Assembly: GCA_000388065.2 (NCBI GenBank)
Contig: KB932207.1
Origin: Fonticula alba ATCC 38817
Lineage: Eukaryota > Protista > Nucleariida
DNA length: 64,000 nt
Strand: one strand, 5' to 3'
Both the position numbers and the translations under genes were made by a program. The notes beneath the pieces were generated by a model. It did not search any database and had not been told where the DNA came from. It worked only from the letters and a program-made list of their open reading frames with translations. How positions within the stretch are numbered: the first letter of the stretch is position 1; each line of letters opens with the position of its first letter. Of the stretch, positions 1 through 64,000 are shown piece by piece.

Positions 1-406
1 GAGGCATTTGCGCGGCGCAGGGGGGGAGGGGGGGGGGTGCGCAAAGAGATCTCAGCCGAGCATGCCCCGGCGTCTGTGTCGGCGCTTTGACCGTCCGCAG
101 GGTGGACTATACCGAGGGCACAGGCATGTGGGAAGCTGGGTTCTGGAACAACCCGATGGTTGTCCTTGTCGGAGAGGGCGGGAAAACCCAGCTCCCTAGG
201 CAAAACTATGCCTCCTGCCCCCTCGCCCACACCGCTGACGGCGAGGTATTTCCAGAGATGAAAAAAAAAGAAGCCCCGCACACCTGCGCAAGAAGAGGGC
301 AATCATTGGCCGGACCCGTCTGCGAGGGACGTCCATGCGCCGCGCGCACCGAAGCGCGCAAACGAATGTTGGCCGCAAAAAACGGAGGATGGAGCGGGAT
401 GCCGAG

Positions 407-437
<31 letters not shown>

Positions 438-1432
438 CCAGCAGTGAGGGAGTGAGGTCTTCCAGCGTCTGTTCATCACCGGTCTGCACGAAGTCCCGGC
501 GCGAGGAAACCACCGGAGGACTCGCCAAAAATGGTTCTACACCTGCACGGTTGTCGACCGCCCTCTGGGGCCGCCCCACGGGGAGGGCAGAAGGATCCGC
601 CCGGGTTTACCCCACAATCACAGACACGCATGCACACGCCCTCTGTTCCCATATTCACGTGGTGGGATATAACACCATTCCGCACCTCACGGGGCTTACT
701 CACGAATGAGACATGATCCTATTATCCGTAAGAGCTCCCCGTATTTCAGCTCCATGCGGCGGGCGACGGCCGTGTGCCCGCATGCGCCACGCTTGCACCT
801 GAAGCACATACGGACGCACACGGGCGGGGGGGGGGACGGTGGGGGGGGGGGGCTGCACGGGCGGCCCCCCGCCGCCGGGGGGGGGAGGGGGGCGGACTGC
901 CTGCTTGGGGTCATCCCCGGCATCCGCCGTCCCCGCATCCCCGGAGAACGCATGAGGACCTGGAGCCCTCCGGGCCTGGGGATGGCTTGAGGATGGGTTG
1001 GATGCCCCCCCCCTCGACCCCGCCCGGCCCCGCCCGGCCCCGCCCGGCCCCGCCCGGCCCAATCCGACTCTCACTCGGCGTCTCCCGTGTGCGTGGAGAC
1101 CGGGGCCGGCTGGAGGCAAGCCCCGCGCGTCCATGCTGAGGGGGAGAAGAAGACAGACCACCACGATGCACCCCGGCCGCCCAGAGGTCCTTTCATCCAG
1201 CAGAGCCCCCTCGCCCTCCCCCTCCATCCCTTCCCTCTTCCTCCTCCTGCACGCACCTACACACACGGACACACACGGACACACACACACACACGCACAC
1301 ACGCACACGCACACGCACACATACACACGCGCGCGCACCCGCCACGCCACGCTCCTCCCTCTCCAGCCCGCCCCGGATCTGCGCCCCCGGCTCTGCTTGC
1401 CTCTCTCCTCTTGGCCTTCCTCTTGGCGTGCC

Positions 1433-2910
1433 ATGTCGAAGAAATCCCCCCCCACTAAGTCGCTTGTCGCCTCCGCCAGCGCCTCTTCGGCCGGTACATG
1501 ACCCATCTCCTGTCTCTCTCTCTCCCCCCCCAATCTCTCATGCTCGTCTTCTCCCTTTCCCTCAAACACAGACATATCCACCAGAGCCCCTTCTGACTCC
1601 TGATTTGCCCCTCCCCCCCCCTCCCCCTCTCGATAGTGGAGCAGGACTTCCCTCGTGGTGGCTCTACTGGCCTGGCGCCGGTCGAGTACCGGGACGCCCG
1701 TCGCCAGGCCCAGGCTGACGCCGAGAAGGAGGTGCGCCTCGAGTCCGGTGTCTGGTTGCTGCGCCACTTTCTGAATGCACCATTTACTAATCACCCTCCC
1801 TCCCCCCCCCCCCTGCCCTCCTGCCTTCCTCTTGCCTGCCCCGTGTCCAGCTCCTGACCAAGCTCGGCAAGCGCTCGGCCCAGGACGATGAGCTGACCGC
1901 TGCGCCGAAGAGCAAGCGCCTCAAGAAGAAGGATCAGGCTGCCGCAGCTCCGACCAATGTGGTCATCCCCCCGATTGTGTCCCTCCGCTTCAAGGTACAT
2001 CCCCCGTCCTGGGGATTGGCTCGTCCCCCGGTCTTTTCGCCGCTCCCTCCCACGCGACCTCCCTGCTGACTGGCCCTTTTCCCGGGTGCACCACGCTAGT
2101 CCCTGCGCACGGGCATGTCTCTGCTTGGTGCGATCAAGGAGATCGGCGAGCTCGAGCTGGCCATCTCCCTGCCGAATGGCCTCACTGGCTACGTGCACAT
2201 TGCGGAGATCTCGCCCTACGTCACGGCGCAGGTGGAGCACGTCGCCGCCCAGGAGGGTGACGACATCTCCCTCCCCAACCTGGCGGAGATTTTCCGCGTC
2301 GGCGACTTCGTCCGCTGCGTTATCACCGAGCTTGGACGCACCGAAACCAACCGCAACCGCATCGATCTTTCGATCAACCCGCAGAAGGTCAACCTCGGCA
2401 TCACTGCTGATGACCTTGTCTCCAACATGGTACGCCCTCCTCCTCCCTCCGACGTGTGCTGGCCATGCAACATTTGTGTCCCCCTGCATTTGCCTTCACA
2501 CACACACACACACATGCACTCATGCACACGCCTGTAAGCATGAGCGTGGCTGCGTCTTCACTTGCCCATCCACCTTTCTGACACCCCTGCCCGGTCCCCG
2601 TGCGCCGTCCGATAGATGCTCTCGTGCAGCGTCAAGAGCATCGAAGACCACGGCTACCAGCTGGACATCGGTCAGCAGGATGTCCGTGGCTTCCTGCGCA
2701 ACTCCGATGCCAAGGACTTCATCGAGAAGCGGGGCCGGCCGCTGGCCCTCGGCGAGGTGCTCATTGCCAATGTGCACTCGATTAATGGCGGTGTCGCTCG
2801 GGTCACCCTCAACCCGAGTGTCCTCTCGACGGCCGTGGTGCGTGAGCCGTTGCTCTCTTCTGAGCGTCCTCCTGGCTGCCTCTCCCTCCCTCTGTCTGAC
2901 ACACTCACAT

Positions 2911-2956
<46 letters not shown>

Positions 2957-5900
2957 CAAGGTCAGTCAGGTGTCTACCTGGGATAGCCTTAAGCCCGGTG
3001 TCCGGGTGTCGGCCTTCGTCGACCATGTCATTCCCTCGGGTCTGCGCACCACCGTACTTGGCAGCTTCAAGGGCACCATTGACATCTTCAACCTGGGCAT
3101 CAGCAATCTCTTCTCGGCCCCGATCGAGTCGCTTTTCAGCCCGGGCACCCGTGTACGTGTGCCTGCAATGCCTGTCTCCTCCCTTCGCGGCTTTGATCTC
3201 CCCTCTCCTTCGCGCACGCGCGCGTGCACATGCGCAGGCCTGCCCCTAACACCATCTCCTTTGTCGACCCTGGACGCGGGGTAAAAAAAAAACAACAACA
3301 CTCAGATTGAAGCTCGTGTGATCTTCGTCAATGTCGTTGACCAGGTCATTGGTCTGTCGCTTCTGGAGCACGTCCTGGCCCTGAAGCCGTGTGCCTTCAC
3401 CGCGCCGGCCTCTCAGCTGCGCATGGGTGCCTTCTTCGAGCAGGCCACCGTCACCGGCGCTGACGAGCACTCCGGTGTGGCCCTGTCCCTGGGCGATGGC
3501 ATGCATGGCTTCGCGCACGCCACGCGCCTGGTCAATGACACGGAGAAGATCAAGAACTTCGACCGCTCCTTCGGGATTGGCACTCGTCACCGGTGCCGTG
3601 TCCTGTCAGTGGACTACTTCTCCAGCCTGCTGCAGGTGACCCTGCAGCCTTCGGTGCTGGCTATCCCCTACATCTCGTATGCCGACCTCTCCGCCAAAAA
3701 AAAAATCCAGGGGCAGGTCCTGTCCCACCAGGACGCCGGGTTCCTGGTGCAGCTGTGTGACGGCATCGTCGGCTACTGCTCCTACAACCACGCCAGCGAT
3801 GTGCCGCTTTCCTCCTACGCCAAGAAGTTCCCCGAGAAGTCCAAGGCTCGGTTCCTGGTGCGTGCATTGGGCACTTGCTGCCTGCTGACGACTCTTGGTG
3901 CACCTGTCCCCATGTGACCCGCCACTCTGACCTGCGATGGATTTGTGTCTTGTCCTTTCTCTTGCTGCACCTTCACACGCACGCACGCACGCACGCATGC
4001 ACGCACGCGCGCGCCCGCCCACCGGCTGTCATCGACGCAGGTCATGTCTTGCGATCCTGCTCGTAAGCGCCTGGTCCTGAACGCGCGCCGGTCCATGGTC
4101 CAGATGAAGGGGGGCAAGTACTTCACCGACATCAATGCCATCAAGGTGGGCGATGTCAGCGTGGGTCTTGTGTCGCACGTCGCCGAGTATGGCCTCTTCG
4201 TGCGCTTCCTCAACAATGTTTCCGGCATGGCGCACATCTCGCAGCTGTCCCAGTCGCACGTCAGCGACGTGAGCCAGATGTTCAAGCGCTTCCAGCCGGT
4301 CCGTGCCCGGGTGATCGCCATCGACAACGAGCGCGGCCGGCTCAGCCTCAGCCTGATCATGGACGACAATGTGTCGGCTGACGGCAAGGACATGGCCAGC
4401 CTCGTTGCCGCTGCCAGTGCGTGTGCCATCCGCGCCCCGCCATGCGAGGAAGAATGCATCTTGCCTTCCCACCTTTTTTTTCCCCCCCTCCCCACAAACT
4501 GGCCCCCTTACCGCTCCTCCCCTGTCTGCCGTGCCCGGTCGGCCTCTCTCTCTCTTTCTCTCCTTCCCTTGCAGAGGACAACCCCGCCAGCATCATCGGC
4601 AAGACCCTCACCTGCACGGTGAAGAGCGTGGACACCGGCTCGGCCCTCGTGTCGCTCGGACCCTCGACCAATGCCCGGGTCTCCGTCGTGGATGTGGTTG
4701 ATGGTTTCCCCACTCGGCCTCTGGCTGCCCTCTCGGCCGGTCAGCGCACCAAGTGTCGCATCATTCGCTTCGACCCGGAGCGGTATGTTCTCATTTCCCC
4801 CCTCCTGCTCTCCAACGCATCTCTCTCTCTCCCTTGCTGCCTTTGTCCTCCCAAGGAGCCTCCTAACGCCCGAACGATGTTGCCCTGCCGCTATGCCTGG
4901 GTGTGTGTGTGTGTGTGTGTCTGCTCGACTACACAGCAACTTCATCGATGTTACTCTTCGCAAGTCCCTCCTCAGCCAGGAGACCCTGTCTCTCAGCGTG
5001 CCTGAGGACACTGGCTCCGCGCAGGCTCCCCTGCAGCTGGTTGTTGCCTCGCAGCTGCAGGCCGGCCAGATTGTTGGTGGCTACGTGTCGGCCATCAATC
5101 AGGGCGGTATTTTCGTCCAACTGACGTCCGAGATGTTTGGTCGGATCAAGGTGCGTGTCCGATGTTGACTCCCTCTCTTTCTCTCTCTTCCCGATCTCGA
5201 CCCCAAGCACACCTCAGGCTACTTCTGTGTACGCATAGCCCCCCCCCCCCCCCCCCCTCCCATACTCACTTCCTCCCCGCTTTCCTCTTGGGGCCTGAAT
5301 TGGGCAGATTTCCGAGATCTCCGACCTCTTTATCAAGGACTGGCAGTCGACCGTCTCTGTCGGCCAGCCGGTCTCGGTCTACGTGATCAGCGTGGATCAT
5401 GCCAACCTGCGGGCCGAGCTGTCTCTGCGTGAGAGCCGCTTGAACCCGTCGGTCTCCACGGTGACCGTGGGCCAGCGCCTGCGCGGGTCAATCAACCGCA
5501 TTGTCGACTTCGGCCTGTTTGTCAGCGTGTCCCCGACGCTGCGTGGCCTGTGCCACATCAACCAGGTGCCCCAGTATGCGGTGGGCACAAAGATGACGCC
5601 GGAGCAGCTGCATGCCAACTACCAGATCGGCCAGCTGGTGCAGGTGATGGTGATCAGCTACGACGCGGCTACCCGGAAGATCGGCTTCAGCATGCTGCCC
5701 GAGCACTTTGAGAACATCAGCGACACTCAGGTGGAGGACTTCGGTGTGCAGGCCCTGGCCGAGTCGATCAAGCAGCATCATACCGACGATCGGGCCCGCC
5801 CGCAGCAGGGTGTCTCGGCGGCGGCCGCCCTGCTGGCGGCCCTTTCCGCCTCGGATGACAACTTGTCCACCACCGATGAGGAGGGCACCAGCGACTCCGA

Positions 5901-7375
5901 CATGGTGGAGTCCGACTCCGATGAGGACATGGTTGATGCCCACAGCGGCCCGGCCTCCGACTCGGATGACGACGAGGACATGGACCTCGAGTCCGATGAG
6001 GATGATGATGATGATGATGATGAGACTGGCAACACTGGCACCCTGGTGTCGGCCGGCCAGTTCGACTGGTCTGGCTCGCTGGCGCCGGTGGTCCAGTCCG
6101 ACAGCGATGCCGCCGACTCCGGCCTCGAGTCGGCCGAGGACGACACCGACGAGGAGGATGGCGAGGATGGGGCCTCGGAGGCCTCCTCTCGCCAGAAGGC
6201 CAAGCGTGCCAAGCAGCGTGCCAAGCGCGAGCGCGAGCAGGAGATCCTGGCGCGCGAGCGTGAGCTGGCTGCCGAGGTTAGCGGCACCGGTGCCACCCCT
6301 CGCACGGCCGACGACTTCGACCGTCTGCTGCTTTCCTCGCCCAACTCCTCCTTCCTCTGGATCAAGTTCATGGCCTTCCACCTTAGCACTGCCCAGATTG
6401 ACCAGGCCCGTGCGGTGGCTGAGCGTGCCCTTTCCAGTACGTGTCCTCCAATGGGGGGGGAGGCGGGGATTTTTTCGGTCTCTTTCGGGACTTTTCCCTT
6501 CATCCTCCCTGCCTTCCCGCGCTGGCCTTTCCTGATGTGCTCGAACTGACGCCCTCATGCTGCCCCCGGTGCCGTACTCCCCTGCCTCCCCTCCTTCTCC
6601 TTCTCCGCGCCCCCTGCCGGCAATGCCACGAACAGCCATCGACTTCCGCCAGGAGCAGGAGAAGTACAACATCTGGATCGCCCTGCTGAACCTGGAGTCG
6701 CGCTTCGGCACGGAGCAGTCGTTCGCGGCGACCGCGGCCAAGGCGGCCCAATTTGCCGATGCCAAGAAGATCCTCCTGCAGGTGGCGTGCATCCACGAGC
6801 AGGCCGGGCGCCTGCAGCAGGCCCTGCTGGCCTTCCAGTGCTTTGTGAAGAAGTACAAGCAGAGCTCCAAGGCCTGGCTCAATTATGGGCAGTTCCTCCT
6901 CCGGTTGGCCCTGACCGGGGAGCGCATTCCCGAGATGGAGGAGGGTCTGGATGCGCCGCGTGTTCTCCAGCGCTCGCTGCTCAGCCTCCCTCGGCATAAG
7001 CACATCAAGACGATTGCCAAGTTTGCGCAGGCCGAGTTCCGTCTCGGGTCTCCGGAGCGTGGCCGGACCCTGTTCGAGGCTCTGCTTTCCAGCCACCCCA
7101 AGCGCCTGGACCTGTGGAGTGTCTATGTGGACATGGAGGTGCGCGCGGCCCACAACCCGGCCGCGCACTACATCGGCTCCGAGGAGGCGGGCACGGCGGA
7201 GCGCGTGCGTGCCCTGCTGGCCCGCCTGGCCAGCCTCACCTGGCCGGCCCGGTCGATGCGTTTCATTCTGAAGAAGTGGATGACCTATGAGGCGCGCAAC
7301 AACCCCGGCGACGAGGCGGCCCTGGACCGCGTGCGCACCCTGGCCCGGGAGTATGTCAGCTCGCTGGGCAACTGA
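1433..7375 (+). CDS. RRP5: rRNA biogenesis protein Rrp5/PDCD11 (multiple S1 domains, acidic linker, C-terminal TPR/HAT repeats), multi-exon
   Basis: ATG at 1433. Exon 2 encodes EQDFPRGG, the Rrp5 N-terminal motif. The junction SLRFK|[10 protein letters not shown] is followed by repeated S1-like exons ([35 protein letters not shown]). The C-terminus has [49 protein letters not shown] and [17 protein letters not shown] introns checked by eye keep frame; TGA at 7373-7375. Confidence 0.94.
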
Positions 7376-8465
7376 GTGCTGCCGGGAGCCGTGCCGGAAG
7401 AGAGACCACAAGGGTGGAGGAGCAGACAACGGGCAAGGAGACAAGCCGGAAGAGGCCACACATGAGACAGGCATCCGACGGGGCCGCGGCCGCGGCCGGG
7501 GGGGGGCGAGGGAGAGTGCATCTGGCCCTCTCCCCACCGCCGTGGCCGGCTTTTCCTCTGATCTGCCTTCTTCTTTGCGCCTCGGAGAATGCATTTGCCG
7601 GGTGGGGGGGGTTTGCCCTCGCCTGCATGCGGGATGATTCCCCTGGGCACGAAAAGGGCCGTCATACCCTTTCGGTGTCCAGTGCCTTTCCTTCTCTCCT
7701 GGACTTGGGCCAGCTTGTCGCTGGGCCCAGTGTAATAGATTTCATATTTTTTTTTCCAAGAGCCGAGCACGTGTCGTGTGACCCTCCGCGGCGGGTCTTT
7801 CATGGGCCAGGTAAACATGGGGAGAGGCCGCGTGGGACAATGTGCACTGGGCGCCCATGCGCAAGTGCATGTGGATGTTCGCGTGGCCGGGGTGAGGGTG
7901 GGGGGCAGCGAAGCACACCGAAGGCCAGGGGCCTGGGGGCGCGGGCCTGTGTGGGCGCGGGCCCTGGCCTTGAACAACGCCCCAGTGTAGCGAGTGGGTG
8001 CGGGCGGGGGTGAGGACGGGGGAACGGCAAAAACGCAATTCTGCCATCTCATTTGCCCGCGTCGGGGGGCGACTTGGCGCAATGACTGGCCCGGAAGCTC
8101 TTGGCGCCCGAGTGATAATTGGCCCCAGACCCCCCTGTTGTGAGGAGGCACAGCTCTTGCCCGGAGATGCTCCTGTGGCGTTGTTTTCTTCTTCATCTTC
8201 TTTTTGAGAGAAAGCATCTGCCCAAGGCACTCGCCCTTTTTGCATGGGCGGCGCGTGTGCACTGGGCCAGTTTTGAGGCAGATGAACTCTCTGAACGCCG
8301 GGAGAACAACTGGATGGCGATGCCCCCACAGGCAGGAGCACAAGCAACATCAATGCCCCCGACTGGACGAACCGGAAGTGGCTGCATTTGGACAGTTGGG
8401 CCAGCGAAACCATCAAGTTGAGCACCTGTGCGGGGCAGACCGGGAGGGAGAGCAGAGTAGAGAGC

Positions 8466-8541
<76 letters not shown>

Positions 8542-9208
8542 AATGTGACACACGGCCTTGCCCATATCGACGCCTCGCACACGGGAACATGGTGATGAAG
8601 CACAAAACTAAAATATATTACACAACTGGCACATTTGGTCATGGAATCTGCATCACCATGCAGTGAGAAGCTCAAGGACAACAAACGACAGGGATCGTTT
8701 CAAGGAGGGGAAGGGGAAGGGGGAACCGGGGGGAGGGAGAGGGAGGGATGGGGAGGGAGAGGGAGATGGAGAGGGAGAGGGAGGGATGGGGAGGGAGGAG
8801 GGGAGAACTAGAACAAAAAGGAGGAGGTCCAGGCGCACGCGCGCCGACGGGGATTTAGCCAACGCATGTTGCCCGTATCTGTCTCTTCTCCCGTGCGCCA
8901 GCGCGGAGAGGCAGGGCAGGGGAGAAGAGTAAATGAGAGGAGAGCAGCCATGTCCCCCCTCCTGAAGCCCCTCTCTCGGTGGTGGCCATTACCCCGCCTG
9001 GGTCTTGATGCTGGCGGGCACAACAGCACACCACAAGCATCCGGTCATAGCCTCGGACTGTGCGACGTCCCAGGGAGAGAGAGAGAGAGAGAGAGGGAGG
9101 GAGGGAGGGAGGGAGAGAGAAAGGGAGGGAGGGAGAGCGGGGGTGCTGGAGCCACGGAGAAGGAAACAATGAAAAAGTAACGGCAACTAGCGGGCAGCTT
9201 TTCTGACA

Positions 9209-11547
9209 TTAGAACCGGGGGCGTTTCTCCATGGGCTTGGTGGCAGCCGGCAGCACAGAGGGAACCTTGCCCAGCAGGGCGCTGATCGGCGCCCGGCCCT
9301 GGATCATGAGCATCATGTCCCGCTCGAAGTTCTTCTTCAGGTTGAGATACCGCATGCCGATGGCGATGTAGGACCCGCGCATGGCAAAGAGGCCACTGCT
9401 CTGGCCCAGGGACACCACCTGGGCAATGGGCTTCCCCGGGGAGGCGGCGGTGCCCTTGGTGCCGATGACCAGCGGGGCGCGGCCCTTCTCAATCCGGCAG
9501 ATGTTCCGCGCGATGGAGACGCCATGTGAGGCCGCGGCAAAGGCCAACTTCTCCACCTTGAGATTGGCCACATCGCCACCGGTGAAGATGTGATCAAAGC
9601 CAAACACCTGCAGGGTGGGCCGCGTCCGAATGAAGCCCGTGGTGTCCAGGAGGTTGCTGAAGTGGGCCTTGAGGAAGCGAGTCTGCGGGACTTGACCCGT
9701 GGCAAGGTAGAACTTGTCACACTCGATGATGCGCCCGGTGTCGGTCTCCATGCGCCGACCGGTGGTGTCCAGGTTGACCACCCGCTCGCCGAGGATGAGC
9801 TCCACCCCGAGGGACTCCAGGTAGGGAGCCACCAAACGGTGGGCCTTCTTGGGAAGACGCCGAAGGAGGAAGGGGCTGCTGCTGACCAGCATAATGTGCT
9901 TGGTGGGGAAGCGCTCGGCAAATTCGGCGGCCAGCTCCACGCCCACCGACCCACCACCGATGATGAGCACCGAGCGGGACTGCTCCAGCGACCGGAAATC
10001 CGCATTCAGCTTCTTCGTCCGGTAGGAGGTGGTGACATTGTTGCCGCGGATCTGCGAATTGTAGGTGGCCCCGGTGGCAATGACCAAATAGTCATAGGGG
10101 ATGGACTGGCCATCGGCGCGGACCTGGCGGTGGCACACCTCCGTGGCATACCCGATGACCACCCGGCCGTTGCGCACGTAGGAGGTATGCAAAAACCGAT
10201 GGTTCTCCACCAGCGAGGGGTTGGCCATGACCGTGGTGATGGATGGGGTCAGCTCGAAGTACTCCTTCGTGTCGACCAGGGTCACATGGAAGCGAGGCAT
10301 GGCATCCAGCAGCCGGGCACAGAAGGCCCCGAGGATGCCGCCGCCGACAATCACGACCCTCCGGGCATTGGGGGGAACAACTGAGCTGTGTGTGCGAGTG
10401 TGCGAGTGTGCGAGTGTGCGAGTGTGCGTGTGTAGAGGGCAAGACAAAAGTTAGGATCAGTTGCAGGAGGGGGCCCGGGGAGGCCCCCGGGGGAGGAGGG
10501 GGGGGGGGGGGGGGGGGGGTAAACCCGAGGGAAGAGAGGGCAGGAAGCAGGAGGGGATGGCCCCGTCACGCACAGGGTCGGGGCGATGTTCACGCGCGAC
10601 AGGGCATGCTTGAACTTGGGCAGGATGTTGGTCTCAATCAGGGAGCGAACTTCGCGCGCGGCCGGGTCGAACAGCGTGATCGGCTGGTTCTTGGGCATGG
10701 CCTTGATGATCTCCGGGGTGAGGGCCGTGGCGGCTTCGATGATGCGCTCGCGCGTCCGGTGCTCGATGTTCAGGGCCAGGGGCGACTCGCTGCGAATGTA
10801 GTCATTGAGGATCTCCTGGACAAGGCGCCACTCGGGGAAGCGCTTGAGCAGGGCCAACTCCTCCAGGAAGAAGACATTCTCCTCGGCGAACTCGGTGCCG
10901 GCGAAAACCCGCAGAGCAGTACGCAGGTCCGACCGGCCGAGGACATCATCCAGCGAGAGGGAGTCCGACCGGGACTCGGCCAGCGACCGGGGAAGGGACC
11001 CGGTGTCGGTGATTCCCGCCAGGCCCGGGGCGCCGCCACTGGTGGGCGAGGGCGGCACCGAGGAGAAGTGCGCGGCCGCCCGGCGGTGGGAGCGCTGGCG
11101 CGAGGGCTCCGAATCGGACGACGAGTCGAAGCTCAGCTTGCGGTAGGCCCGATCCAAGGCCAGCATGGAGGTGGACTCGGCCCGGAGGGTCGGCTCGCCG
11201 CCATTGGGCCGGGTGGCGAAGGTGGGCGACCCGGGCGGGGTGGCCACGGTCGTCGAGCAAAGCCCGCCCTCCGGGTGGTCGGAGTAGGAGGAGGAATCCT
11301 CCTCGCCATCGAGGAGCCCACTGTCCCCGGGGTCGGCGCCAATGGCCCAGAGCTCCTCCAGGGCGCCGGTCGTGGCGGCCGACGAGGCGCAGTCCTGAGT
11401 GGAGGAGGTGTCTGGGGTGGTCTCGCCAGAGAGTGGCTGAGTGTACTCGCTGTCGGAGTCGGAGTCGGAGGCATTGGCGACGGCGTTGTTGCGCCGGTTG
11501 GCCACCCGGTTGCGGATGGTGCCCAGCAGCATGGGGGCACTGAGCAT
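9209..11547 (-). CDS. RGS-domain plus FSP1/AIFM2(AMID)-like FAD/NAD(P)H oxidoreductase fusion protein; 5' end uncertain (may extend towards the 12037-12296 gap)
   Basis: RGS motifs at about 10610-10965 (LDDVLGRSDLRTALRVFAGTEFAEENVFFLEE, LALNIEHRTRERI, LFDPAAREVRSLIETNILPKF). The intron 10573->10386 (CT|GTGCGT...CACAG|C) joins in frame as IAPTL-SVVPPNARRVVIVGGG. The oxidoreductase has VVIVGGGILG, LVIATG, VLIIGGGSVGVELAAE and IFTGGDVA; stop at 9209. Confidence 0.8.
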
Positions 11548-12036
11548 GGGAAGATGGGGGGGGGGAGAGAGAGAGAGAGAGAGGGAGGGAGGGAGGGGGA
11601 GCATGTGAGAAGGGAAGAGGGGCAGGGGGAGGGGGGGGGGGGCAAGGGAGGAAGGGGAAAGAGTGGAGGGACGCACCGGTAAACAGTCAGCGACCGAGAC
11701 TCCGGCTGTGTAGGGGGCGGGAGAGGGAGGGGGGTAGGGGGAAGGGAGGGAAAAGGACGGAGCGTCGGCGCGACTGTCGGGCGCAGAGGCGGGGGATTGG
11801 GGGGGGGGGAGAGGACAGGGAAATAGAATGAGAGAAGGGTGCCTCTGCAGCACCAGGCCGAGGTTTGGCGGGGTGCTGCCTTTCAAAGGGGAGGCGAGGC
11901 GCTGGAGCGGATTCCTACGATGCAGAGGGGCAGGGAGGGGACGGGTGTATAGGCACCTCCGGGCACGCCCTGGCCTGGAGCCCGTTCGAAGACGCAAGAA
12001 CAGTACACATGTAGCCAACGGGGCGGCCCCCCCCCC

Positions 12037-12296
12037 NNNNNNNNNNNNNNNNNNNNNNNNNNNNNNNNNNNNNNNNNNNNNNNNNNNNNNNNNNNNNNNN
12101 NNNNNNNNNNNNNNNNNNNNNNNNNNNNNNNNNNNNNNNNNNNNNNNNNNNNNNNNNNNNNNNNNNNNNNNNNNNNNNNNNNNNNNNNNNNNNNNNNNNN
12201 NNNNNNNNNNNNNNNNNNNNNNNNNNNNNNNNNNNNNNNNNNNNNNNNNNNNNNNNNNNNNNNNNNNNNNNNNNNNNNNNNNNNNNNNNNNNNNNN
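12037..12296. other. Assembly gap (N run); further gaps at 14399-14440, 20151-20160, about 22841-22925, 32633-32642 and 49113-49122
   Basis: Runs of n; those at 12037, 20151 and 22841 are flanked by poly-G/C tracts. Confidence 0.98.
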
Positions 12297-13912
12297 GGGG
12301 GGACAAGAGAAAAGCGCGGCATCGTGCAGGCAGCCGGCCGAGTGCCCGAACGGCGCCCATTCGGCTTGGGGCTCGGCCTTCGAGCGGAGTGTCTGCCTGC
12401 CCTGGTCGTGAAGGGCCCACCGGGCGGCGGGTGATTTGAAACAGGTTGCAAAGGGGCTGCGAGCGGGAGCCCGGCCCGGGGGCGGCGCCGGTCGGCACAC
12501 ATTGCGATCAACACCCACTAGAGTCGGACGCGACCGGTGGAGGGACCGCCCCGGCCGAGAAGGCCCCACGTTTGCCCGAAGGGACGGGCGCAGCACGCCG
12601 GTCTGCGCCAGAGGCCGGGGAGACAACAACTAGGGCAGAAGGGGAGATCTCCGGCCGGCCGGGCGGGGGGGGGGGGGCGGGGGCCCGAGCGGAGGGCGCA
12701 GGCGGGGGGGGCGGGGGGGGTGGGGGGGGGGGGGGGGTGGGGGGGGGGGGGGGGGGGGGGATCTCCGGGGGGGCGGGGGGGCCTGGCGGCGGGCCACGTT
12801 CCCGGCGGGCGCTGGCCGCCCGGTGGGTGGCCATTTTCAACGTGGCAGATCGCTCTGCGGGGCCGCGACCAGGTGGGGCGTCCACCTGGCGCTCTCCCAA
12901 GGGCGGAAAGTAGGCTCGCGAGAACACGCCTCAAAATGGGCCTTGATCAGGGCGATTGCTCCCCTTGGAAGCCAGGCTGCTGGGGGGGGGGGGGGGGAAG
13001 AAAGGCGGCCTCGGTCCCGAGGGAGCAATCCGTCCGCTGGCCCCCTTGCCCGGGGGCTGGCGGGGGTGAGGACGGCGGCGTGGGGCGACGCGCCAACCGC
13101 CGGAGAGTGTCCGGGGCGCAGCCACGTTGTGTGCCCCACGCGCGCGCGCGCGCGCGCGCGCGGGCGCGCCCCCGGGGCGTACATGTGCAACCTCCGCCCC
13201 CGCCGCCGGGGCAGCAAGGGTGGGCACGCAGTGCTGGGCATTTGGCAGACGGTATTCGAAGGGGGCAGGGTTATCAGGATTTTTGAGATATCCTGTTCGC
13301 GATCAGAGGCACGCGCACGGCCGCACGTTCACTCGCGCGGGCACGCCCATGCACCGGCGAACGTGTGCGCGCGAGGACGCACGTCCGGCCGAGGGGGGGA
13401 GTCGGCCACACCCGGGCGGCCCGGTCTGCGGCCGTCCGCGAAAAACACATATGCACCCGGCTCGGGCGCCGGCACGGGGCGGGGGCAGAGTGTGTCGCGC
13501 GTGCGGCCGGGCCCAACGTCGAGCTCGTCAGATTGCTAGGCCGGGGTTGCGTTCGCCCCAACTTGTGCGCCGCGCCTCGTTCGCGAGCGCGCCCAGGGCC
13601 AACGCGCATGGATGGCCTCGGCCCGGGGGCTGGGGAGGGGGCTGGGGGAGGGGGCTGGGGGAGGGGTCGGGGCGCGGCCTGAAAGCACCTAGAGAGAGCG
13701 AGAGAGAGCGAGAGAGAGACCGAGAATGAGGGAGGTATGTGGGTACCGGGCGGGACAGCTTTGTTGCCGGGCCCGGGGTACCCCTGCTCGGGCCTCGCCC
13801 GGGCCGGGCCACATCCGGGCAGGCAGCCTGCCGAGCTCGCTTGAGGGCGTGACAGGATGCCCAAATGAAGGCGCCGAAAGGGTGGGCCTGTGTCAGGCGG
13901 CCGTCCGCCAGC

Positions 13913-14217
13913 CCTTGTCGACAGTGTCGACCAAGAGCTCAGGTCTCCCTGTAGGAGACGGCGGGTGAAATTACGCCGGCAAAACAAACAGCGGGGAATG
14001 TTTATGGTGCCAGACCCCCTTCCTCTGTCTCGGATGGGTCCTTTGAGAGGACACAACGTGTGCTCTTCCGATCTCCTTGTCGACAGTGTCGACCAAGAGC
14101 TCAGGTCTCCCTGTAGGAGACGGCGGGTGAAATTACGCCGGCAAAACAAACAGCGGGGAATGTTTATGGTGCCAGACCCCCTTCCTCTGTCTCGGATGGG
14201 TCCTTTGAGAGGACACA
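13913..14217. repeat. Perfect 143-bp direct duplication (13913-14055 and 14075-14217) separated by an Illumina adapter fragment (14056-14074); assembly artefact
   Basis: The two copies are identical. The spacer ACGTGTGCTCTTCCGATCT matches the 3' end of the TruSeq read-2 primer/adapter. Confidence 0.9.
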
Positions 14218-14277
14218 GGCCCCACGCACACATATATACACACACACACACACACACTTACGTACACGGAAACCACA

Positions 14278-14560
14278 TCCATGCGCGGACACACGCACGG
14301 AAACGTACACACAAGCCCTGCAGCGACCACGCTCGTGACTGGGCCACACAAGGGGGGCCCGGTACTCCGCACTTGCCACTTCGTGCGCGGTGCGCACANN
14401 NNNNNNNNNNNNNNNNNNNNNNNNNNNNNNNNNNNNNNNNTCCATGCGCGGACACACGCACGGAAACGTACACACAAGCCCTGCAGCGACCCCGCTCGTG
14501 ACTGGGCCACACAAGGGGGGCCCGGTACTCCGCACTTGCCACTTCGTGCGCGGTGCGCAC
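14278..14560. repeat. 120-bp duplication flanking the N gap (14278-14397 vs 14441-14560), likely overlapping contig ends
   Basis: The same sequence (one mismatch, gaccAcg vs gaccCcg) lies on both sides of the 14399-14440 gap. Confidence 0.8.
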
Positions 14561-17500
14561 GCACGCGCGCCCCAAGATCCCCCCCCCCCCCTCGGCCCCT
14601 CTCCGGCATGCGAACGAGGCGCGCTCCTTGACGCCGGTCGTGGTGACGATGAGCCATCCCGGCACACGGCGTATCCCCCACCCCCGGTCCTCATGCCTCA
14701 TGGCTGATCAAGAGAACGAAGGAACAGGAAGCCGCTCCGGGGCACGGGTGTGCGGACCCTTTACGGCGCGGCGGCGGGTGTTGTGAAGTGCGCGTGCGTT
14801 CACGCATGTGCCGACACACACACACACAATCACACGCGCGCGCGCGCGCGCACATGCCTCAGCGAGTAGGGGCTTACGCACGCACACCTCTTCATGCGAG
14901 CCAAAGTGGCCGATGCTCAGGCACCCAGCGCCAGCGGTGACAGGGCAAACAGAGCCGGGGCAAGCTCACGCCGGCACACCAGCACCCCCATGCGCCCCAG
15001 AGGCACACGCGCGCCTGCACGCGCACGACCCCACATGCACGCGCGCCTCCCTGGCCATGGGCCCCCCCCTCATGGTGGTGCTCTTCCGTCGGTGGCAAGG
15101 CACCCCCTCCGGGCGCTGGCGAACATGCAAGGCGCGATGGTGACGTTGATCGGAGGAGCAGGGTGGCCCGGAGCCAGGACCAGCAGGGGGACACGCCGGC
15201 CGGGGGCCGAAAGAAGCGGCAGGAGACACACGCCCCGATCACTTGGAAAAGCCTCCGCCAAAGGGGCCTCGTACTTTGAGCGGGGGGCGGGCGGAAGGCA
15301 AGGCTGGGGGCCCAGACAGCCGGCCGGGGGCAAGATGATCGAGGCCACCTGCATGCCGGGCGGGGGGGACGATGGGCCGGCCACCCCCCTCGCCTGGCCT
15401 GATCCCTCAACGCCCGCGGTCCCCTCCGGGGCGGGGGGAGGCAGCTGCGACCGGGGTTCGGCGGGGGCACCTTCGATCCGGGGCTCGGGCCAGCCCCGGA
15501 AGGCGGCGTGGGCTTGGTCACAAAGGCGCCCGTGGGCCGGCGAACCCGACAGCCCGGGCCGCAGAGACACGACCAAGGGCAGGGCGGTTCGGCCGGGACG
15601 GCCCAACGCGGGCGGGGGCCACACTGTAGCCCGGAGCAACATCGTCGCCGGGGCCCCACATCCGGGGCCAAGATTCCGTTCATGTCAGACGCTATGTCGC
15701 GGTTACAGGGTGGCTGTGGACCTCCCCAATAATGGCCAAATTGCACCGGCATCACCGAACCAAGGGGCTGGCCTGGGCCGGGGCAATCGCACTCGCCACA
15801 AAGCCCTCGCAGCGCGGGTAGCCCGGGCGTCGGTCGGCTACGCTGCCTCCCAGGCCCCCCCTTTCCCGACGGCCGGTGTGGCCGGCCCCCCCCCCGGCCC
15901 GGGGCCGAGCTCGGGGGGGTTTGGGGGCGTCCGGCGGGAAGAGGCTTCACACACGCCCCACACACGGCCGTTTCACCCGGCCAGGGCTGGGGCCGGGGGC
16001 TGCCCAGCCCGTTGGATCGCCCGAGCAGGCGCCCGCGCCGGCGCCCGAGTCCCAGCCAGCCCGGCCCTCCCTGGGAACCCGGGGTCTGCGGTGTGGAACA
16101 CCGGGCGCGTCGGTCGGCCGGCGAGGGGAACAATAACAAGCGAATGAAGGCAGTCGGAACGTGTCGTTTCGGGGCGCGCAATAAGCGGCGGGGTGTGCGG
16201 CCAGAGGTTCGGGCCGGGGGGTGGCGGCGGCGGACACGTGCGGGACACGGACTGGCCGCCGCCAGCCGGCCGCGAGACCCGCCCGGCGGAGGGCACGGCA
16301 CCCCGGCCGGCCGCCGCCGGCCCTCCCCAGAGAGGGCGATGGCGAGATGCCCCGCCCAAATGGTGCTCTTGCCTCACGATGGCAATAAGGCCCTCGGGCA
16401 GGGGCGCGCAGACCGCGCCGACGTCTCCTGCCCGTCTGCCGACCCGGCGGCCCGCGCTGCCCGGTCCCCATCCTCGCGAGCGCATGCCTCTACCCCGGCC
16501 CCCGGGCCGCGCGGGGGAACGGGCAGAAAGCCCATGCGCTTGTCAGGCGCGCGCGCGCGCGCGCGCGCACTCGCAAAAAAAGCCGCTCAAAAACAAACAC
16601 CAGCCCGGAAAGGCGGCCCGGAGAAGTGGCGAGAGCCGGCGCGCGGCGGGGAAGATGAAATGGCTAGTAATAAGAGTGGTACATCACACCACACAAGACC
16701 CGCCGTCGTCGGCACCGGGAGGGGGCCCCATGCCCCATGTCTCTGCGAGGGCCGATTCGTGGAAATACTACGGCCGGAGATGACCGGCGCCCTGGAGGAC
16801 CAGCCAGTCCGTCGGGCCATCGTCTGCTCCAGGGCGACGTCTCGGCCAGCGCATCGCGCCGGCGACCGTGCCGAAAACTCCGCCGTTCAAGGCGGGCGCG
16901 CACGCGCCCCACGCGATCTGCCCCCCCCCCCCCCCTTGCCCGCCCGGCTTCGACACGCGGCTCCGCTCAGGCGTAGGGCGCCGCGCCTTGGGCGGCCCTC
17001 TGCCCGGCTGCGCCGGTCCTCGCGGCCAGGCCCGGGACCCGCGGCGGCCAGTTGGCCCGGCCGATAGGTGGATTGGCTGGACGCGTGGAGACAGGCCACG
17101 GCAAGCGAGGGGGCGGCGGCCGGCGGCCGGCGGCCGGCGGCCACGGCCGCGGAGGCCCGGCAGAGCGGGACCACTGCCAGGACACGCATCCCCGGCCCGG
17201 GGCCGGAAGAGGGGGCAGGGGCTTTTTGCCGGCAGGCGGGGAGGGGGCCACGCCGGCGAGGGGATATTGTCGGCTGGCCAGCCCCGGTTCCAGCCGGGTC
17301 GGCGGCCTGTGAGACCGCCGGCGGATGAGTCATCCGCCGCGGGCTGGGACTCGGCGGTTCCCTCGAGGGGGGCGGCAGGGGGGGGGGGGGGCCGGCGGAG
17401 CGGCTGGCCCTTCGGCGAGACCGCGCGACTACGGCTCTCAGGGCGCGCGCCTAGGCCGCGGCCCCGGGCCGGGGCACGAGGCCGCCCTCCGGCGCTTGGC

Positions 17501-20022
17501 AGCCGTTGAGGGGCTGGCTTGCCGCTTGGTCAAGGACGTGTGCTGGGGCTTGTCCCCCCCGGCCGCCCCCGCCCCCCCTCCTCGCTGCGGGGTCTGACGC
17601 GGGCCGCGCCGGGGTCTCGGCCGCAGGGGGCCAGTGTGCCCCACACAGGGCGGTGGGAAATTTCTCACCCGGGCCACCGCCGGGCGGCCGACATTCCCCG
17701 GCTCGCGTGGCGGACTTCCACCACGGCAGCGTGGTGTTGGCGCGCGGGGGCGAGGGAAGAGGGAGAATTCCACCCGGGGGGGTGAAAACCGGCGGCAGGA
17801 CGAGCGGGCCCGGGCCAAAGGGACAGGCGAGGCTTCCGGGCGGGGACCACGGATGAGGCGCCAGTGGCTGGGCTAGGCGCGCGTCGCTGGCGCGTGGCCG
17901 AGGCGGAGCCACCTCAGCTGGGCACCAGAGGCATCATCAACGATGCTCAGCCCCGTTGTGGCCCCCGTCCCCCCCCTCCCCCCGGGGGGAGGGGCGGGGG
18001 CGGGGGGGGCACCATCGCACCCAGGACAAGCGCGAGAAGCTCGCGAGAAAAGGGCCCGAGCCTCCGCGGGCTACGGGCTCATGTGAAATCCAAGAGCCGG
18101 CACTCCTTTCACGGACCCCGCCACCCACACGCCCCTTCCAGTGATGGGACCCATTTAATATTCTCCCCAATCCGCTGCCTTTGGCCTTTTGTCCAAAGTG
18201 CCCGAGATCCGGGGGAAAACGCCGGGCGCCGTGCGGCCTGGAGCGAAGGGGCATTTTCACCTGCATAACCACGCGAACGGACCAAATGCACGAAAATAGC
18301 CGGCCCAGCATGTCCGGCCTCCTGTGCCCGCACCTGCCTGGCAGGGGCGCAGGGGGGGGGGGGGGGGGGGCAGCAACGCCGGTGGGCACCGAGCTCCCTC
18401 GAGGCGCCGGTGGCCTCTCATCGTCTCTCTCTCTCTCCCTCTGTCGCGCCCCGGTGGGCCTACCGGGGCGCGACAGGGACATCCACCCGAGGGCGGGTCT
18501 TATGCCTGACGCATGGCCGGACCTGCTGGCCTGCCGAACCGTAGTCCCTTGCACACGAGGACCCACATCCCCCGCTCCTCTCCCATGACTTCTCGCCGGA
18601 CGGGGCGAGGAGCGTGCCGTGCGGCCCGACACCGCGAGGGCAGCACCGGTTGCAAGGAGCTCCGGCGGCGAAGTCGTCAGGGACACCCCCTCAGGGTCCT
18701 TCTCCCAGCCCATCCCCCGCCGGGCCTTGCGCAGCGGACGCCGCTGATCGCCCTGCCGTCTCTCCGCCCTCGACCCCGCCCCAGCCCCCGGCCTCCTAAG
18801 CACAGAGGACCCCAGACTGGGGAGACGCCTCGGGCGCGAAAAAGGGGCGCCCCCTGGGGAGGCGTGGTCGTTCGCCCTTTGTATGGGGGAGGGGGGGGGG
18901 GGGGGGGGGGCGGTGCTCCTGCCCCCGCTGCGGTCCTCTCCTCCTCAGCAGACCTCGGCCGTCGAGGTCGTCGAGGCCGTCGTTGTCCGTCGGCCAGGGG
19001 GACCGGAGGCCGGGGGCGACTCATTGCGTGAACACTGACCCGGGGCAGGAGCCCCGTCCGGCCCCTGGGGGAGAGAGCCTCCCCGCCGCGACCGATGGGC
19101 CCATGGGCCCGGGACCGCTCGGCTCCTCTGACGGGGACCCCTGCCTGGTTGGGGTCCTACTTGGCCGACGCTCCCCGGACTCCGGGCCACATTGGTCCAG
19201 ATTCTGGTCACCCAGCCCGAGGCATAACACACTCGCACATAAGCGCCGATCCTCGTGCACTCACACACACGCACACACGCACAGGGCCACACAGGGCCAC
19301 ATGCTCCTTGACCAGGGGGCATTGGTCCCGGCGCGGGGATACCCCGTTCACACCCCCCCCCCCCCCCGCCCCCCCTTCCCCCTCGCGCCCTTGTGGCCAC
19401 ACCCATGGGAGAAAGACCACCGCCCTGTAGCCGCACTTAAGCCCAGCCCTCCCGGGCGGTTCTCGCCCCGCGCCCCCTCCCCCGATGCCCGCCCTGCCGC
19501 GCCCCCTCCCCGAGGCGGGTATGGTGTGTGGTGGGGAGACCTTAGCCGTGGGACCGGGCTTTGCTGGCTTTTCCTGTCCCAGTCAGCGCCTTCTGGCTGC
19601 CATAACTTCCCTCCGCCGGTCTCCGGTCTCCTCCAACGGCCTTTCTCAACTGTCAACGGTCACTTGGCCGTGGAGCCCGGCGCGCATGTACGCGTGCCTG
19701 GCGCGCTCCCTCCTGCGTCGCCGAGCGAGCAGGCCCCGGGAAGCGGGAACCATTCGCCGCCGAGCTCCCACCCGCTCAAATCACTCGCCAGGACGACCAC
19801 CTATGGAGCGCACCATGTCTCAGATCACACCGACTTGGGTGGTCACCCGACCCGCCCACGTGTCACCATCCAGGGCGATCTGGATGCTTTAAATCCATGC
19901 CCCGACTCGCCCTCTCTGTCTCGGAGGTTGAAATTCATTCTCCCCTCGTCCCCCGTTGCTGTTCTGTCATTCCGGTCTTCCCCGTCTGTGTGCAATCTCT
20001 CCTGGGCCGCCTCCACTCACTC

Positions 20023-21090
20023 ATGCTCAAGCAATCGTTCCAGGTACCCCAGCCTGCGTGTGCACCCTCTCCCTTTACTTACCTCGCCTTCCCCACTCCA
20101 GTCTGACTTCTGCCTTCCTGCGCCTCCTGCGCCCTCTGCCCCCCCCCCCCNNNNNNNNNNCCCCCCCCCCCCGCCCATGTGACTCACACTTCCGAGCAGC
20201 TCGCATCCTCTTCAGCTCTGGCGCACCGAGACCCATGAGTCGGCCAGTGTTAAGCTCACGCAGGATGCCTTGATTCGATCTCGCGTGCTGGAGATCCTCA
20301 CTCCGGAGGGGTGCCCCTCGGCCGCCCTGGTGACCACTTCCATTTCCTGTCCCCCGGGGCCAGGCCAGTCGATTGGCATTCGTTTGCGTACGTCTCCCCC
20401 TCCTCCTCTTGCCCTTGATTTGGTTCAGGCGGTCCATTGCCAATCCGCTCCTCTCTCTCTCTCTCTCTCGGTCTCTTCCTCCTAGCCATCTCGGCCATAC
20501 TAACGCCCTTACGAGGGACACATCGCCAGCCTTTCTCACCATCCAGGTGAAAAATCTCAACCGCTATTTCTCCTTCGAAGTCGAGGTGGAGGATGATCAA
20601 GGCGTTGTGCGCCGGTTCCGGTGTTCCAACTTCAACGTGCGCCTCTCGGATGCCTCCTCATCAGACTGGATTTCAATTCTCCCTCTGTTGGCTCTGACCT
20701 GTGGCGCTATCCCCCCTCCCCCCCCCCCTCCTCGCCCAGACAACCACCCGCGTAAAGGAGTATATTTGCACCATGCCCCTGCTCCTGGACGCCGGGTGGA
20801 ATATCGTCAAGATCGATCTGGCCCAAATGGTTCGGTGCGTGCCGCCCAAGATGGGCTCCCCAAGCACAGATGCGGGGGATTTCCCAGCTGCTCACCCACT
20901 CTGTTCCGTCTTTGTCCATGTGTTCCGCATCCATAGCAAGGTGTACGGCACCCAGTTCACCGAGGTCCGCTCGATCACCATCCATCCCAACTGCCTCCTT
21001 CGGAGAATCTTCTTCAGCGACAAGAACATCCCGGAGGAGGACCTGCCGGCTGATTTCCGCTTGCACGCGGCCAGCGACACGGCCAATTGA
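20023..21090 (+). CDS. CFAP20: CFAP20/BUG22 homolog, multi-exon; one small N-terminal segment unresolved near the 10-N gap at 20151-20160
   Basis: Exons encode MLKQSFQ | SHPLQLW...IRSRVLEI...SISCPPGPGQSIGIRL | PFLTIQVKNLNRYFSFEVEVEDDQGVVRRFRCSNFN | TTTRVKEYICTMPLLLDAGWNIVKIDL | KVYGTQFTEVRSITIHPNCLLRRIFFSDKNIPEEDLPADF. This is collinear with the CFAP20 consensus. A TACTAAC branch site precedes the acceptor at 20529. Confidence 0.9.
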
Positions 21091-21313
21091 TAAAGCCCCA
21101 GCCGTGATCCCTTGTTGTTCTTGGGGCTTCCCCCGTTCCCCCCCCTCCCCCCTCCCGGGACAGCCAAAGCGGGCACACATCGAGTGAGGTCCAACAACAA
21201 GAGACATACAATACATTTGAGAAAAAAAAAGCAGGACTAGAGCGCGTCTCACCGACCATGCCCTGACTATCCCCGGAGCAAAGTCACTCCTCATGTCAAT
21301 AGGGCAGCCAGTA

Positions 21314-24300
21314 TTACTGCGACTGGGGGAGGATGTTATCCAGGATGTCGGTTGTCCGGGCGAGAAGCTGCGCCGAGGTTGGCCGCATCGATGGGTCGTG
21401 TTCCTGACACCAGCGCTGAAGCACCTGCATTTTGCCCACGGCAGGGTTTTCCGGGTCAAAGACAACCGGTGTATCTCCGTCGAAGCTCGGCCGCTCGCCC
21501 TTTCGGACCTGTTCCATGATAGCGCTGACGGTCATGCCTGATCGTGGCAAACGGCGACACCGGCGTGTGGGCGTACACATGCGCGAGAGGATGCATACAT
21601 GGATACATGCATGTGTGAGTCCGTGTGGGGGGCAATACGTGGGTGAGCGAGTTTTTTCCGCCCAAACAGGGCAAGGAAGAACACCCCAGAAAAAGTGACG
21701 GACCTGGCCAGGGAAGTTTGCGCGTGAGGACCTTCCAAATGAGCACCGACATGGCATAGATGTCACTGGTCTTTCGGTGTTCGACCGCCGGCTGGGCGCG
21801 TTTCATGACAGCCGTGAGAAGCTAGACACAAGTGGCCATGTGTGCAATCGCAGAAGGGCAAGAAACAGACTAAATGTGAGAAGGGCATGGAGCCAGGGCG
21901 AAGGCAGAGAAGTAATCATGAATCGTAGGTCGTGGCATGTGCGCGCGCGCGTGTGTGTGTATGTATGTATGTATGTATGTGTGTGTGTGTGTGTGTGTAG
22001 AGTCCCACAAAGACAGGCACAGTGTGGCCACCGTGTGGCCGGGCCGAGAAAGACCCTTCGAAGACGCACCTCCGGACTGGCATAGATGATCGAGAAGGCA
22101 TTGAAATCGGAGATCTCCATCTGGATATGTGACTGCCGATCGGCATTGATCGACTGAGCCACACCGAAGTCACCGATTGCGGCCATCCAAATGCCAGTGT
22201 GGGTATTCATCTCGATGAAGATGTTCCTCGACTTGATGTCCTGGTGGACAATGCCAACACTGTGAATGTGCTCGAGGCCGTTGGCTGCGCGCAGGCGGGA
22301 GGCCCAGTTGTGCCGGGTTCATCACACACAAGCACCGGGTCAATACCGAGAGGCACGGAGCACGAGATGCTCGTCTGGCGAAGATCCCACTCCCAGCTAG
22401 ACAGGCACAGGGGATTTTGCGCACCGATGTCCCTCAAGACCGAGAGGGAGGACTGGAGGGTGAACTCGATCGTCGACTCGAGCAGGACATCGAGAGACAT
22501 GTTGAAGCACTTCATGCCGATGGCCGGCGGATTTTCGGAGTAGAAGTACATCGGCACGATGTTCGGCGTCTTGGACAGAGACCTGTCATCCAGCGCGGGA
22601 GGGACCCCCCAAACGGGCGTGCATTTGTGTGTCTGTGAGAAGGGAGGAGGCGTTTTCAAGGAGGGGGAGGGGGGGGGGGCTGCGAGGGGCAAGGGCAAGC
22701 AAGCTCAGCGCAACAATGCCACGCGACGTACCACATGATGGACACCTCACGGTAGAAGAGACGCAAGGTGAGATCGCTCATCTCTGCAGGGTGACATTCG
22801 GCGTCCAGCCAAGCGCGGAAGGGGGGGAGGGGGGGGGGGGNNNNNNNNNNNNNNNNNNNNNNNNNNNNNNNNNNNNNNNNNNNNNNNNNNNNNNNNNNNN
22901 NNNNNNNNNNNNNNNNNNNNNNNNNGGGGGGGGGGGGGCATATTTTCCTTGTCTCAGTCGGACGCGAGCGAGGTCCAAGGAAGGACAGGGGGAGGGAGGG
23001 TGGAGGAAGGCCACCTTAACTTCATGGGACGTACGAGTCATCTCCTTAACCGCGACCATATCGGTGCCAATGCGTCTCCGCAGTGTCGGATCGATGATCT
23101 GGGTGCGGAATACCCGGGCCTGGCTCCCACAGCCCAGACCGGTGGTATTACCCAGGTCGACGCTATTTTCGAGAGCGACATTGATGAAGCCCGGCAGGGA
23201 GAATTCTGTCCAAGCATCGGGGAGCCCACCACCATTGGTCAGGAACAGAGGGCGGGGAAGGGAAAAGCGCGACGAAGAGGCGGATGGCTTGCAAGAAGGG
23301 ACTTCAGCATACCGACAAGGGTGTTGAGCACGGTCATGTTTTCATCATCTCCCGGGGACATGCTCTGGCCAGTGGGATCCTTGCTGGGCGAACGCCGCCG
23401 GCAGAAGAACACCATCAGCAGGACGATCAAAGCAAGGAGCACAACAATCGGCACGGCAATCACGGTTGCTGCGGCAGGGTCGGGACAGGGCCGGGGAAGG
23501 GTGGGTGGGGCGGGGAGGCGAAGGAAGGGAAGAGAGGGGAGCGGATCAACGGGAGGTGGTCAGAGGGGAAGATAGATGAAGAGGGCGGGGGGGGGGGGGG
23601 GGGCCGAAAGGGGGCCCAGGCATTCCCCCGACCGAAAAGAAAAAAACAACAAAAAAGGTCCACCCAGCTCTTGCCCCCCACCCCCCCCACAACTGAGAAC
23701 ATACCAAGCACTCCGGACGACATGCGAGGTCTCGGGTTTGACCAAACAAGGCAATCCTGCTTGGCCGGGCCCAGGCAGCTGGAACAGCCATCCACACAGG
23801 CGGCGCAGTGGGTCTCCGTGGCCGGGTATGTTCCCGCCGGGCAGCCACCCTCCACACACAGGCCTTCGTACGCCATGTAGCCGAAGTGGCACTCGACACA
23901 GTGGCCGGCTGGGGCTTCGCAGGAAATACACCATTGCGGGCATGCGCGGCACTCCCCGGCACCTGTGCCGCCGGGCTTTTCGGCCGGCACCAGGTAGTAA
24001 CCCGTGGCGGGGCAGGCCTCCCGACACTCATGGAGCTGGGGAATGAAAAACTTGTCGGCCCTGCAGGCCGTGCACTTGAGGCTGGTGTCCTGGCACTCGA
24101 GGCACCGGGAATCACAGCCCCGGCATCGGCCAGTGGCATCTGGATGCGAGATGGGATCCGGGTTGAAGTGACCTGCCGGGCAGTCCACCGCGCAAGTCCC
24201 ATCCCCCCGAAGGACCAATTGCCCGGAGCACAACTCGCACCGGACATTGACCTCGGAGCATTTGTGCTCGGATGGCTGAACATCGTGGACGCAGCGATCG

Positions 24301-27300
24301 CAGCCGGTCGGACACGTCATGCATGTCTGCGTCGGTTGGCACTCGTACTCTCCCGCCAAACAGGCTGGCAGACATTGGCCCGTCTGGGGGTGGAGCTTCC
24401 ACCGGAAGGGATCCCCCGCGGGCTTCGGGCAGGAAAGGCAGAATGAGGGATCCGATGGATGGCAAGTGGCGCACCCGGCCGCACAGGGCACACAGGTGCC
24501 TGATGCCAAATCGGCGGCCATGCCCGCCGGGCAGGTCCCGCGACAATACCCATCCAGCAGGTAGGTCCCACTCGGGCAGGACAGACACTCGGACATGCGC
24601 GGGCCGCTGCACGCACTGCATGTCGACACGCACGGCTGGCAGGAGGCCACATCGCCGGGGGAGGATGCCTCCTGGCGGAAGAAGCCCGCCGAGCAGGTTG
24701 CCACACAGAGTCCCGCCTGAATCAGGGCTTCCGGATCGCTGCATGCCAGGCATCCACTGGCCCCCGGGCTGTGGCACCTGGTGCACGACGCGTGGCACAC
24801 CTCGCAGCGACCGGCGAAGGGGAATTTGCCCGGAGGGCAAGTCGATGTGCAGGTGTTCTGGGCCTGATCCAGGACCATGCCCCGCCGGCATGCATCACAC
24901 CGGGGCAGTGGCTCTCCCGGGACAATGCGGCAGTGCGTGCAATCGGCCGGGCAGGCAACACAATGCTGCCTCCCCGCATTCGGGGTCGTGCCTGCCGGGC
25001 AGGAGCTGACGCAGGTCCCCCGACTGGGGGAGCCGCCGCTGTCTCCGCTGCCACTGCCATGGAGTCCGGACAGGTCCACGTGCATGTACCCCGGCGCGCA
25101 GGAGGAGCAATCCGTCGAGTAGAGCCCGGTGCAGGTGGCGCAGCTTTGGTGGCATATGTTGCAACGGCTACCGAATGGCGTATATCCATCGGAGCAAGAG
25201 GTCCGACAGGTGCCATCTACATCGATCAGGCCGGAGCCACTGCACGACCAACAGTCATGATCGGTCGGGCCGGAGCAGCTCCGGCAGGCGGGCGAGCAGG
25301 CAGTGCACGTTTCCTCATCCGAGCGGAAGTGCCCCTGGCCGCAGGAATCAAAGCAGCGGGCTTCCGGACAGGGCTTGACCGGGTCCTCGGCGGCCGTCAT
25401 CCGGGTGCCATTGACACAGTCACCCTGCCAAAAGCCCAGCGAGTCGGCGCACGTGAGGCAATGGTGTTCCTCCGGCCCGTCGCACGTCTCGCAGGACCCA
25501 TGGCACTCGAGGCAACGTCCGTAGCCCGCTTGGGGAGCCTCCTGGCGGAAGTATCCTGCCGGGCAGATTCCCACGCAGGTGGCCAAGTGGCCCGGCAGCT
25601 GAAGCATTGCCTTTTCCGGGTGGCAGGCGGTGCAAGCCCCGGCCGGGGAGTCGCACGTCAGGCAGTCCGCCGCACAGGGTTCGCATGTGGGCCGATGGGC
25701 CGGCGACCCGGGCACCTGGGCGAAGCCCCTCGCACAGGAAAGACACTGATTGGCCGCCTCGGCGCATGTGCCACATTCCGAGGCGCAGGGGTGGCACACG
25801 CGGCCGTCCAAGTAGAAGCCCTGCTGGCAGGTGTGGCGACAGCCAAGCTCGCGATCGAGCACCAACCCAGCAATGCACTCCAGGCAGTCGGTCTCCCCCG
25901 GGCCCGAGCAAGACTGGCAGGTAGAATGGCACATGTCGCAGGTTCCCGGCCCGGTGGCGCCCAAACCGGTGGCCGGATGCCAGAAGGTCCCGGCAGCGCA
26001 ACTTTGGCACTCATCCACGGCCGCCGGACACTCGAGGCATCGAGACACGCAGGGCTGGCATTCGCCATGCCCCTCGACCGGATCAACATGCGCGCGGAAT
26101 TGGAGCGGGCACTCGGTCTGACAGCCGGCCATGATGAGGAACAGGCCCGCCGGGCACCGGGTGCAGTTGTCCTTGGTCGAGCCGTCGCACTCGACGCACG
26201 CCTCATGGCAGCGGTCACAATGCAGGGCGCTGGGGAAGGGCAAAAAGTGCCCGGCCGGGCAGACTGTGCACTGGACCCCGGCCGGCTCGGTCACGCGGCA
26301 GGCCGTGCAATTGCCCGGGCAGGGCCGACAGTCGACCCCGCCACTGGACGGGTCGAGGTAATGCGTGTCGGCCGGGCAGGAGGCAATGCACTGTGCGGTG
26401 GTGACATCGTGTACCTTGCACACATGGCAGGCCTCGGGCCCGGGGCCGAGGCACGTCCGACAAAGGGCATCGCACGGCCGGCAGGCATTCGCCTCCATGT
26501 CGAAGTAGAGTCCCTCCGCGCAGACAGCCGTGTGGTAGACCTCCACCTGGCCCGCGGGCGTCGTCAGCAGCAGACTGACGCGGGATTCCTGCACAATCGC
26601 CAGCATCTGCCGGGTAAGGGGCAGGCCCGTGGCCATGGTGGTGGGCCCACTGTCGAGGGCATCGGCCAGGGTGGTCCCAACGGTGGTGGCGATGGCTCCG
26701 GCGACGCGCGGGCGCCACTGAACCGGCAGGAAGATCACCGCCCCCGTATGCCGAGCGATGGACACGCCGATGCGGCTGGTCGTGACCAGCACCAGGTCCA
26801 GATGCCCATCGCGATTGATGTCCGCCAGACTCGCAAATTCGAGCCCCGACTCCGGCAACTCACCAAGGGCGTAGGTGAGGGGCTCGAAGTTGGAAGTGAC
26901 CGCTTGGTGGATATGCCGATTGGGGAAGTGGTCAAGCAGCAGGTCGGCCACCATGCGCCCATTGTCCGGCATGAGACGCACGCGAAGAAGATCATCCATC
27001 TCGCGGCTGGTGAGGCGCCCAGCGAGCAGGTGGAAGTCCGGACCCGTGAGCCAGGAATCGGCTTGCCTCAAAAGTGGCGGCCCGGTTTGCAACGACAGCC
27101 AGTGGGCTGTGGTCGGCGAAAGGGGCGCCTGCTCGCGCAGCACCACCGGCCCATTGCCGATGGAGTGCAGGAATCCAATCCCCGGTGCGGTCGGCTGGCT
27201 GAGTAGCCCGCAGGCTGCCCGCACGGAAGAAGACGCCAGGTCGTGTTCCTGGGTGTCACGCACAAGTGGTGACCACACACCGGTCGGACTCCGCAGCTGG

Positions 27301-29631
27301 ACAAAGGTGTAGACGCCGGAGTTGGTGGACGTCTCGAAGGCCGCAACGAGGCCCTCTTGCGTTGGACTGGCGCCCGGACAGGCGAAGAGACCCCGGCACT
27401 GGCCCAGGAGGGTGGACTGTGGGGACACCACACAGGTGGGCTGGCAGGTGACCTTGACCTCTGCCGCTTGGGAGGGGGTGCACACGGCGATGTGCAGGAT
27501 CCCGGGGCTGGGCTGATGGATATGGGCGCCGTAGATATTTTGCGGGAGAGTGCTGCCAAACAGAGAGAGCGTCTGCTGGCAGGAAACCGTGTCGGCCGAG
27601 GAGTCCAGGGCACAGAGAAGCAGATGCCCACTGTGCGAGAGAGCCATGAGCGACTGGGCATTGTCACCGGTGGCAAGGCAGGCTCCATTCGTGCCACAGG
27701 GCTGGAGCGGACCGACAGCCAGCCGCAAAACCGGAGGGTGCGCCGCGGCAAGGGCACGGGCGTCCATGGCATGGTCCTTGCCGATGCTGATGACGCTGCC
27801 ACTGTCGCTGCTGCTGTTGTTGGTGTTGGTGTTGTTGTGGACGTTCTGCCTGCTGCCACGTTCAGGAGCCGCAAGGGCCACGGTCGCTCCATTTACCGGA
27901 GTCCCCGGCGGAGTGAACACCATCTCGAAGGGATCAAGATCGTAGTCGCACACCGCACGCCCACTGCCACGGCCATCCGGACAAGACTCCACACAGGACC
28001 CGGTCTCGGTCAGGGAAAAGCGCGGCCGGCAGCTGAGGCAGTGCCGAGGGTTGGCATGGTCGCAAATGTCGCAATTGCTCGCCTGACAGGAGGCACAGGC
28101 TGCCGAACAAATGGAGCCCCATGTCGATGTCGGTGCACGTGGATGCACACGGGGGACAGATCATTAGCAAGGGGAGGACGGGCAGGGGATCTCGGAAAAA
28201 AAAAGAGGGCTACGGACTGGAGGTTTGGCGGTGGAAATAGTAGCCGAGTGCGCATCCGCCGCACAGCTGGCCCTTGGAGTGTGCGGGACCACGGCCCTCG
28301 GCACATCGCCAGGCGGCCGTGCGGGCAACCGTGTCGAGAAGGCACTCGATCGTGGGATCGGGGGCCGAGACAGCCGATTGTGGGCAGAGGAACTCCTCCG
28401 GGGTCAGGTAGAAGTGGGTATCGGCCAATCGCCACACCGAGGACACGGTATAGGCCATATCCAGCATGGCCAGCTTGGTGGGAGCCCGATCGAAGGCCAC
28501 CTGGCGGATGATCGGTCGGGTGGTTTGGCTGTCGACCATTGTCATGTCGATGCGGTACACACGGATTTGTGTGCCATGTGGCGCGGCGAAAAAGAAAAAG
28601 GGCGCGCTGGGATTCATGAAGTGCTTGTTGCCAGCGATGAAGCGTCCCCCGCTCGTGGGGAAGGATGTGGGCAGGGTCAAGTGAAGGACTTCCTGCGGAA
28701 TGAGGCTCCCGTTGGTGGCGCGAAGGATCACGATCGAGCCGTTGTCCAGTTGCATCAGCACATCGAATGTCACGTCGGTCTCATAATACAGGCGCGTGGC
28801 CGTGACGGCCGCCGTGAAGCCAGGACCACCGGAGCGAGTGGTCAGCAGGGCGGTGTTGCTGGGATTGACCACGCGGTTTTTTTCCACGTAGAGGGAGTTC
28901 TTGTTGTAATGAAAGGCGGTCAGCTTGCGACCGGCCTGGGAGGCAGATCGAATGAAGGTCCTGCTCTCATTGTAAGTGAGACGGAGGGAGTCACTTTCGT
29001 AGAGGGCGTTGATCTCGGTGGTTGACACGTCTGTCGTCCAGATGGCATAGCCCAGTGGGCTTGTGGTAATTCGGGTCATGGCAGTCGTGGTGAGGCTTCC
29101 AGTTCTTGGTTGGGAAATGGCATATGCGTTGTTTTGGAGGACCGCCGCGCAGAAGGTCGTTGACGAGCGAACATTGCAGGTGAAAGGTGTCACCGGGGGG
29201 GAAACGAGGGAGTTCTGATTCGCTCGCTCGAAAGAGGCGCCCCAGCGCGGATCAACGCTCGGGACTGGCCGATAAGCGGCCAGCGAGTTGCGAGACACCA
29301 GCAGCATATCGCCGGTCGCCTTGGGATTAGTGCCGAGGACATCCTGGAAGGTCAGCCCGATCATGTCGTCCTGGTGAGCAGGAGCCAGCACGGCCGGATC
29401 CAGGGCGCGTAGGTAGAAGGCTGTGCCGATGTCGCTCTCGGAATAGGTATACTCCCGAAGGATGGCCGAATTGGCGGCCGGCCAGCAAACATCCTTCAAG
29501 CAGGACTGTGCCCAGACGGTGGGCGATCGGAGCAGCAAGAGTGCAAGCCCGAGAAGGATGGGGAGAATAGAGGACGGACCACCGGGCGATTGCATGGAGC
29601 CAGCGTGCAATCGGCGGGGCGGACCCGGCAT
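21314..29631 (-). CDS. Type I receptor kinase 1: signal peptide, unknown N-terminal domain, Cys linker, domain with FG-GAP-like motif, about 18-20 furin-like Cys repeats, TM, TKL-type kinase (non-RD, HQD)
   Basis: Signal ILPILLGLALLLLRSPTVWA. Exons 29631-28218 and 28099-23705 join in phase 1. TM is ATVIAVPIVVLLALIVLLMVFFC. Kinase exons encode LGCGSQARVF, VAVKEM, YREVSIMW, HQDIKSRN, IGDFG, YASPE, SDIYAMSVLIW and RWCQEHDPSMRP; stop at 21314. Confidence 0.88.
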
Positions 29632-29770
29632 CCTTAGGCAGCGACGAAAGTCTAAAATGAGGAGGGAGTGTAGGGTGGCTTGAAGTGTGTGAGGAGGGGA
29701 AAGAGAGAGGGAGAGAGAGGGAGAGAGAGGGAGAGGGAGAGAGAAGGAGAGGGAGAGAGAAGGAGAGGGA

Positions 29771-29819
<49 letters not shown>

Positions 29820-30129
29820 GCAAGGTGACCAGCTCATCCCAGCGAGCTGAGATGTGCCCGAAAAGCGGCGTCCTTTTTCTCCCCAGCTCCGCTGACTTCC
29901 TCCTGCCATCTCCTTCACACAGGGGTACATCCGGGGGGGGGGGGGGGGGGGGGGGCAACTAGAGGCCAATTGAACGCGATGCGGGCCACATCATGCGGGG
30001 GCTTCCTCGATGTCCCTCGCTCCGATGTTGTGTCCCGACGTCTGCACAGGTTGTTCGCTCCTTGGCGTCGGCTATTTAAGTCCGTCCCCGATTCGATCAG
30101 AGTGATCGGTTGGGGCGGGCGAGCTCATT

Positions 30130-30196
<67 letters not shown>

Positions 30197-30879
30197 CGTA
30201 TCTCCTCAGCGAGGAGAATAGGTCCTGACGCAAGCCCATCTGGGCATTCCCTGCCCCTGAGATCGGACATGCGGCCCTCCCCTCCTCCTCTTCCTCCTGC
30301 CACTCGCACATACACGGGCTGCGGCCTTGGCATCAACGGATTCCTGGTCTCCGTTGCGGGCCTTGGGAACGCGAGGTAACCCCCACGCTCAGGGGGGGGG
30401 GGGGGGGCTGGGGAAGGGCGCAACGTTCTTACTCCTGACCATGGTGCGGCCGCCCATTGGGTGTCGGTGTTGGTGGAGCCCTTTCCGTTGCCCCCTCCCA
30501 CATCCCTCCTCTGCGCCCCTCGCCAGACACTAGACCTGCCTGTTGGCCCTCGACACACCCAGGCTGATTGCGAAGCGTGCCTAGGAGAGACCATGAAGAA
30601 AATAGCCAAGGGGCGCCATCCTGCCAGGTGTACCCCTTAAGCATTCCCGGCTCTAATCGACTCGAGGGCGGCGAAAAAAAAAATACCCCCCGGCAGAGGG
30701 AGCCTCAAGATTGCCCCTCCCTCGACGTGCGCCGACAGAGGACACTGCGAGAAATCGTGTAAAACAATAACACAGGCGCTATTCCAGGAGCAAATAGGGG
30801 GGACTTTTCTCACGGAGTAAATTCGATAACCCTACTTTCCTCACATCTGACCCCCTCCAGGGGCACAGGGAAGTCTGGT

Positions 30880-30915
<36 letters not shown>

Positions 30916-31032
30916 GAGGCTGAGGGCATCTGTCGAGAAAAGTCGGCGCCGGAGCCATTTCCTTGGGAACCATTTGTCTGTCGGATGTGCAGGGCGGGGA
31001 CCGGCGAGGGCATTTGTTGGCCAGAAGCCCCA

Positions 31033-31087
<55 letters not shown>

Positions 31088-31339
31088 GGCCGGCGATGGG
31101 CTGGTTGCCCGTGCTTTTCATCGCACAGGGGGGCCTTGCATCTCCTCACCGTTACGGTGCGGCGCGTTTCACATGCACCAATGGGGCGCCCCATTCTCGG
31201 GATATGACTTTGGCCAGGAGTTGTTATCCGGCCCTTGGAATGTGCGGGCATTTGTCTGTTCGCCAGCACCGCGGAGGGCTTCGTTCGCAAGCAGGAAATC
31301 AAGGCACAATAGTCGCACAGAGACAAAAAAAAGAGGCAA

Positions 31340-31413
31340 TGTCCGAACCAGGACTCGAACCTGGGACATTCTGTGTGTTAGACAGATATGATAACCATCT
31401 ACATCATTCGGAC
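31340..31413 (-). tRNA. tRNA-Val(AAC)
   Basis: Cloverleaf; anticodon arm TCTGT-CTAACAC-ACAGA, T-loop TTCGAGT, downstream T-run terminator. Confidence 0.93.
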
Positions 31414-32575
31414 TGATGGATGAGGCAGGAAAAGATGTACACATGTGTGTGCGGCCCGTGAGGCAGGAATGGCCTTCGGCGCGCGGGCCGCGACACAGGC
31501 CACCCCGAGGGCCTGCCGGCGCCCGGATTGCGGTGTGCAACTCGCCCGAAGGGCCGTGGCTGCTTGGCCGCCGATCGTGGCCTTTCCTTCCGCGGGGGTC
31601 ACCATGCGCGCAAGGGACACCGAAGAGGGGGCGGGGGCGGGGGCGGGGGCGGGGGCGATGGGATGGCTGGAGATGTGTGCTTATTTTCTTTTGTGCAAAC
31701 GACACCGGACAGTGGGGGAGGGCCCTTTTTTTTTTCGAGCGACGCCGCCAGTGTCCGGGCAGTGATGCGCGAGATCTGGACTGGGCAAGCGTCCCGCGGA
31801 GTGCATTCTTCTCGGCTGCCGGTCCTCGAAGAGGCGCCCGGCGGGGGGCCTCGCCCGAAATAAGGGTGCCCTGGCAGCCGGGGAGGACGTGGCTCCCCGC
31901 CGGTTGTGGCCGACGCACTTGCCTTGCGTGCTGGCAGGGGAGCGGGCCCGAGAATGCCTTCGCCATGGGTGCCCCGCCGGATGGTGGTGGTCGCCCCAGG
32001 GCAGCGGAGCGGTAGCCGAGGCCGACCGGGCGGGCAGAGGTGCCCCGGCCCGAGGGGAGGCAGGTGGCGCACGACCGTCGGCCAGCTGGCCGGGCGTGTA
32101 CTTTCGGTGGGGGATGAGGGGCGCACGAGCCCGGGTGCCACGCTCCGCCGGCTGTCGGTCCTGGCCTGCTCGGCCTCCGCGTCCGCCCTGGCTGTGACCC
32201 CTCCACGCGCCAGGGTTGCTGCTGCTGCTGCTGCTCATGTCTCCAGGCGAGGGCACGCCACCTTTCCCAGCCCCTCGCCAAGGCGGGAGGACGGATGCGT
32301 CAACCCCCGGCCGATGTAGTTTCCGCTGCCCGGGCGCCCCTGGGTGAGGATGTGCCTTGCGCCTGGGCGCCGCTCCGCGGGTTGCAGCAACTTCAGGAAG
32401 GGCACCTTCGTTGGCGGAAGCGACACCGCATTGCCCGGTCGCGGTGGATTGTACCCTTCCTGGGCCGGCGGGTTTCGGTGTCTGATGCGCTGCCTCCCCG
32501 GGGGATACAAATCGCCGGCGGGGGCTTTTTCCTCGCTTGTCAGTGCCCTCTGTCGGCCGGCCGGCCCACGCTGGT

Positions 32576-32699
32576 ACCGAAGTGCCACGGGCGCCGGGAC
32601 CGAAGTGCCACGGGCGCCGGGACCGAAGTGCCNNNNNNNNNNACCGAAGTGCCACGGGCGCCGGGACCGAAGTGCCACGGGCGCCGGGACCGAAGTGCC
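32576..32699. repeat. 23-bp minisatellite (ACCGAAGTGCCACGGGCGCCGGG)n interrupted by a gap, just upstream of tRNA-Gly
   Basis: About 2.5 perfect units on each side of the N run at 32633-32642; true copy number unknown. Confidence 0.85.
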
Positions 32700-32756
32700 T
32701 CGCGGCAAAAGGAGAGGGCAAAAATGTCGCCGCGAGTGGGGGAATTCCATCAATCG

Positions 32757-32827
32757 GCGTCGATGGTTTAGTGGTAGAATTGCCGCCTGCCACGCGGTAG
32801 ACCCGGGTTCGATTCCCGGTCGACGCA
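32757..32827 (+). tRNA. tRNA-Gly(GCC), copy 1
   Basis: Acceptor GCGTCGA/TCGACGC, anticodon loop CTGCCAC, T-loop TTCGATT; identical to 40329-40399. Confidence 0.95.
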
Positions 32828-33012
32828 ATTGGATCTCCTTTTGCACCGGGCGAGTATCCAGCCTGCGGGGCGCCTCCATTCCCATTTTTTGTCCCGGCCT
32901 CGGAGCGCCCCCCCGCAGGAGCCCAAACATGCGTGGATGATGGGTGTCTGCCCCCCCCCCTGAGTGACCAGTAGTAAAAGCCCGAAGGGGGTGCAAAATA
33001 TGAATCATAGAT

Positions 33013-33085
33013 AGCCCACTGTGGGGCTCGAACCCACGACCCTGGGATTAAGAGTCCCATGCTCTACCAACTGAGCTAAACAGGC
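33013..33085 (-). tRNA. tRNA-Lys(CTT) with a wobble-rich acceptor stem
   Basis: D-arm GCTCAGTTGGTAGAGC, anticodon arm TGGGA-CTCTTAA-TCCCA, T-arm GTGGG-TTCGAGC-CCCAC. Confidence 0.9.
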
Positions 33086-35720
33086 TAATCTGCTGCATGA
33101 GGCATGCCATCGTGTATTTAACGATGCGCAGTGGCCCGAAGCGGACCGTCGCGCGCATTGCCCGGCGATCGACTTTCTCTTGCCACTGACCATGCCCCCG
33201 TGCCGACCCCCTCTGGCAGCGCCGGGGCCCAGCGCACAAGGACCCCGGGGTGGCCGCTTCGTCGTGGATCTTGCCCTGGGGGCCCCGGCCCATGCCCGTG
33301 TGGCCCTCGCCCTGCCTCCCGGATACTGGGGCCCCTGGGGCGTGACCGCCAGCCCGCCGCCAGGTGTCTCTCCGCGTCCGTCGGCTGCCCGGCCTCGGTC
33401 TTGGGTGTCTGTTTCGGCCGCGACTTGGCGAGCCGTGCCGGCTCACTCGCTGTGCCACTGGCCATGGGCATATTTCTAGAGGTGCCGGCAGTTGTGTGCC
33501 CCATGCCCAGGGGGCCCGGGTCCGGGGGTGTTCCTTGTCCCGGCGGTTGGGCTGGGCCCCTGTCGTGCGCCGCGCGAGGAGGCCGGTGTGGGGACTTTCT
33601 CGGTCTCTTCAGCTCCGGTGTCGGTGTTGGCATGGCAAGCCGGTCCGCCGGCTGGGCCCCCGCGTGGTGCGCCCGGTGCCGGCGGTCACATTTTCTGCCG
33701 TGCACCGACCCGAGGGCGGGCCTTTCGATGGGTGCTGCGTCCGTTGGCCCGGGGGTCCGGGCCGTGTATCGGAAGGTGGAGCAGGTGCGCCGGCGATGGC
33801 GACCAGCTGGCCGCGCGGGCTGGAGAATGTGCCAAGTCCGCGTTGTGTCTGCATGGTTCCCTCGGTTTGCACCACTTTCCCCCGCGCCCGGGCGAGCTCT
33901 TCCCGAATGCCGCGCCATCAAGGGCCCTTGGCGCGGCGGACCCTTCGGGTGACGCTTGGCCAGCGGCTCGGCCGACTTGCCTGTCCTTGGGTGTTGACTC
34001 GGCAGCGGTCCTTCCCTGCCAGGCCCGAGGGCCGACAGGGGGCACGGGGACCGACGGCCGACGGTGCGCGTCGGGCGTCCGAGCCCCTGGTGCACCCGAA
34101 GCGGGGACTGCTGTGCGCCGGGAGAGGCTGCTGGCGTGTAGGTGTGTCGGGCGCACGTTAGGCCAAGGCACGAGGGTGGGCGGGAGCCAAAGCGACGCCC
34201 GGTGTGCGCGCCCCGTGAGCCCCCTTCGCCCTCGGGGGCTGGTGCCACCCCCTGCCGTCGGCCGCGGTCGAGTGGGGCATGCTGCCTGGCCGCCCGGGGC
34301 AGGAAGGCGCCCCGGTGGATGGCTTGGCTGTCGGCGGGGGTTTGGCAGGCGCGTCGGATCCATCGGCTTGGCGTGCTGCCGGGCCGCACGTTGGCCATGG
34401 CCTGCTTGGCACCAAGGGACACCTCGGCGGCAGAGACGGTCTGGTGGCGGCAGTGCAGCGGCGATGCCCCTGTGTGGCTGGGGATCAGCATGGGCGCGCG
34501 TTGCGCCTACATGGGCCCCGTGGCGCTGCGGGGCAATGGGCGGACACCTGGATCGCGGGCGGGCGACGGGTTTCACGGGCGCTCCGGTCCCGCTGCAGGC
34601 CGGTCGAGACACTCCTTGCCATGGGCCTCGCTCGAGATGAGGAGGCCGCGGGGATCAGCAAGTGCACGTCGGTTTTCGGGACGCACGGGCACTTCCCACG
34701 GAAGGGAGGGACGAGGGGGGCACATCTGGCTGGCAGCGCCCTCGGGCCGGGGGAGAGGGGCGAGGGGGCAGGAAGAAAAGGCCGCATGTCGCGGGGACTG
34801 TCGATCTCCCAGGGCGGCATGGCCGAGGCCCTTGTTTCAGGAGGAGTGCTCGGGGGAGCCCCGGTGTTTGCTGGGCCCGGAGGCGGCTAACGGATGGGGC
34901 GGGAGGGAGGTCGCGTGCCGCCATCGAGGACATGCCGCACGGGCGACGTGCTCGGGGGCCTGTTCCGGAGGCTTGGCGGCGGCCACCAACGGGAGCCCCT
35001 GCCGATGGATGACGCATTCCTGTGCACTGGAATGTCATACCGGCCTCTGATCCCGTGGGCTCCAGACTCACCCGTGACGTGGGCATCTCAAATATCGGCT
35101 CCATCCGACGGGGCGTGGGCGTTCCCATCGGGGGGCTGGGCGCAGGGGGCGCGGCGGGCGCGGCGGGCGCGAGTCACACCCTGTGAGAGTCGCCGAAGGA
35201 AGGTCTCGGTCGCCGCGCACTTTGGCGGTTGCCCAGTCGGGGGCCGGCCCCGGCGGCGGCGGCTACACCGCAAGATGGGCATGCCAACTTCGGACGGAGG
35301 CGCGGGGCGTGCCGGGGGCCGGAGGATGCGTGTGTGTCTGTGTATGTGTTGCCTTGGTGTTGGGCCGCAGGAAATGGACCGGGGAGCCGGGGGTGCTTGG
35401 CGGCTGCCGGGCTCGGGCATGCGGCCCCGCGCGCCATGCCCGGGGCGCGCGCGAACACCCCACACCGACAACGCTGCTCCGGGGGCTTCGCCGGCGGGCC
35501 GGGCCGAAATCTGTCCGGGGTGAAAAAAAGGGGGGAGGAAGATTGGGGGGAAGTAGAAAAAAAAAAGGCAGGACTATGGTCCGTGAAGCGGCTTGGCCAT
35601 CTGTGCAACAGCCTCGCCTTCTTCTCTCCTCGTGTGCCTGTTTTTCCCCTTTCCCCCGCCTTCCCCTGCCTTCCTGGGTCTCTGTCTTCTCCTTTCCATT
35701 TCCCCTGTCTCCCCTCGACC

Positions 35721-37613
35721 ATGCGTGGTGGAGGTCGATCTGGTGGCGATGATGGCATGATCAGCGGGGCGCGCTTCGAGTCGAACTCGTATTCCGGGTC
35801 CTCGTCCCATCACTTTGACTCCGGTGGCACCAACTACTCCGGGAGCAGTAGCAGTGCCAGTTGCTCCTGCTGCGCGGTTTCCCCGGTCAGCGCTGCGTAC
35901 TGTTGCCTGGTGCGAAGATCGTCGTACGTATGACCCGGTGTCGAGGGTGTCTTTTGGCTGTGTTTGTGTGCATCTGTGTGCATCTGTGTGCATCTGTGTG
36001 CATCTGTGTGCATCCGTGTGCATCTGTGTGCATATGTGTACATCTGTCTTCCTGTGTACATATGTGTACATATGTGTTCCTGCATATCTCCTGTGCGCGG
36101 GCGGGTGGGTTTGGGAACACCCCGCACCTCCCTTTTCCTTTCCCCCGGCACCGCTGGCCCGCCACTGACCGAGGGCTCTTTCACCTGTCGGGGCGTTCCT
36201 GCCCGGGTGCGTGCCATGCACCCGGGCGCATGGCCCTCGCTCGGCTCAACGCACGCTTCTGCCACGCACACACACACACACACATACACCGGCGGACACA
36301 CATGCACGCACGCCGACAGGACCCTGCCCCGATCGGCGCTGGTGCCGCTGGTGGTCTCCATCTCCGGCTGCTGGTGGGGCTTGCTGCTGTCGTTTGTGGC
36401 GGTTCTGGGGTGTGTCATTGCCCTGCCGCTGTACACGTCGCGATCGTGGTCCCTCCCGCCGGCGGGGACATTCAAAATCGAAGTGAACCCCCGGTTTTAC
36501 AACGGGGTGACGCACCGGTCCGGCCCGGATGTCGAGATGTACTTCACGCCGGCGGCCGAGGGGTCGCCCACGCGCGTCAGCACACTGACCGGGGACATGG
36601 CCACCGAACTGCAGAGCCCCCTGGCCCTGTACTACCGCGCGGTGGAGGTCCACGTGCCGGCCGGCGGGCAGGTTGTTTCGATTTTGTCCAGCGAGGCGTC
36701 CTGCCCGCTGGACTACCTCATCATCCAGGGGACCTACAACTTCGAGGACTGGCAGGAGGGCGAGTGGATCTCCTACGAGTATGAGGGCACCTTGGAGCCG
36801 GGGAAGCCGCTGGTGCACACGCTGACGGCCACCCGGTCGGGGTACTACTTCTTCGTGGTGTTCAATGACTCGATGGGGTCCTGCCCCCGGGCGCCGGTCT
36901 TCATGCAGCTGTCGGCGGATTTGCCGGCGTACCGGCTGTCTCCGAGCCGGCAGATGGCCCTCGGCCAGCTGGTCCCGGTGTCGGACGAGCAGCCGGGCCT
37001 GGCGTCGATCATCGTCCGGAGCATGGCCGAGGTGAGGTATTACAATGCGCAGGTGGCCTACTCCCGGCGTCCGGGGGCTTTGGATTTGTTGCTCGGCCTG
37101 GCCATCGGCCTGCCGCTGGGGCTGACGGCTGTCATTGTGGTGGTCGGCCTGGTGGTGCACTGGGTGAGGGCCCACCGGAGCCGGGTCTCGCGACGCCGGC
37201 AGAACCCGGGCGACCACGAGCTGGGTGCCGTGCTGGGGATCGGCTACCTGGAGGGCCTGTACCCGGTGTCCACGCAGCAGGGCTCCCCCTCGCCGGTGGG
37301 TCCGGCGGCGCAGGCGAAGATGCATCCGGCCGGCGGGGCGCCCGGCGCGCCGGACGAGCAGGACATGGAGTCGCCTGACTCGCCGATCGGGGTCTTTTCG
37401 TGGGAATCCCACGGCGAGGCCCATGGCGCGGCGCCCGACCGCCCGGCCGGGGAGGATCCGCCCGGCCCGGGGCATGGCGTGCCCCCGGCGGGGACGATGC
37501 CGGCCGGCTGGGCAGCCGGCGATCTGTCCCTGGGGCAGCAAATGGACGACCCGCCGCCGCCGTACTCGCCAGAGCCGCCGCCTTCCTCGGGTGGCGACTG
37601 GTCCAAGTACTGA
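35721..37613 (+). CDS. 2-TM membrane protein, paralog A (APD-like luminal domain, C-terminal PPxY and WSKY); exons 35721-35923 and 36320-37613
   Basis: A phase-2 GTACGT..CAG intron keeps frame. TM1 is CWWGLLLSFVAVLGCVIALPLY and TM2 is LLLGLAIGLPLGLTAVIVVVGLVV. The protein ends DDPPPPYSPEPPPSSGGDWSKY*. Strong similarity to paralogs B and C. Confidence 0.85.
35965..36044. repeat. 10-bp tandem repeat (TGTGTGCATC)n in the intron of paralog A
   Basis: About 8 units read directly. Confidence 0.85.
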
Positions 37614-38485
37614 AGCGCGAGTGGCACCTGTACTGACGGTGGATTGTGTTTCTTGCGCGTGTGTGTGCGCGCGCGCGCCTTCCAAGTGGGGATGGCGCGT
37701 GTGCGCGGTGCCGTTGGTGTGGCTGGTCATGCTGGGGCAGTGGTGTACGGCGGGGAGATGTGGGATGCCCTCGCTCTCCCTCTGCCTTGCTTGCACCCCC
37801 CCCCCCTCTCCCTCTGGTGGGGCTGTGAGGCGACGGGGGGCCCCGTGTCCATGTGGAGGTCGGGGGTGTGGGTGTTGCTGTTTGACCGACGGCCGGCGAC
37901 AGTATCCGACTCAAGGGGGGGGGGGAGCCCTGCTGGTGGCCGGGGAGGGACGCGTCGCCGGTCGCCGCACCAGGGTTCCTCTAGGGCGAGGAGGGCTCTC
38001 CTCCGGGGGAGGGGCGAGAAGAAGTGTGTGCGTGTGTGTGTTTGATCCGCCGCGACTGCGCACGGACCCGAGAGCCGCATGGGGCCGGGGCTCAATTGGA
38101 AGGGCCCTGCGGCGACTCGTGGGGCGACTTGTGGCAACGGGGAGTCACTCAGGGTGCCAAGTGCTGGGGCAGGGAGGAGGAAAGAAGCCGCGGGATTTTC
38201 CGGCACGAGGTGCTGACGCGCGCTTGTGTGGGCGTGCAGCCCCGTGTGCGCGCGAGTGTCTGTATGTGTCTATGTGTGTCCATGCGTGTTCATGTGTGCG
38301 TATGTGTTCATATGTGTCTCTCTCTCTCTCTCTCTCTGTTTCTGTGTGGAGTTCACCGGGTGTGCCTGCTTCAGGTCGCCTCGCACTCTGCCCCCTCCCC
38401 CGGATGAAGGGTGAGCGCCTGTGCCCTGCAAGCGAGGCAGGGAAAAGGCACATATTCCCGTGGTGGAGCCGGGCTCCTCAAGAAA

Positions 38486-38557
38486 GGGGGCTTAGCTCAG
38501 TGGTAGAGCACTCGACTCCAGATCGAGCGGTCAGTGGTTCGATCCCTCTAGTCCCCA
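38486..38557 (+). tRNA. tRNA-Trp(CCA)
   Basis: Acceptor GGGGGCT/AGTCCCC, anticodon arm CTCGA-CTCCAGA-TCGAG, T-loop TTCGATC (one T-T mismatch in the T-stem). Confidence 0.9.
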
Positions 38558-38669
38558 TTTCCTTTTGCCAGCCATGTTTTTTTGTGTCGCCAGCCCGGGT
38601 GCGGGAGACCTCCGGCCCGGGGCCATAATGCGGCTCGACAAAAGCATCCCCGCGTCGGGCGTTTGTCAG

Positions 38670-38751
38670 ATCACCGTGTCCGAGTGGTTAAGGAGTCCGA
38701 TTAGAAATCGGATGGGCTCTGCCCGCGTAGGTTCAAATCCTGCCGGTGATG
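38670..38751 (+). tRNA. tRNA-Ser(AGA)
   Basis: Acceptor ATCACCG/CGGTGAT, anticodon arm TCCGA-TTAGAAA-TCGGA, long variable arm GGGCTCTGCCC, G discriminator. Confidence 0.94.
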
Positions 38752-39693
38752 CATCTTCACTTTTGCGCCGGCAAGGGTGTCTGCTTTTGGAGGCGGCCGC
38801 GTGGCACTTCCGCGGGTGTGAGAAGAGAGCACCGAGAGAGAGAGAGAGAGAGAGAGAGTGAGAGAAGCAGACCATTTGCGTGTCCGCACGGGTGTGTCTC
38901 CGGAACCGGGGAAGCCCGGCGGCGGGGCAGAGCGTGCATGTTCCTTTTCCCTGCGCCGTGGGGCCGTCTGCGGGCCCGGCACTGCTCCCGGGAGGCGGCG
39001 CCGCCCTTCTCGGCCGGTGGAGCGGGCGCGGGGGTCGAGTGCGCGGCGTTTGCGCCTGATCGGGGCGCAGCTCGGTGTGGTTGCCGGGTGGACGCCCTTC
39101 GAGCCGGGGGGGAAGTGTGGCTGGGCCGACGGAGCGCGTGTCGGGGCCGGCCGACTGGCTTGTGCGGCGTCTTCCCTTTCTGGGGGGGGGGGGAACCACG
39201 CGCCCGGGGCTGCGCAAGTGCGCGGGCGGGCCGCCTGGAGGGTGGTGTCCGCCGCTTGGACGGCCCTCGGGAGGTGGCTGCGCCGCGCGCCGCCGGCGGT
39301 GCGTTCTTGTCCTGGAGGCCGGCGCCGGCGGTGCGGCGAGTGGCCCCCCGGTGGACTGAAAGAGTTGCCCCGGGCCGCGGCCGGGCGGAGCTGCATATAT
39401 GCCGGGACTCGGTTCCCCGGTCGCGGGCTGGCCGGCACCTGGGCCCCTTTTTGTGGCGGGATCTCCGGCAAGTGGCGTGTGCCGCGCGGCCGCCATCGGC
39501 CGGGTCAGCTCCTGCTGTTTGAGCTGGCGGGCTGTTCCCCCCCCCCCCCCCGGGATCTGGCCTGTGGCGCCCTCTCAGGCCCCCGCGCCCCCCCCACTTC
39601 GGGGCTGGGCGATGTGCCAGGCGCGGCCCAGTGCGTGTGGGATGCCCAGTGCGGGGGAATGTCAGCTGCCGACTCATGGCCCTTTCGTGGGCA

Positions 39694-39766
39694 TCCCATA
39701 TAGTCTAGGTGGTTAGGATACGTGGCTCTCACCCACGAGACCCGGGTTCGAGTCCCGGTATGGGAA
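39694..39766 (+). tRNA. tRNA-Glu(CTC)
   Basis: Acceptor TCCCATA/TATGGGA, anticodon arm CGTGG-CTCTCAC-CCACG, T-loop TTCGAGT. Confidence 0.94.
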
Positions 39767-40328
39767 CTCCCTTTTTGTCTTGTGCGTGCGAGGGGTGGGA
39801 GCGTGTACTCGTCGTCGATGCACCCGAGGAGTGGAGGGCGGGCCCTTGTGGTCGCCGGTGTCGGACTGCCGGCCCTCGGGCCGAGCGCCGCCGGAGCCGG
39901 CTCCAGCTGGAGAAAGCCCCCCCTCCCCCTTTGCCGGCGGCCCCTCCTCCTCTGGGGGGTGGGGGGGGATCGTGCCCCGGCGCGCCCTTTCAGCCGCGAT
40001 TTTCCTGCAGGGGATGGTTGGCGCCTTGCTGCCTGTGGGCCCCTGGGCTCTCTCGGGCTGTGGTTGTGGCTGGGGGGTCCTGTGTGACGGGAGTCCGAAT
40101 GGGGCGCGGAGGGTGGCCCCTCGGCCCTTGTCCGCGGACGATGGGGCTCTGTGCATGTGCATTGTGCGGCGCGTCGTGTGCTCGGGGGCAACTCCGTTGC
40201 CCGGGGGGGGGCCGCACGCCGGCGCGTGTAGCCGCGTGTCATCAGTGGGATCTGCCAGCCCAGGCACCCAGTGTTCGAGCATTCCTCACTGACAAATACC
40301 CCTTGGACCTGGCGGTCTTCAGGCTTCG

Positions 40329-40399
40329 GCGTCGATGGTTTAGTGGTAGAATTGCCGCCTGCCACGCGGTAGACCCGGGTTCGATTCCCGGTCGACGCA
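40329..40399 (+). tRNA. tRNA-Gly(GCC), copy 2
   Basis: Identical to 32757-32827. Confidence 0.95.
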
Positions 40400-40503
40400 A
40401 GCCTTCTCTTTTGGCTCCCTCCGCCGGTTTGCATTTCGACCGGGCTGCTGCCCTTTTTTCTCGCTCCCAGTAGGCGGCGGGGCGCGCGGGCGTGTGTGTG
40501 TGC

Positions 40504-40554
<51 letters not shown>

Positions 40555-41097
40555 GCTACCAGAATGAGCCGGGCCCGATGTCCGGCGCGGGGCAACGCCG
40601 GGGACTGCCGGCGTGCGAATGGCGCCCGGGGATCCCCGGGCGGCAGGCGGTCGCGCGCGCCGGGCACATGGCTCCAGTGGGCCGGCCGATCGTCGAGAAC
40701 GGATGAGCCCTCTTGTACGGTGCCTGCCTGGGGGTCTTCCCTTGGTGCCTTGCTTGGGCGAGGGGGGGCTGTCCGGTCTCGGCCAAAAGCGTGGCAAGAA
40801 CAGCAGAAGGAGCAGAAACAGCGGGACGCTGCCCGACCTTATGTTCCCTGGATGTGGGCCTGGGCTGCCCCCCCCCCCCCCCCCCCCGGCGCGGGAGGTC
40901 TCCTTCTCGCGGGAAGCGGGAGGGCCGCCGCTCACCGGGAGGGGTCTCTCAGGAGGAGGATGCCTCGGGTGTGGCTCCTTCTGGGGGCGAGACGCGCGCC
41001 GGGCACACTGGCCTGCTCGGGGGTGGGAGCCCGAAGGCCGGGTGCCCCGGTGCCGAACGTCTAGATGGACGGCAGACGGCGGAGGGCGTAGTGACCG

Positions 41098-41171
41098 GGC
41101 CCCATAGCTCAGTTGGTTAGAGCGTCGTGCTAATAACGCGAAGGTCGTCAGTTCGATCCTGGCTGGGGCCA
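41098..41171 (+). tRNA. tRNA-Ile(AAT), copy 1
   Basis: Acceptor GGCCCCA/TGGGGCC, anticodon arm TCGTG-CTAATAA-CGCGA, T-loop TTCGATC. Confidence 0.95.
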
Positions 41172-41910
41172 TTTCTCTTTTGTCGCTGGGGCGGGTTTTC
41201 CCAGGTGCCCCCTGGGCGAAGAGCCGAGAGCACCGCGCCGAGGAGAGGCCGGGGGGGGGATGCACGCCGCCCGCCGGTGCCGTCGGAGGAGGGGCCGCAG
41301 AGCGCGCCCGAAGGGCGGCGGGAAAAGGGGGACGCGGGGGGCCCTGGGGCGGAGAGGCCCTCTCCCCCCCCTCGGGCTGGAGCACACGACCAGAGCGCGA
41401 GGCCGAGGCGGGACGCGTCCAGGCAGCTGCCCACGAAGCAGCGGCCCCCAGCGAGGCGTATCGGGCAGGCGCCGCGGCCGGCCCCGGCTGAGTCTCAAGC
41501 GGGGGGGGGGTGCTTTCCGCCGCGGCCGGCGGTTGCCCAGTGGGGTCAGGCGGCGTCCTGGGTCCCTCCCGCCGGGGGGGGCGGCGCAGATCGGCAAGAT
41601 CCAACTCGGGGGCATTGGCTGCCCCTTTGGATGGCCCGGCTCCGAGGGCGGTCCGAGGGCGAGGAGCGGCGCCCGGACGGCCGCGGTGGCGGACACACAC
41701 CCACACAGAGGGCATAAAAGCCCCCTGGTCGGCGGGGGCGACCCCGGTCGGTGGCACGTCCGGCAACGACCTCCCCCCCACGCCCCTCCCCCCTCCCCTC
41801 CTCCCCTCCACGCCTCCCCACGCCTCCCTCTCCACCTCCCCCTCCTCTTCACACCGCTCTCGCCCTCGCTCCGGCTCTCGGACCTCCCCGATCGTCTCCC
41901 ACTACGAAGC

Positions 41911-42193
41911 ATGCTGGGCGGAGATCGATCCGGCGGCGATGATGGCGGCGGCATGAGCAGCGGCGTGTACGGCGGCTCGGACTCCTGCTCCGACACGTCC
42001 GGCTACTATCACACGTCGGATGGGGCGTACGAGTCCTCCTCCAGCGACTGCCGGTGCACCTGCCTCGATGTGACCCTGCCGAATGCCTTCTACTGTATGG
42101 TGGTGTCCTGGAACAGGTGGGTCCTTGGTGTGGGGGTGGTTTTTTTTCCCTGTGGTGTCCCCCCCCCCCGGGGTTCATCCTCCCTCCCTCCCT

Positions 42194-42224
<31 letters not shown>

Positions 42225-43557
42225 CCCCTGCCCCGCCTTGACCGCCCGCTGACCGACTCTCCTACTTCTTGGGCAATCCCTGTCGGGCGCTCGCGGCCCT
42301 TGGCGGGGGTTTTCCGCGGCGGGACACAGCTCCCTGCCCCGATCGCTGCTCAAGCTCAGGGTCCTCGGGATCGCGGCCTGCTGGTGGGGGCTCATCCTGT
42401 CCATTGTGGCGGCCCTGTCCTGTGTGCTCTTCCTGCCGCTGTACACGTCCAAATCGTGGTCCCTGTCGCCGGGGGGGACCTTCAAGATCGAGGTCAACCC
42501 CCGGTTCTTCGACGGGGTCACCCACCTGTCCGGGGCCGAGGCCGAGATGTACTTCACCCCGGCCGAGGAGGGCCCCCCGGGGCGCGTCAGCATGCTGACC
42601 ACCGACATGGTGTCCGAGCTGCACAGCCCGTCGGCGCAGTATTATCGCGCGTTCGAGCTCCACCTGCCGGCCGGGGGCCAGGTCGCGTCGGTTCTGTCCG
42701 GGAATGTGCCCTGTCCACTGACCTACCTCATCATCCAGGGGTGGTACAATTATGACCAGTGGCGGTACGGGGAATGGGCGCCGGTGGTGTTCCAGGCTAC
42801 GCTCTTCGCCGGGCATCCGATCACACACACCCTGCTGTCGTACGAGACGGATTCCTACTTTTTCGTGGTCTTCAACAGCTCGCATGGGGCCTGCCCCACG
42901 GTGCCGCTGTTCATGCAGCTGTCGCCGGAGGTGCCGGCATACCGCCTGTCGCCGAGCCGGCGAATGGCCCTGGGCCAGGAGACGGCCGTGCCGGCCGGCC
43001 ATGCTGGCATGGCGTCGGTCATCGTCCACACCAAGAGCGCGCTGCGGTATTATGACGTGCGGCTGGGGTACTCCCGGCGCCCGGGCGAGCTGGATGTCAT
43101 GCTTGGCTTGAGCATCGGCCTGCCAGCCGGGCTGGGGGCCCTGCTTGCGGTCATCTGCTGGACGGTGTTGCATGTGAAGGTGGCCCAGAGGCGGCGACTG
43201 GCCGGTGGGCCGGCCTGGCAGCAGGTGTCGCCGGATGACGGGGGCGCCGGTGCTGCCCCGACTCCGGGGTGCCCTCCGGCCGGCGGTGCGGCATACGGGC
43301 ATGCCGGCCGGTCGGCGGACTTGTCGCCGGCTCCGGCCGATGGGTGGCCCGATGTGGCGCATGATCCTCTGCTGGGAGGGCTGCCGGCGGGTTTGGCGAC
43401 ATCCCGGCCGGGGTCGCCTGGCATGCCGGCGTATGGCGCGACGGGGCAAAGCTGGGCCTGCGACGGGGCGCCGCTGGACTTTGCCGCGGCCGAGCCCCCG
43501 CCGCCGTACTCGGCCGAGCAGTCATCCTCCTCAAATGTGGGATGGTCCAAATACTGA
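41911..43557 (+). CDS. 2-TM membrane protein, paralog B; exons 41911-42116 and 42330-43557
   Basis: A phase-2 intron sits at the same position as in A and C. Motifs: CWWGLILSIVAALSCVLFLPLYTSKSWSLSPGGTFKIEVNPRFFDGVT, CPLTYLIIQG, YFFVVFNS, YSRRPGELDVMLGLSIGLP. The protein ends EPPPPYSAEQSSSSNVGWSKY*. Confidence 0.85.
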
Positions 43558-43798
43558 CGTTCGTGGGCCCGGTGGCTGGATTCCTTTGAAATGCACCTGG
43601 CCGAGAGGTTGTCTGTGGCCTGGGAGCTGGCGGGGGGGGGGGGGGGGGTTCCCCCCTTTTACAGATGGCAGTACATTCCGGGTGCCCGCGCGCGCGCGAT
43701 CGGGACCACATCTGTTTGTGAGTTGTCCCTCGCGGCCTCAAAGCGGAAACATGGGCCTGCGAGGAGGAGGGACGCAAGGGGATGGTTCGCATAGGTGT

Positions 43799-43852
<54 letters not shown>

Positions 43853-43989
43853 CTCATCGTCGTGGCGTTGGTCGGTGCAGGGGCCGCAACCAAGTGGGGT
43901 GTGCATGAGTCTGCTTTTGTGTATGTATGTATGTGTGTGTGTATGCATGTTAATGTGTGCATGTTAATGTGTGTTTGTGTTTATGTGTG

Positions 43990-44240
43990 TGTATACCTGT
44001 ATACCCGTGTAATTGTGTTCCTGTATACTTGTGTACTTATGTACCTGTGTATTTGTGCACCCGTATCCCTGTGTACCTGTGTATTTGTGCACCCGTATCC
44101 CTGCGTACCTGTGTATTTGTGCACCCGTATCCCTGTGCACCTGTGCACCTGTGCACCTGTGCACCTGTGCACCTATGCACCTGTGCACCTGTGTACTTGT
44201 GTACCTGTGCACCCGTGTCCCTGTGCACTTGTGTACCTGT
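43990..44240. repeat. Hierarchical minisatellite: three 32-bp units followed by (CCTGTGCA)n 8-mers, downstream of paralog B
   Basis: GTACCTGTGTATTTGTGCACCCGTATCCCTGT occurs three times from 44041; about 7 8-mers follow. Confidence 0.8.
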
Positions 44241-44792
44241 GTGTGTGGCCAGGTGGGCTTCGCATGCTGGCCGATCGGCCGCTTCTCCGAGCCGGCCGCG
44301 CGCCGGGCCCTCGAAGGACCTGTCTCGGGTGAAGGAGCACACCATGGCCGTGTGGCCGGGTGACGCAGAGGGCCGGGGGGCGTGGGCCTCTGGCAAGAGG
44401 TGGGCCGGACTCCCGCCTCCCGTGTTGCAGGCCCCCCCCTCCCTCCACGGCCCCGGGCCTTGCTGCGATTCCTCTCCCGATGGGGTTCGTGGCGTCGTGA
44501 GGGTCTCTCCCGTGGCGGGACGGCCCTTTGCGCCGGCCACGGCCTTTTGCCGGGACCTTTCCCCGTCGTTTGCTCTCCGGGGCTGGCGGGGCAATGTCAG
44601 CGGGCATGCGCGTGCCGGGCTCGCCCTCCGGAGCGGGGGGCTGGTGGGGGGATTGCTGCGACCGGCGCCGGGGCCGGTGCTGGGGCGAAGCTCGAGCGGC
44701 CCGGCTCCCTGGCCGCCGTGGGTGTCCCTCGGTGCAGGGCCGTCCGGAGCAGGGCGGCAGCAAAAGAGCCCCCGGGGCGTACCCGAGTCCAT

Positions 44793-44866
44793 GGCCCCAT
44801 AGCTCAGTTGGTTAGAGCGTCGTGCTAATAACGCGAAGGTCGTCAGTTCGATCCTGGCTGGGGCCA
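44793..44866 (+). tRNA. tRNA-Ile(AAT), copy 2
   Basis: Identical to 41098-41171. Confidence 0.95.
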
Positions 44867-45057
44867 GACTTGCTTTTTGCCGGGGGCTCCTCTTTCCCCG
44901 CCTCGCACGCGCCCCGGCCAGACGACCAACTGGCGAGGAGCAAGCAGCGCCCCACCTGGGCCTCCCCCCCCCCCCCTGCCCCATGGGTCTGCGAAGGGCA
45001 GTAGTTGCAGGGTGTATTTGTTGAGGCTAGGCACATCCCGGGGTGGGTGTGTGCGTG

Positions 45058-46073
45058 TCAGGGCGCGGCCTGGCACGCGGCCGCCAGGCTGGCCGCCTGG
45101 GGGCGCTGCGCCGGGTCCGAATGCCACATCGAGGGCAGCATGTCCAGGGCCCAGGCGATCAGTGGGTCGTCGAGGTCCAGAACCGGCTGGGGGCCATGGG
45201 AATCCGGCCGCTGCTGGTGGTGCAAGACCGCGGCCGCCACGGCGGCGTGGGCGAGGCCTGGACGGGGAGGGGGGGGGGGGGGGGAGAGGGAGGCATGGTG
45301 TTAGGGGGAGGCAGCTCGCTGGAGGTGGGCGCCCGGAGGGGGGACGAGGGTCGGCGCACCGTTCCATGGGTGCTGGTGCGTCAGCAGGTGCCACGCCACC
45401 GAGGCCAAGGAGTAGACATCGGCCGCCAGGTGGCTGACGGCCTGCAGGTTGACCACCGTCTGGCCGAGGTTGCTAAGAATCTGCAGGGGGCAGCGCATGG
45501 GCAAGGGTCAGGGGCGCAGGGCGAGGGGCGCAGGGCGAGGGGCGGGGCACGCACCTCCGGCGCGGCGAAGAACACACTGCATGCGCCGGGCAGGACCGAG
45601 TCCAGGAGGGCCGACCCGCGGGACACGGCGACCGACACGCCGAAATCCGTGAACAGGGGCCGCATGCGCCCGGTCTCGGTGGACACCCCGACCAGGATGT
45701 TCTGGGACTTGATGTCGCGATGGGCCACGCCCTCGGCATGGATGAAAGCCAGCCCGGCGACTGGGGGCCGCGGATTGGGTGGTCAGCCGGGCAGGGGGGA
45801 GGGGGGGGGGGGGAGCGGGGGGGACAGGGCGAGGGTGGCAAGCGGGCGCATTTTGGGGGGCCATCCTGTCCCCCGGGGTCGAGGAGGCCGGGGAGCGAGC
45901 GTGCGACGTACACATGCCGCGTAGCAGTGCGCGAGCGTCCTCCAAGGCCACCGGCTCGCCGCGGTCCAGCAAGCTATTCAGGTCGGTCGGCTCGCGGCCG
46001 AGAATCAGCGCCGACGGGGCACTGGTATATCCAATCAGCCGGACGATGTTGGGCGAGGCCTGCAGGGCCCTGG

Positions 46074-46114
<41 letters not shown>

Positions 46115-49100
46115 CATGGATGTGCGTGGATGTGCGTGTTCGTGCATGGATGTGCATGTGCATGTGCATGTGCATGTGCATGTGCATGTGCATGTGCATG
46201 TGCATGTGCGTGGTGGGTTGGGCCGGGCGGGGTGAGCAGGGGGGCGGGGGTTGGCAGGCGCGCCAAGCGGACAAGGCGGACAACGCACCAGATGATGGAA
46301 AGCTCGTTGCGGAACATGATCTCGGCATGCTCAGCCGGCAGGGCGCCCGGCGTGCCGGCGGCTAGGAGCCCGGCGGTCGGCGGGTCAGTGACGGCAGGGC
46401 AGGTCAGGAGGGGGCCCGGGAGCGGATCCGGCCAGTGTCGAGTCGCGTACGGTGGAGCATCTTCAAGACAAGGGGCGCGCCCCGAGCCCTGTCCGCGAGG
46501 GCCGGCGTGACGGCCGTGGCGTCGAGGATGCGCGCCTGTGCCCCGGCTCCGACCTGCTGGTCGTCAGCCAGGCGGACGTCCTCATTGAGGGAAAAGAGCA
46601 AGAACCCCGGCACCGCGAGGTCTGCCAGGGCGCATGCGCCGCACAAAGCAAAGACGTTAGTGACCGGCCACCGCAGGGAGGGCCCCATGGGGCGTGGGCC
46701 ATGCTGGGTGGCTGTTTCTGGGCGTCGGCACGCACCGACTAGGGTGTTCATGACGGTCCGGTCGTCATCCTGGGCCGGTTGGGAGGTTAGCCGGGCGGAA
46801 GGGTCAGTTAGGGCCACGGGTGGTGCTTTGGGCATGTTCGTCTCTCTCTCTCTCCCCCCCCAACCGGGAAAGCGACGCACATCATTGATGTCGGTCTTGG
46901 CGAGGCCGGCAGCTTGGCGCTGGCGCCACATGCTGAAGAGCACCAGCGCGGCGGCCAGCAGCAGCAGCAGCAGCACCGTCACGCCGACGCCGACGCCGAT
47001 GGCCACGGACCGGGCTGTCGGGGCATCGTGTCCCGGAGCGAGAGCCGACGGGGGGGCGAGAGCGGGGGGGGGGGCGGATGGTGGAGGTGAGTAACTACGA
47101 GGGCCGGGGGCGCCCCGGGGCCGAAGGCCAGGGCGCACGAAGGCTGCCCGCGTGTCAGGAGGGGCGCGAGCGGGGGAGGCACGTACCCGAACGCGAGCAT
47201 GTCCCCTCGAACTGGCACCAGGTGGCCTGGCAGTGGCTGCCGGCCGGGCCGGTGCATGTGTGGCAGCCCTCGGCACAGGGGAGACAGACCCGGGCGTCGG
47301 GCGCCGGAGAGGTGACATCTTCGAAGAAGCCGCCCGGACAGACGGCCACGCAGGCCGGCTGCGGGCCGGTGACCAGGGCCAGGCCGGCCTGGCAGACGGT
47401 GCAGGCGGCCCGGTTGCAGGTCATGCAGCCGCTGACGCAGGGTCGGCACTTGGCCTGGGCCGTGTCCAGCCAGTAGCCGGCATCCGGGCACCGGGCCACA
47501 CAGCGCCCGGTCAGCAGGACCCGGTCGGGGAGCCTGCAGGCCAGGCAGCTGCCGGGCCCGGGGCCGGAGCAGCGAGCGCAGCTCGAGTCGCAGGCCAGGC
47601 AAAGGCCCTCCTCGGGGTAGGTCCCATCGGGGCAGGCTTCCAGGCAGGCGCCCTGGGCAAGGTACCGGCCGGGGGGGCATGCGTCGCAGGCGTGCGCATC
47701 GTCGGCGGTCAGGCAGCCGGCGCAGTGGGCATGGCAGGCCCGGCAGAGGGTGGCGTCATTGGCCGGGGGCGCCTCGCCCGGGGGGCAGGTGTCGACGCAC
47801 TGGCCGGCATCCGGGCGAAGCCGGGCCCCGGGGGCCGAGCAGGCGGTGCAATGGCCGGCGGCATGGCGGCAGCCGGCACACTCCGGCTGGCAGGGGGCGC
47901 AGGCGCCGGCGTCGTCGAACTGCCGGGCCGGGCAGGTCCCGGCACAGACGCCGGTCTGGAGGAGCACCAGCCCCGGGTCGCAGCGCAGGCACCGGGGCCC
48001 GGGCTGGCCGGGGGCGGCCTCGCACTCGGCGCAGCCGGCCTCGCAGGCGACACACGCCGGCGGCTCGTCACTGGTGGGGGCCATGCCGGCCGGGCAGGCG
48101 GCCGCGCAGCCGCCCTGCGGCAGGAGCAGCCACTCGGGCGTCCGGCAGGTGAGACACACGTGCGGGTGGTCGCATGTGGCGCAATCGGCGGCACACGGCC
48201 GGCAGGCGGCCTGGGGGATGTCGGCAAAGTGCCCGGCCGGGCAGGTGGCCATGCAGGCGAAGCCCCCCTCCGGGGCCGGGAGCCGGTAGCTGCCGCGCGG
48301 GCAGGACACGCACTGGTCCGGGCCCGGCCCGGTGCATTGGGAGCAGCTGGCATGGCACCGGCTGCAGCCGGTGCTCGAGGACTGGAACCACCCGACGGCG
48401 GAGCAGGCATCGCGGCACTCGCCGGCCTGGAGGAACCGGCCCGGCGGGCAGGACTGGCATTGGTTGCTGGCCGGGCCGAAGCAGGAATCCCCACAGGAGC
48501 TGGAGCACCGGGTGCAATAGCCGGACCCGGGGGGCAGGCCGTGGCCCGGCGGGCAGGCCGCCACACAGCGGCCATCCAGCGACACCAGCGGGTCGCGGCA
48601 TTCCAGGCAGAAGCTGCCCTCCTCGTCGGGGACCTTGCGACAGAGGACACAGTCATCCTCGCATTCGGCGCACTGGGACGGGTCATTGAGGCAGTCCGGC
48701 ACGCATTGGCCCACGGCCAGGGGCGGCTCCACCGGGGGGATGGGCTGGCGAATGACCAGCGGCGGGTCGCACGCGGTGCAGTCACTGGAGCCGGGCCCGG
48801 CGCACTCCTGGCAAAGGGGATGGCAGGCGAGGCACTGGGCCGGGGCGGTGTCGGCATCGAAGGTGCCACTTGGGCACTGGTCCACGCAGGCCCCATCGAG
48901 GAGGTGGTGCCCGGTCGAGCAGGCGGTGCAATTGGCCACCGACGTGCAGGTGGTGCAGTTGGCCGAGCAGGGGGAGCAGGCGCCGCCGGCGTCGTGGAAG
49001 TTCGGCGGGCAGCTGGACAGGCAGCCGCCTTCATGGAGCAGGTGGCCGGCGGTGCAGGCGGAGCAATTGGTGGAGGAGGTGCAGGAGGTGCAATTGGCCG

Positions 49101-50060
49101 AGCAGTTGGAGCNNNNNNNNNNAGGTGGCCGGCGGTGCAGGCGGAGCAATTGGCGGAGGAGGTGCAGGAGGTGCAATTGGCCGAGCAGTTGGAGCAGGTG
49201 CCATTGGAGGGAAAGGTCCCGCCGGGGCAGGGGGCGACGCAGGCCCCGGCGTGGAGGAAGTGCCCGGCGGTGCAGGCCGTGCAGAGGGTGGCCGAGGTGC
49301 AGGAGGCGCAGTTGGCCGAGCACGCGAGGCAGGAGCCGCCGACGGCGACGAAGCCGGCCGGGCAGGCGGACAGACACTGGCCGCTGTGATGGAAATGGCC
49401 CTGGGAGCAGCTGCTACAGAGGGAGGGGGAGCTGCAGTGGGTGCACTCCTCTGGGCACGAGTAGCAGGCGTTGTAATCCAGGTAGAAGCCCTCCTCGCAG
49501 GAGGAGCAGCCGGATTGGGTGCACATTTGGCAGTTGATCGGGCAGAAGGCCTCGCAACTGCGATCGACCATCAGCGAGTAGGGCTGGAGGCATTCAAGGC
49601 AATCCCGCCGGCTGGGGTCGTATATCTGGCAGCCGGGGGCACAGAGGATGTCCGCTTGGTGGCTGGCATCCGGAAGGGCCTGGGCGATGGGGCAGAGCTT
49701 CCGGGCGGCGGTGCAGAAGACCCGGTCGCCGAAGGCAAAGGCCGCGCCCTCCGGGCAGGCCAGGCAGCCATACTCGTCGCAGGGGCCGAGGCAGGATTCC
49801 GGGCAGGCCGGCGACTGGGTGTGGGCCTGGGCCTGGGCATCCCACCGGAAGGGCAGGCCGTAGCGCAGGGCGGCGACCATGCGCTGGTCGCCGCCGGCGG
49901 CCTCGAGTGCCGCCGCCGCCGCCGAGTCGAGCACGGGCAGCGCCTGGCGGCGGGTCGGCAGCGAGTGGACCACTCGCAGCAGCAACGCGAGGCTGAGCAG
50001 GCCGGCGAGCAGCACTCCGGCGGGCCGGAGCGGCAGTGGCAGCCGGGCCGTGCGTGTCAT
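45058..50060 (-). CDS. Type I receptor kinase 2: signal peptide, about 17 furin-like Cys repeats, TM, TKL-type RD kinase; the apparent frame change coincides with the gap at 49113-49122
   Basis: Signal GVLLAGLLSLALLLRVVHS, CxxC-rich ectodomain, TM VAIGVGVGVTVLLLLLLAAALVLF. Kinase exons encode VGAGAQARIL, LVLKML, FRNELSIIW, HRDIKSQN, FTDFG, FFAAPE, ADVYSLASVAW and MWHSDPAQRP. Intron positions match kinase 1. Confidence 0.88.
46151..46209. repeat. (TGTGCA)n hexamer microsatellite in an intron of kinase 2
   Basis: About 10 units read directly. Confidence 0.85.
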
Positions 50061-51181
50061 CGCGGGCACGAGGAGGGGGGGGGAGTGGAATGTGCAAGGG
50101 CGGAGAGTGAGGGGAGGCGGGGGGGAGGGGAGGAAGGGTGCTGGTGTGCCGGCAGTCGGGGGTAGGGGACTGTTTCCGTGGGTCGGTCTTATGCCGGTGT
50201 CTGTCCGGGGGGAGGGCGGGTCCAGAGGGCACGGCGGCAATCTACAATGCCCGCGCCCGCGGCCCAGGTGGGGGCGTGGGGCGGGCGAGATCGGGTTGGG
50301 GGGCGGGCGCTTGTCGACGGCGGGTCACACGGGCGAGCACGACTGGCGTTTGGTCGACAAGAGGGGGGGGCATCGGGCCGGCCAGTCGGGGTGCGCCGGG
50401 TGGCCCGGGTGTGTTGGCTGAATGGCTTGGGCACCGCCAGTTCCGGGAGGCAGGGCGGTCGGACGGGTTGGACGGACCATCGCGCACCCTGTCGTCGGGC
50501 GGTTGGGGGGGGGAAAGCAGGGCGAAAACACACGCACGCACGCACGCGCGCGCGCCCGGCACCCGGGACAAAGGCCAGCCTGGTTTCGGCCTATCGGCAG
50601 GCATGTGGGCGGCCCGGGCGTGGGCCCTGCATGTTGGCTGGCGTCGGGGGAGGCCCGGCCCGCTATGATGCTGGGTGTGCCCGACCGCGCCCGGGGGGCG
50701 GGGGGCGGGGGCGAGGGGGGATATCACATAATAAACAAAAACACCTGGGGAATGTGAGGGGGCGGGAACAGGCGCCGGCAACGGGAACGCGGCATGTAGC
50801 AGGTCGGGCCCCCTTTTCCATGCCGGAGAGGCCCCCTTCTGCGGAGGCCACCGGCCGAGGGCCGGGTCACGCGCACCTACGTGATCAGGGATCCAGCGCG
50901 GACCTGCCATCGCCCGGGATGGCCTCGCACACCTCGGGAGGCATCCCACCGCTCCGGGGGCGAGGGGCCGCATCGAGGCCGGTCGGCTGGCATGCGGCGT
51001 CCGGCCCGGGGCCCGCCTCGCCCTGGTGGATGGCCCCCCCGACGCGCGTGGCCCGGCCAGTCGGGGGGGGGGGGGGGGGGGCGGACCTCCTTGCGGGTCT
51101 GCCGGCGGCGCGTTGCCGGCGGAGGCTGCGAGCTTTTTTCCACCGATAAATTCCGCATCTTGGGGGGCGTCCCCTACCGGT

Positions 51182-51255
51182 GGCCCCATAGCTCAGTTGG
51201 TTAGAGCGTCGTGCTAATAACGCGAAGGTCGTCAGTTCGATCCTGGCTGGGGCCA
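51182..51255 (+). tRNA. tRNA-Ile(AAT), copy 3
   Basis: Identical to copies 1 and 2; followed by a T-run. Confidence 0.95.
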
Positions 51256-51971
51256 GATTCTTTTTGGGCCGGCGCGCGTTGGTCGCGCACTTGCCGACGG
51301 ATCAGTGGCTCTTTGGAATGTCGGGGACGGTGGCATCCGGTGGCACGTGCGCACATCGGCCCCAGTTGCCAGGCGTGTGCGAGTCATCCTCGGGCCGGGG
51401 GGGGGGGGGGGGGGGGGAGAGCGCGAGCGCGCGCCGCCCTGACACCAGCCGCAATCCCCGGCAGCGGGCCCGGTCCTTGATCCCTCTCGCGGGCCCTGTG
51501 TGCGACGTGGTGGGAACGCGGGGCCCGCCAACTCCGGGGCCAGGCGCCGGGGCAAGGCCGGCGGTGCGAAAGCACGCCGGGCCTAGGCCGCGCATGGGAC
51601 TTGCCCCTTTGGATGGGAGCCGGCCCGGACACATGCGCCGGGGCGGGGGGCCGGCCGGCGGCCGGCGCCTTTCCCTCGGCAATTTCGCTCCCCGGCCTTC
51701 CGGCCCCCGGAGGCGCTCCACAGGAGCCGATTCGCGTGGCGCGATCGCCGGCGGAACAAAAGGCACCAGGCCGGGGCGCGGTTTGGCCGTGGTCGCCCGA
51801 GCAAAAAGGCTCCACGATCACTGCCGTTTGTTTTTTTTTTTGCGTTTCGGATCCGTCCTTTCCCTCCGCCGCTCCCCCTGCCTTCGTCCCCTCCGCCTGT
51901 CGTCTTTGGCTGTCGCCCCCTCCCCCACACGCACACCTACTCCCCCCCCTCCCCAGCCTACCCTTTGAACC

Positions 51972-53739
51972 ATGCGGGGTGGACGCCGCTCCGGTGGCGG
52001 CGGCATGAGAAGCAGCTCGCGCTCTCGAAGCCGATCATACTCCCGGTCCTCCTCGCGACGGCGCTATCGGTCGAGCAGCAGCACCTACTACTCGTCCGGA
52101 TCCAGCGCCGACTGCGATTGCAGCTGCTGCGGCGGGCTTTTCTGCCGGGCCATCTACTGTTGCGGGCCCCCGAAGAATTCGTGCGCGGCCGTCGGGCAGC
52201 CATCTGCCTCCTGCTTCTTTGACTGCCTTCCCCAGGTCCCGCCCCCCCTCCCCGCCGGTGTGTCTGCATTGCCGACTGACCATGGCCATTCCCCCCCCCC
52301 CCCCCGCCCCGCGCCTGCCCATGCCGCGCCGCGTGCGGATGCCCCTTTGGCGCAGGCCGCTGCCGCGGATTGTCGTCGCCCATCGGATGATCTGCTCGTG
52401 GTTTTGCTGGTGGGGCTTCATCCTGTCCTTCGTGGCCATGCTGGCCTGCGTGTCCTTCGTGCCGCTGTACACATCGCGCTCGTGGTCCCTCCCGCCGGCC
52501 GGGACCTTCACCATCAAGGTGAATCCCCACTTCTTCGACGGGGTGACCCCCCTGTCGGGGTCGGCGGTGCAGGCGTACTTCCTGCCGGCGGCGGATGGCC
52601 CGCCGGAGCGGGTCAGCCAGCTGACCGGCGACATGGTCACCGAGGTGGAACCCCCCGGCGGGGGGTTCTATCGAGCGATGGAGGTCTACCTGCCGGCCGG
52701 GGCGCGGGTGACTTCGATCCTGGCCGGGCAGGTGTCCTGCCCGTTGGATTATCTCATCATCCGGGGGAGCACCAACTTCGACGATTGGGCCTATGGCGAT
52801 TGGGTGCCACTGGAGTGGGAGGGCAAGCTGTGGCCCGGGCAGGAGCCCTTGACCGAGTGGCTGCCGGTCAGCCGGTCGGACCACTACTTCTTCGTGGTGT
52901 ACAACTCGCTGTCCGGGCCCTGCGGCGCGGGGCCGCTTCACTTGCAGCTGTCGACGGAGGCCCCGGCGCACCGGCTGCCTCCCGCTCGGCGGGTGGCCCT
53001 GGGCCAGAGGGCGGCCGTGTCGAATGCCGACCCGGGCATGGGGACGATCATCTTCCACACCTCCAGCTCGCTGGAGTACCATGACGCGCGGGTGAGCTAC
53101 TCCCGGCGGCCGGGGGCCCTGGACCTGGTGCTGGGGCTGAGCATCGGCCTGCCGTATGGGCTGGCGGTGGTGGTGGCCCTGGTCAGCTGGCTGGTGATGC
53201 GCGTGAGCATCGCCCGGGATCCGGACCTGCTGAAGAGCACGAACCGGCGGCTGCCGGTGTTCGACGAGATCCGGGAGATCAGCGGCCCGATGCGGCCGAG
53301 CAACAGCGCGGCCGAGGAGCTGCCCACGTCGGAGGAGCTGTTTGCCATGTCCGCCGACTTGGAGTCCCAGGCTCGGGGCGCCGCCTCGAAGCCGGTGGCC
53401 GGCTCGAGGCCCGCCAGGGCGGTGCGCTTCGCCGACGAGGACCCCGGGCCGTATGCCTCGAAGGAGATGTCCCTCATCTCACCGGGTGCTTCGTCGGTGA
53501 GCTTCCAGGCCGGCGACGATGGCGCGGACGATGGGGAGGGCGGCATCATGCTCGTGCCTCTGACCGAGAGCCTGCCCCCCGGTCTGCCGTCTTCCGGTGG
53601 GCCGGGCGGCGGGGGGCCGGCCGGGGCCGAAGTGTCCCCGGACCGGTCGGTGCCCGACATGCCGATGTCGTCGCCGCCGCCGCCGTACTCGGCCGAGTCG
53701 TCGCCCTCCTCGGCGGATGACGGCTGGTCCAAGTACTAA
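51972..53739 (+). CDS. 2-TM membrane protein, paralog C; exons 51972-52180 and 52356-53739
   Basis: Phase-2 GTGCGC..CAG intron; RS-rich, Cys-rich first exon. Motifs: CWWGFILSFVAMLACVSFVPLYTSRSWSLPPAGTF, CPLDYLIIRG, YSRRPGALDLVLGLSIGLP. The protein ends SPPPPYSAESSPSSADDGWSKY*. Confidence 0.85.
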
Positions 53740-53777
53740 ACGCCGTGTGTTTTTGCGATTGGGAATAGACTTTCCTC

Positions 53778-53841
<64 letters not shown>

Positions 53842-54501
53842 CGGTTGTTTGGGGGCATCGGCGGTGGTGGTGGGCGACTGCCGAGCTCCTGCGCGCCTGA
53901 AACACTCCGGTTCTGGTGTGCGATTCTGGGGGACCGGTGAGGGCCTTCCCTGAACCACCCAGAGTGTTCCGTCCCGAGAGGGTCACCACTCGGACGTGGA
54001 CACAACAACAAAAGAAAGGAAAGCTGGTGATCTGCGTCTTTATAGAGAGTACATCAGGGACTGAGTCACACCGCTCCAGGGGAGCGACGTACAGAGGCAG
54101 GGAAACGGGTAGTCACGGCCTCCGCAAAGAGAATGACTATCCTTCAAGGTGCTGAGCCCTTGGAGGGGAGGCGCGAAAAGGGGGCCCTTATATAGGGGTG
54201 CCCGGAAAAGAGGAAATACATGGGAAAGAAGGGGAAAACGAGAGGGAATGGGTTGCATCGTTGACGGGCGATGCTAACACCCACCTACGGGGAAAGGGGG
54301 AAAGAAAAATGGATCTCCGGCCATTTGATCACGTGGAGGGCGTGACCAGATTTTGGCGGGGAGGCGACAGCAGGGGAAAACAAAGCAGGGCGAGGTGAGG
54401 CAGGTGCGGAGGAGGTGAGCGGAGCGAAGTTCCGACGCGGCGTCGGAGGTGACATTATGGTTACAGCGCCATTTGAGTGCAGGCGGTGGGGAGGAAAGAA
54501 T

Positions 54502-54575
54502 GGCCGCGTAGCTCAATTGGATAGAGCACCTGACTACGGATCAGGAGGTTGTGTGTTCGAGCCGCATCGTGGTCA
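54502..54575 (+). tRNA. tRNA-Arg(ACG)
   Basis: Acceptor GGCCGCG/CGTGGTC, anticodon arm CCTGA-CTACGGA-TCAGG, T-loop TTCGAGC, downstream T-run. Confidence 0.93.
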
Positions 54576-55207
54576 CTCTTCTTTTTTCTTGCACCCCGCT
54601 GGACGGCCTGTTTCCATGTGAGTGCACAGGGGCCCGGGCGTCGACGCGCAGGATGCGAGGCGTGCTTGTGAGAGGTGGCGCGCTCCGCCGGGGCCCTTGC
54701 TGGCAGGCTGGCGTTCGCTGGAGGGAGGGAGGGCAGGGACCGGGCAGGGGGCGGGGCCAGACAAAAACCATTATTGTTGTTTTTTTTTTCCATTTTCAAG
54801 TGGTGTTGTCATTATCGCCCAGCCGCTTGGGGCCGAAAGGGGGGGCGGGATGACGGCGGGTTTCAGCACGGCGAGCGTGCCAAGTCTTAACTGAGTGGAG
54901 CATGTCCGTCAGAATGCGGGCTATTGTGTTGGTCACTCCGGGGGCTAACCCGAAGGGAGCCCCGGGCGGCATTGGCGCGCATCCGGGTGCAGAGGAGCCC
55001 CCCGGCGGCGCCGGGGATTCGGCGCCTGCGGCCGGGTTGGCGTGGAGCTCCCCTGTCGGAGGAGGGGGGGAGTGGCGCCCTGTGCGCGGCCCCCGGCTGG
55101 TGGTGGCCGAAGGGCCGGGCCCAGGCGCGTCCACCCCGGGGGAGCTGCCCTTGTCCAATGTGCTGGGCGGCGCGGTGGCTTTCCGTCGGCCGCGTGCGTG
55201 TGGTTTG

Positions 55208-55284
<77 letters not shown>

Positions 55285-55531
55285 GTCGTCCGTGCCCCCA
55301 ATGTCACCGAGAGCCGCGGGCAGGGCAGATCCCCCCCGAGGCAAAATGTGCGTTTGTGTGTTTGCGTGAGGGGCGCCTCGGAGCGGGGGGGGGGGGAGGA
55401 GGAACTGGACAGGCAAGGTGCCGGCGAAGTGTGGGATGTCGCTGTATTTCGGGTGTCGGTGCACCTCGGCGCCGGCGCGCGGGCGGCGAAGGCGCGGTAC
55501 AGGAAGGATGCCAGCTAGCGGAGCCGCTCTG

Positions 55532-58500
55532 CTAAGGCAGGATCTCGCCCATCTCCATGGATGTGTTGCTCATGCCCGGGCCGGCGCTGGAGCCGGCCTT
55601 GGCGCCGGTGGGCTTGCGCATGACCAGCACCACGACGACGGCCACGATGATGATGGCCAGCAGGGGCAGGCCTACCCCGAGGCCGATGGCCAGGGCGGTC
55701 TTGTTGCGGCCGGAGGACGGGACATCGCTGCTGCTGTTGCTGCTGTTGCTGCTGTTGCTGCTGTTGCTGCTGTTGCTGCTGTTGCTGCTGCTGCCATTGC
55801 TGCCATTGCTGCTACTGCTGCTGCTGCCATTGCTGCTGTTGCTGCTAGAGCTGCCACCTGGCGCACTGTCACTCGTGGAGGTGCTACTGTCGTCATCCGG
55901 AAGCGGAGGGGTGCACTCGGCCGAGGTGGGCCCGGTGCATGCAGCACACTTGGGATGGCAGGGGGCGCAGGCATCGGCGCCCGGGAGGCGATACGAGCCG
56001 GCGGGACAGGCATCCAGGCAGCCGGCGCCGGGGACGAGAATCGGCCGGGCCGGCTTGCAGGCGGTGCACTGGCCGGCCGCGGGGCCGGAGCACTCGGCAC
56101 AGGTACCATCACAAGCCAGGCAGGTGCCGCCCTGCGCCGGGAAGGAGCCCGGGTTGCAGGCTTCGAGGCAGCCGACGCCGGGCTGGAGCAGGCGCCCGGG
56201 AGCGCAGGCAATGCAGGCGCCCGGGTCATAGGCGTCGGAGCACGTGCTGCAGGTGGCATGGCAGGGGAGGCAGTTGCGGCCGACGGCCGAGGGGACCATG
56301 TTGCTGGGGCAGCTGCTGGCGCATGTGCCATCCGTGACCGAGAGGTAGCCGGTGCCCAGGCAGGCAGTGCAGTGGAGGGGCTCGGGGCCGACGCACTCGG
56401 CACAGCCGTCGGCACAGGGCCGGCAGCCGGCCTCGCCGGTCGGGCTGTAGGAGCCGGCCGGGCAGGCGTCCAGGCACTGGCCCAGGGCGAGGAACATGGC
56501 GTGGCGGCAGCTGGAGCAGTGGGTGGCGGCCGGGCCGAAGCAGCTGGCGCAATGTTGGGCACAGGGCTGGCAGGCGCCGGCTTCGGGGAAGGTGCCGAAG
56601 GGGCAGCTGGTCAGGCAGCTGCCCTGGTGGGCGAGGGTGCCATGCTCACAGGTGTCGCACGCGAGGGGGCCGCTGCACAGCCGGCAGCCGGCCGGGCATG
56701 GGACACACGCGTGACCCTGGGTCGGGTCGCGGAAGAACCCGGTGTGCGGGCAGTCCCAGGTGCAGCGGCCGTTGACCAGCTGGACCGGGTCGGTGGCCGG
56801 GCAGGAGAGGCACACCTCCGGCCGGGCCGGGTCGCAAGTGGCACAGCCCGCGCCGCAGACGCCGCAAAGGCCGGCCTCGATGTTGGGATAGTAGCCCGGG
56901 GGGCACATGTCCGGCAGGACGCACATGGAGTAGGGAAGCAACAGGTAGCCGGGCTGGCAGCGCAGGCACATGGTGGCATCCTGGTTGAGGCATGTGGCAC
57001 AGTTGGCGATGTTGCAGGGGCAGGCGCCGGGGCCGCCGGGGCAGGGGGGCGGCTGGCAGGCCAGATCCGCCCCGGGGGTGAGGATATCGGTGGGCAGGAA
57101 GCACCGGAGGCACTGGGCGGACTGGGTCCCGGTGCACTCGGCACACAGGGGATAGCAGGCGTCGCAGACGCCGGGGCTGGCCCCCGGGCGGGGGAAGCTG
57201 CCTTGAGGGCAGTTGGCCACGCAGATGCCGTTCGACAGGAAGTAGCCCTCCTGGCAGGAGAGGCACTGGCCGTGGGGGTCCTGCTGGCAGGTGGCACAGT
57301 GGTCCGGGCAGGCCCGGCATGTGCGGCTGGTCGAGTCGTAGATGGCATTGGCCGGGCAGGCGGTGCAGTGGGTCGAGGCGCCGGGGGCGCAGTGCAGGCA
57401 GTCGGTGCCGGCGCAGGCGACGCACTGGCCGGTGGCGGGGTCGAACCCGCTGCCCGGCGAGCAGGAGGTTTCCTCGCACAGGCCGGTCAGCTGGTTGACC
57501 GAGTAGCCGGGGATGCAGGCGTGGCAGTCGCCGGGGCCGGAGCACGAGTCGCACCGAGTGCTGCAGGGCTGGCAGCGGCCGGTGGTCTCGTCGAGCCAGA
57601 GCCCCGGAGCGCAGGCCGTGCAGCGGCCGGGCACCCCGGTGCAGGCATCGCACCCGGCCGCGCAGGCCACGCAGCCCCGGCCATCGGAGGTGCGGTTGTA
57701 GCCGGCCGGGCAGCCGGCCACACAGGCCTGCCCGTGGTCCAGGTCCAGCAGCCCGGCCGGGCAGGTGGCACACCGGCCGGGGCGCTGCACCGAGCAGGTG
57801 CCGCACGAGTCGTCGCACTCGCCGCACGTGCGCGGGTCCACCTCGCCGCTGGCCGCCTCGTCATAGAGCGGCCGCCGGCCCGCGGGGCAGGCGCACTCGG
57901 TGGCCGTGGCCAGCAGGCCCGCCGGGCAGGCGCAGTCCGGGCCGTCTTGCACCTGCACGGCATGCGCAATGCAGGCACAGGCATTGCCGGCCACATCGAA
58001 GAGGGTGTTGGCGCCGGGGCACACGCAGGAGAAGTCCTCCTGGCTGAAGGCAGTCCCGGGTGGGCATTGTGGGGCCGTGGTGTCCGGGTGGGCGTAGACC
58101 CTGACGCGCGGCCCGGCGGCGGTGTCCTCGGTCAGGACCACGTCCATCAGGCCGTCATTGTTGAAGTCCACGATCTGGATGACGGGACCGGGCGAGGCGG
58201 CGGCCTGCCCCGCGGCCAGGGCGCTGCCCGGCATGACCACCACCCGGCGGAAGGAGATGGCCTGGCGGTCGGCCGCCAGGGTGTCGGCCAGGTAGAACAC
58301 CACCCGGCCGGTGGCCCGGTCCACCAGGACTAGGTCCTCCTGCCCGTCACGGTTGAGGTCCATGACGGCCAGCTCGGATTCCGGGCTGACGGCCAGGTGC
58401 TCGATGACCGCCAGCGGGCAGCCGGAGTCCCGCCGGCCGGAGAGGTTGCCCTCGAGGAAGGGGTCGGCCAGCAGGCCGGCCGGGGTGGCGAAGGGCGACG

Positions 58501-61500
58501 CGCCGTAGGCCTCCTCGAAGTCCCACAGGCTCTGGTCCGCGAGGCAGTCGAAGGGCTGGGCCACGATGCCGGCCGGGGCGCCGTCCGCCCGGACGAAGAC
58601 CGCATGGGCCAGGGTGTCGGTCGCCTGGCGGTAGAAGAGGGCCTGGTGCAGGGGCACGTCGTCGCCCGGGGGCTGGAAGAACAGGAATTCCGGCTCCTGG
58701 TAGTAGCTGTGGATGAAGAGCACGGCCGGGCGCTCGCCGGCGGTGCCGGCCAGGGCCGGATAGAGGCTAGTGGCCGATGGCAGGGCCAGCACCAGGCACT
58801 CGCCCCACTGGTAGTCGACCCGAGGCACGCTGAGCCGGGGCCCGAAGGAGGGGAGGGTGATGAGCAGGGTGGCGATGGAGTAGGGCAGGTCCCAGTAGCC
58901 GGCCATCCAGGTGGGCAGCAGGAGGAGGTGCTCGGGCGGGGCGTCCGGGTCGGCGCCCGGGGCCCGGCGCAGGAGCGAGGGGATGCGCGGGTCGCGCTGG
59001 CCGTGGAGTTGCACCGGGGCGAAGGCCAGCTCGGTGGCCGGGTGCGGCAGGGGGAACATCAGCACCGACAGCGGGTCGCGGTGGGCACTTTCCGTTGGCT
59101 GGACCATGCCCGGGGCGATGACGAGCGACATGAGGGTGGCGACAACCGGCAGATCGGCGTCCAGGTCGGCCGGGCGGCGGACATACCCAAAGCCGTAGTG
59201 GGGCAGGAGGCGCAGATCGGTGTCGATGCGCGAGAGGCCGACACTGCCGGTGGAGAAGGGGGCCATGCTGAGCGCCAGGCCGGAGGCCTGCGACTCGCGC
59301 GGGGCAAGGGTCTCCCGGGTTTGGAGCCCGGCCAGGAAGGGCGGCGCAATCGGGCGCAGAAGCTCGGCCAGGCTGGTGACCGGGGGGAAGTCCGTCGGGT
59401 CGGAGCTGGGGTATTGGCTGGCGGCGGGCCCGCCGGGGGGGGAGGCCGATCGCATGGGGCCGGCGGCCGGGGACCGGGCGAAGAGGGTGGCGAAGCTGGA
59501 GAAGCCGGCGCGCGAAGGGGGGCGCGGCTGCGGCCGGTGGTGGCCGGCCGCCCGGGGAGACTGCGCGCCCATGGCGGCAAGCCCCCGGATGCCGGCATCC
59601 CAAGCAAGGAAGTCCTCGAGGACTTGGGGGAAGTTCACCTGGCGGACCTCGGTGGGCCGGCCATCGACGGCGGCCGGGCTGACCGGGATCAGGGTCAGGG
59701 CGTCGGCTTCCGGGCCGAAGTGCCCCAGGAGGCTGGGGGTGGCCGTGGCCACGGGCCAGGTCGTGGGCTGGCCTTCGAACACCAGGTGGGCCGGCCGGGC
59801 GTGCATGAGGCCGAGCGGCCGGAAGCCGGCCCACGATGCCTGGGGCATGATCCGGGCCCAGGGCAGGAAGGCGGTGGGCGACGGGGCGAGGCATTGGCCC
59901 TTGGCCACCGGGGCATCCGGGTCCGGGCAGGCGGCAATGCAAGCGGTGCCGTCCTCGGCCAGGAGGAAGCCGGTGTGGCAGGCGAGACACCGGCCATCCA
60001 GGCACCGGCGGCAGTGGGGCAGGCTGCAGGGCGGGGTGCAGTCTGCGCCATTAACAATGTCGAGTCAGTGGACCGGGGGCGGGGAAACAGGGGAAAGGCG
60101 GCGGGAGGACCATACCCTCCATGGTGTCCGGGTCACACAGGGCACACGGGACCTCGGGGGTGGCCACGCCGGAGAGGCAGACCGCCAGGTCGCCGGCCAC
60201 CAGGGCAGTCGGCCGGGGGACGCAGCCGGAGTCGTCGGCCGTGCTGCAGGTGGTGGCGGACCAGGCGGGCCGCGGGGTGACGCAGGTGCCGAGGGTGCCG
60301 GCGCCGCAGCCATTGTGCGGGCCGGCCTCGGTGAAGAAGACCACCTTGCCGGTGTTCAGGCGGACGAGGGCCATCTCCGGCCGGCCGTCGGCGTCGAGGT
60401 CCAGGGGGACCAAGCGGATTTGGTCGGCAGGCGCGCCGGCGAAGGGCTGCATGTCCTCCGGGCGGCGAGGCACCACGGGCTGCACATCGAGGCGCAGGGC
60501 GCCGGAGGGGCTGATCTTGAGCACGGCGGCATAGGCCCACGAGCCGTCCCACAGGAAGAGCTGGACATGGTCATGGCGGGCGGTGTGCGGCACGATGGCC
60601 GCATGGAGGACCGGGGGCGAGGTGCCCGGAGCGTAGCCCAGATCGGCGGCCGTCAGCAGGGGCACCATGGTGTCCATGCGCGGGGTGCCGGCCGTCCGGG
60701 CGGTGAGGCTCGAGCGCCAGAAGAAGAGCAGCCCCGGCAGCCCCGGGGCATTGCCCTCGGCGGAGATGAGCAGCGGCGGGGGCGCGAGCCCGGCCGGGTC
60801 GGCGGGCAGCGAGTGTGGCTGGCCGCAGGGGGCCAGGTCGCCGGCCGGGGTTTCCAGCGACAGGAAGGCCGTGCGGGAGGAGCTGCTGGCCATGTCCTCG
60901 GCCAGGAGGCCGGTCCAGTGGTACTGGCACAGGACATCGGCCGGCTGGGCCGAGGTGGCCACCAGCCACCGGTCCAGGCCCGGGTGGTTGTCCACCGGGT
61001 GCCAGGTGCCGGCGCGGAAATGGCGGTTGGGCGGCACCAGGCGCCGGGTGCCGAGCATGGGCAGGGCCGCGGCAATGCGCCGGCCCGGGGCCGGCCGGGC
61101 AAAGGCCAGGGCGTGACCATTGAGCGGGGTCATGTACATGGCATGGCACAGCCGGGCCTCGGGGCTACCGCTGGCGGCCATGCATTCGACGGTGGTCCCG
61201 CCGGCATGCGGCACGAGGAGGGGCGCATCGCCATCCCGGCGAAGGAGGAGGGTGCTCAGGGCGTCGGCCCCGGTGGCGGTGGCATTGAAGTGGCCGCCGC
61301 CTGGCGCCGGGGTGGCATACGCCATCCAGGAGGTGGAGGCGAAGCCCATGTGCAGGGCCTCGGCCTTGATCGGAGAGGCCGGGCTGAGGTCCGTCTGGTA
61401 GAGGTGCCCGAAGGCGCACAAATCGTGGAAGGCATAGCCCATGTTGAGGCCGACATCGAAGCTGACCACGGCCATGCGCTCGAACTGCGCGGTGGCCACC

Positions 61501-63265
61501 ACCTCCGAGGCTTGGAAGTACAGCGGCAGGGTGGGGTCATCCTCCACACGGACGCGCGTGGTCACGGGCGAGGCGGGCATGCAGCTGCCGTCCAGCAGGA
61601 AGGTGCCCGTGCGGCAGGTGATGCAATCGGTGGCGGTGGGACCGCTGCATGCGGCGCAGCTGCTGTGACAGGCGAGGCACTTGTTGTCTGGGCGCCAGGG
61701 GCATGATGGGGCGGGGGGGGGGGGGGGGAATGGGTCAATACCGGCAGGGGGAGCGGTCAAGGGCTGGCCCAATGAGCAGGGGCCGGGCGCCGCGCACCGT
61801 CACCGAGGAAGAAGCCCGCGAGGCAGGCCTCGCACGGGAAGTAGGTGTTGAGGAGCTGGCGATGGGCCAGGGCGCAGGTGCAGGCCGGATGGACATGCGG
61901 GCCGCCCTGGTGAATGCACTGGGCCTTGGGGCCGCAGAGGCACGTGGGCGCGGCGCTGTGCAGCGAGTACAGGCGGATGGCGCTCGGGTCGCTGTCATGG
62001 GCGAGGGCGATGTCCAGGTGGCCATCACCATCATAGTCGCCGCTGGCCAGGCCGACCCACCGGCCGGAAGGGGCATCCGGCACCAGGGCAAAGTAATCAA
62101 TGGCATTGAGGGTCATCGGCGAGGCGGGGGCCTCGGCGGCGGCGTCGCGCGGCCCGGTCAGCACCAGGACGCGACGACCCCCGGCGATGATGAGGTCGTG
62201 GTGGTCCGGGGAGGTGACGCGCGCGGCGGTGGCCTTGAACAGCTCGCCGGTCCAGGTGCCGGGCGGGCTGCCGCGGTAGAAGTCCGCCAGGTCGATGACG
62301 ACCGGCTGGGCGAACTGGTTGCCGGACAGGAGGAAGAAGAGGGCCGGGGCATTGGCGGACCCGAGCCCGGGGAGGACCACAATGTCCGAGGCATTGCCAT
62401 CGCCATCGAAGTCGCCGACCACCATGCCGCCAGGCAGGAAGCCCGGTGGCAGGACGGCCAGGATGCGTTCCTGGCAGAAGCTGGCGCCCAGGAAGTCCGA
62501 CAGCAGGGTCAGGCAGTACCCCTGACCGGGGTGGTCTTCGTGCTGGCTGGCGATGAGGGCCTCGGCGTGGCCGTCGGCATCGATGTCCACGGCGATGGCC
62601 CCGCGGATGTTCTTCAGTTGGGGGAAGGTGTCGGCTTTGGAGTAGTCGTGCTCCGGGTCGGGGCCAAGGACCTGCACAGCGATGTAGGTAGGGTGGCCGG
62701 CGAAGAACTTCACCAGGGCCCAGACGGCCGGGGCGTCCTGGCCATGGGGGAAGGCCGACACGACGACCGACGACAGGGTCGAGGCCAGGGAGGACCCGAC
62801 GGCGAAGAGGCCATTGCCGCGGAGGAGGACCGGCGGGCTTTGGGCGAGGAAGAGATCCGCGAGCTGCCCGGCCAGCGGGTTGTACAGGGTGCTGGTGGGC
62901 GCGAGTGGGGCCCGGGGGAAGGGGCTGGTCGTGAGGCAGGACACGCTGCCGGGGCCGGCGTGGATGAAGCTGATCGGGGCCCCGGGGCTCGGCCGGGCCG
63001 TGTAGTGGGTCTCATAGAAGGACAGGTCGGCCAGGCCGTCGCGCGTGCCGGGCAGCAGGGTGTCCTGGCTGAAGAAGTCGCAAAAGTGGATGTCCCGGTT
63101 GAGATCGATGGTCGGGTTGTCCGGGCCGGGGATCGTGTGGACCCGGATGTATTCCAGGTGCGAGGGGGTGGGCTGGAGCCCGGCCTCGGCGAGCGGCGCG
63201 GCCGCCAGCAGCAGGATGCCCAGCACCAGGGCCAGCCACGGGAGCCGGCCGGTGGGCGGGATCAT
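55532..63265 (-). CDS. Giant (about 2500 aa) kinase-less type I surface protein: three FG-GAP-motif domains separated by Cys linkers, furin-like repeats, Ser/Asn stalk, TM, short tail; exons 63265-61798, 61687-60116 and 60042-55532
   Basis: Signal LPWLALVLGILLLAAAPLAEA. Both introns are phase 1 and keep frame. Six DxD/NxDG motifs: VDIDADGH, GDFDGDGN, GDYDGDGHLD, LDLDADGR, MDLNRDGQED, VDFNNDGLMD. TM is LAIGLGVGLPLLAIIIVAVVVVLVM; stop at 55532. Confidence 0.85.
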
Positions 63266-64000
63266 GGCGCCGGAGGGGAGGAGGGGGATAGAGGGGCTGT
63301 GCGTATGGAGCGGGGGGGGGGGGGGGGCTAGGAACGGTCGCAGAGGGATGGGGAGGCCAGCCTGATGGGGGGGGAGACGCGTGAGGGCGGGAAAGAAGGT
63401 GACAAGAGATCGAGCACGGTGCGGGCTGATATAGGTGCGCCGGGAATGGGCCGGGCTGCCGCTGCACCCGGTGGCTGCCCGCCGGAGAGGGGGACCGGAG
63501 GCTCCGCCCGCCTCCAGGCCGGGTGCCGGTTGGACTGGGGATCCACCCGTTTGGGGGCCCTGCGAGGGCCGGGACAGGGGATGCGGGGAGTACCGCGGCG
63601 GGACGCGCGGACCGGTGGCTCGCCCCCCAGTGTCCTGGCCCTCGGGGGGGAGGGGCGAACGCAGGCAAGACGCCGGCACCCCTGGGCGGACGGTGTGTTG
63701 CCGTGGCCCCCGAGCAGGGGGCCAGCGTGGGAGCAGCGTCGAAGAGCCTGGTCAGCAGGCACTCGGCTCGGCGGGTCGTGTGCGGGCACTGTCAACCAAT
63801 GCACATGCCGTGTGGTGCAGGGCCGCGATATTCTGGGGGCCAAATAGACCCTCAGCTGAGGTCCGGAAAAGCAACCGGGCGGGCCTGTGTGTGGGTGTTG
63901 CATGCGTGCTGTCCCCCTCGGGCCCCTGCGTGTACCTCCCCCACCTGGCCAAAAAGGGGGCCGGCGACCAGGGGCAACGACCACGAGCCAATGCCGCGGC

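What the first reader, a model, noticed from the sequence alone, without database searches (positions are those of the whole stretch)
9209..11547. RGS domain spliced in frame to an FSP1/AIFM2-like NAD(P)H oxidoreductase
Seen: a complete RGS domain and a two-Rossmann-fold AMID/FSP1-type oxidoreductase are joined by a 188-nt GTGCGT..CACAG intron that keeps frame (IAPTL-SVVPPNARRVVIVGGG). The RGS exon has no stop before the donor, and the oxidoreductase has no plausible start codon of its own. Known: RGS domains bind or deactivate G-alpha subunits; FSP1/AMID enzymes reduce quinones with NAD(P)H. Inference: a single protein may couple heterotrimeric G-protein signalling to membrane redox or ferroptosis-like protection. 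I do not know this architecture from model organisms.
Basis: partly seen in the sequence, partly recalled or inferred. Interest (0 to 1): 0.8.

Follow-up and report, generated by a model that had tools for sequence, protein, structure and literature searches.

The report
RGS box fused to FSP1-like reductase
This is a real, spliced gene of the amoeba Fonticula alba whose single protein joins a G-protein "off-switch" (RGS) domain to an FSP1-type flavin quinone reductase; the gene is already in public databases, belongs to an old and widespread family, and nobody has tested what that family does.

Summary
The real start is the in-frame ATG at 11532. The spliced product has 711 aa and is identical to GenBank H696_04656 of Fonticula alba, which UniRef calls 'RGS domain-containing protein'.

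It has three parts:
- a disordered N-terminus of about 185 aa;
- an RGS box that keeps the residues matching RGS4 E87, N88 and N128;
- after a linker of about 6 aa, a complete FSP1/AIFM2-like FAD/NAD(P)H reductase. FSP1 is the best solved match by sequence (E 1e-29) and by fold (TM 0.85), and the residues matching FSP1 E156, D285 and K355 are kept.

The architecture is not unique. F. alba has three paralogues, and this scan already reported the other two on other DNA. It also occurs in Parvularia, more than 35 Mucoromycota, Piptocephalis, Cafeteria, a cercozoan MAG and environmental contigs. All RGS-bearing copies fall on one side of a well-supported branch of the reductase tree.

I found no paper on it. 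The most likely mechanism, which is inferred, is that the RGS box docks the reductase on GTP-bound G-alpha at the membrane. Interest is moderate: the family is catalogued but uncharacterised.

The parts
11677..11793 (-). Exon 1, 5' UTR. It reaches at least 11793 and holds no ATG.
   Evidence: Contig pieces in X1 (11677-11793) and X2 (11677-11725) are joined to 11539. ATG check.
11540..11676 (-). Intron 1, 137 nt, GTGCGT...CTCAG.
   Evidence: The joint 11539|11677 is present in both runs. Intron ends printed.
10574..11539 (-). Exon 2. The CDS starts at the ATG at 11530-11532. It encodes residues 1-319 and two bases of Leu320.
   Evidence: The translation equals P0001.
10978..11532 (-). Disordered N-terminal region rich in Ser, Thr, Ala and Pro (residues 1 to about 185). 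It has no MG myristoylation motif.
   Evidence: AF2 pLDDT is below 50 over residues 1-55 and 65-169. Composition.
10582..10962 (-). RGS box (residues about 191-317).
   Evidence: Pfam PF00615. Hits to PDB RGS16, RGS2 and RGS8. Family HMM envelope 191-317. AF2 helical bundle with pLDDT above 90.
10386..10573 (-). Intron 2, 188 nt, phase 2 inside Leu320. It holds a 22-nt C run (10498-10519) and four copies of CACACTCG (10395-10426).
   Evidence: The joint 10385|10574 is present in X1 and X2. Sequence.
9147..10385 (-). Exon 3: residues 320-711, the TAA stop at 9209-9211, and a 3' UTR of about 62 nt.
9245..10375 (-). FSP1/AIFM2-like FAD/NAD(P)H oxidoreductase (residues 324-700): FAD Rossmann fold, NAD(P)H Rossmann fold and C-terminal domain.
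   Evidence: Pfam PF07992 and PF00070. PDB FSP1 at E 1e-29. Foldseek FSP1 TM 0.85-0.86. Conserved residues.

Best explanation
Shown: window 9147-11793 (minus strand) is Fonticula alba gene H696_04656. It has three exons and one mRNA, and it encodes a 711-aa protein. The protein consists of a disordered N-terminus, an RGS box, a linker of about 6 residues, and a complete FSP1/AIFM2-type flavin reductase with its C-terminal domain. It is one of three F. alba paralogues. It belongs to an old family in which the RGS box always sits directly in front of the reductase. Inferred mechanism: the protein is an effector-type RGS protein. The RGS box binds GTP-bound G-alpha, which is lipid-anchored at the membrane, and probably speeds its GTP hydrolysis. 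This binding places or regulates an NAD(P)H:quinone reductase at sites of active G-protein signalling. In the Holomycota copies the RGS box thereby takes over the membrane-targeting job that the N-myristoyl group does for animal FSP1. The reduced quinone would then act in the membrane as an antioxidant or electron carrier. My confidence is about 0.97 for the gene and protein structure, about 0.9 for family membership, and about 0.4 for the mechanism.
For: Gene structure: spliced contigs from two samples, and the spliced model is identical to P0001. Domains. AF2 gives pLDDT above 90 for both domains and pTM 0.77 although about 180 residues are disordered. Fold: human FSP1 is the top match at TM 0.85-0.86, ahead of NDH-2 at 0.76. 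Catalytic equipment: both GxGxxG motifs are invariant, and E470, D591 and K670 sit in the alignment columns of echinoderm FSP1-like E158/E154, D287/D282 and K357/K353, which correspond to human E156, D285 and K355 (residue roles from PMC10516921). RGS interface: E218, N219 and N255 match RGS4 E87, N88 and N128 (numbering from memory). Of the 45 RGS-bearing family members aligned, 36, 34 and 34 keep them. Single origin, RGS side: phmmer with the F. alba RGS box alone against 1.84 billion representatives returns RGS-reductase fusions as hits 1, 2, 5 and 10 after the self-hit, plus a cercozoan one lower down. Single origin, reductase side: in the reductase tree all 46 RGS-bearing rows lie on one side of a branch with 96-97% SH-aLRT. 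The gap between the two domain envelopes is short, 2-9 residues in all but two members (P0040, 25 residues; the paralogue P0122, about 480). Membrane link: the F. alba protein starts MLLG, so it has no myristoylation motif. Only the two SAR members, Cafeteria and the Cercozoa MAG, start with MG. FSP1 needs its myristoyl anchor and its C-terminal domain for membrane function (PMC10516921).
Against: There is no biochemical or genetic data for any family member. I found no paper on the architecture. RGS4 D163, S164 and R167 are not conserved: they are N302, I303 and K306 here, and mostly K, L/V/I (in roughly equal numbers) and E/D in the family. G-alpha binding or GAP activity could therefore be weak, selective or lost. 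I did not verify that F. alba has a G-alpha gene; only an unchecked first-stage note says so. Two polyA RNA-seq runs offered under the same species label gave no reads on the gene, so expression evidence rests on one study.
Confidence: 0.55

Rival explanations
1. Redox-sensing GAP. The flavin domain works mainly as a sensor of NAD(P)H/NAD(P)+ or quinone state. Its redox-dependent conformation or dimerisation switches the GAP activity of the RGS box, so that metabolic state feeds back on G-alpha/cAMP signalling.
For: The linker is short and of nearly constant length, and pTM is 0.77; both suggest a fixed arrangement of the domains that could transmit conformational change. FSP1 and AIF relatives dimerise through their C-terminal domain or on nucleotide binding (PMC10516921). 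The paralogue H696_03620 has Gln at the position of the conserved flavin-site Glu, as if catalysis were dispensable in some copies.
Against: The full catalytic equipment, including the quinone-pocket C-terminal domain and its Lys, is conserved across the family. That would be more than a nucleotide sensor needs. There is no direct evidence.
Confidence: 0.2
2. The RGS box is a non-GAP scaffold. As in Axin, AKAP10 or the SNX-RGS proteins (from my own knowledge), it binds something other than G-alpha, or it regulates the reductase within the molecule. The protein would then be simply a regulated FSP1-like reductase with no link to heterotrimeric G proteins.
For: The alpha7-alpha8 contact residues of RGS4 (D163, S164, R167) are replaced. 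The Pfam RGS score is modest at 44 bits. de Mendoza et al. note that some RGS domains have lost GAP activity (PMC3971589).
Against: The residues that contact the G-alpha switch regions, matching RGS4 E87, N88 and N128, are kept in 34-36 of the 45 aligned members across lineages as distant as Fonticula, Mucorales and Cafeteria. The closest solved relatives are the R4-type GAP-active proteins RGS16, RGS2 and RGS8.
Confidence: 0.2
3. There is no fusion. Two neighbouring genes, an RGS gene that ends in the 'intron' and a separate reductase gene, were wrongly joined by the reader, by the annotation, or by a chimeric assembly.
For: The RGS frame stays open through the intron to a stop at 10351-10353, so an unspliced RGS-only product is formally possible. 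One 38-nt contig piece lies inside the intron, on its microsatellite.
Against: Contigs from two samples carry the exact GT..AG junction in frame. The reductase exon has no start codon of its own. More than 45 homologues share the architecture. An environmental relative has an intron at the same junction, in the same phase and also in a Leu codon.
Confidence: 0.02

Closest known systems
FSP1 / AIFM2 (animal ferroptosis suppressor protein 1), e.g. PDB 8yo8, 8wik, 8jsc, 7xpi
   Same: It is the best solved match by sequence (E 1e-29, against 1e-9 for AIFM1) and by fold (TM 0.85-0.86 over the whole FSP1 chain). Both have two Rossmann domains plus the FSP1-type C-terminal domain. The residues matching E156, D285 and K355 are conserved.
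   Different: Identity is only 22-25%. In the tree it forms a separate clade from the echinoderm FSP1-like proteins, so it is a paralogous subfamily and not an orthologue. It has no N-terminal myristoylation motif; instead it carries about 320 residues, including an RGS box, in front of the reductase.
F. alba paralogues H696_03620 (1120/1121 aa) and H696_05598 (1042 aa), and the Parvularia atlantis homologue (601 aa)
   Same: They have the same RGS-then-reductase order and are the nearest relatives of both domains. The three F. alba copies form one clade with 99-100% SH-aLRT.
   Different: The paralogues are longer. H696_03620 has about 600 residues before its RGS box. H696_05598 has about 480 residues between the RGS envelope and the reductase envelope. 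H696_03620 has Gln at the conserved Glu. An earlier scan note says one paralogue has both domains in one exon (not checked here), whereas this copy has an intron at the junction.
Mucoromycota and Zoopagomycota 'RGS domain-containing protein' / 'FAD/NAD(P)-binding domain-containing protein' (Rhizopus, Mucor, Phycomyces, Apophysomyces, Cunninghamella, Jimgerdemannia, Piptocephalis and others)
   Same: Collinear architecture, a short linker, and 33-39% identity over the full length. They are the sister group of the nucleariid clade in the reductase tree.
   Different: They have almost no N-terminal extension. Many carry a long low-complexity C-terminal tail with a conserved NLSGSD-like motif. Their RGS motif reads AHENLLF where this protein has AEENVFF.
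Effector-type RGS proteins: RGS-RhoGEFs (p115-RhoGEF, EhRGS-RhoGEF 4gou), GRK2, Dictyostelium RGS-kinase
   Same: An RGS or RGS-like box is fused to a catalytic domain that G-alpha-GTP recruits or regulates. This is the working model proposed here (from my own knowledge). An RGS-kinase (P0149) and EhRGS-RhoGEF also appear among the weaker RGS hits.
   Different: The partner domain here is a flavin quinone reductase. Neither the domain-architecture survey I read (PMC3971589) nor any other paper I found mentions such a partner.
Type II NADH dehydrogenase (NDH-2 / Ndi1)
   Same: The same two-Rossmann quinone-reductase fold, TM 0.61-0.77.
   Different: The match is weaker than to FSP1 in both sequence (7e-9) and fold. 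The NDH-2 C-terminal membrane domain PF22366, which the NDH-2-like hits carry, is not detected here.

Membership tests
RGS domain (Pfam PF00615) | Sequence match above the curated threshold | tested here: met
   44.2 bits against a cut-off of 23.9, E 2.9e-11, covering profile positions 1-109 of 117. phmmer hits to RGS16, RGS2, RGS8, RGS5 and RGS1 chains.
RGS domain (Pfam PF00615) | All-helical bundle fold | tested here: inconclusive
   AF2 predicts helices from 194 to 313 with pLDDT above 90. No separate fold search of the RGS part was run, because the reductase dominated the whole-model search.
RGS domain (Pfam PF00615) | G-alpha switch-contact residues (RGS4 E87, N88, N128; numbering from memory) | tested here: met
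   They are E218, N219 and N255 in this protein. Of the 45 aligned family members, 36, 34 and 34 keep them; four of the 45 have a gap at E218 and N219.
RGS domain (Pfam PF00615) | alpha7-alpha8 contact residues (RGS4 D163, S164, R167) | tested here: not met
   They are N302, I303 and K306 here. The family majority at the first and third positions is K and E/D; the second is L, V or I in similar numbers.
RGS domain (Pfam PF00615) | GAP activity on a G-alpha subunit | not testable with these tools
   This needs single-turnover GTPase assays with a cognate G-alpha.
FSP1/AIFM2-type NAD(P)H:quinone oxidoreductase | FAD and NAD(P)H Rossmann domains, each with a GxGxxG motif | tested here: met
   PF07992 at E 1.3e-35 and PF00070 at E 5e-14. 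G334/G336/G339 and G463/G465/G468 are invariant in the 34-sequence alignment.
FSP1/AIFM2-type NAD(P)H:quinone oxidoreductase | FSP1 is the nearest solved relative, including the FSP1-specific C-terminal domain | tested here: met
   E 1e-29 over FSP1 residues 8-349. Foldseek TM 0.85-0.86 with 374-381 aligned columns on targets of 363-367 residues.
FSP1/AIFM2-type NAD(P)H:quinone oxidoreductase | Flavin-site residues (human E156, D285, K355) | tested here: met
   E470, D591 and K670 lie in the same alignment columns as E158/E154, D287/D282 and K357/K353 of two echinoderm FSP1-like proteins. Residue roles are from PMC10516921.
FSP1/AIFM2-type NAD(P)H:quinone oxidoreductase | N-terminal myristoylation motif (MG...) for membrane targeting | tested here: not met
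   The protein starts MLLG and the reductase is internal. Among RGS-bearing members only Cafeteria and the Cercozoa MAG start with MG.
FSP1/AIFM2-type NAD(P)H:quinone oxidoreductase | Orthology with animal FSP1 | tested here: not met
   The FSP1-like echinoderm sequences fall on the other side of the 96-97% branch, together with plant AIF-homologue-B-like proteins. This protein is a related subfamily, not an orthologue.
FSP1/AIFM2-type NAD(P)H:quinone oxidoreductase | NAD(P)H-dependent reduction of ubiquinone | not testable with these tools
   This needs an enzyme assay.
RGS-reductase fusion family (uncharacterised; Holomycota plus some SAR) | RGS box directly N-terminal to the reductase, with both domains nearest to those of other members | tested here: met
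   RGS-only search. Reductase tree. Domain envelopes.
Type II NADH dehydrogenase (NDH-2) | NDH-2 C-terminal membrane-anchor domain (PF22366), with NDH-2 as the nearest relative | tested here: not met
   PF22366 is not among the Pfam hits. NDH-2 ranks below FSP1 in sequence and in fold.

The most novel reading that the evidence does not exclude
The RGS-FSP1-like family is a G-alpha-gated membrane quinone reductase. Active heterotrimeric G-protein signalling would directly switch on local ubiquinol production, giving lipid-peroxidation or ferroptosis-like protection or plasma-membrane electron transport, while the same protein shuts the G protein off. This wiring would date back to before the split of fungi and nucleariids and be shared with some stramenopiles and cercozoans.
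Probability: 0.25. Interest if true: 0.75.

Novelty: new variant of a known kind. Interest (0 to 1): 0.45.

Why it matters
If the inferred coupling is real, it would be a direct physical link between heterotrimeric G-protein signalling and membrane quinone redox chemistry, a type of RGS effector that has not been described. It would also show a second way to bring an FSP1-type enzyme to the membrane, by protein docking instead of a myristoyl anchor. The family is conserved in Mucorales, including the genera that cause mucormycosis (Rhizopus, Mucor, Apophysomyces, Cunninghamella). In those fungi G-protein/cAMP signalling controls morphology, and genetic tools exist, so the idea can be tested. 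As a discovery it is limited. The protein and its domain labels are already in public databases, the architecture has well over a hundred catalogued members, and this scan has already reported the two sister genes.

Tried and rejected
1. Two polyA RNA-seq runs of 2026 offered under the 'same species label' (X12, X17) gave no usable reads. Their only alignments were on a G/C homopolymer.
2. A word-indexed search with the RGS box alone found only the protein itself. The exhaustive phmmer search was needed to find its relatives.
The eighth was the search for FSP1 structure papers. The two G-protein evolution and review papers I read do not mention it.
4. The AF2 coordinates are not exposed to scripts. 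I therefore could not measure the interface between the domains or the accessibility of the G-alpha face.
5. I considered intron retention producing an RGS-only isoform. The only intronic signal is a 38-nt piece on a microsatellite. The apparent depth in the intron bins is otherwise explained by the parts of those bins that overlap exons.
6. I considered NDH-2, AIFM1 and sulfide:quinone reductase as the home family. All match less well than FSP1.
7. The 14-17 RGS-less rows inside the fusion clade are mostly short or fragmentary models. I could not decide whether any is a true secondary loss.
Full report
**What is in the sequence.** On the minus strand of 9209-11547, Pfam finds an RGS domain in the upstream open frame (PF00615, 44.2 bits, cut-off 23.9). 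In the downstream frame it finds Pyr_redox_2 (E 1.3e-35) and Pyr_redox. The two frames are separated by 188 nt (10386-10573) that begin GTGCGT and end CACAG. Removing them joins ...IAPTL to SVVPPNARRVVIVGGG through a Leu codon split CT|C. The RGS frame has no stop before the donor. The reductase frame has no ATG ahead of its first GxGxxG motif. The window has 58-75% G+C and several N gaps.

**Transcript evidence.** Four small runs of 2012 from one study hold 86-90% of the sampled words of the stretch. I laid two of them, from different samples, on 8700-12030. Each gives one contig (2368 and 2310 nt) covering three blocks: 9147-10385, 10574-11539 and 11677-11793/11725. Each contig therefore skips 10386-10573 (188 nt) and 11540-11676 (137 nt). 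Both skipped stretches have CT..AC ends on the plus strand, which is GT..AG on the gene's strand. The predicted splice is thus real.

It removes the ATG at 11547. The first ATG of the mRNA is the in-frame one at 11532, and exon 1 holds no ATG. The only intronic signal is a 38-nt piece on the (CACACTCG)4 microsatellite. The rest of the depth in the intron bins comes from the exon bases those bins contain. Two polyA runs of 2026 offered under the same species label gave nothing useful.

**Identity.** The spliced CDS (11532-10574 plus 10385-9209) translates to 711 aa with a single terminal stop. It is letter for letter P0001, which is GenBank 'hypothetical protein H696_04656 [Fonticula alba]' and UniRef 'RGS domain-containing protein'.

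**Anatomy of the protein.** AF2, run with a 121-sequence alignment, gives mean pLDDT 79 and pTM 0.77.
- Residues 1 to about 180 are disordered. They are rich in Ser, Thr, Ala and Pro, and there is no MG motif.
- Residues 194-313 form a helical bundle with pLDDT above 90.
- There is a short dip in confidence at the linker.
- Residues 328-700 form a confident two-Rossmann fold with a C-terminal beta-hairpin and helix.

**The reductase domain.**
- By sequence, FSP1 chains are the nearest solved structures (E 1e-29 for human 8jsc/8wik, 2e-26 for chicken 7xpi). AIFM1 follows at about 1e-9 and NDH-2 at 7e-9.
- By fold, human FSP1 leads with TM 0.85-0.86 over its whole length. NDH-2 (0.76), sulfide:quinone reductases and Ndi1 follow.
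- E470, D591 and K670 lie in the alignment columns of the Glu, Asp and Lys of echinoderm FSP1-like proteins, which correspond to human E156, D285 and K355.
- The FSP1 structure paper places the Glu and the C-terminal-domain Lys at the isoalloxazine ring. It also shows that the C-terminal domain and the N-myristoyl anchor are needed for activity and membrane function (PMC10516921).

**The RGS box.** Its best solved relatives are the R4-type proteins RGS16, RGS2 and RGS8. E218, N219 and N255 line up with RGS4 E87, N88 and N128 (numbering from memory). Of the 45 RGS-bearing family members aligned, 36, 34 and 34 keep them. The alpha7-alpha8 contacts D163, S164 and R167 are not kept.

**The architecture is a family, not a one-off.** The 391-aa reductase part finds, directly after the self-hit, proteins of 515-719 aa whose precomputed Pfam lists hold both PF00615 and PF07992. 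They come from Rhizopus, Mucor, Parasitella, Phycomyces, Apophysomyces, Cunninghamella, Umbelopsis, Jimgerdemannia, Piptocephalis and many more, plus metagenomic proteins. A family-specific RGS HMM also detects the box in several proteins that Pfam had missed. The gap between the end of the RGS envelope and the start of the reductase envelope is 2-9 residues in all but two members.

An unbiased test used the F. alba RGS box alone against 1.84 billion representatives. The top hits after the self-hit, with their ranks among the non-self hits, were:
- rank 1, H696_03620 (1120 aa, E 1e-27);
- rank 2, H696_05598 (1042 aa);
- rank 5, a Parvularia atlantis protein (601 aa);
- rank 10, the metagenomic P0002;
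- lower in the list, a 'Cercozoa sp. M6MM' MAG protein.

All of these carry Pyr_redox_2 behind the RGS box. A profile search added Cafeteria roenbergensis (621 aa, RGS plus Pyr_redox_2, N-terminus MGC...). The ESM Atlas holds a 59-member Mucoromycota cluster in which 98% of members carry RGS and 100% carry Pyr_redox_2.

**Phylogeny of the reductase domain.** In quick maximum-likelihood trees (124-125 rows, LG+G4), all 45-46 RGS-bearing rows lie on one side of a branch with 96-97% SH-aLRT. With them are 14-17 rows without a detectable RGS box, mostly short or fragmentary models. All plant AIF-homologue-B-like, amoebozoan, archaeal and animal FSP1-like rows lie on the other side.
- Inside the fusion clade, the three F. 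alba paralogues form one group (99-100%).
- That group is next to Parvularia and an environmental sequence.
- Together with a few metagenomic sequences, these are sister to Piptocephalis plus Mucoromycota (97%).
- Cafeteria, the cercozoan MAG and some environmental rows form the other, more distant subgroup, on long branches.

Taken with the RGS-only search, this fits one origin of the fusion, at least as old as the split of fungi and nucleariids. It was then either older still or transferred to or from SAR lineages. The tree is unrooted and was built with the quick method, so the order of events is not established.

**An intron at the seam.** On an environmental contig (L001), a prokaryote-style gene caller had split a relative into a 155-aa RGS ORF and a 444-aa reductase ORF 17 nt apart. 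The sequence shows a 55-nt GTACGC...CTGAC...TTAG intron. Removing it gives an in-frame 587-aa fusion. That intron is phase 2 inside a Leu codon and lies within one codon of the F. alba position. The seam intron is therefore probably older than F. alba. An earlier scan note says one F. alba paralogue has both domains in a single exon (not checked here).

**Mechanism.** Nothing about function has been shown. Here is what the anatomy argues for.
- Both halves look competent. The flavin, NAD(P)H and quinone-pocket elements are kept, and so are the switch-contact residues of the RGS box.
- The seam is short and of nearly constant length.
- The Holomycota members lack the myristoyl anchor that FSP1 needs.
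- The two SAR members that keep an MG start still carry the RGS box.

The reading I favour, at about 0.4, is an effector-type RGS protein of the kind seen in RGS-RhoGEFs, GRK2 and the Dictyostelium RGS-kinase (from my own knowledge). G-alpha-GTP at the membrane would dock the RGS box, which brings or activates the quinone reductase there, and the box in turn shortens the G-alpha signal. The rivals are these:
- a redox or NAD(P)H sensor that gates GAP activity (0.2), for which the Gln-for-Glu change in paralogue H696_03620 is a hint;
- an RGS box that no longer talks to G-alpha (0.2), supported by the lost alpha7-alpha8 contacts;
- a false fusion (0.02).

That F. alba has G-alpha genes rests only on an unchecked first-stage note.

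**Novelty.** The gene model, its protein and the 'RGS domain-containing protein' label are public. The family has well over a hundred catalogued members. This scan has already followed up the two paralogues on other pieces of the genome with the same conclusion. I found no paper that describes or tests the architecture. I therefore rate it a new variant of a known kind: a multidomain RGS protein, or equally an FSP1-type reductase, with an undescribed partner. It is catalogued but uncharacterised and of moderate interest.

This follow-up adds six things:
- the corrected 5' end and the UTR intron;
- the shared seam intron;
- the RGS-only reciprocal search;
- the Cafeteria member with a dual-acylation-like N-terminus;
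- the residue-level conservation in both domains;
- the tree.

Noticed in passing
window 11540-11676 (minus strand): This is a 137-nt intron in the 5' UTR with the same GTGCGT donor as the coding intron. It contains an in-frame ATG (11545-11547) that looks like a start codon in the genomic sequence but is spliced out.
   Followed up: yes
window 10395-10426 and 10498-10519 (minus strand, inside intron 2): The intron holds four tandem copies of CACACTCG and a 22-nt C run. A separate 38-nt contig in run X1 lies on the microsatellite and probably comes from similar repeats elsewhere.
   Followed up: partly
window 12037-12296, with smaller gaps at 14399-14440, 20151-20160, 22841-22925, 32633-32642 and 49113-49122: These are assembly gaps (runs of N). 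The 260-nt gap lies about 240 nt upstream of the known 5' end of the gene, so the promoter region is incomplete.
   Followed up: no
P0121 / P0169 (F. alba H696_03620, not in this window): This paralogue has Gln (GVQLAAE) at the position of the otherwise nearly invariant Glu that corresponds to FSP1 E156. It also has about 600 residues ahead of its RGS box. It is possibly a catalytically altered copy.
   Followed up: partly
L001:3517-5335: On an environmental eukaryotic contig (ENA, 13.6 kb), the RGS and reductase ORFs were called as two genes. They are one gene interrupted by a 55-nt intron at the same seam, in phase 2 and in a Leu codon. A kinase gene lies upstream on the opposite strand.
   Followed up: yes
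P0188 (Cafeteria roenbergensis) and P0155 (Cercozoa sp. M6MM MAG): These RGS-reductase fusions lie outside Holomycota. Both start with MG (Cafeteria with MGC, a myristoylation/palmitoylation-like start), unlike all the Holomycota members examined.
   Followed up: partly
Alignment A1, columns about 860-870 (Mucorales C-terminal tails): Many Mucorales members carry a long low-complexity C-terminal tail with a conserved NLSGSD(V/I) motif that F. alba lacks. Its function is unknown.
   Followed up: no
window 8700-12030, runs X12 and X17: Two large polyA RNA-seq runs of 2026 listed under the 'same species label' (coded organism B, not A) gave no reads on this gene apart from homopolymer matches. 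Either the label covers another organism or the gene is silent in those samples.
   Followed up: no

What the first reader, a model, noticed from the sequence alone, without database searches (positions are those of the whole stretch)
35721..53739. Three-member 2-TM family resembling APD-type E3 ligases but with a PPxY-WSKY tail instead of a RING
Seen: paralogs A, B and C share TM1, an approximately 200-aa luminal domain (PLYTSxSWSLxPxGTFxIxVNPxFxxGVT, LPAGxxV, CPLxYLIIxG, YFFVVxN, YSRRPG) and TM2. Their tails are otherwise unalignable, yet all end PPPPYSxE-x(6-7)-WSKY*. From memory, the luminal pattern matches the N-terminal and middle domains of plant APD1-4 RING ligases (former DUF4792/DUF4793); no RING is present here. 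Known: PPxY binds WW domains of Nedd4/Rsp5 HECT ligases, as in Ndfip, Bsd2, Ear1 and Ssh4. Inference: a RING-to-PY switch producing membrane adaptors that recruit a HECT ligase in trans; the invariant terminal WSKY is an unexplained second motif.
Basis: partly seen in the sequence, partly recalled or inferred. Interest (0 to 1): 0.85.

Follow-up and report, generated by a model that had tools for sequence, protein, structure and literature searches.

The report
RING-less APD-like membrane proteins with PY tails
Three neighbouring genes of the slime mould Fonticula alba encode two-pass membrane proteins whose luminal domain is a distant relative of the plant APD ubiquitin ligases, but where the ligase's RING finger would sit they carry a conserved PPxY...WSKY tail that most likely recruits a separate Rsp5/Nedd4-type ligase.

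Summary
The window is Fonticula alba. Genes A (35721-37613), B (41911-43557) and C (51972-53739) each have two exons. They encode an N-terminal Gly/Ser/Cys-rich stretch, TM1, a 217-aa luminal domain, TM2 and a 126-177-aa tail. The middle of the tail is no more alike between paralogs than shuffled sequence. The last 20-21 residues (PPPPYSxE-x8-9-WSKY-stop) are conserved. Two more paralogs elsewhere in the genome end the same way, and a sixth, divergent member has no such tail.

A profile search reaches Pfam-positive APD1-4_N/M proteins. hhalign gives 98.3% (97.2% on the luminal part alone). An AlphaFold model (pLDDT 87) returns Arabidopsis APD1-4 as the four best of 550,129 Swiss-Prot models. 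Pfam itself does not hit the Fonticula proteins.

Spliced RNA contigs run through the stop codons of B and C, and no RING-like pattern lies on that strand.

RING-less APD-domain proteins of sponges also end in PPxY, so the architecture recurs.

WW/HECT binding, adaptor function and the direction of a "RING-to-PY switch" remain inference.

The assembly gap lies in an unrelated minus-strand gene.

The scan had already noted this stretch on the same DNA.

The parts
35721..35923 (+). Paralog A (H696_04663), exon 1: cytosolic N-terminus MRGGGRSGG..., Ser/Gly-rich, with a Cys cluster next to the membrane
   Evidence: Matches residues 1-68 of annotated protein P0001. No RNA contig was seen for A.
36320..37613 (+). 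Paralog A, exon 2: TM1, luminal APD-like domain (36426-37076), TM2, disordered tail, PPPPYSPEPPPSSGGDWSKY-stop (37551-37613)
   Evidence: AlphaFold model of residues 66-372, pLDDT 86.9.
41911..42116 (+). Paralog B, exon 1 (MLGGDRSGG...)
   Evidence: RNA contigs cover 41852-42112/6 and splice to 42326/30; intron GT..AG; the spliced frame was checked.
42330..43557 (+). Paralog B, exon 2: TM1, luminal domain (42436-43086), TM2, tail, PPPPYSAEQSSSSNVGWSKY-stop (43495-43557)
   Evidence: RNA contig is continuous to at least 43564, beyond the stop; translation.
51972..52180 (+). Paralog C, exon 1 (MRGGRRSGGGG..., Arg/Ser-rich, Cys cluster)
   Evidence: 1779-nt RNA contig covers 51831-52180 joined to 52356-53768; frame checked.
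52356..53739 (+). Paralog C, exon 2: TM1, luminal domain (52462-53115), TM2, tail, PPPPYSAESSPSSADDGWSKY-stop (53674-53739)
47155..50240 (-). Unrelated neighbour: signal-peptide, Cys-rich furin-like / GF_recep_IV repeat protein gene that contains the assembly gap
   Evidence: Pfam PF15913 at 4.8e-13 and PF14843 at 1.5e-12; ORFs.
49113..49122 (.). Assembly gap inside a collapsed tandem repeat of the Cys-rich gene. The frame is not preserved across it. It is outside the PY family.
   Evidence: Flanks 49040-49112 and 49123-49195 are 72/73 identical; TRF array 49051-49207; different ORF frames on the two sides.

Best explanation
A, B and C are expressed, intact members of a Fonticula alba family of at least five hairpin (two-TM) endomembrane proteins. 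Their luminal or extracellular part is a divergent APD1-4-type double beta-sandwich whose second half is GOLD-like. Both termini face the cytosol (inferred).

Where plant APD ligases carry a RING after TM2, these proteins carry a fast-evolving disordered tail. It ends in a conserved cassette: PPxY, a Ser-rich linker of 11-18 residues, then WSKY-COOH.

The most likely mechanism is as follows. The PPxY binds the WW domains of the organism's single Rsp5/Nedd4-type HECT ligase, so ubiquitination is supplied in trans instead of by a built-in RING. The invariant penultimate Lys of WSKY is the only Lys in the last ~90 residues of every tail. It is a plausible ubiquitin acceptor, as in yeast Sna3 (C-terminal PPAY plus the single target K125). 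Ubiquitination would then drive endosomal/MVB sorting of the protein itself and possibly of clients held by the luminal domain.

Shown: the gene models, transcription and splicing of B and C, homology to the APD luminal domains, absence of a RING, and selective conservation of the cassette. Inferred: topology, WW binding, the Lys as acceptor, and adaptor versus cargo.
For: Gene structure and RNA.

APD homology:
- Profile search hits P0007 (E 6.9e-6) and P0008 (E 2.6e-4). These score above the Pfam cut-offs for PF16040/PF16041.
- hhalign gives 98.3% over 259 columns and 97.2% for the luminal part only.
- ESM Atlas feature score is 0.95 to RING-less APD clusters.
- Adding the APD relatives to the alignment raised the model from pLDDT 60.8 to 86.9.
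- Foldseek top four are APD1-4 at E ~1e-14 to 1e-13, and the next hit is at 3e-5.
- Atlas structure search gives TM 0.68 to plant APD-RING proteins and 0.67 to RING-less mollusc clusters.

No RING.

Conservation of the cassette against a randomised tail.

The same tail ends P0002 and P0004, which lie on other scaffolds.

Independent recurrence: the sponge-type RING-less APD proteins P0007, P0018, P0019 and P0025 (Corticium candelabrum XP_062507988.1) end in ..EPPGYEEAAAM..EPPSYNEATAL..EPPSYNVATAMY and ..DPPNYEQAQKM.

A partner exists: Fonticula has one RSP5-subfamily HECT gene (PMC5913265, Table 1).

Precedent for a PY motif plus a downstream single Lys in a two-TM protein: Sna3 (PMC2171029).

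Lysine pattern in the tails.
Against: - Nothing here tests WW binding or ubiquitination.
- There is only one PPxY per protein, whereas the classical adaptors Ndfip and Bsd2 have two or three.
- Pfam's own APD models do not hit the Fonticula proteins, so homology rests on intermediates and on predicted structure.
- The Lys is not conserved in three of the four sponge-type tails, so the acceptor idea may be specific to Fonticula, or wrong.
- W and Y of WSKY are as invariant as K, which a bare acceptor site does not explain.
- No RNA contig was seen for paralog A.
Confidence: 0.6

Rival explanations
1. The proteins are only substrates or cargo. The PY cassette is a self-degradation or MVB-sorting signal, as for Sna3, and they do not bring Rsp5 to other proteins. 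The luminal APD/GOLD-like domain would have its own function, for example as a cargo receptor, and the tail would merely set its turnover.
For: Each protein has a single PPxY with a nearby single Lys, exactly the Sna3 arrangement. The second luminal sandwich resembles p24 GOLD domains (5azw TM 0.79 by target). No client is known.
Against: The homologous plant proteins are themselves E3 ligases. Replacing the RING by a ligase-recruiting motif at the same position suggests that the ligase-targeting role is kept. Cargo and adaptor roles are not exclusive; Sna3 and Ndfip are both.
Confidence: 0.3
2. The terminal cassette is a trafficking or docking signal unrelated to HECT ligases. One option is that W-x-x-[FY]-COOH acts like the C-terminal WxxF of NECAP, which binds the AP-2 alpha-ear. 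Others are an Atg8-type W-x-x-hydrophobic motif, or a PTS1-like SK[LY] end. The polyproline stretch would then bind SH3, EVH1, profilin or non-ligase WW proteins.
For: WSKY is invariant in all five proteins and is always the free C-terminus. NECAP's high-affinity AP-2 motif is a C-terminal WxxF (PMC3794858). Acidic or Gly residues precede the W.
Against: PPxY is conserved as such: PPPY in four proteins and PPSY in P0002, the Tyr never lost. It also recurs in sponge homologs that lack WSKY, which points to the PY motif as the common functional element. Tyr in place of Phe or Leu is not the canonical form of any of these motifs. The WSKY reading can also coexist with Rsp5 binding.
Confidence: 0.15
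3. The resemblance to APD is fold convergence between generic GOLD-like or jelly-roll beta-sandwiches set between two helices, not common descent.
For: Pfam APD models give no hit at E <= 1. Sequence identity to APD relatives is 16-20%. Many beta-sandwich proteins appear at E ~1e-4 to 1e-5.
Against: The luminal-only profile-profile match is 97.2% at E 3.6e-11, with shared motifs (Y.VI.G..NF..W and YYFVF/YFFVV). A gap of about nine orders of magnitude in Foldseek E-value separates APD1-4 from the next hit. The match spans TM1, both sandwiches and TM2 in the same order. Adding the APD relatives to the alignment sharply improved the model.
Confidence: 0.05
4. A RING exon exists but is missed, through mis-annotation or alternative splicing, so these are ordinary APD-type ligases.
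For: Only contigs, not raw reads, were available. Paralog A had no RNA support in the runs laid.
Against: RNA contigs of B and C run unspliced through the stop codon. tRNA genes lie 0.8-1.2 kb downstream of each gene. No C3HC4/C3H2C3 pattern occurs in any + strand frame near the genes. The stop immediately follows a conserved terminal motif in five paralogs.
Confidence: 0.03

Closest known systems
Arabidopsis APD1-4 (ABERRANT POLLEN DEVELOPMENT) transmembrane RING E3 ligases; Pfam PF16040 APD1-4_N + PF16041 APD1-4_M + PF13920 RING
   Same: Same order of TM1, double beta-sandwich luminal domain and TM2, with homology supported by profile and predicted structure. The cytosolic effector region follows TM2. 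The plant proteins are linked to the endomembrane system (V-ATPase and Rab interactors) and have no known substrates (PMC13210498).
   Different: There is no RING. The tail is disordered and ends in PPxY...WSKY. Pfam's APD models do not score the Fonticula proteins. Any ligase activity would have to come in trans.
RING-less APD-domain proteins of animals, uncharacterised (e.g. Corticium candelabrum XP_062507988.1; ESM Atlas clusters named 'APD1-4 middle domain-containing protein', commonest in Mollusca)
   Same: Two TMs, an APD_N/M luminal domain, no RING, a Gly/Arg/His-rich N-terminus, and a C-terminal PPxY within 6-7 residues of the end in the four sponge-type sequences read. These are the nearest non-Fonticula relatives found in 1.84 billion representatives.
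   Different: They score directly with Pfam. Their tails are short (about 60-80 aa). They have no WSKY, and only one of the four has a penultimate Lys. Identity to the Fonticula proteins is only 16-20%.
Ndfip1/2 (animals) and Bsd2 (yeast): PY-motif membrane adaptors of Nedd4/Rsp5
   Same: Small polytopic membrane proteins whose cytosolic PPxY/LPxY motifs bind WW domains and bring or activate the HECT ligase at endomembranes (PMC5892558, PMC9282857; abstracts listed). This is the proposed way of working.
   Different: No sequence or fold relationship. Those proteins have three TMs, no large luminal domain, N-terminal PY motifs, and usually two or three of them.
Yeast Sna3
   Same: A two-TM protein with a C-terminal cytosolic PPAY that binds Rsp5, and a single ubiquitin-acceptor Lys (K125) downstream near the C-terminus. 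The PY motif is needed for endosomal sorting (PMC2171029).
   Different: Sna3 is 133 aa with essentially no luminal domain, and it is unrelated in sequence.
p24/TMED GOLD-domain cargo receptors
   Same: The second luminal beta-sandwich (core residues ~97-205) superposes on p24 GOLD domains (5azw_B TM 0.79 by target, rmsd 2.6; 7rrm_A TM 0.73).
   Different: This is a sub-domain similarity only, with E ~1e-4 against ~1e-14 for APD. p24 proteins are single-pass with a coiled coil.

Membership tests
APD1-4 family (Pfam PF16040/PF16041 scaffold) | Direct match to Pfam APD1-4_N (PF16040) above the gathering score | tested here: not met
   hmmscan of A, B, C, P0002 and P0004 at E <= 1 gave no APD hit.
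APD1-4 family (Pfam PF16040/PF16041 scaffold) | Profile-level homology to proteins that do carry PF16040 + PF16041 | tested here: met
   The family profile hits P0007 at E 6.9e-6, which scores 47.1 bits on PF16040 and 54.2 bits on PF16041. hhalign gives 98.3% (E 1.3e-14), and 97.2% (E 3.6e-11) for the luminal part alone. All six target sequences match PF16040.
APD1-4 family (Pfam PF16040/PF16041 scaffold) | Same predicted fold and topology as Arabidopsis APD1-4 (TM, two beta-sandwiches, TM) | tested here: met
   Model pLDDT 86.9. Foldseek top four of 550,129 entries are APD1, APD2, APD3 and APD4, E 2.7e-14 to 4.7e-13, TM 0.49-0.54 by query. Atlas TM is 0.68 over 282 residues. Both sides are predictions.
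APD1-4 E3 ligases (functional class) | C-terminal cytosolic RING (zf-C3HC4_3, PF13920) | tested here: not met
   No RING in Pfam and no RING pattern on the + strand. Transcripts are continuous through the stop in B and C.
PY-motif adaptors or substrates of Nedd4/Rsp5 (functional class: Ndfip, Bsd2, Sna3, Ear1/Ssh4) | PPxY/LPxY in a cytosol-facing segment | tested here: met
   PPPY or PPSY is conserved in all five paralogs, 15-22 residues from the C-terminus. The cytosolic side is inferred from the Arg-rich flanks of both TMs and from the position of the RING in APD.
PY-motif adaptors or substrates of Nedd4/Rsp5 (functional class: Ndfip, Bsd2, Sna3, Ear1/Ssh4) | A WW-HECT ligase present in the organism | tested here: met
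   From the literature only: Fonticula alba has one RSP5-subfamily HECT gene (PMC5913265, Table 1). I did not re-derive this from sequence.
PY-motif adaptors or substrates of Nedd4/Rsp5 (functional class: Ndfip, Bsd2, Sna3, Ear1/Ssh4) | Physical WW-PY binding, and Rsp5-dependent ubiquitination of the protein itself or of clients | not testable with these tools
   Needs binding and ubiquitination assays.
Ndfip/Bsd2 family (homology) | Three TMs and the Ndfip/Bsd2 sequence family | tested here: not met
   Two TMs only. No Pfam hit to any such family.

The most novel reading that the evidence does not exclude
The APD luminal scaffold is an old, modular membrane 'sensor' that different lineages have wired to ubiquitination in different ways. 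Plants use a built-in RING. Opisthokonts (Fonticula, sponges, probably molluscs) use a PPxY tail that borrows an Rsp5/Nedd4 HECT ligase in trans. Prokaryote-like or Asgard relatives carry a zinc ribbon. In Fonticula the tail would have become a self-contained PPxY-linker-WSKY(Lys)-COOH switch that is ubiquitinated on its penultimate Lys. If so, the clients of the PY forms would point to the still unknown substrates of the orphan plant APD ligases.
Probability: 0.3. Interest if true: 0.7.

Novelty: new variant of a known kind. Interest (0 to 1): 0.55.

Why it matters
Plant APD1-4 ligases have a clear pollen-mitosis phenotype but no known substrate or luminal ligand (PMC13210498).

The same luminal scaffold exists outside plants without the RING. 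In Fonticula and in the sponge sequences read, both opisthokont lineages, it carries a PPxY tail instead. This is a natural experiment: the scaffold, not the RING, is the conserved part, and the ligase can be supplied in cis or in trans.

Three things follow:
- It defines a previously unnamed set of candidate Rsp5/Nedd4 partners. The Fonticula proteins are annotated 'hypothetical' with no domain.
- It offers a tractable route to the function of the scaffold: yeast or Dictyostelium-style expression, and PY/WW pull-downs.
- It supplies a sharply defined terminal motif (WSKY-COOH with an invariant Lys) whose role can be tested with three point mutants.

It is a hypothesis-generating finding about domain architecture, not a new mechanism.

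Tried and rejected
- Direct Pfam scan of A, B, C, P0002 and P0004 found no APD hit. The only hit was a chance Psg1 match at E 0.15.
- Word-indexed homolog searches reached only Fonticula paralogs or the small sponge-type group. The combined-alignment search added just P0020.
- A metagenome locus scan with the APD-like luminal profile matched 90 patterns, none confirmed.
- The first AlphaFold run, with five Fonticula sequences, was poor (pLDDT 60.8). It was used only as a preliminary fold search, which already put APD1-4 on top.
- Raw RNA-seq runs under the 'organism B' label gave only 1-2 partial reads on gene C, so they were useless. The older contig runs X1-X4 were informative.
- No RNA contig was found over the 3' end of paralog A, so A rests on the annotation and on homology.
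- P0006, a 646-aa tandem-repeat protein that hit the profile at 1.7e-9 in eight stretches on a YMFFVV-like word, was rejected as a repeat artefact.
- The PDB fold search gave only generic jelly-roll and GOLD matches (birnavirus VP2, p24 GOLD). No solved APD-like structure exists in that library.
- A hidden downstream RING was considered and rejected.
- Relevance of the assembly gap to the family was considered and rejected.

Full report
**What the window is.** The best protein matches to the finding are named Fonticula alba hypothetical proteins. Paralog A is letter for letter H696_04663 (P0001, 498 aa). The window is therefore from Fonticula alba, a cellular slime mould on the fungal side of the opisthokonts. 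Its DNA here is 60-75% G+C.

**The gap, tested first.** The ten N at 49113-49122 lie between paralogs B and C. They fall inside a minus-strand gene (47155..50240) for a signal-peptide, Cys-rich protein with furin-like and growth-factor-receptor-IV repeats (Pfam PF15913 4.8e-13, PF14843 1.5e-12). The 73 bases on each side of the gap are 72/73 identical, and TRF reports a repeat array at 49051-49207. The gap is therefore a collapsed tandem repeat. The Cys-rich reading frame upstream of the gap (ORF 47709..50240) is not the Cys-rich frame downstream of it (ORF 47155..49377), so the ten N do not give the true length. None of this touches the family.

**The observation.** Three + strand genes share the described architecture.
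- Each has two exons: A 35721-35923 + 36320-37613; B 41911-42116 + 42330-43557; C 51972-52180 + 52356-53739.
- For B and C the GT..AG introns are absent from RNA-derived contigs of four runs. Those contigs run on without a joint through the stop codons, to at least 43564 for B and to 53768 for C.
- For A, no contig was seen over the 3' end. The model equals the public annotation.
- The proteins are 498, 477 and 530 aa.
- Exon 1 encodes about 68 residues beginning M(R/L)GGxRSGG. It is rich in Ser/Gly/Arg and ends in a Cys cluster just before TM1.
- Exon 2 encodes TM1, a 217-aa domain with the quoted motifs, TM2, and a tail of 126-177 residues.

**The tail.** The middle of the tail is 24.4% identical between paralogs, against 22.6% for shuffled tails. 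The last 20-26 residues are 60.6% identical and the luminal domain 52%. BLASTN between the loci finds only the ~800-bp core and the last 65-70 bp. WSKY-stop occurs three times in all six frames of the window, each time at the end of a paralog. The spacer after PPPPYSxE is 8-9 residues, not 6-7. And the family is larger than three: H696_01005 (...APPSYSATVLPSSTDGWSKY) and H696_06077 (...LPPPYSAM-P7-VSSSAEGWSKY), on other scaffolds, end the same way. H696_00058 is a divergent sixth member without the tail.

**Is it APD-like? Sequence evidence.**
- Pfam does not say so directly: there are no APD hits at E <= 1.
- A profile of the five cores was searched with HMMER against 1.84 billion representatives. 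Outside Fonticula it found only four proteins.
- P0006 is a repeat artefact.
- P0007 (E 6.9e-6, matched over profile positions 14-279) scores 47.1 bits on PF16040 APD1-4_N and 54.2 bits on PF16041 APD1-4_M, both above the curated cut-offs.
- P0008 (E 2.6e-4) scores 32.8 bits on PF16040.
- Profile-profile comparison of the six Fonticula sequences with six such proteins gives 98.3% probability, E 1.3e-14, over 259 columns from TM1 to TM2.
- With both TMs removed it is still 97.2%, E 3.6e-11, over 161 columns. Shared motifs are Y.VI.G..NF(D/E).W and (Y/F)(Y/F)FV(V/F).
- All six comparison sequences match PF16040, and four match PF16041.

**Is it APD-like? Structural evidence.**
- The ESM Atlas feature search puts RING-less APD_N/M clusters first (0.95, 216 of 256 features) and plant APD-RING clusters behind them.
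- An AlphaFold model from the five Fonticula sequences alone was poor (pLDDT 60.8). Adding the APD-domain relatives raised it to pLDDT 86.9, pTM 0.70.
- With the improved model, Foldseek against 550,129 Swiss-Prot models returns Arabidopsis APD1, APD2, APD3 and APD4 as ranks 1-4. E-values are 2.7e-14 to 4.7e-13 and TM 0.49-0.54 by query, over essentially the whole model.
- Rank 5 is a p24/emp24 protein at 3e-5.
- The Atlas structure search gives TM 0.68 (282 residues, rmsd 4.3) to a plant APD-RING cluster and TM 0.67/0.60 to a RING-less cluster commonest in Mollusca.
- Among solved structures only sub-domain matches appear. They include p24 GOLD domains for the second sandwich (5azw_B, TM 0.79 by target).
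- I conclude that the luminal domain is a divergent homolog of the APD N and middle domains.

**No RING.** Pfam finds none. No C3HC4/C3H2C3 pattern occurs in any + strand frame; the only matches are the Cys-rich repeat genes on the other strand. tRNA genes lie within ~1 kb downstream of each paralog. The transcripts of B and C include the stop without a splice.

**The same idea elsewhere.** The nearest non-Fonticula relatives are themselves RING-less, two-TM APD-domain proteins of 343-388 aa. One cluster contains Corticium candelabrum (sponge) XP_062507988.1. P0007 and P0018 share an AIMP2-like neighbour gene. Their C-termini read ...DDEPPGYEEAAAM...NEPPSYNEATAL (with a second PPNY upstream)...NEPPSYNVATAMY and ...SDPPNYEQAQKM. 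So a PPxY sits within 6-7 residues of the end on the same scaffold in a second opisthokont lineage. Either the PY tail is old or it arose twice; both argue that it is functional. P0008, by contrast, has a C-terminal zinc ribbon. It lies in tightly packed, prokaryote-like contigs next to a CBS gene. The Atlas lists Asgard 'DZANK-type' proteins with the same fold. The cytosolic end of this scaffold is therefore modular: RING, zinc ribbon or PY. The direction of change is not determined by anything done here.

**How it most likely works.** Both TMs are flanked by Arg-rich segments on the N- and C-terminal sides, and in APD the RING follows TM2. From this I infer that both termini are cytosolic and that the beta-sandwich domain is luminal or extracellular. 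PPxY is the ligand of group I WW domains such as those of Rsp5 (PMC2171029). PY motifs on adaptors and substrates also relieve autoinhibition of Nedd4-family ligases (PMC5892558). Fonticula alba has one RSP5-subfamily HECT gene (PMC5913265, Table 1). The best-supported mechanism is therefore that the tail recruits that ligase.

**The WSKY motif.** I offer one concrete reading. Lys is rare in these proteins, and the penultimate Lys is the only Lys in the last ~90 residues of all five tails. In B it is the only tail Lys apart from the one next to TM2. Yeast Sna3 is also a two-TM protein with a C-terminal PPAY. It is polyubiquitinated by Rsp5 on a single downstream Lys, K125, near its C-terminus (PMC2171029). 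A PY-linker-Lys cassette would work as a self-contained ubiquitination switch. This does not explain the equally invariant Trp and Tyr. A C-terminal W-x-x-aromatic is also reminiscent of the WxxF-COOH of NECAP, which binds the AP-2 alpha-ear (PMC3794858). That reading is kept as a rival or an addition. Whether the proteins act as adaptors for other membrane proteins or are only cargo cannot be decided from sequence.

**Comparison and novelty.** The proteins are homologs of the APD scaffold but fail the defining RING feature of APD ligases, so they should not be called E3 ligases. They are not homologs of Ndfip, Bsd2 or Sna3, though they probably work like them. The full-text searches for APD1-4, PF16040/PF16041 and DUF4792/4793 listed plant papers for the protein family; the rest were unrelated uses of 'APD'. 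Within that library I found no description of RING-less, PY-tailed APD-like proteins. The Fonticula genes are annotated as hypothetical, with no domain. I rate this a new variant of a known kind.

**Scores.**
- Real genes, APD homology and no RING: about 0.9.
- PY tail engages Rsp5/Nedd4: about 0.6.
- True adaptor role: about 0.3.
- Overall interest: 0.55. It is a correct and well-defined architectural finding that makes the function of an orphan ligase scaffold more testable. All functional steps remain inferred.

Noticed in passing
window 47155-50240 (- strand), gap 49113-49122: A signal-peptide, Cys-rich furin-like / GF_recep_IV repeat protein gene is interrupted by the assembly gap. The gap sits between two 72/73-identical repeat units and the frame shifts across it, so the repeat copy number is unknown.
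   Followed up: partly
window 41098-41197, 44774-44879, 51164-51280: Three tRNA-Ile(AAT) copies share ~91% identity over ~100 nt including their flanks. Two of them lie ~800 nt upstream of paralogs B and C, which suggests the tRNA and the gene were duplicated together. Eleven tRNA genes lie in the window overall.
   Followed up: partly
L002:362-1516 (protein P0008) and its cluster: A 384-aa protein has an RGG/YGG-rich N-terminus, an APD1-4_N-like domain between two TMs, and a C-terminal zinc ribbon. It lies 6-14 bp from its neighbours (a CBS-domain gene upstream), which is a prokaryote-like context. Atlas structure hits include Asgard 'DZANK-type' proteins. The APD scaffold may predate eukaryotes.
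   Followed up: partly
window 35721-35760, 41911-41950, 51972-52010; P0025, P0023, P0008 N-termini: The N-terminal MRGGxRSGG of the Fonticula family resembles MPHGSGSRGGG (sponge) and MRRGGGSRGGG (P0008). This may be a conserved N-terminal motif, or only low-complexity Gly/Arg sequence.
   Followed up: no
window 43507-43509 (paralog B, Cys at the 17th residue from the C-terminus): The Logan-derived copy of B (P0003) reads ...SWAGDGAPL where the window reads ...SWACDGAPL. This is a single-residue strain or assembly difference in the variable tail.
   Followed up: no
window 51700-54300, runs X12 and X17: Large 2026 RNA-seq runs filed under the same species label ('organism B') gave only 1-2 partial reads on gene C, while small 2012 runs ('organism A') hold full spliced transcripts. 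Either the label is broader than the strain or the gene is not expressed in those samples.
   Followed up: no
window 37614-38480, 43560-44400, 53769-53851: Long (CA)n/(GT)n and poly-C/poly-P-coding simple repeats lie directly downstream of each paralog's stop. RNA contigs end there, so the 3' UTR ends are not defined.
   Followed up: no
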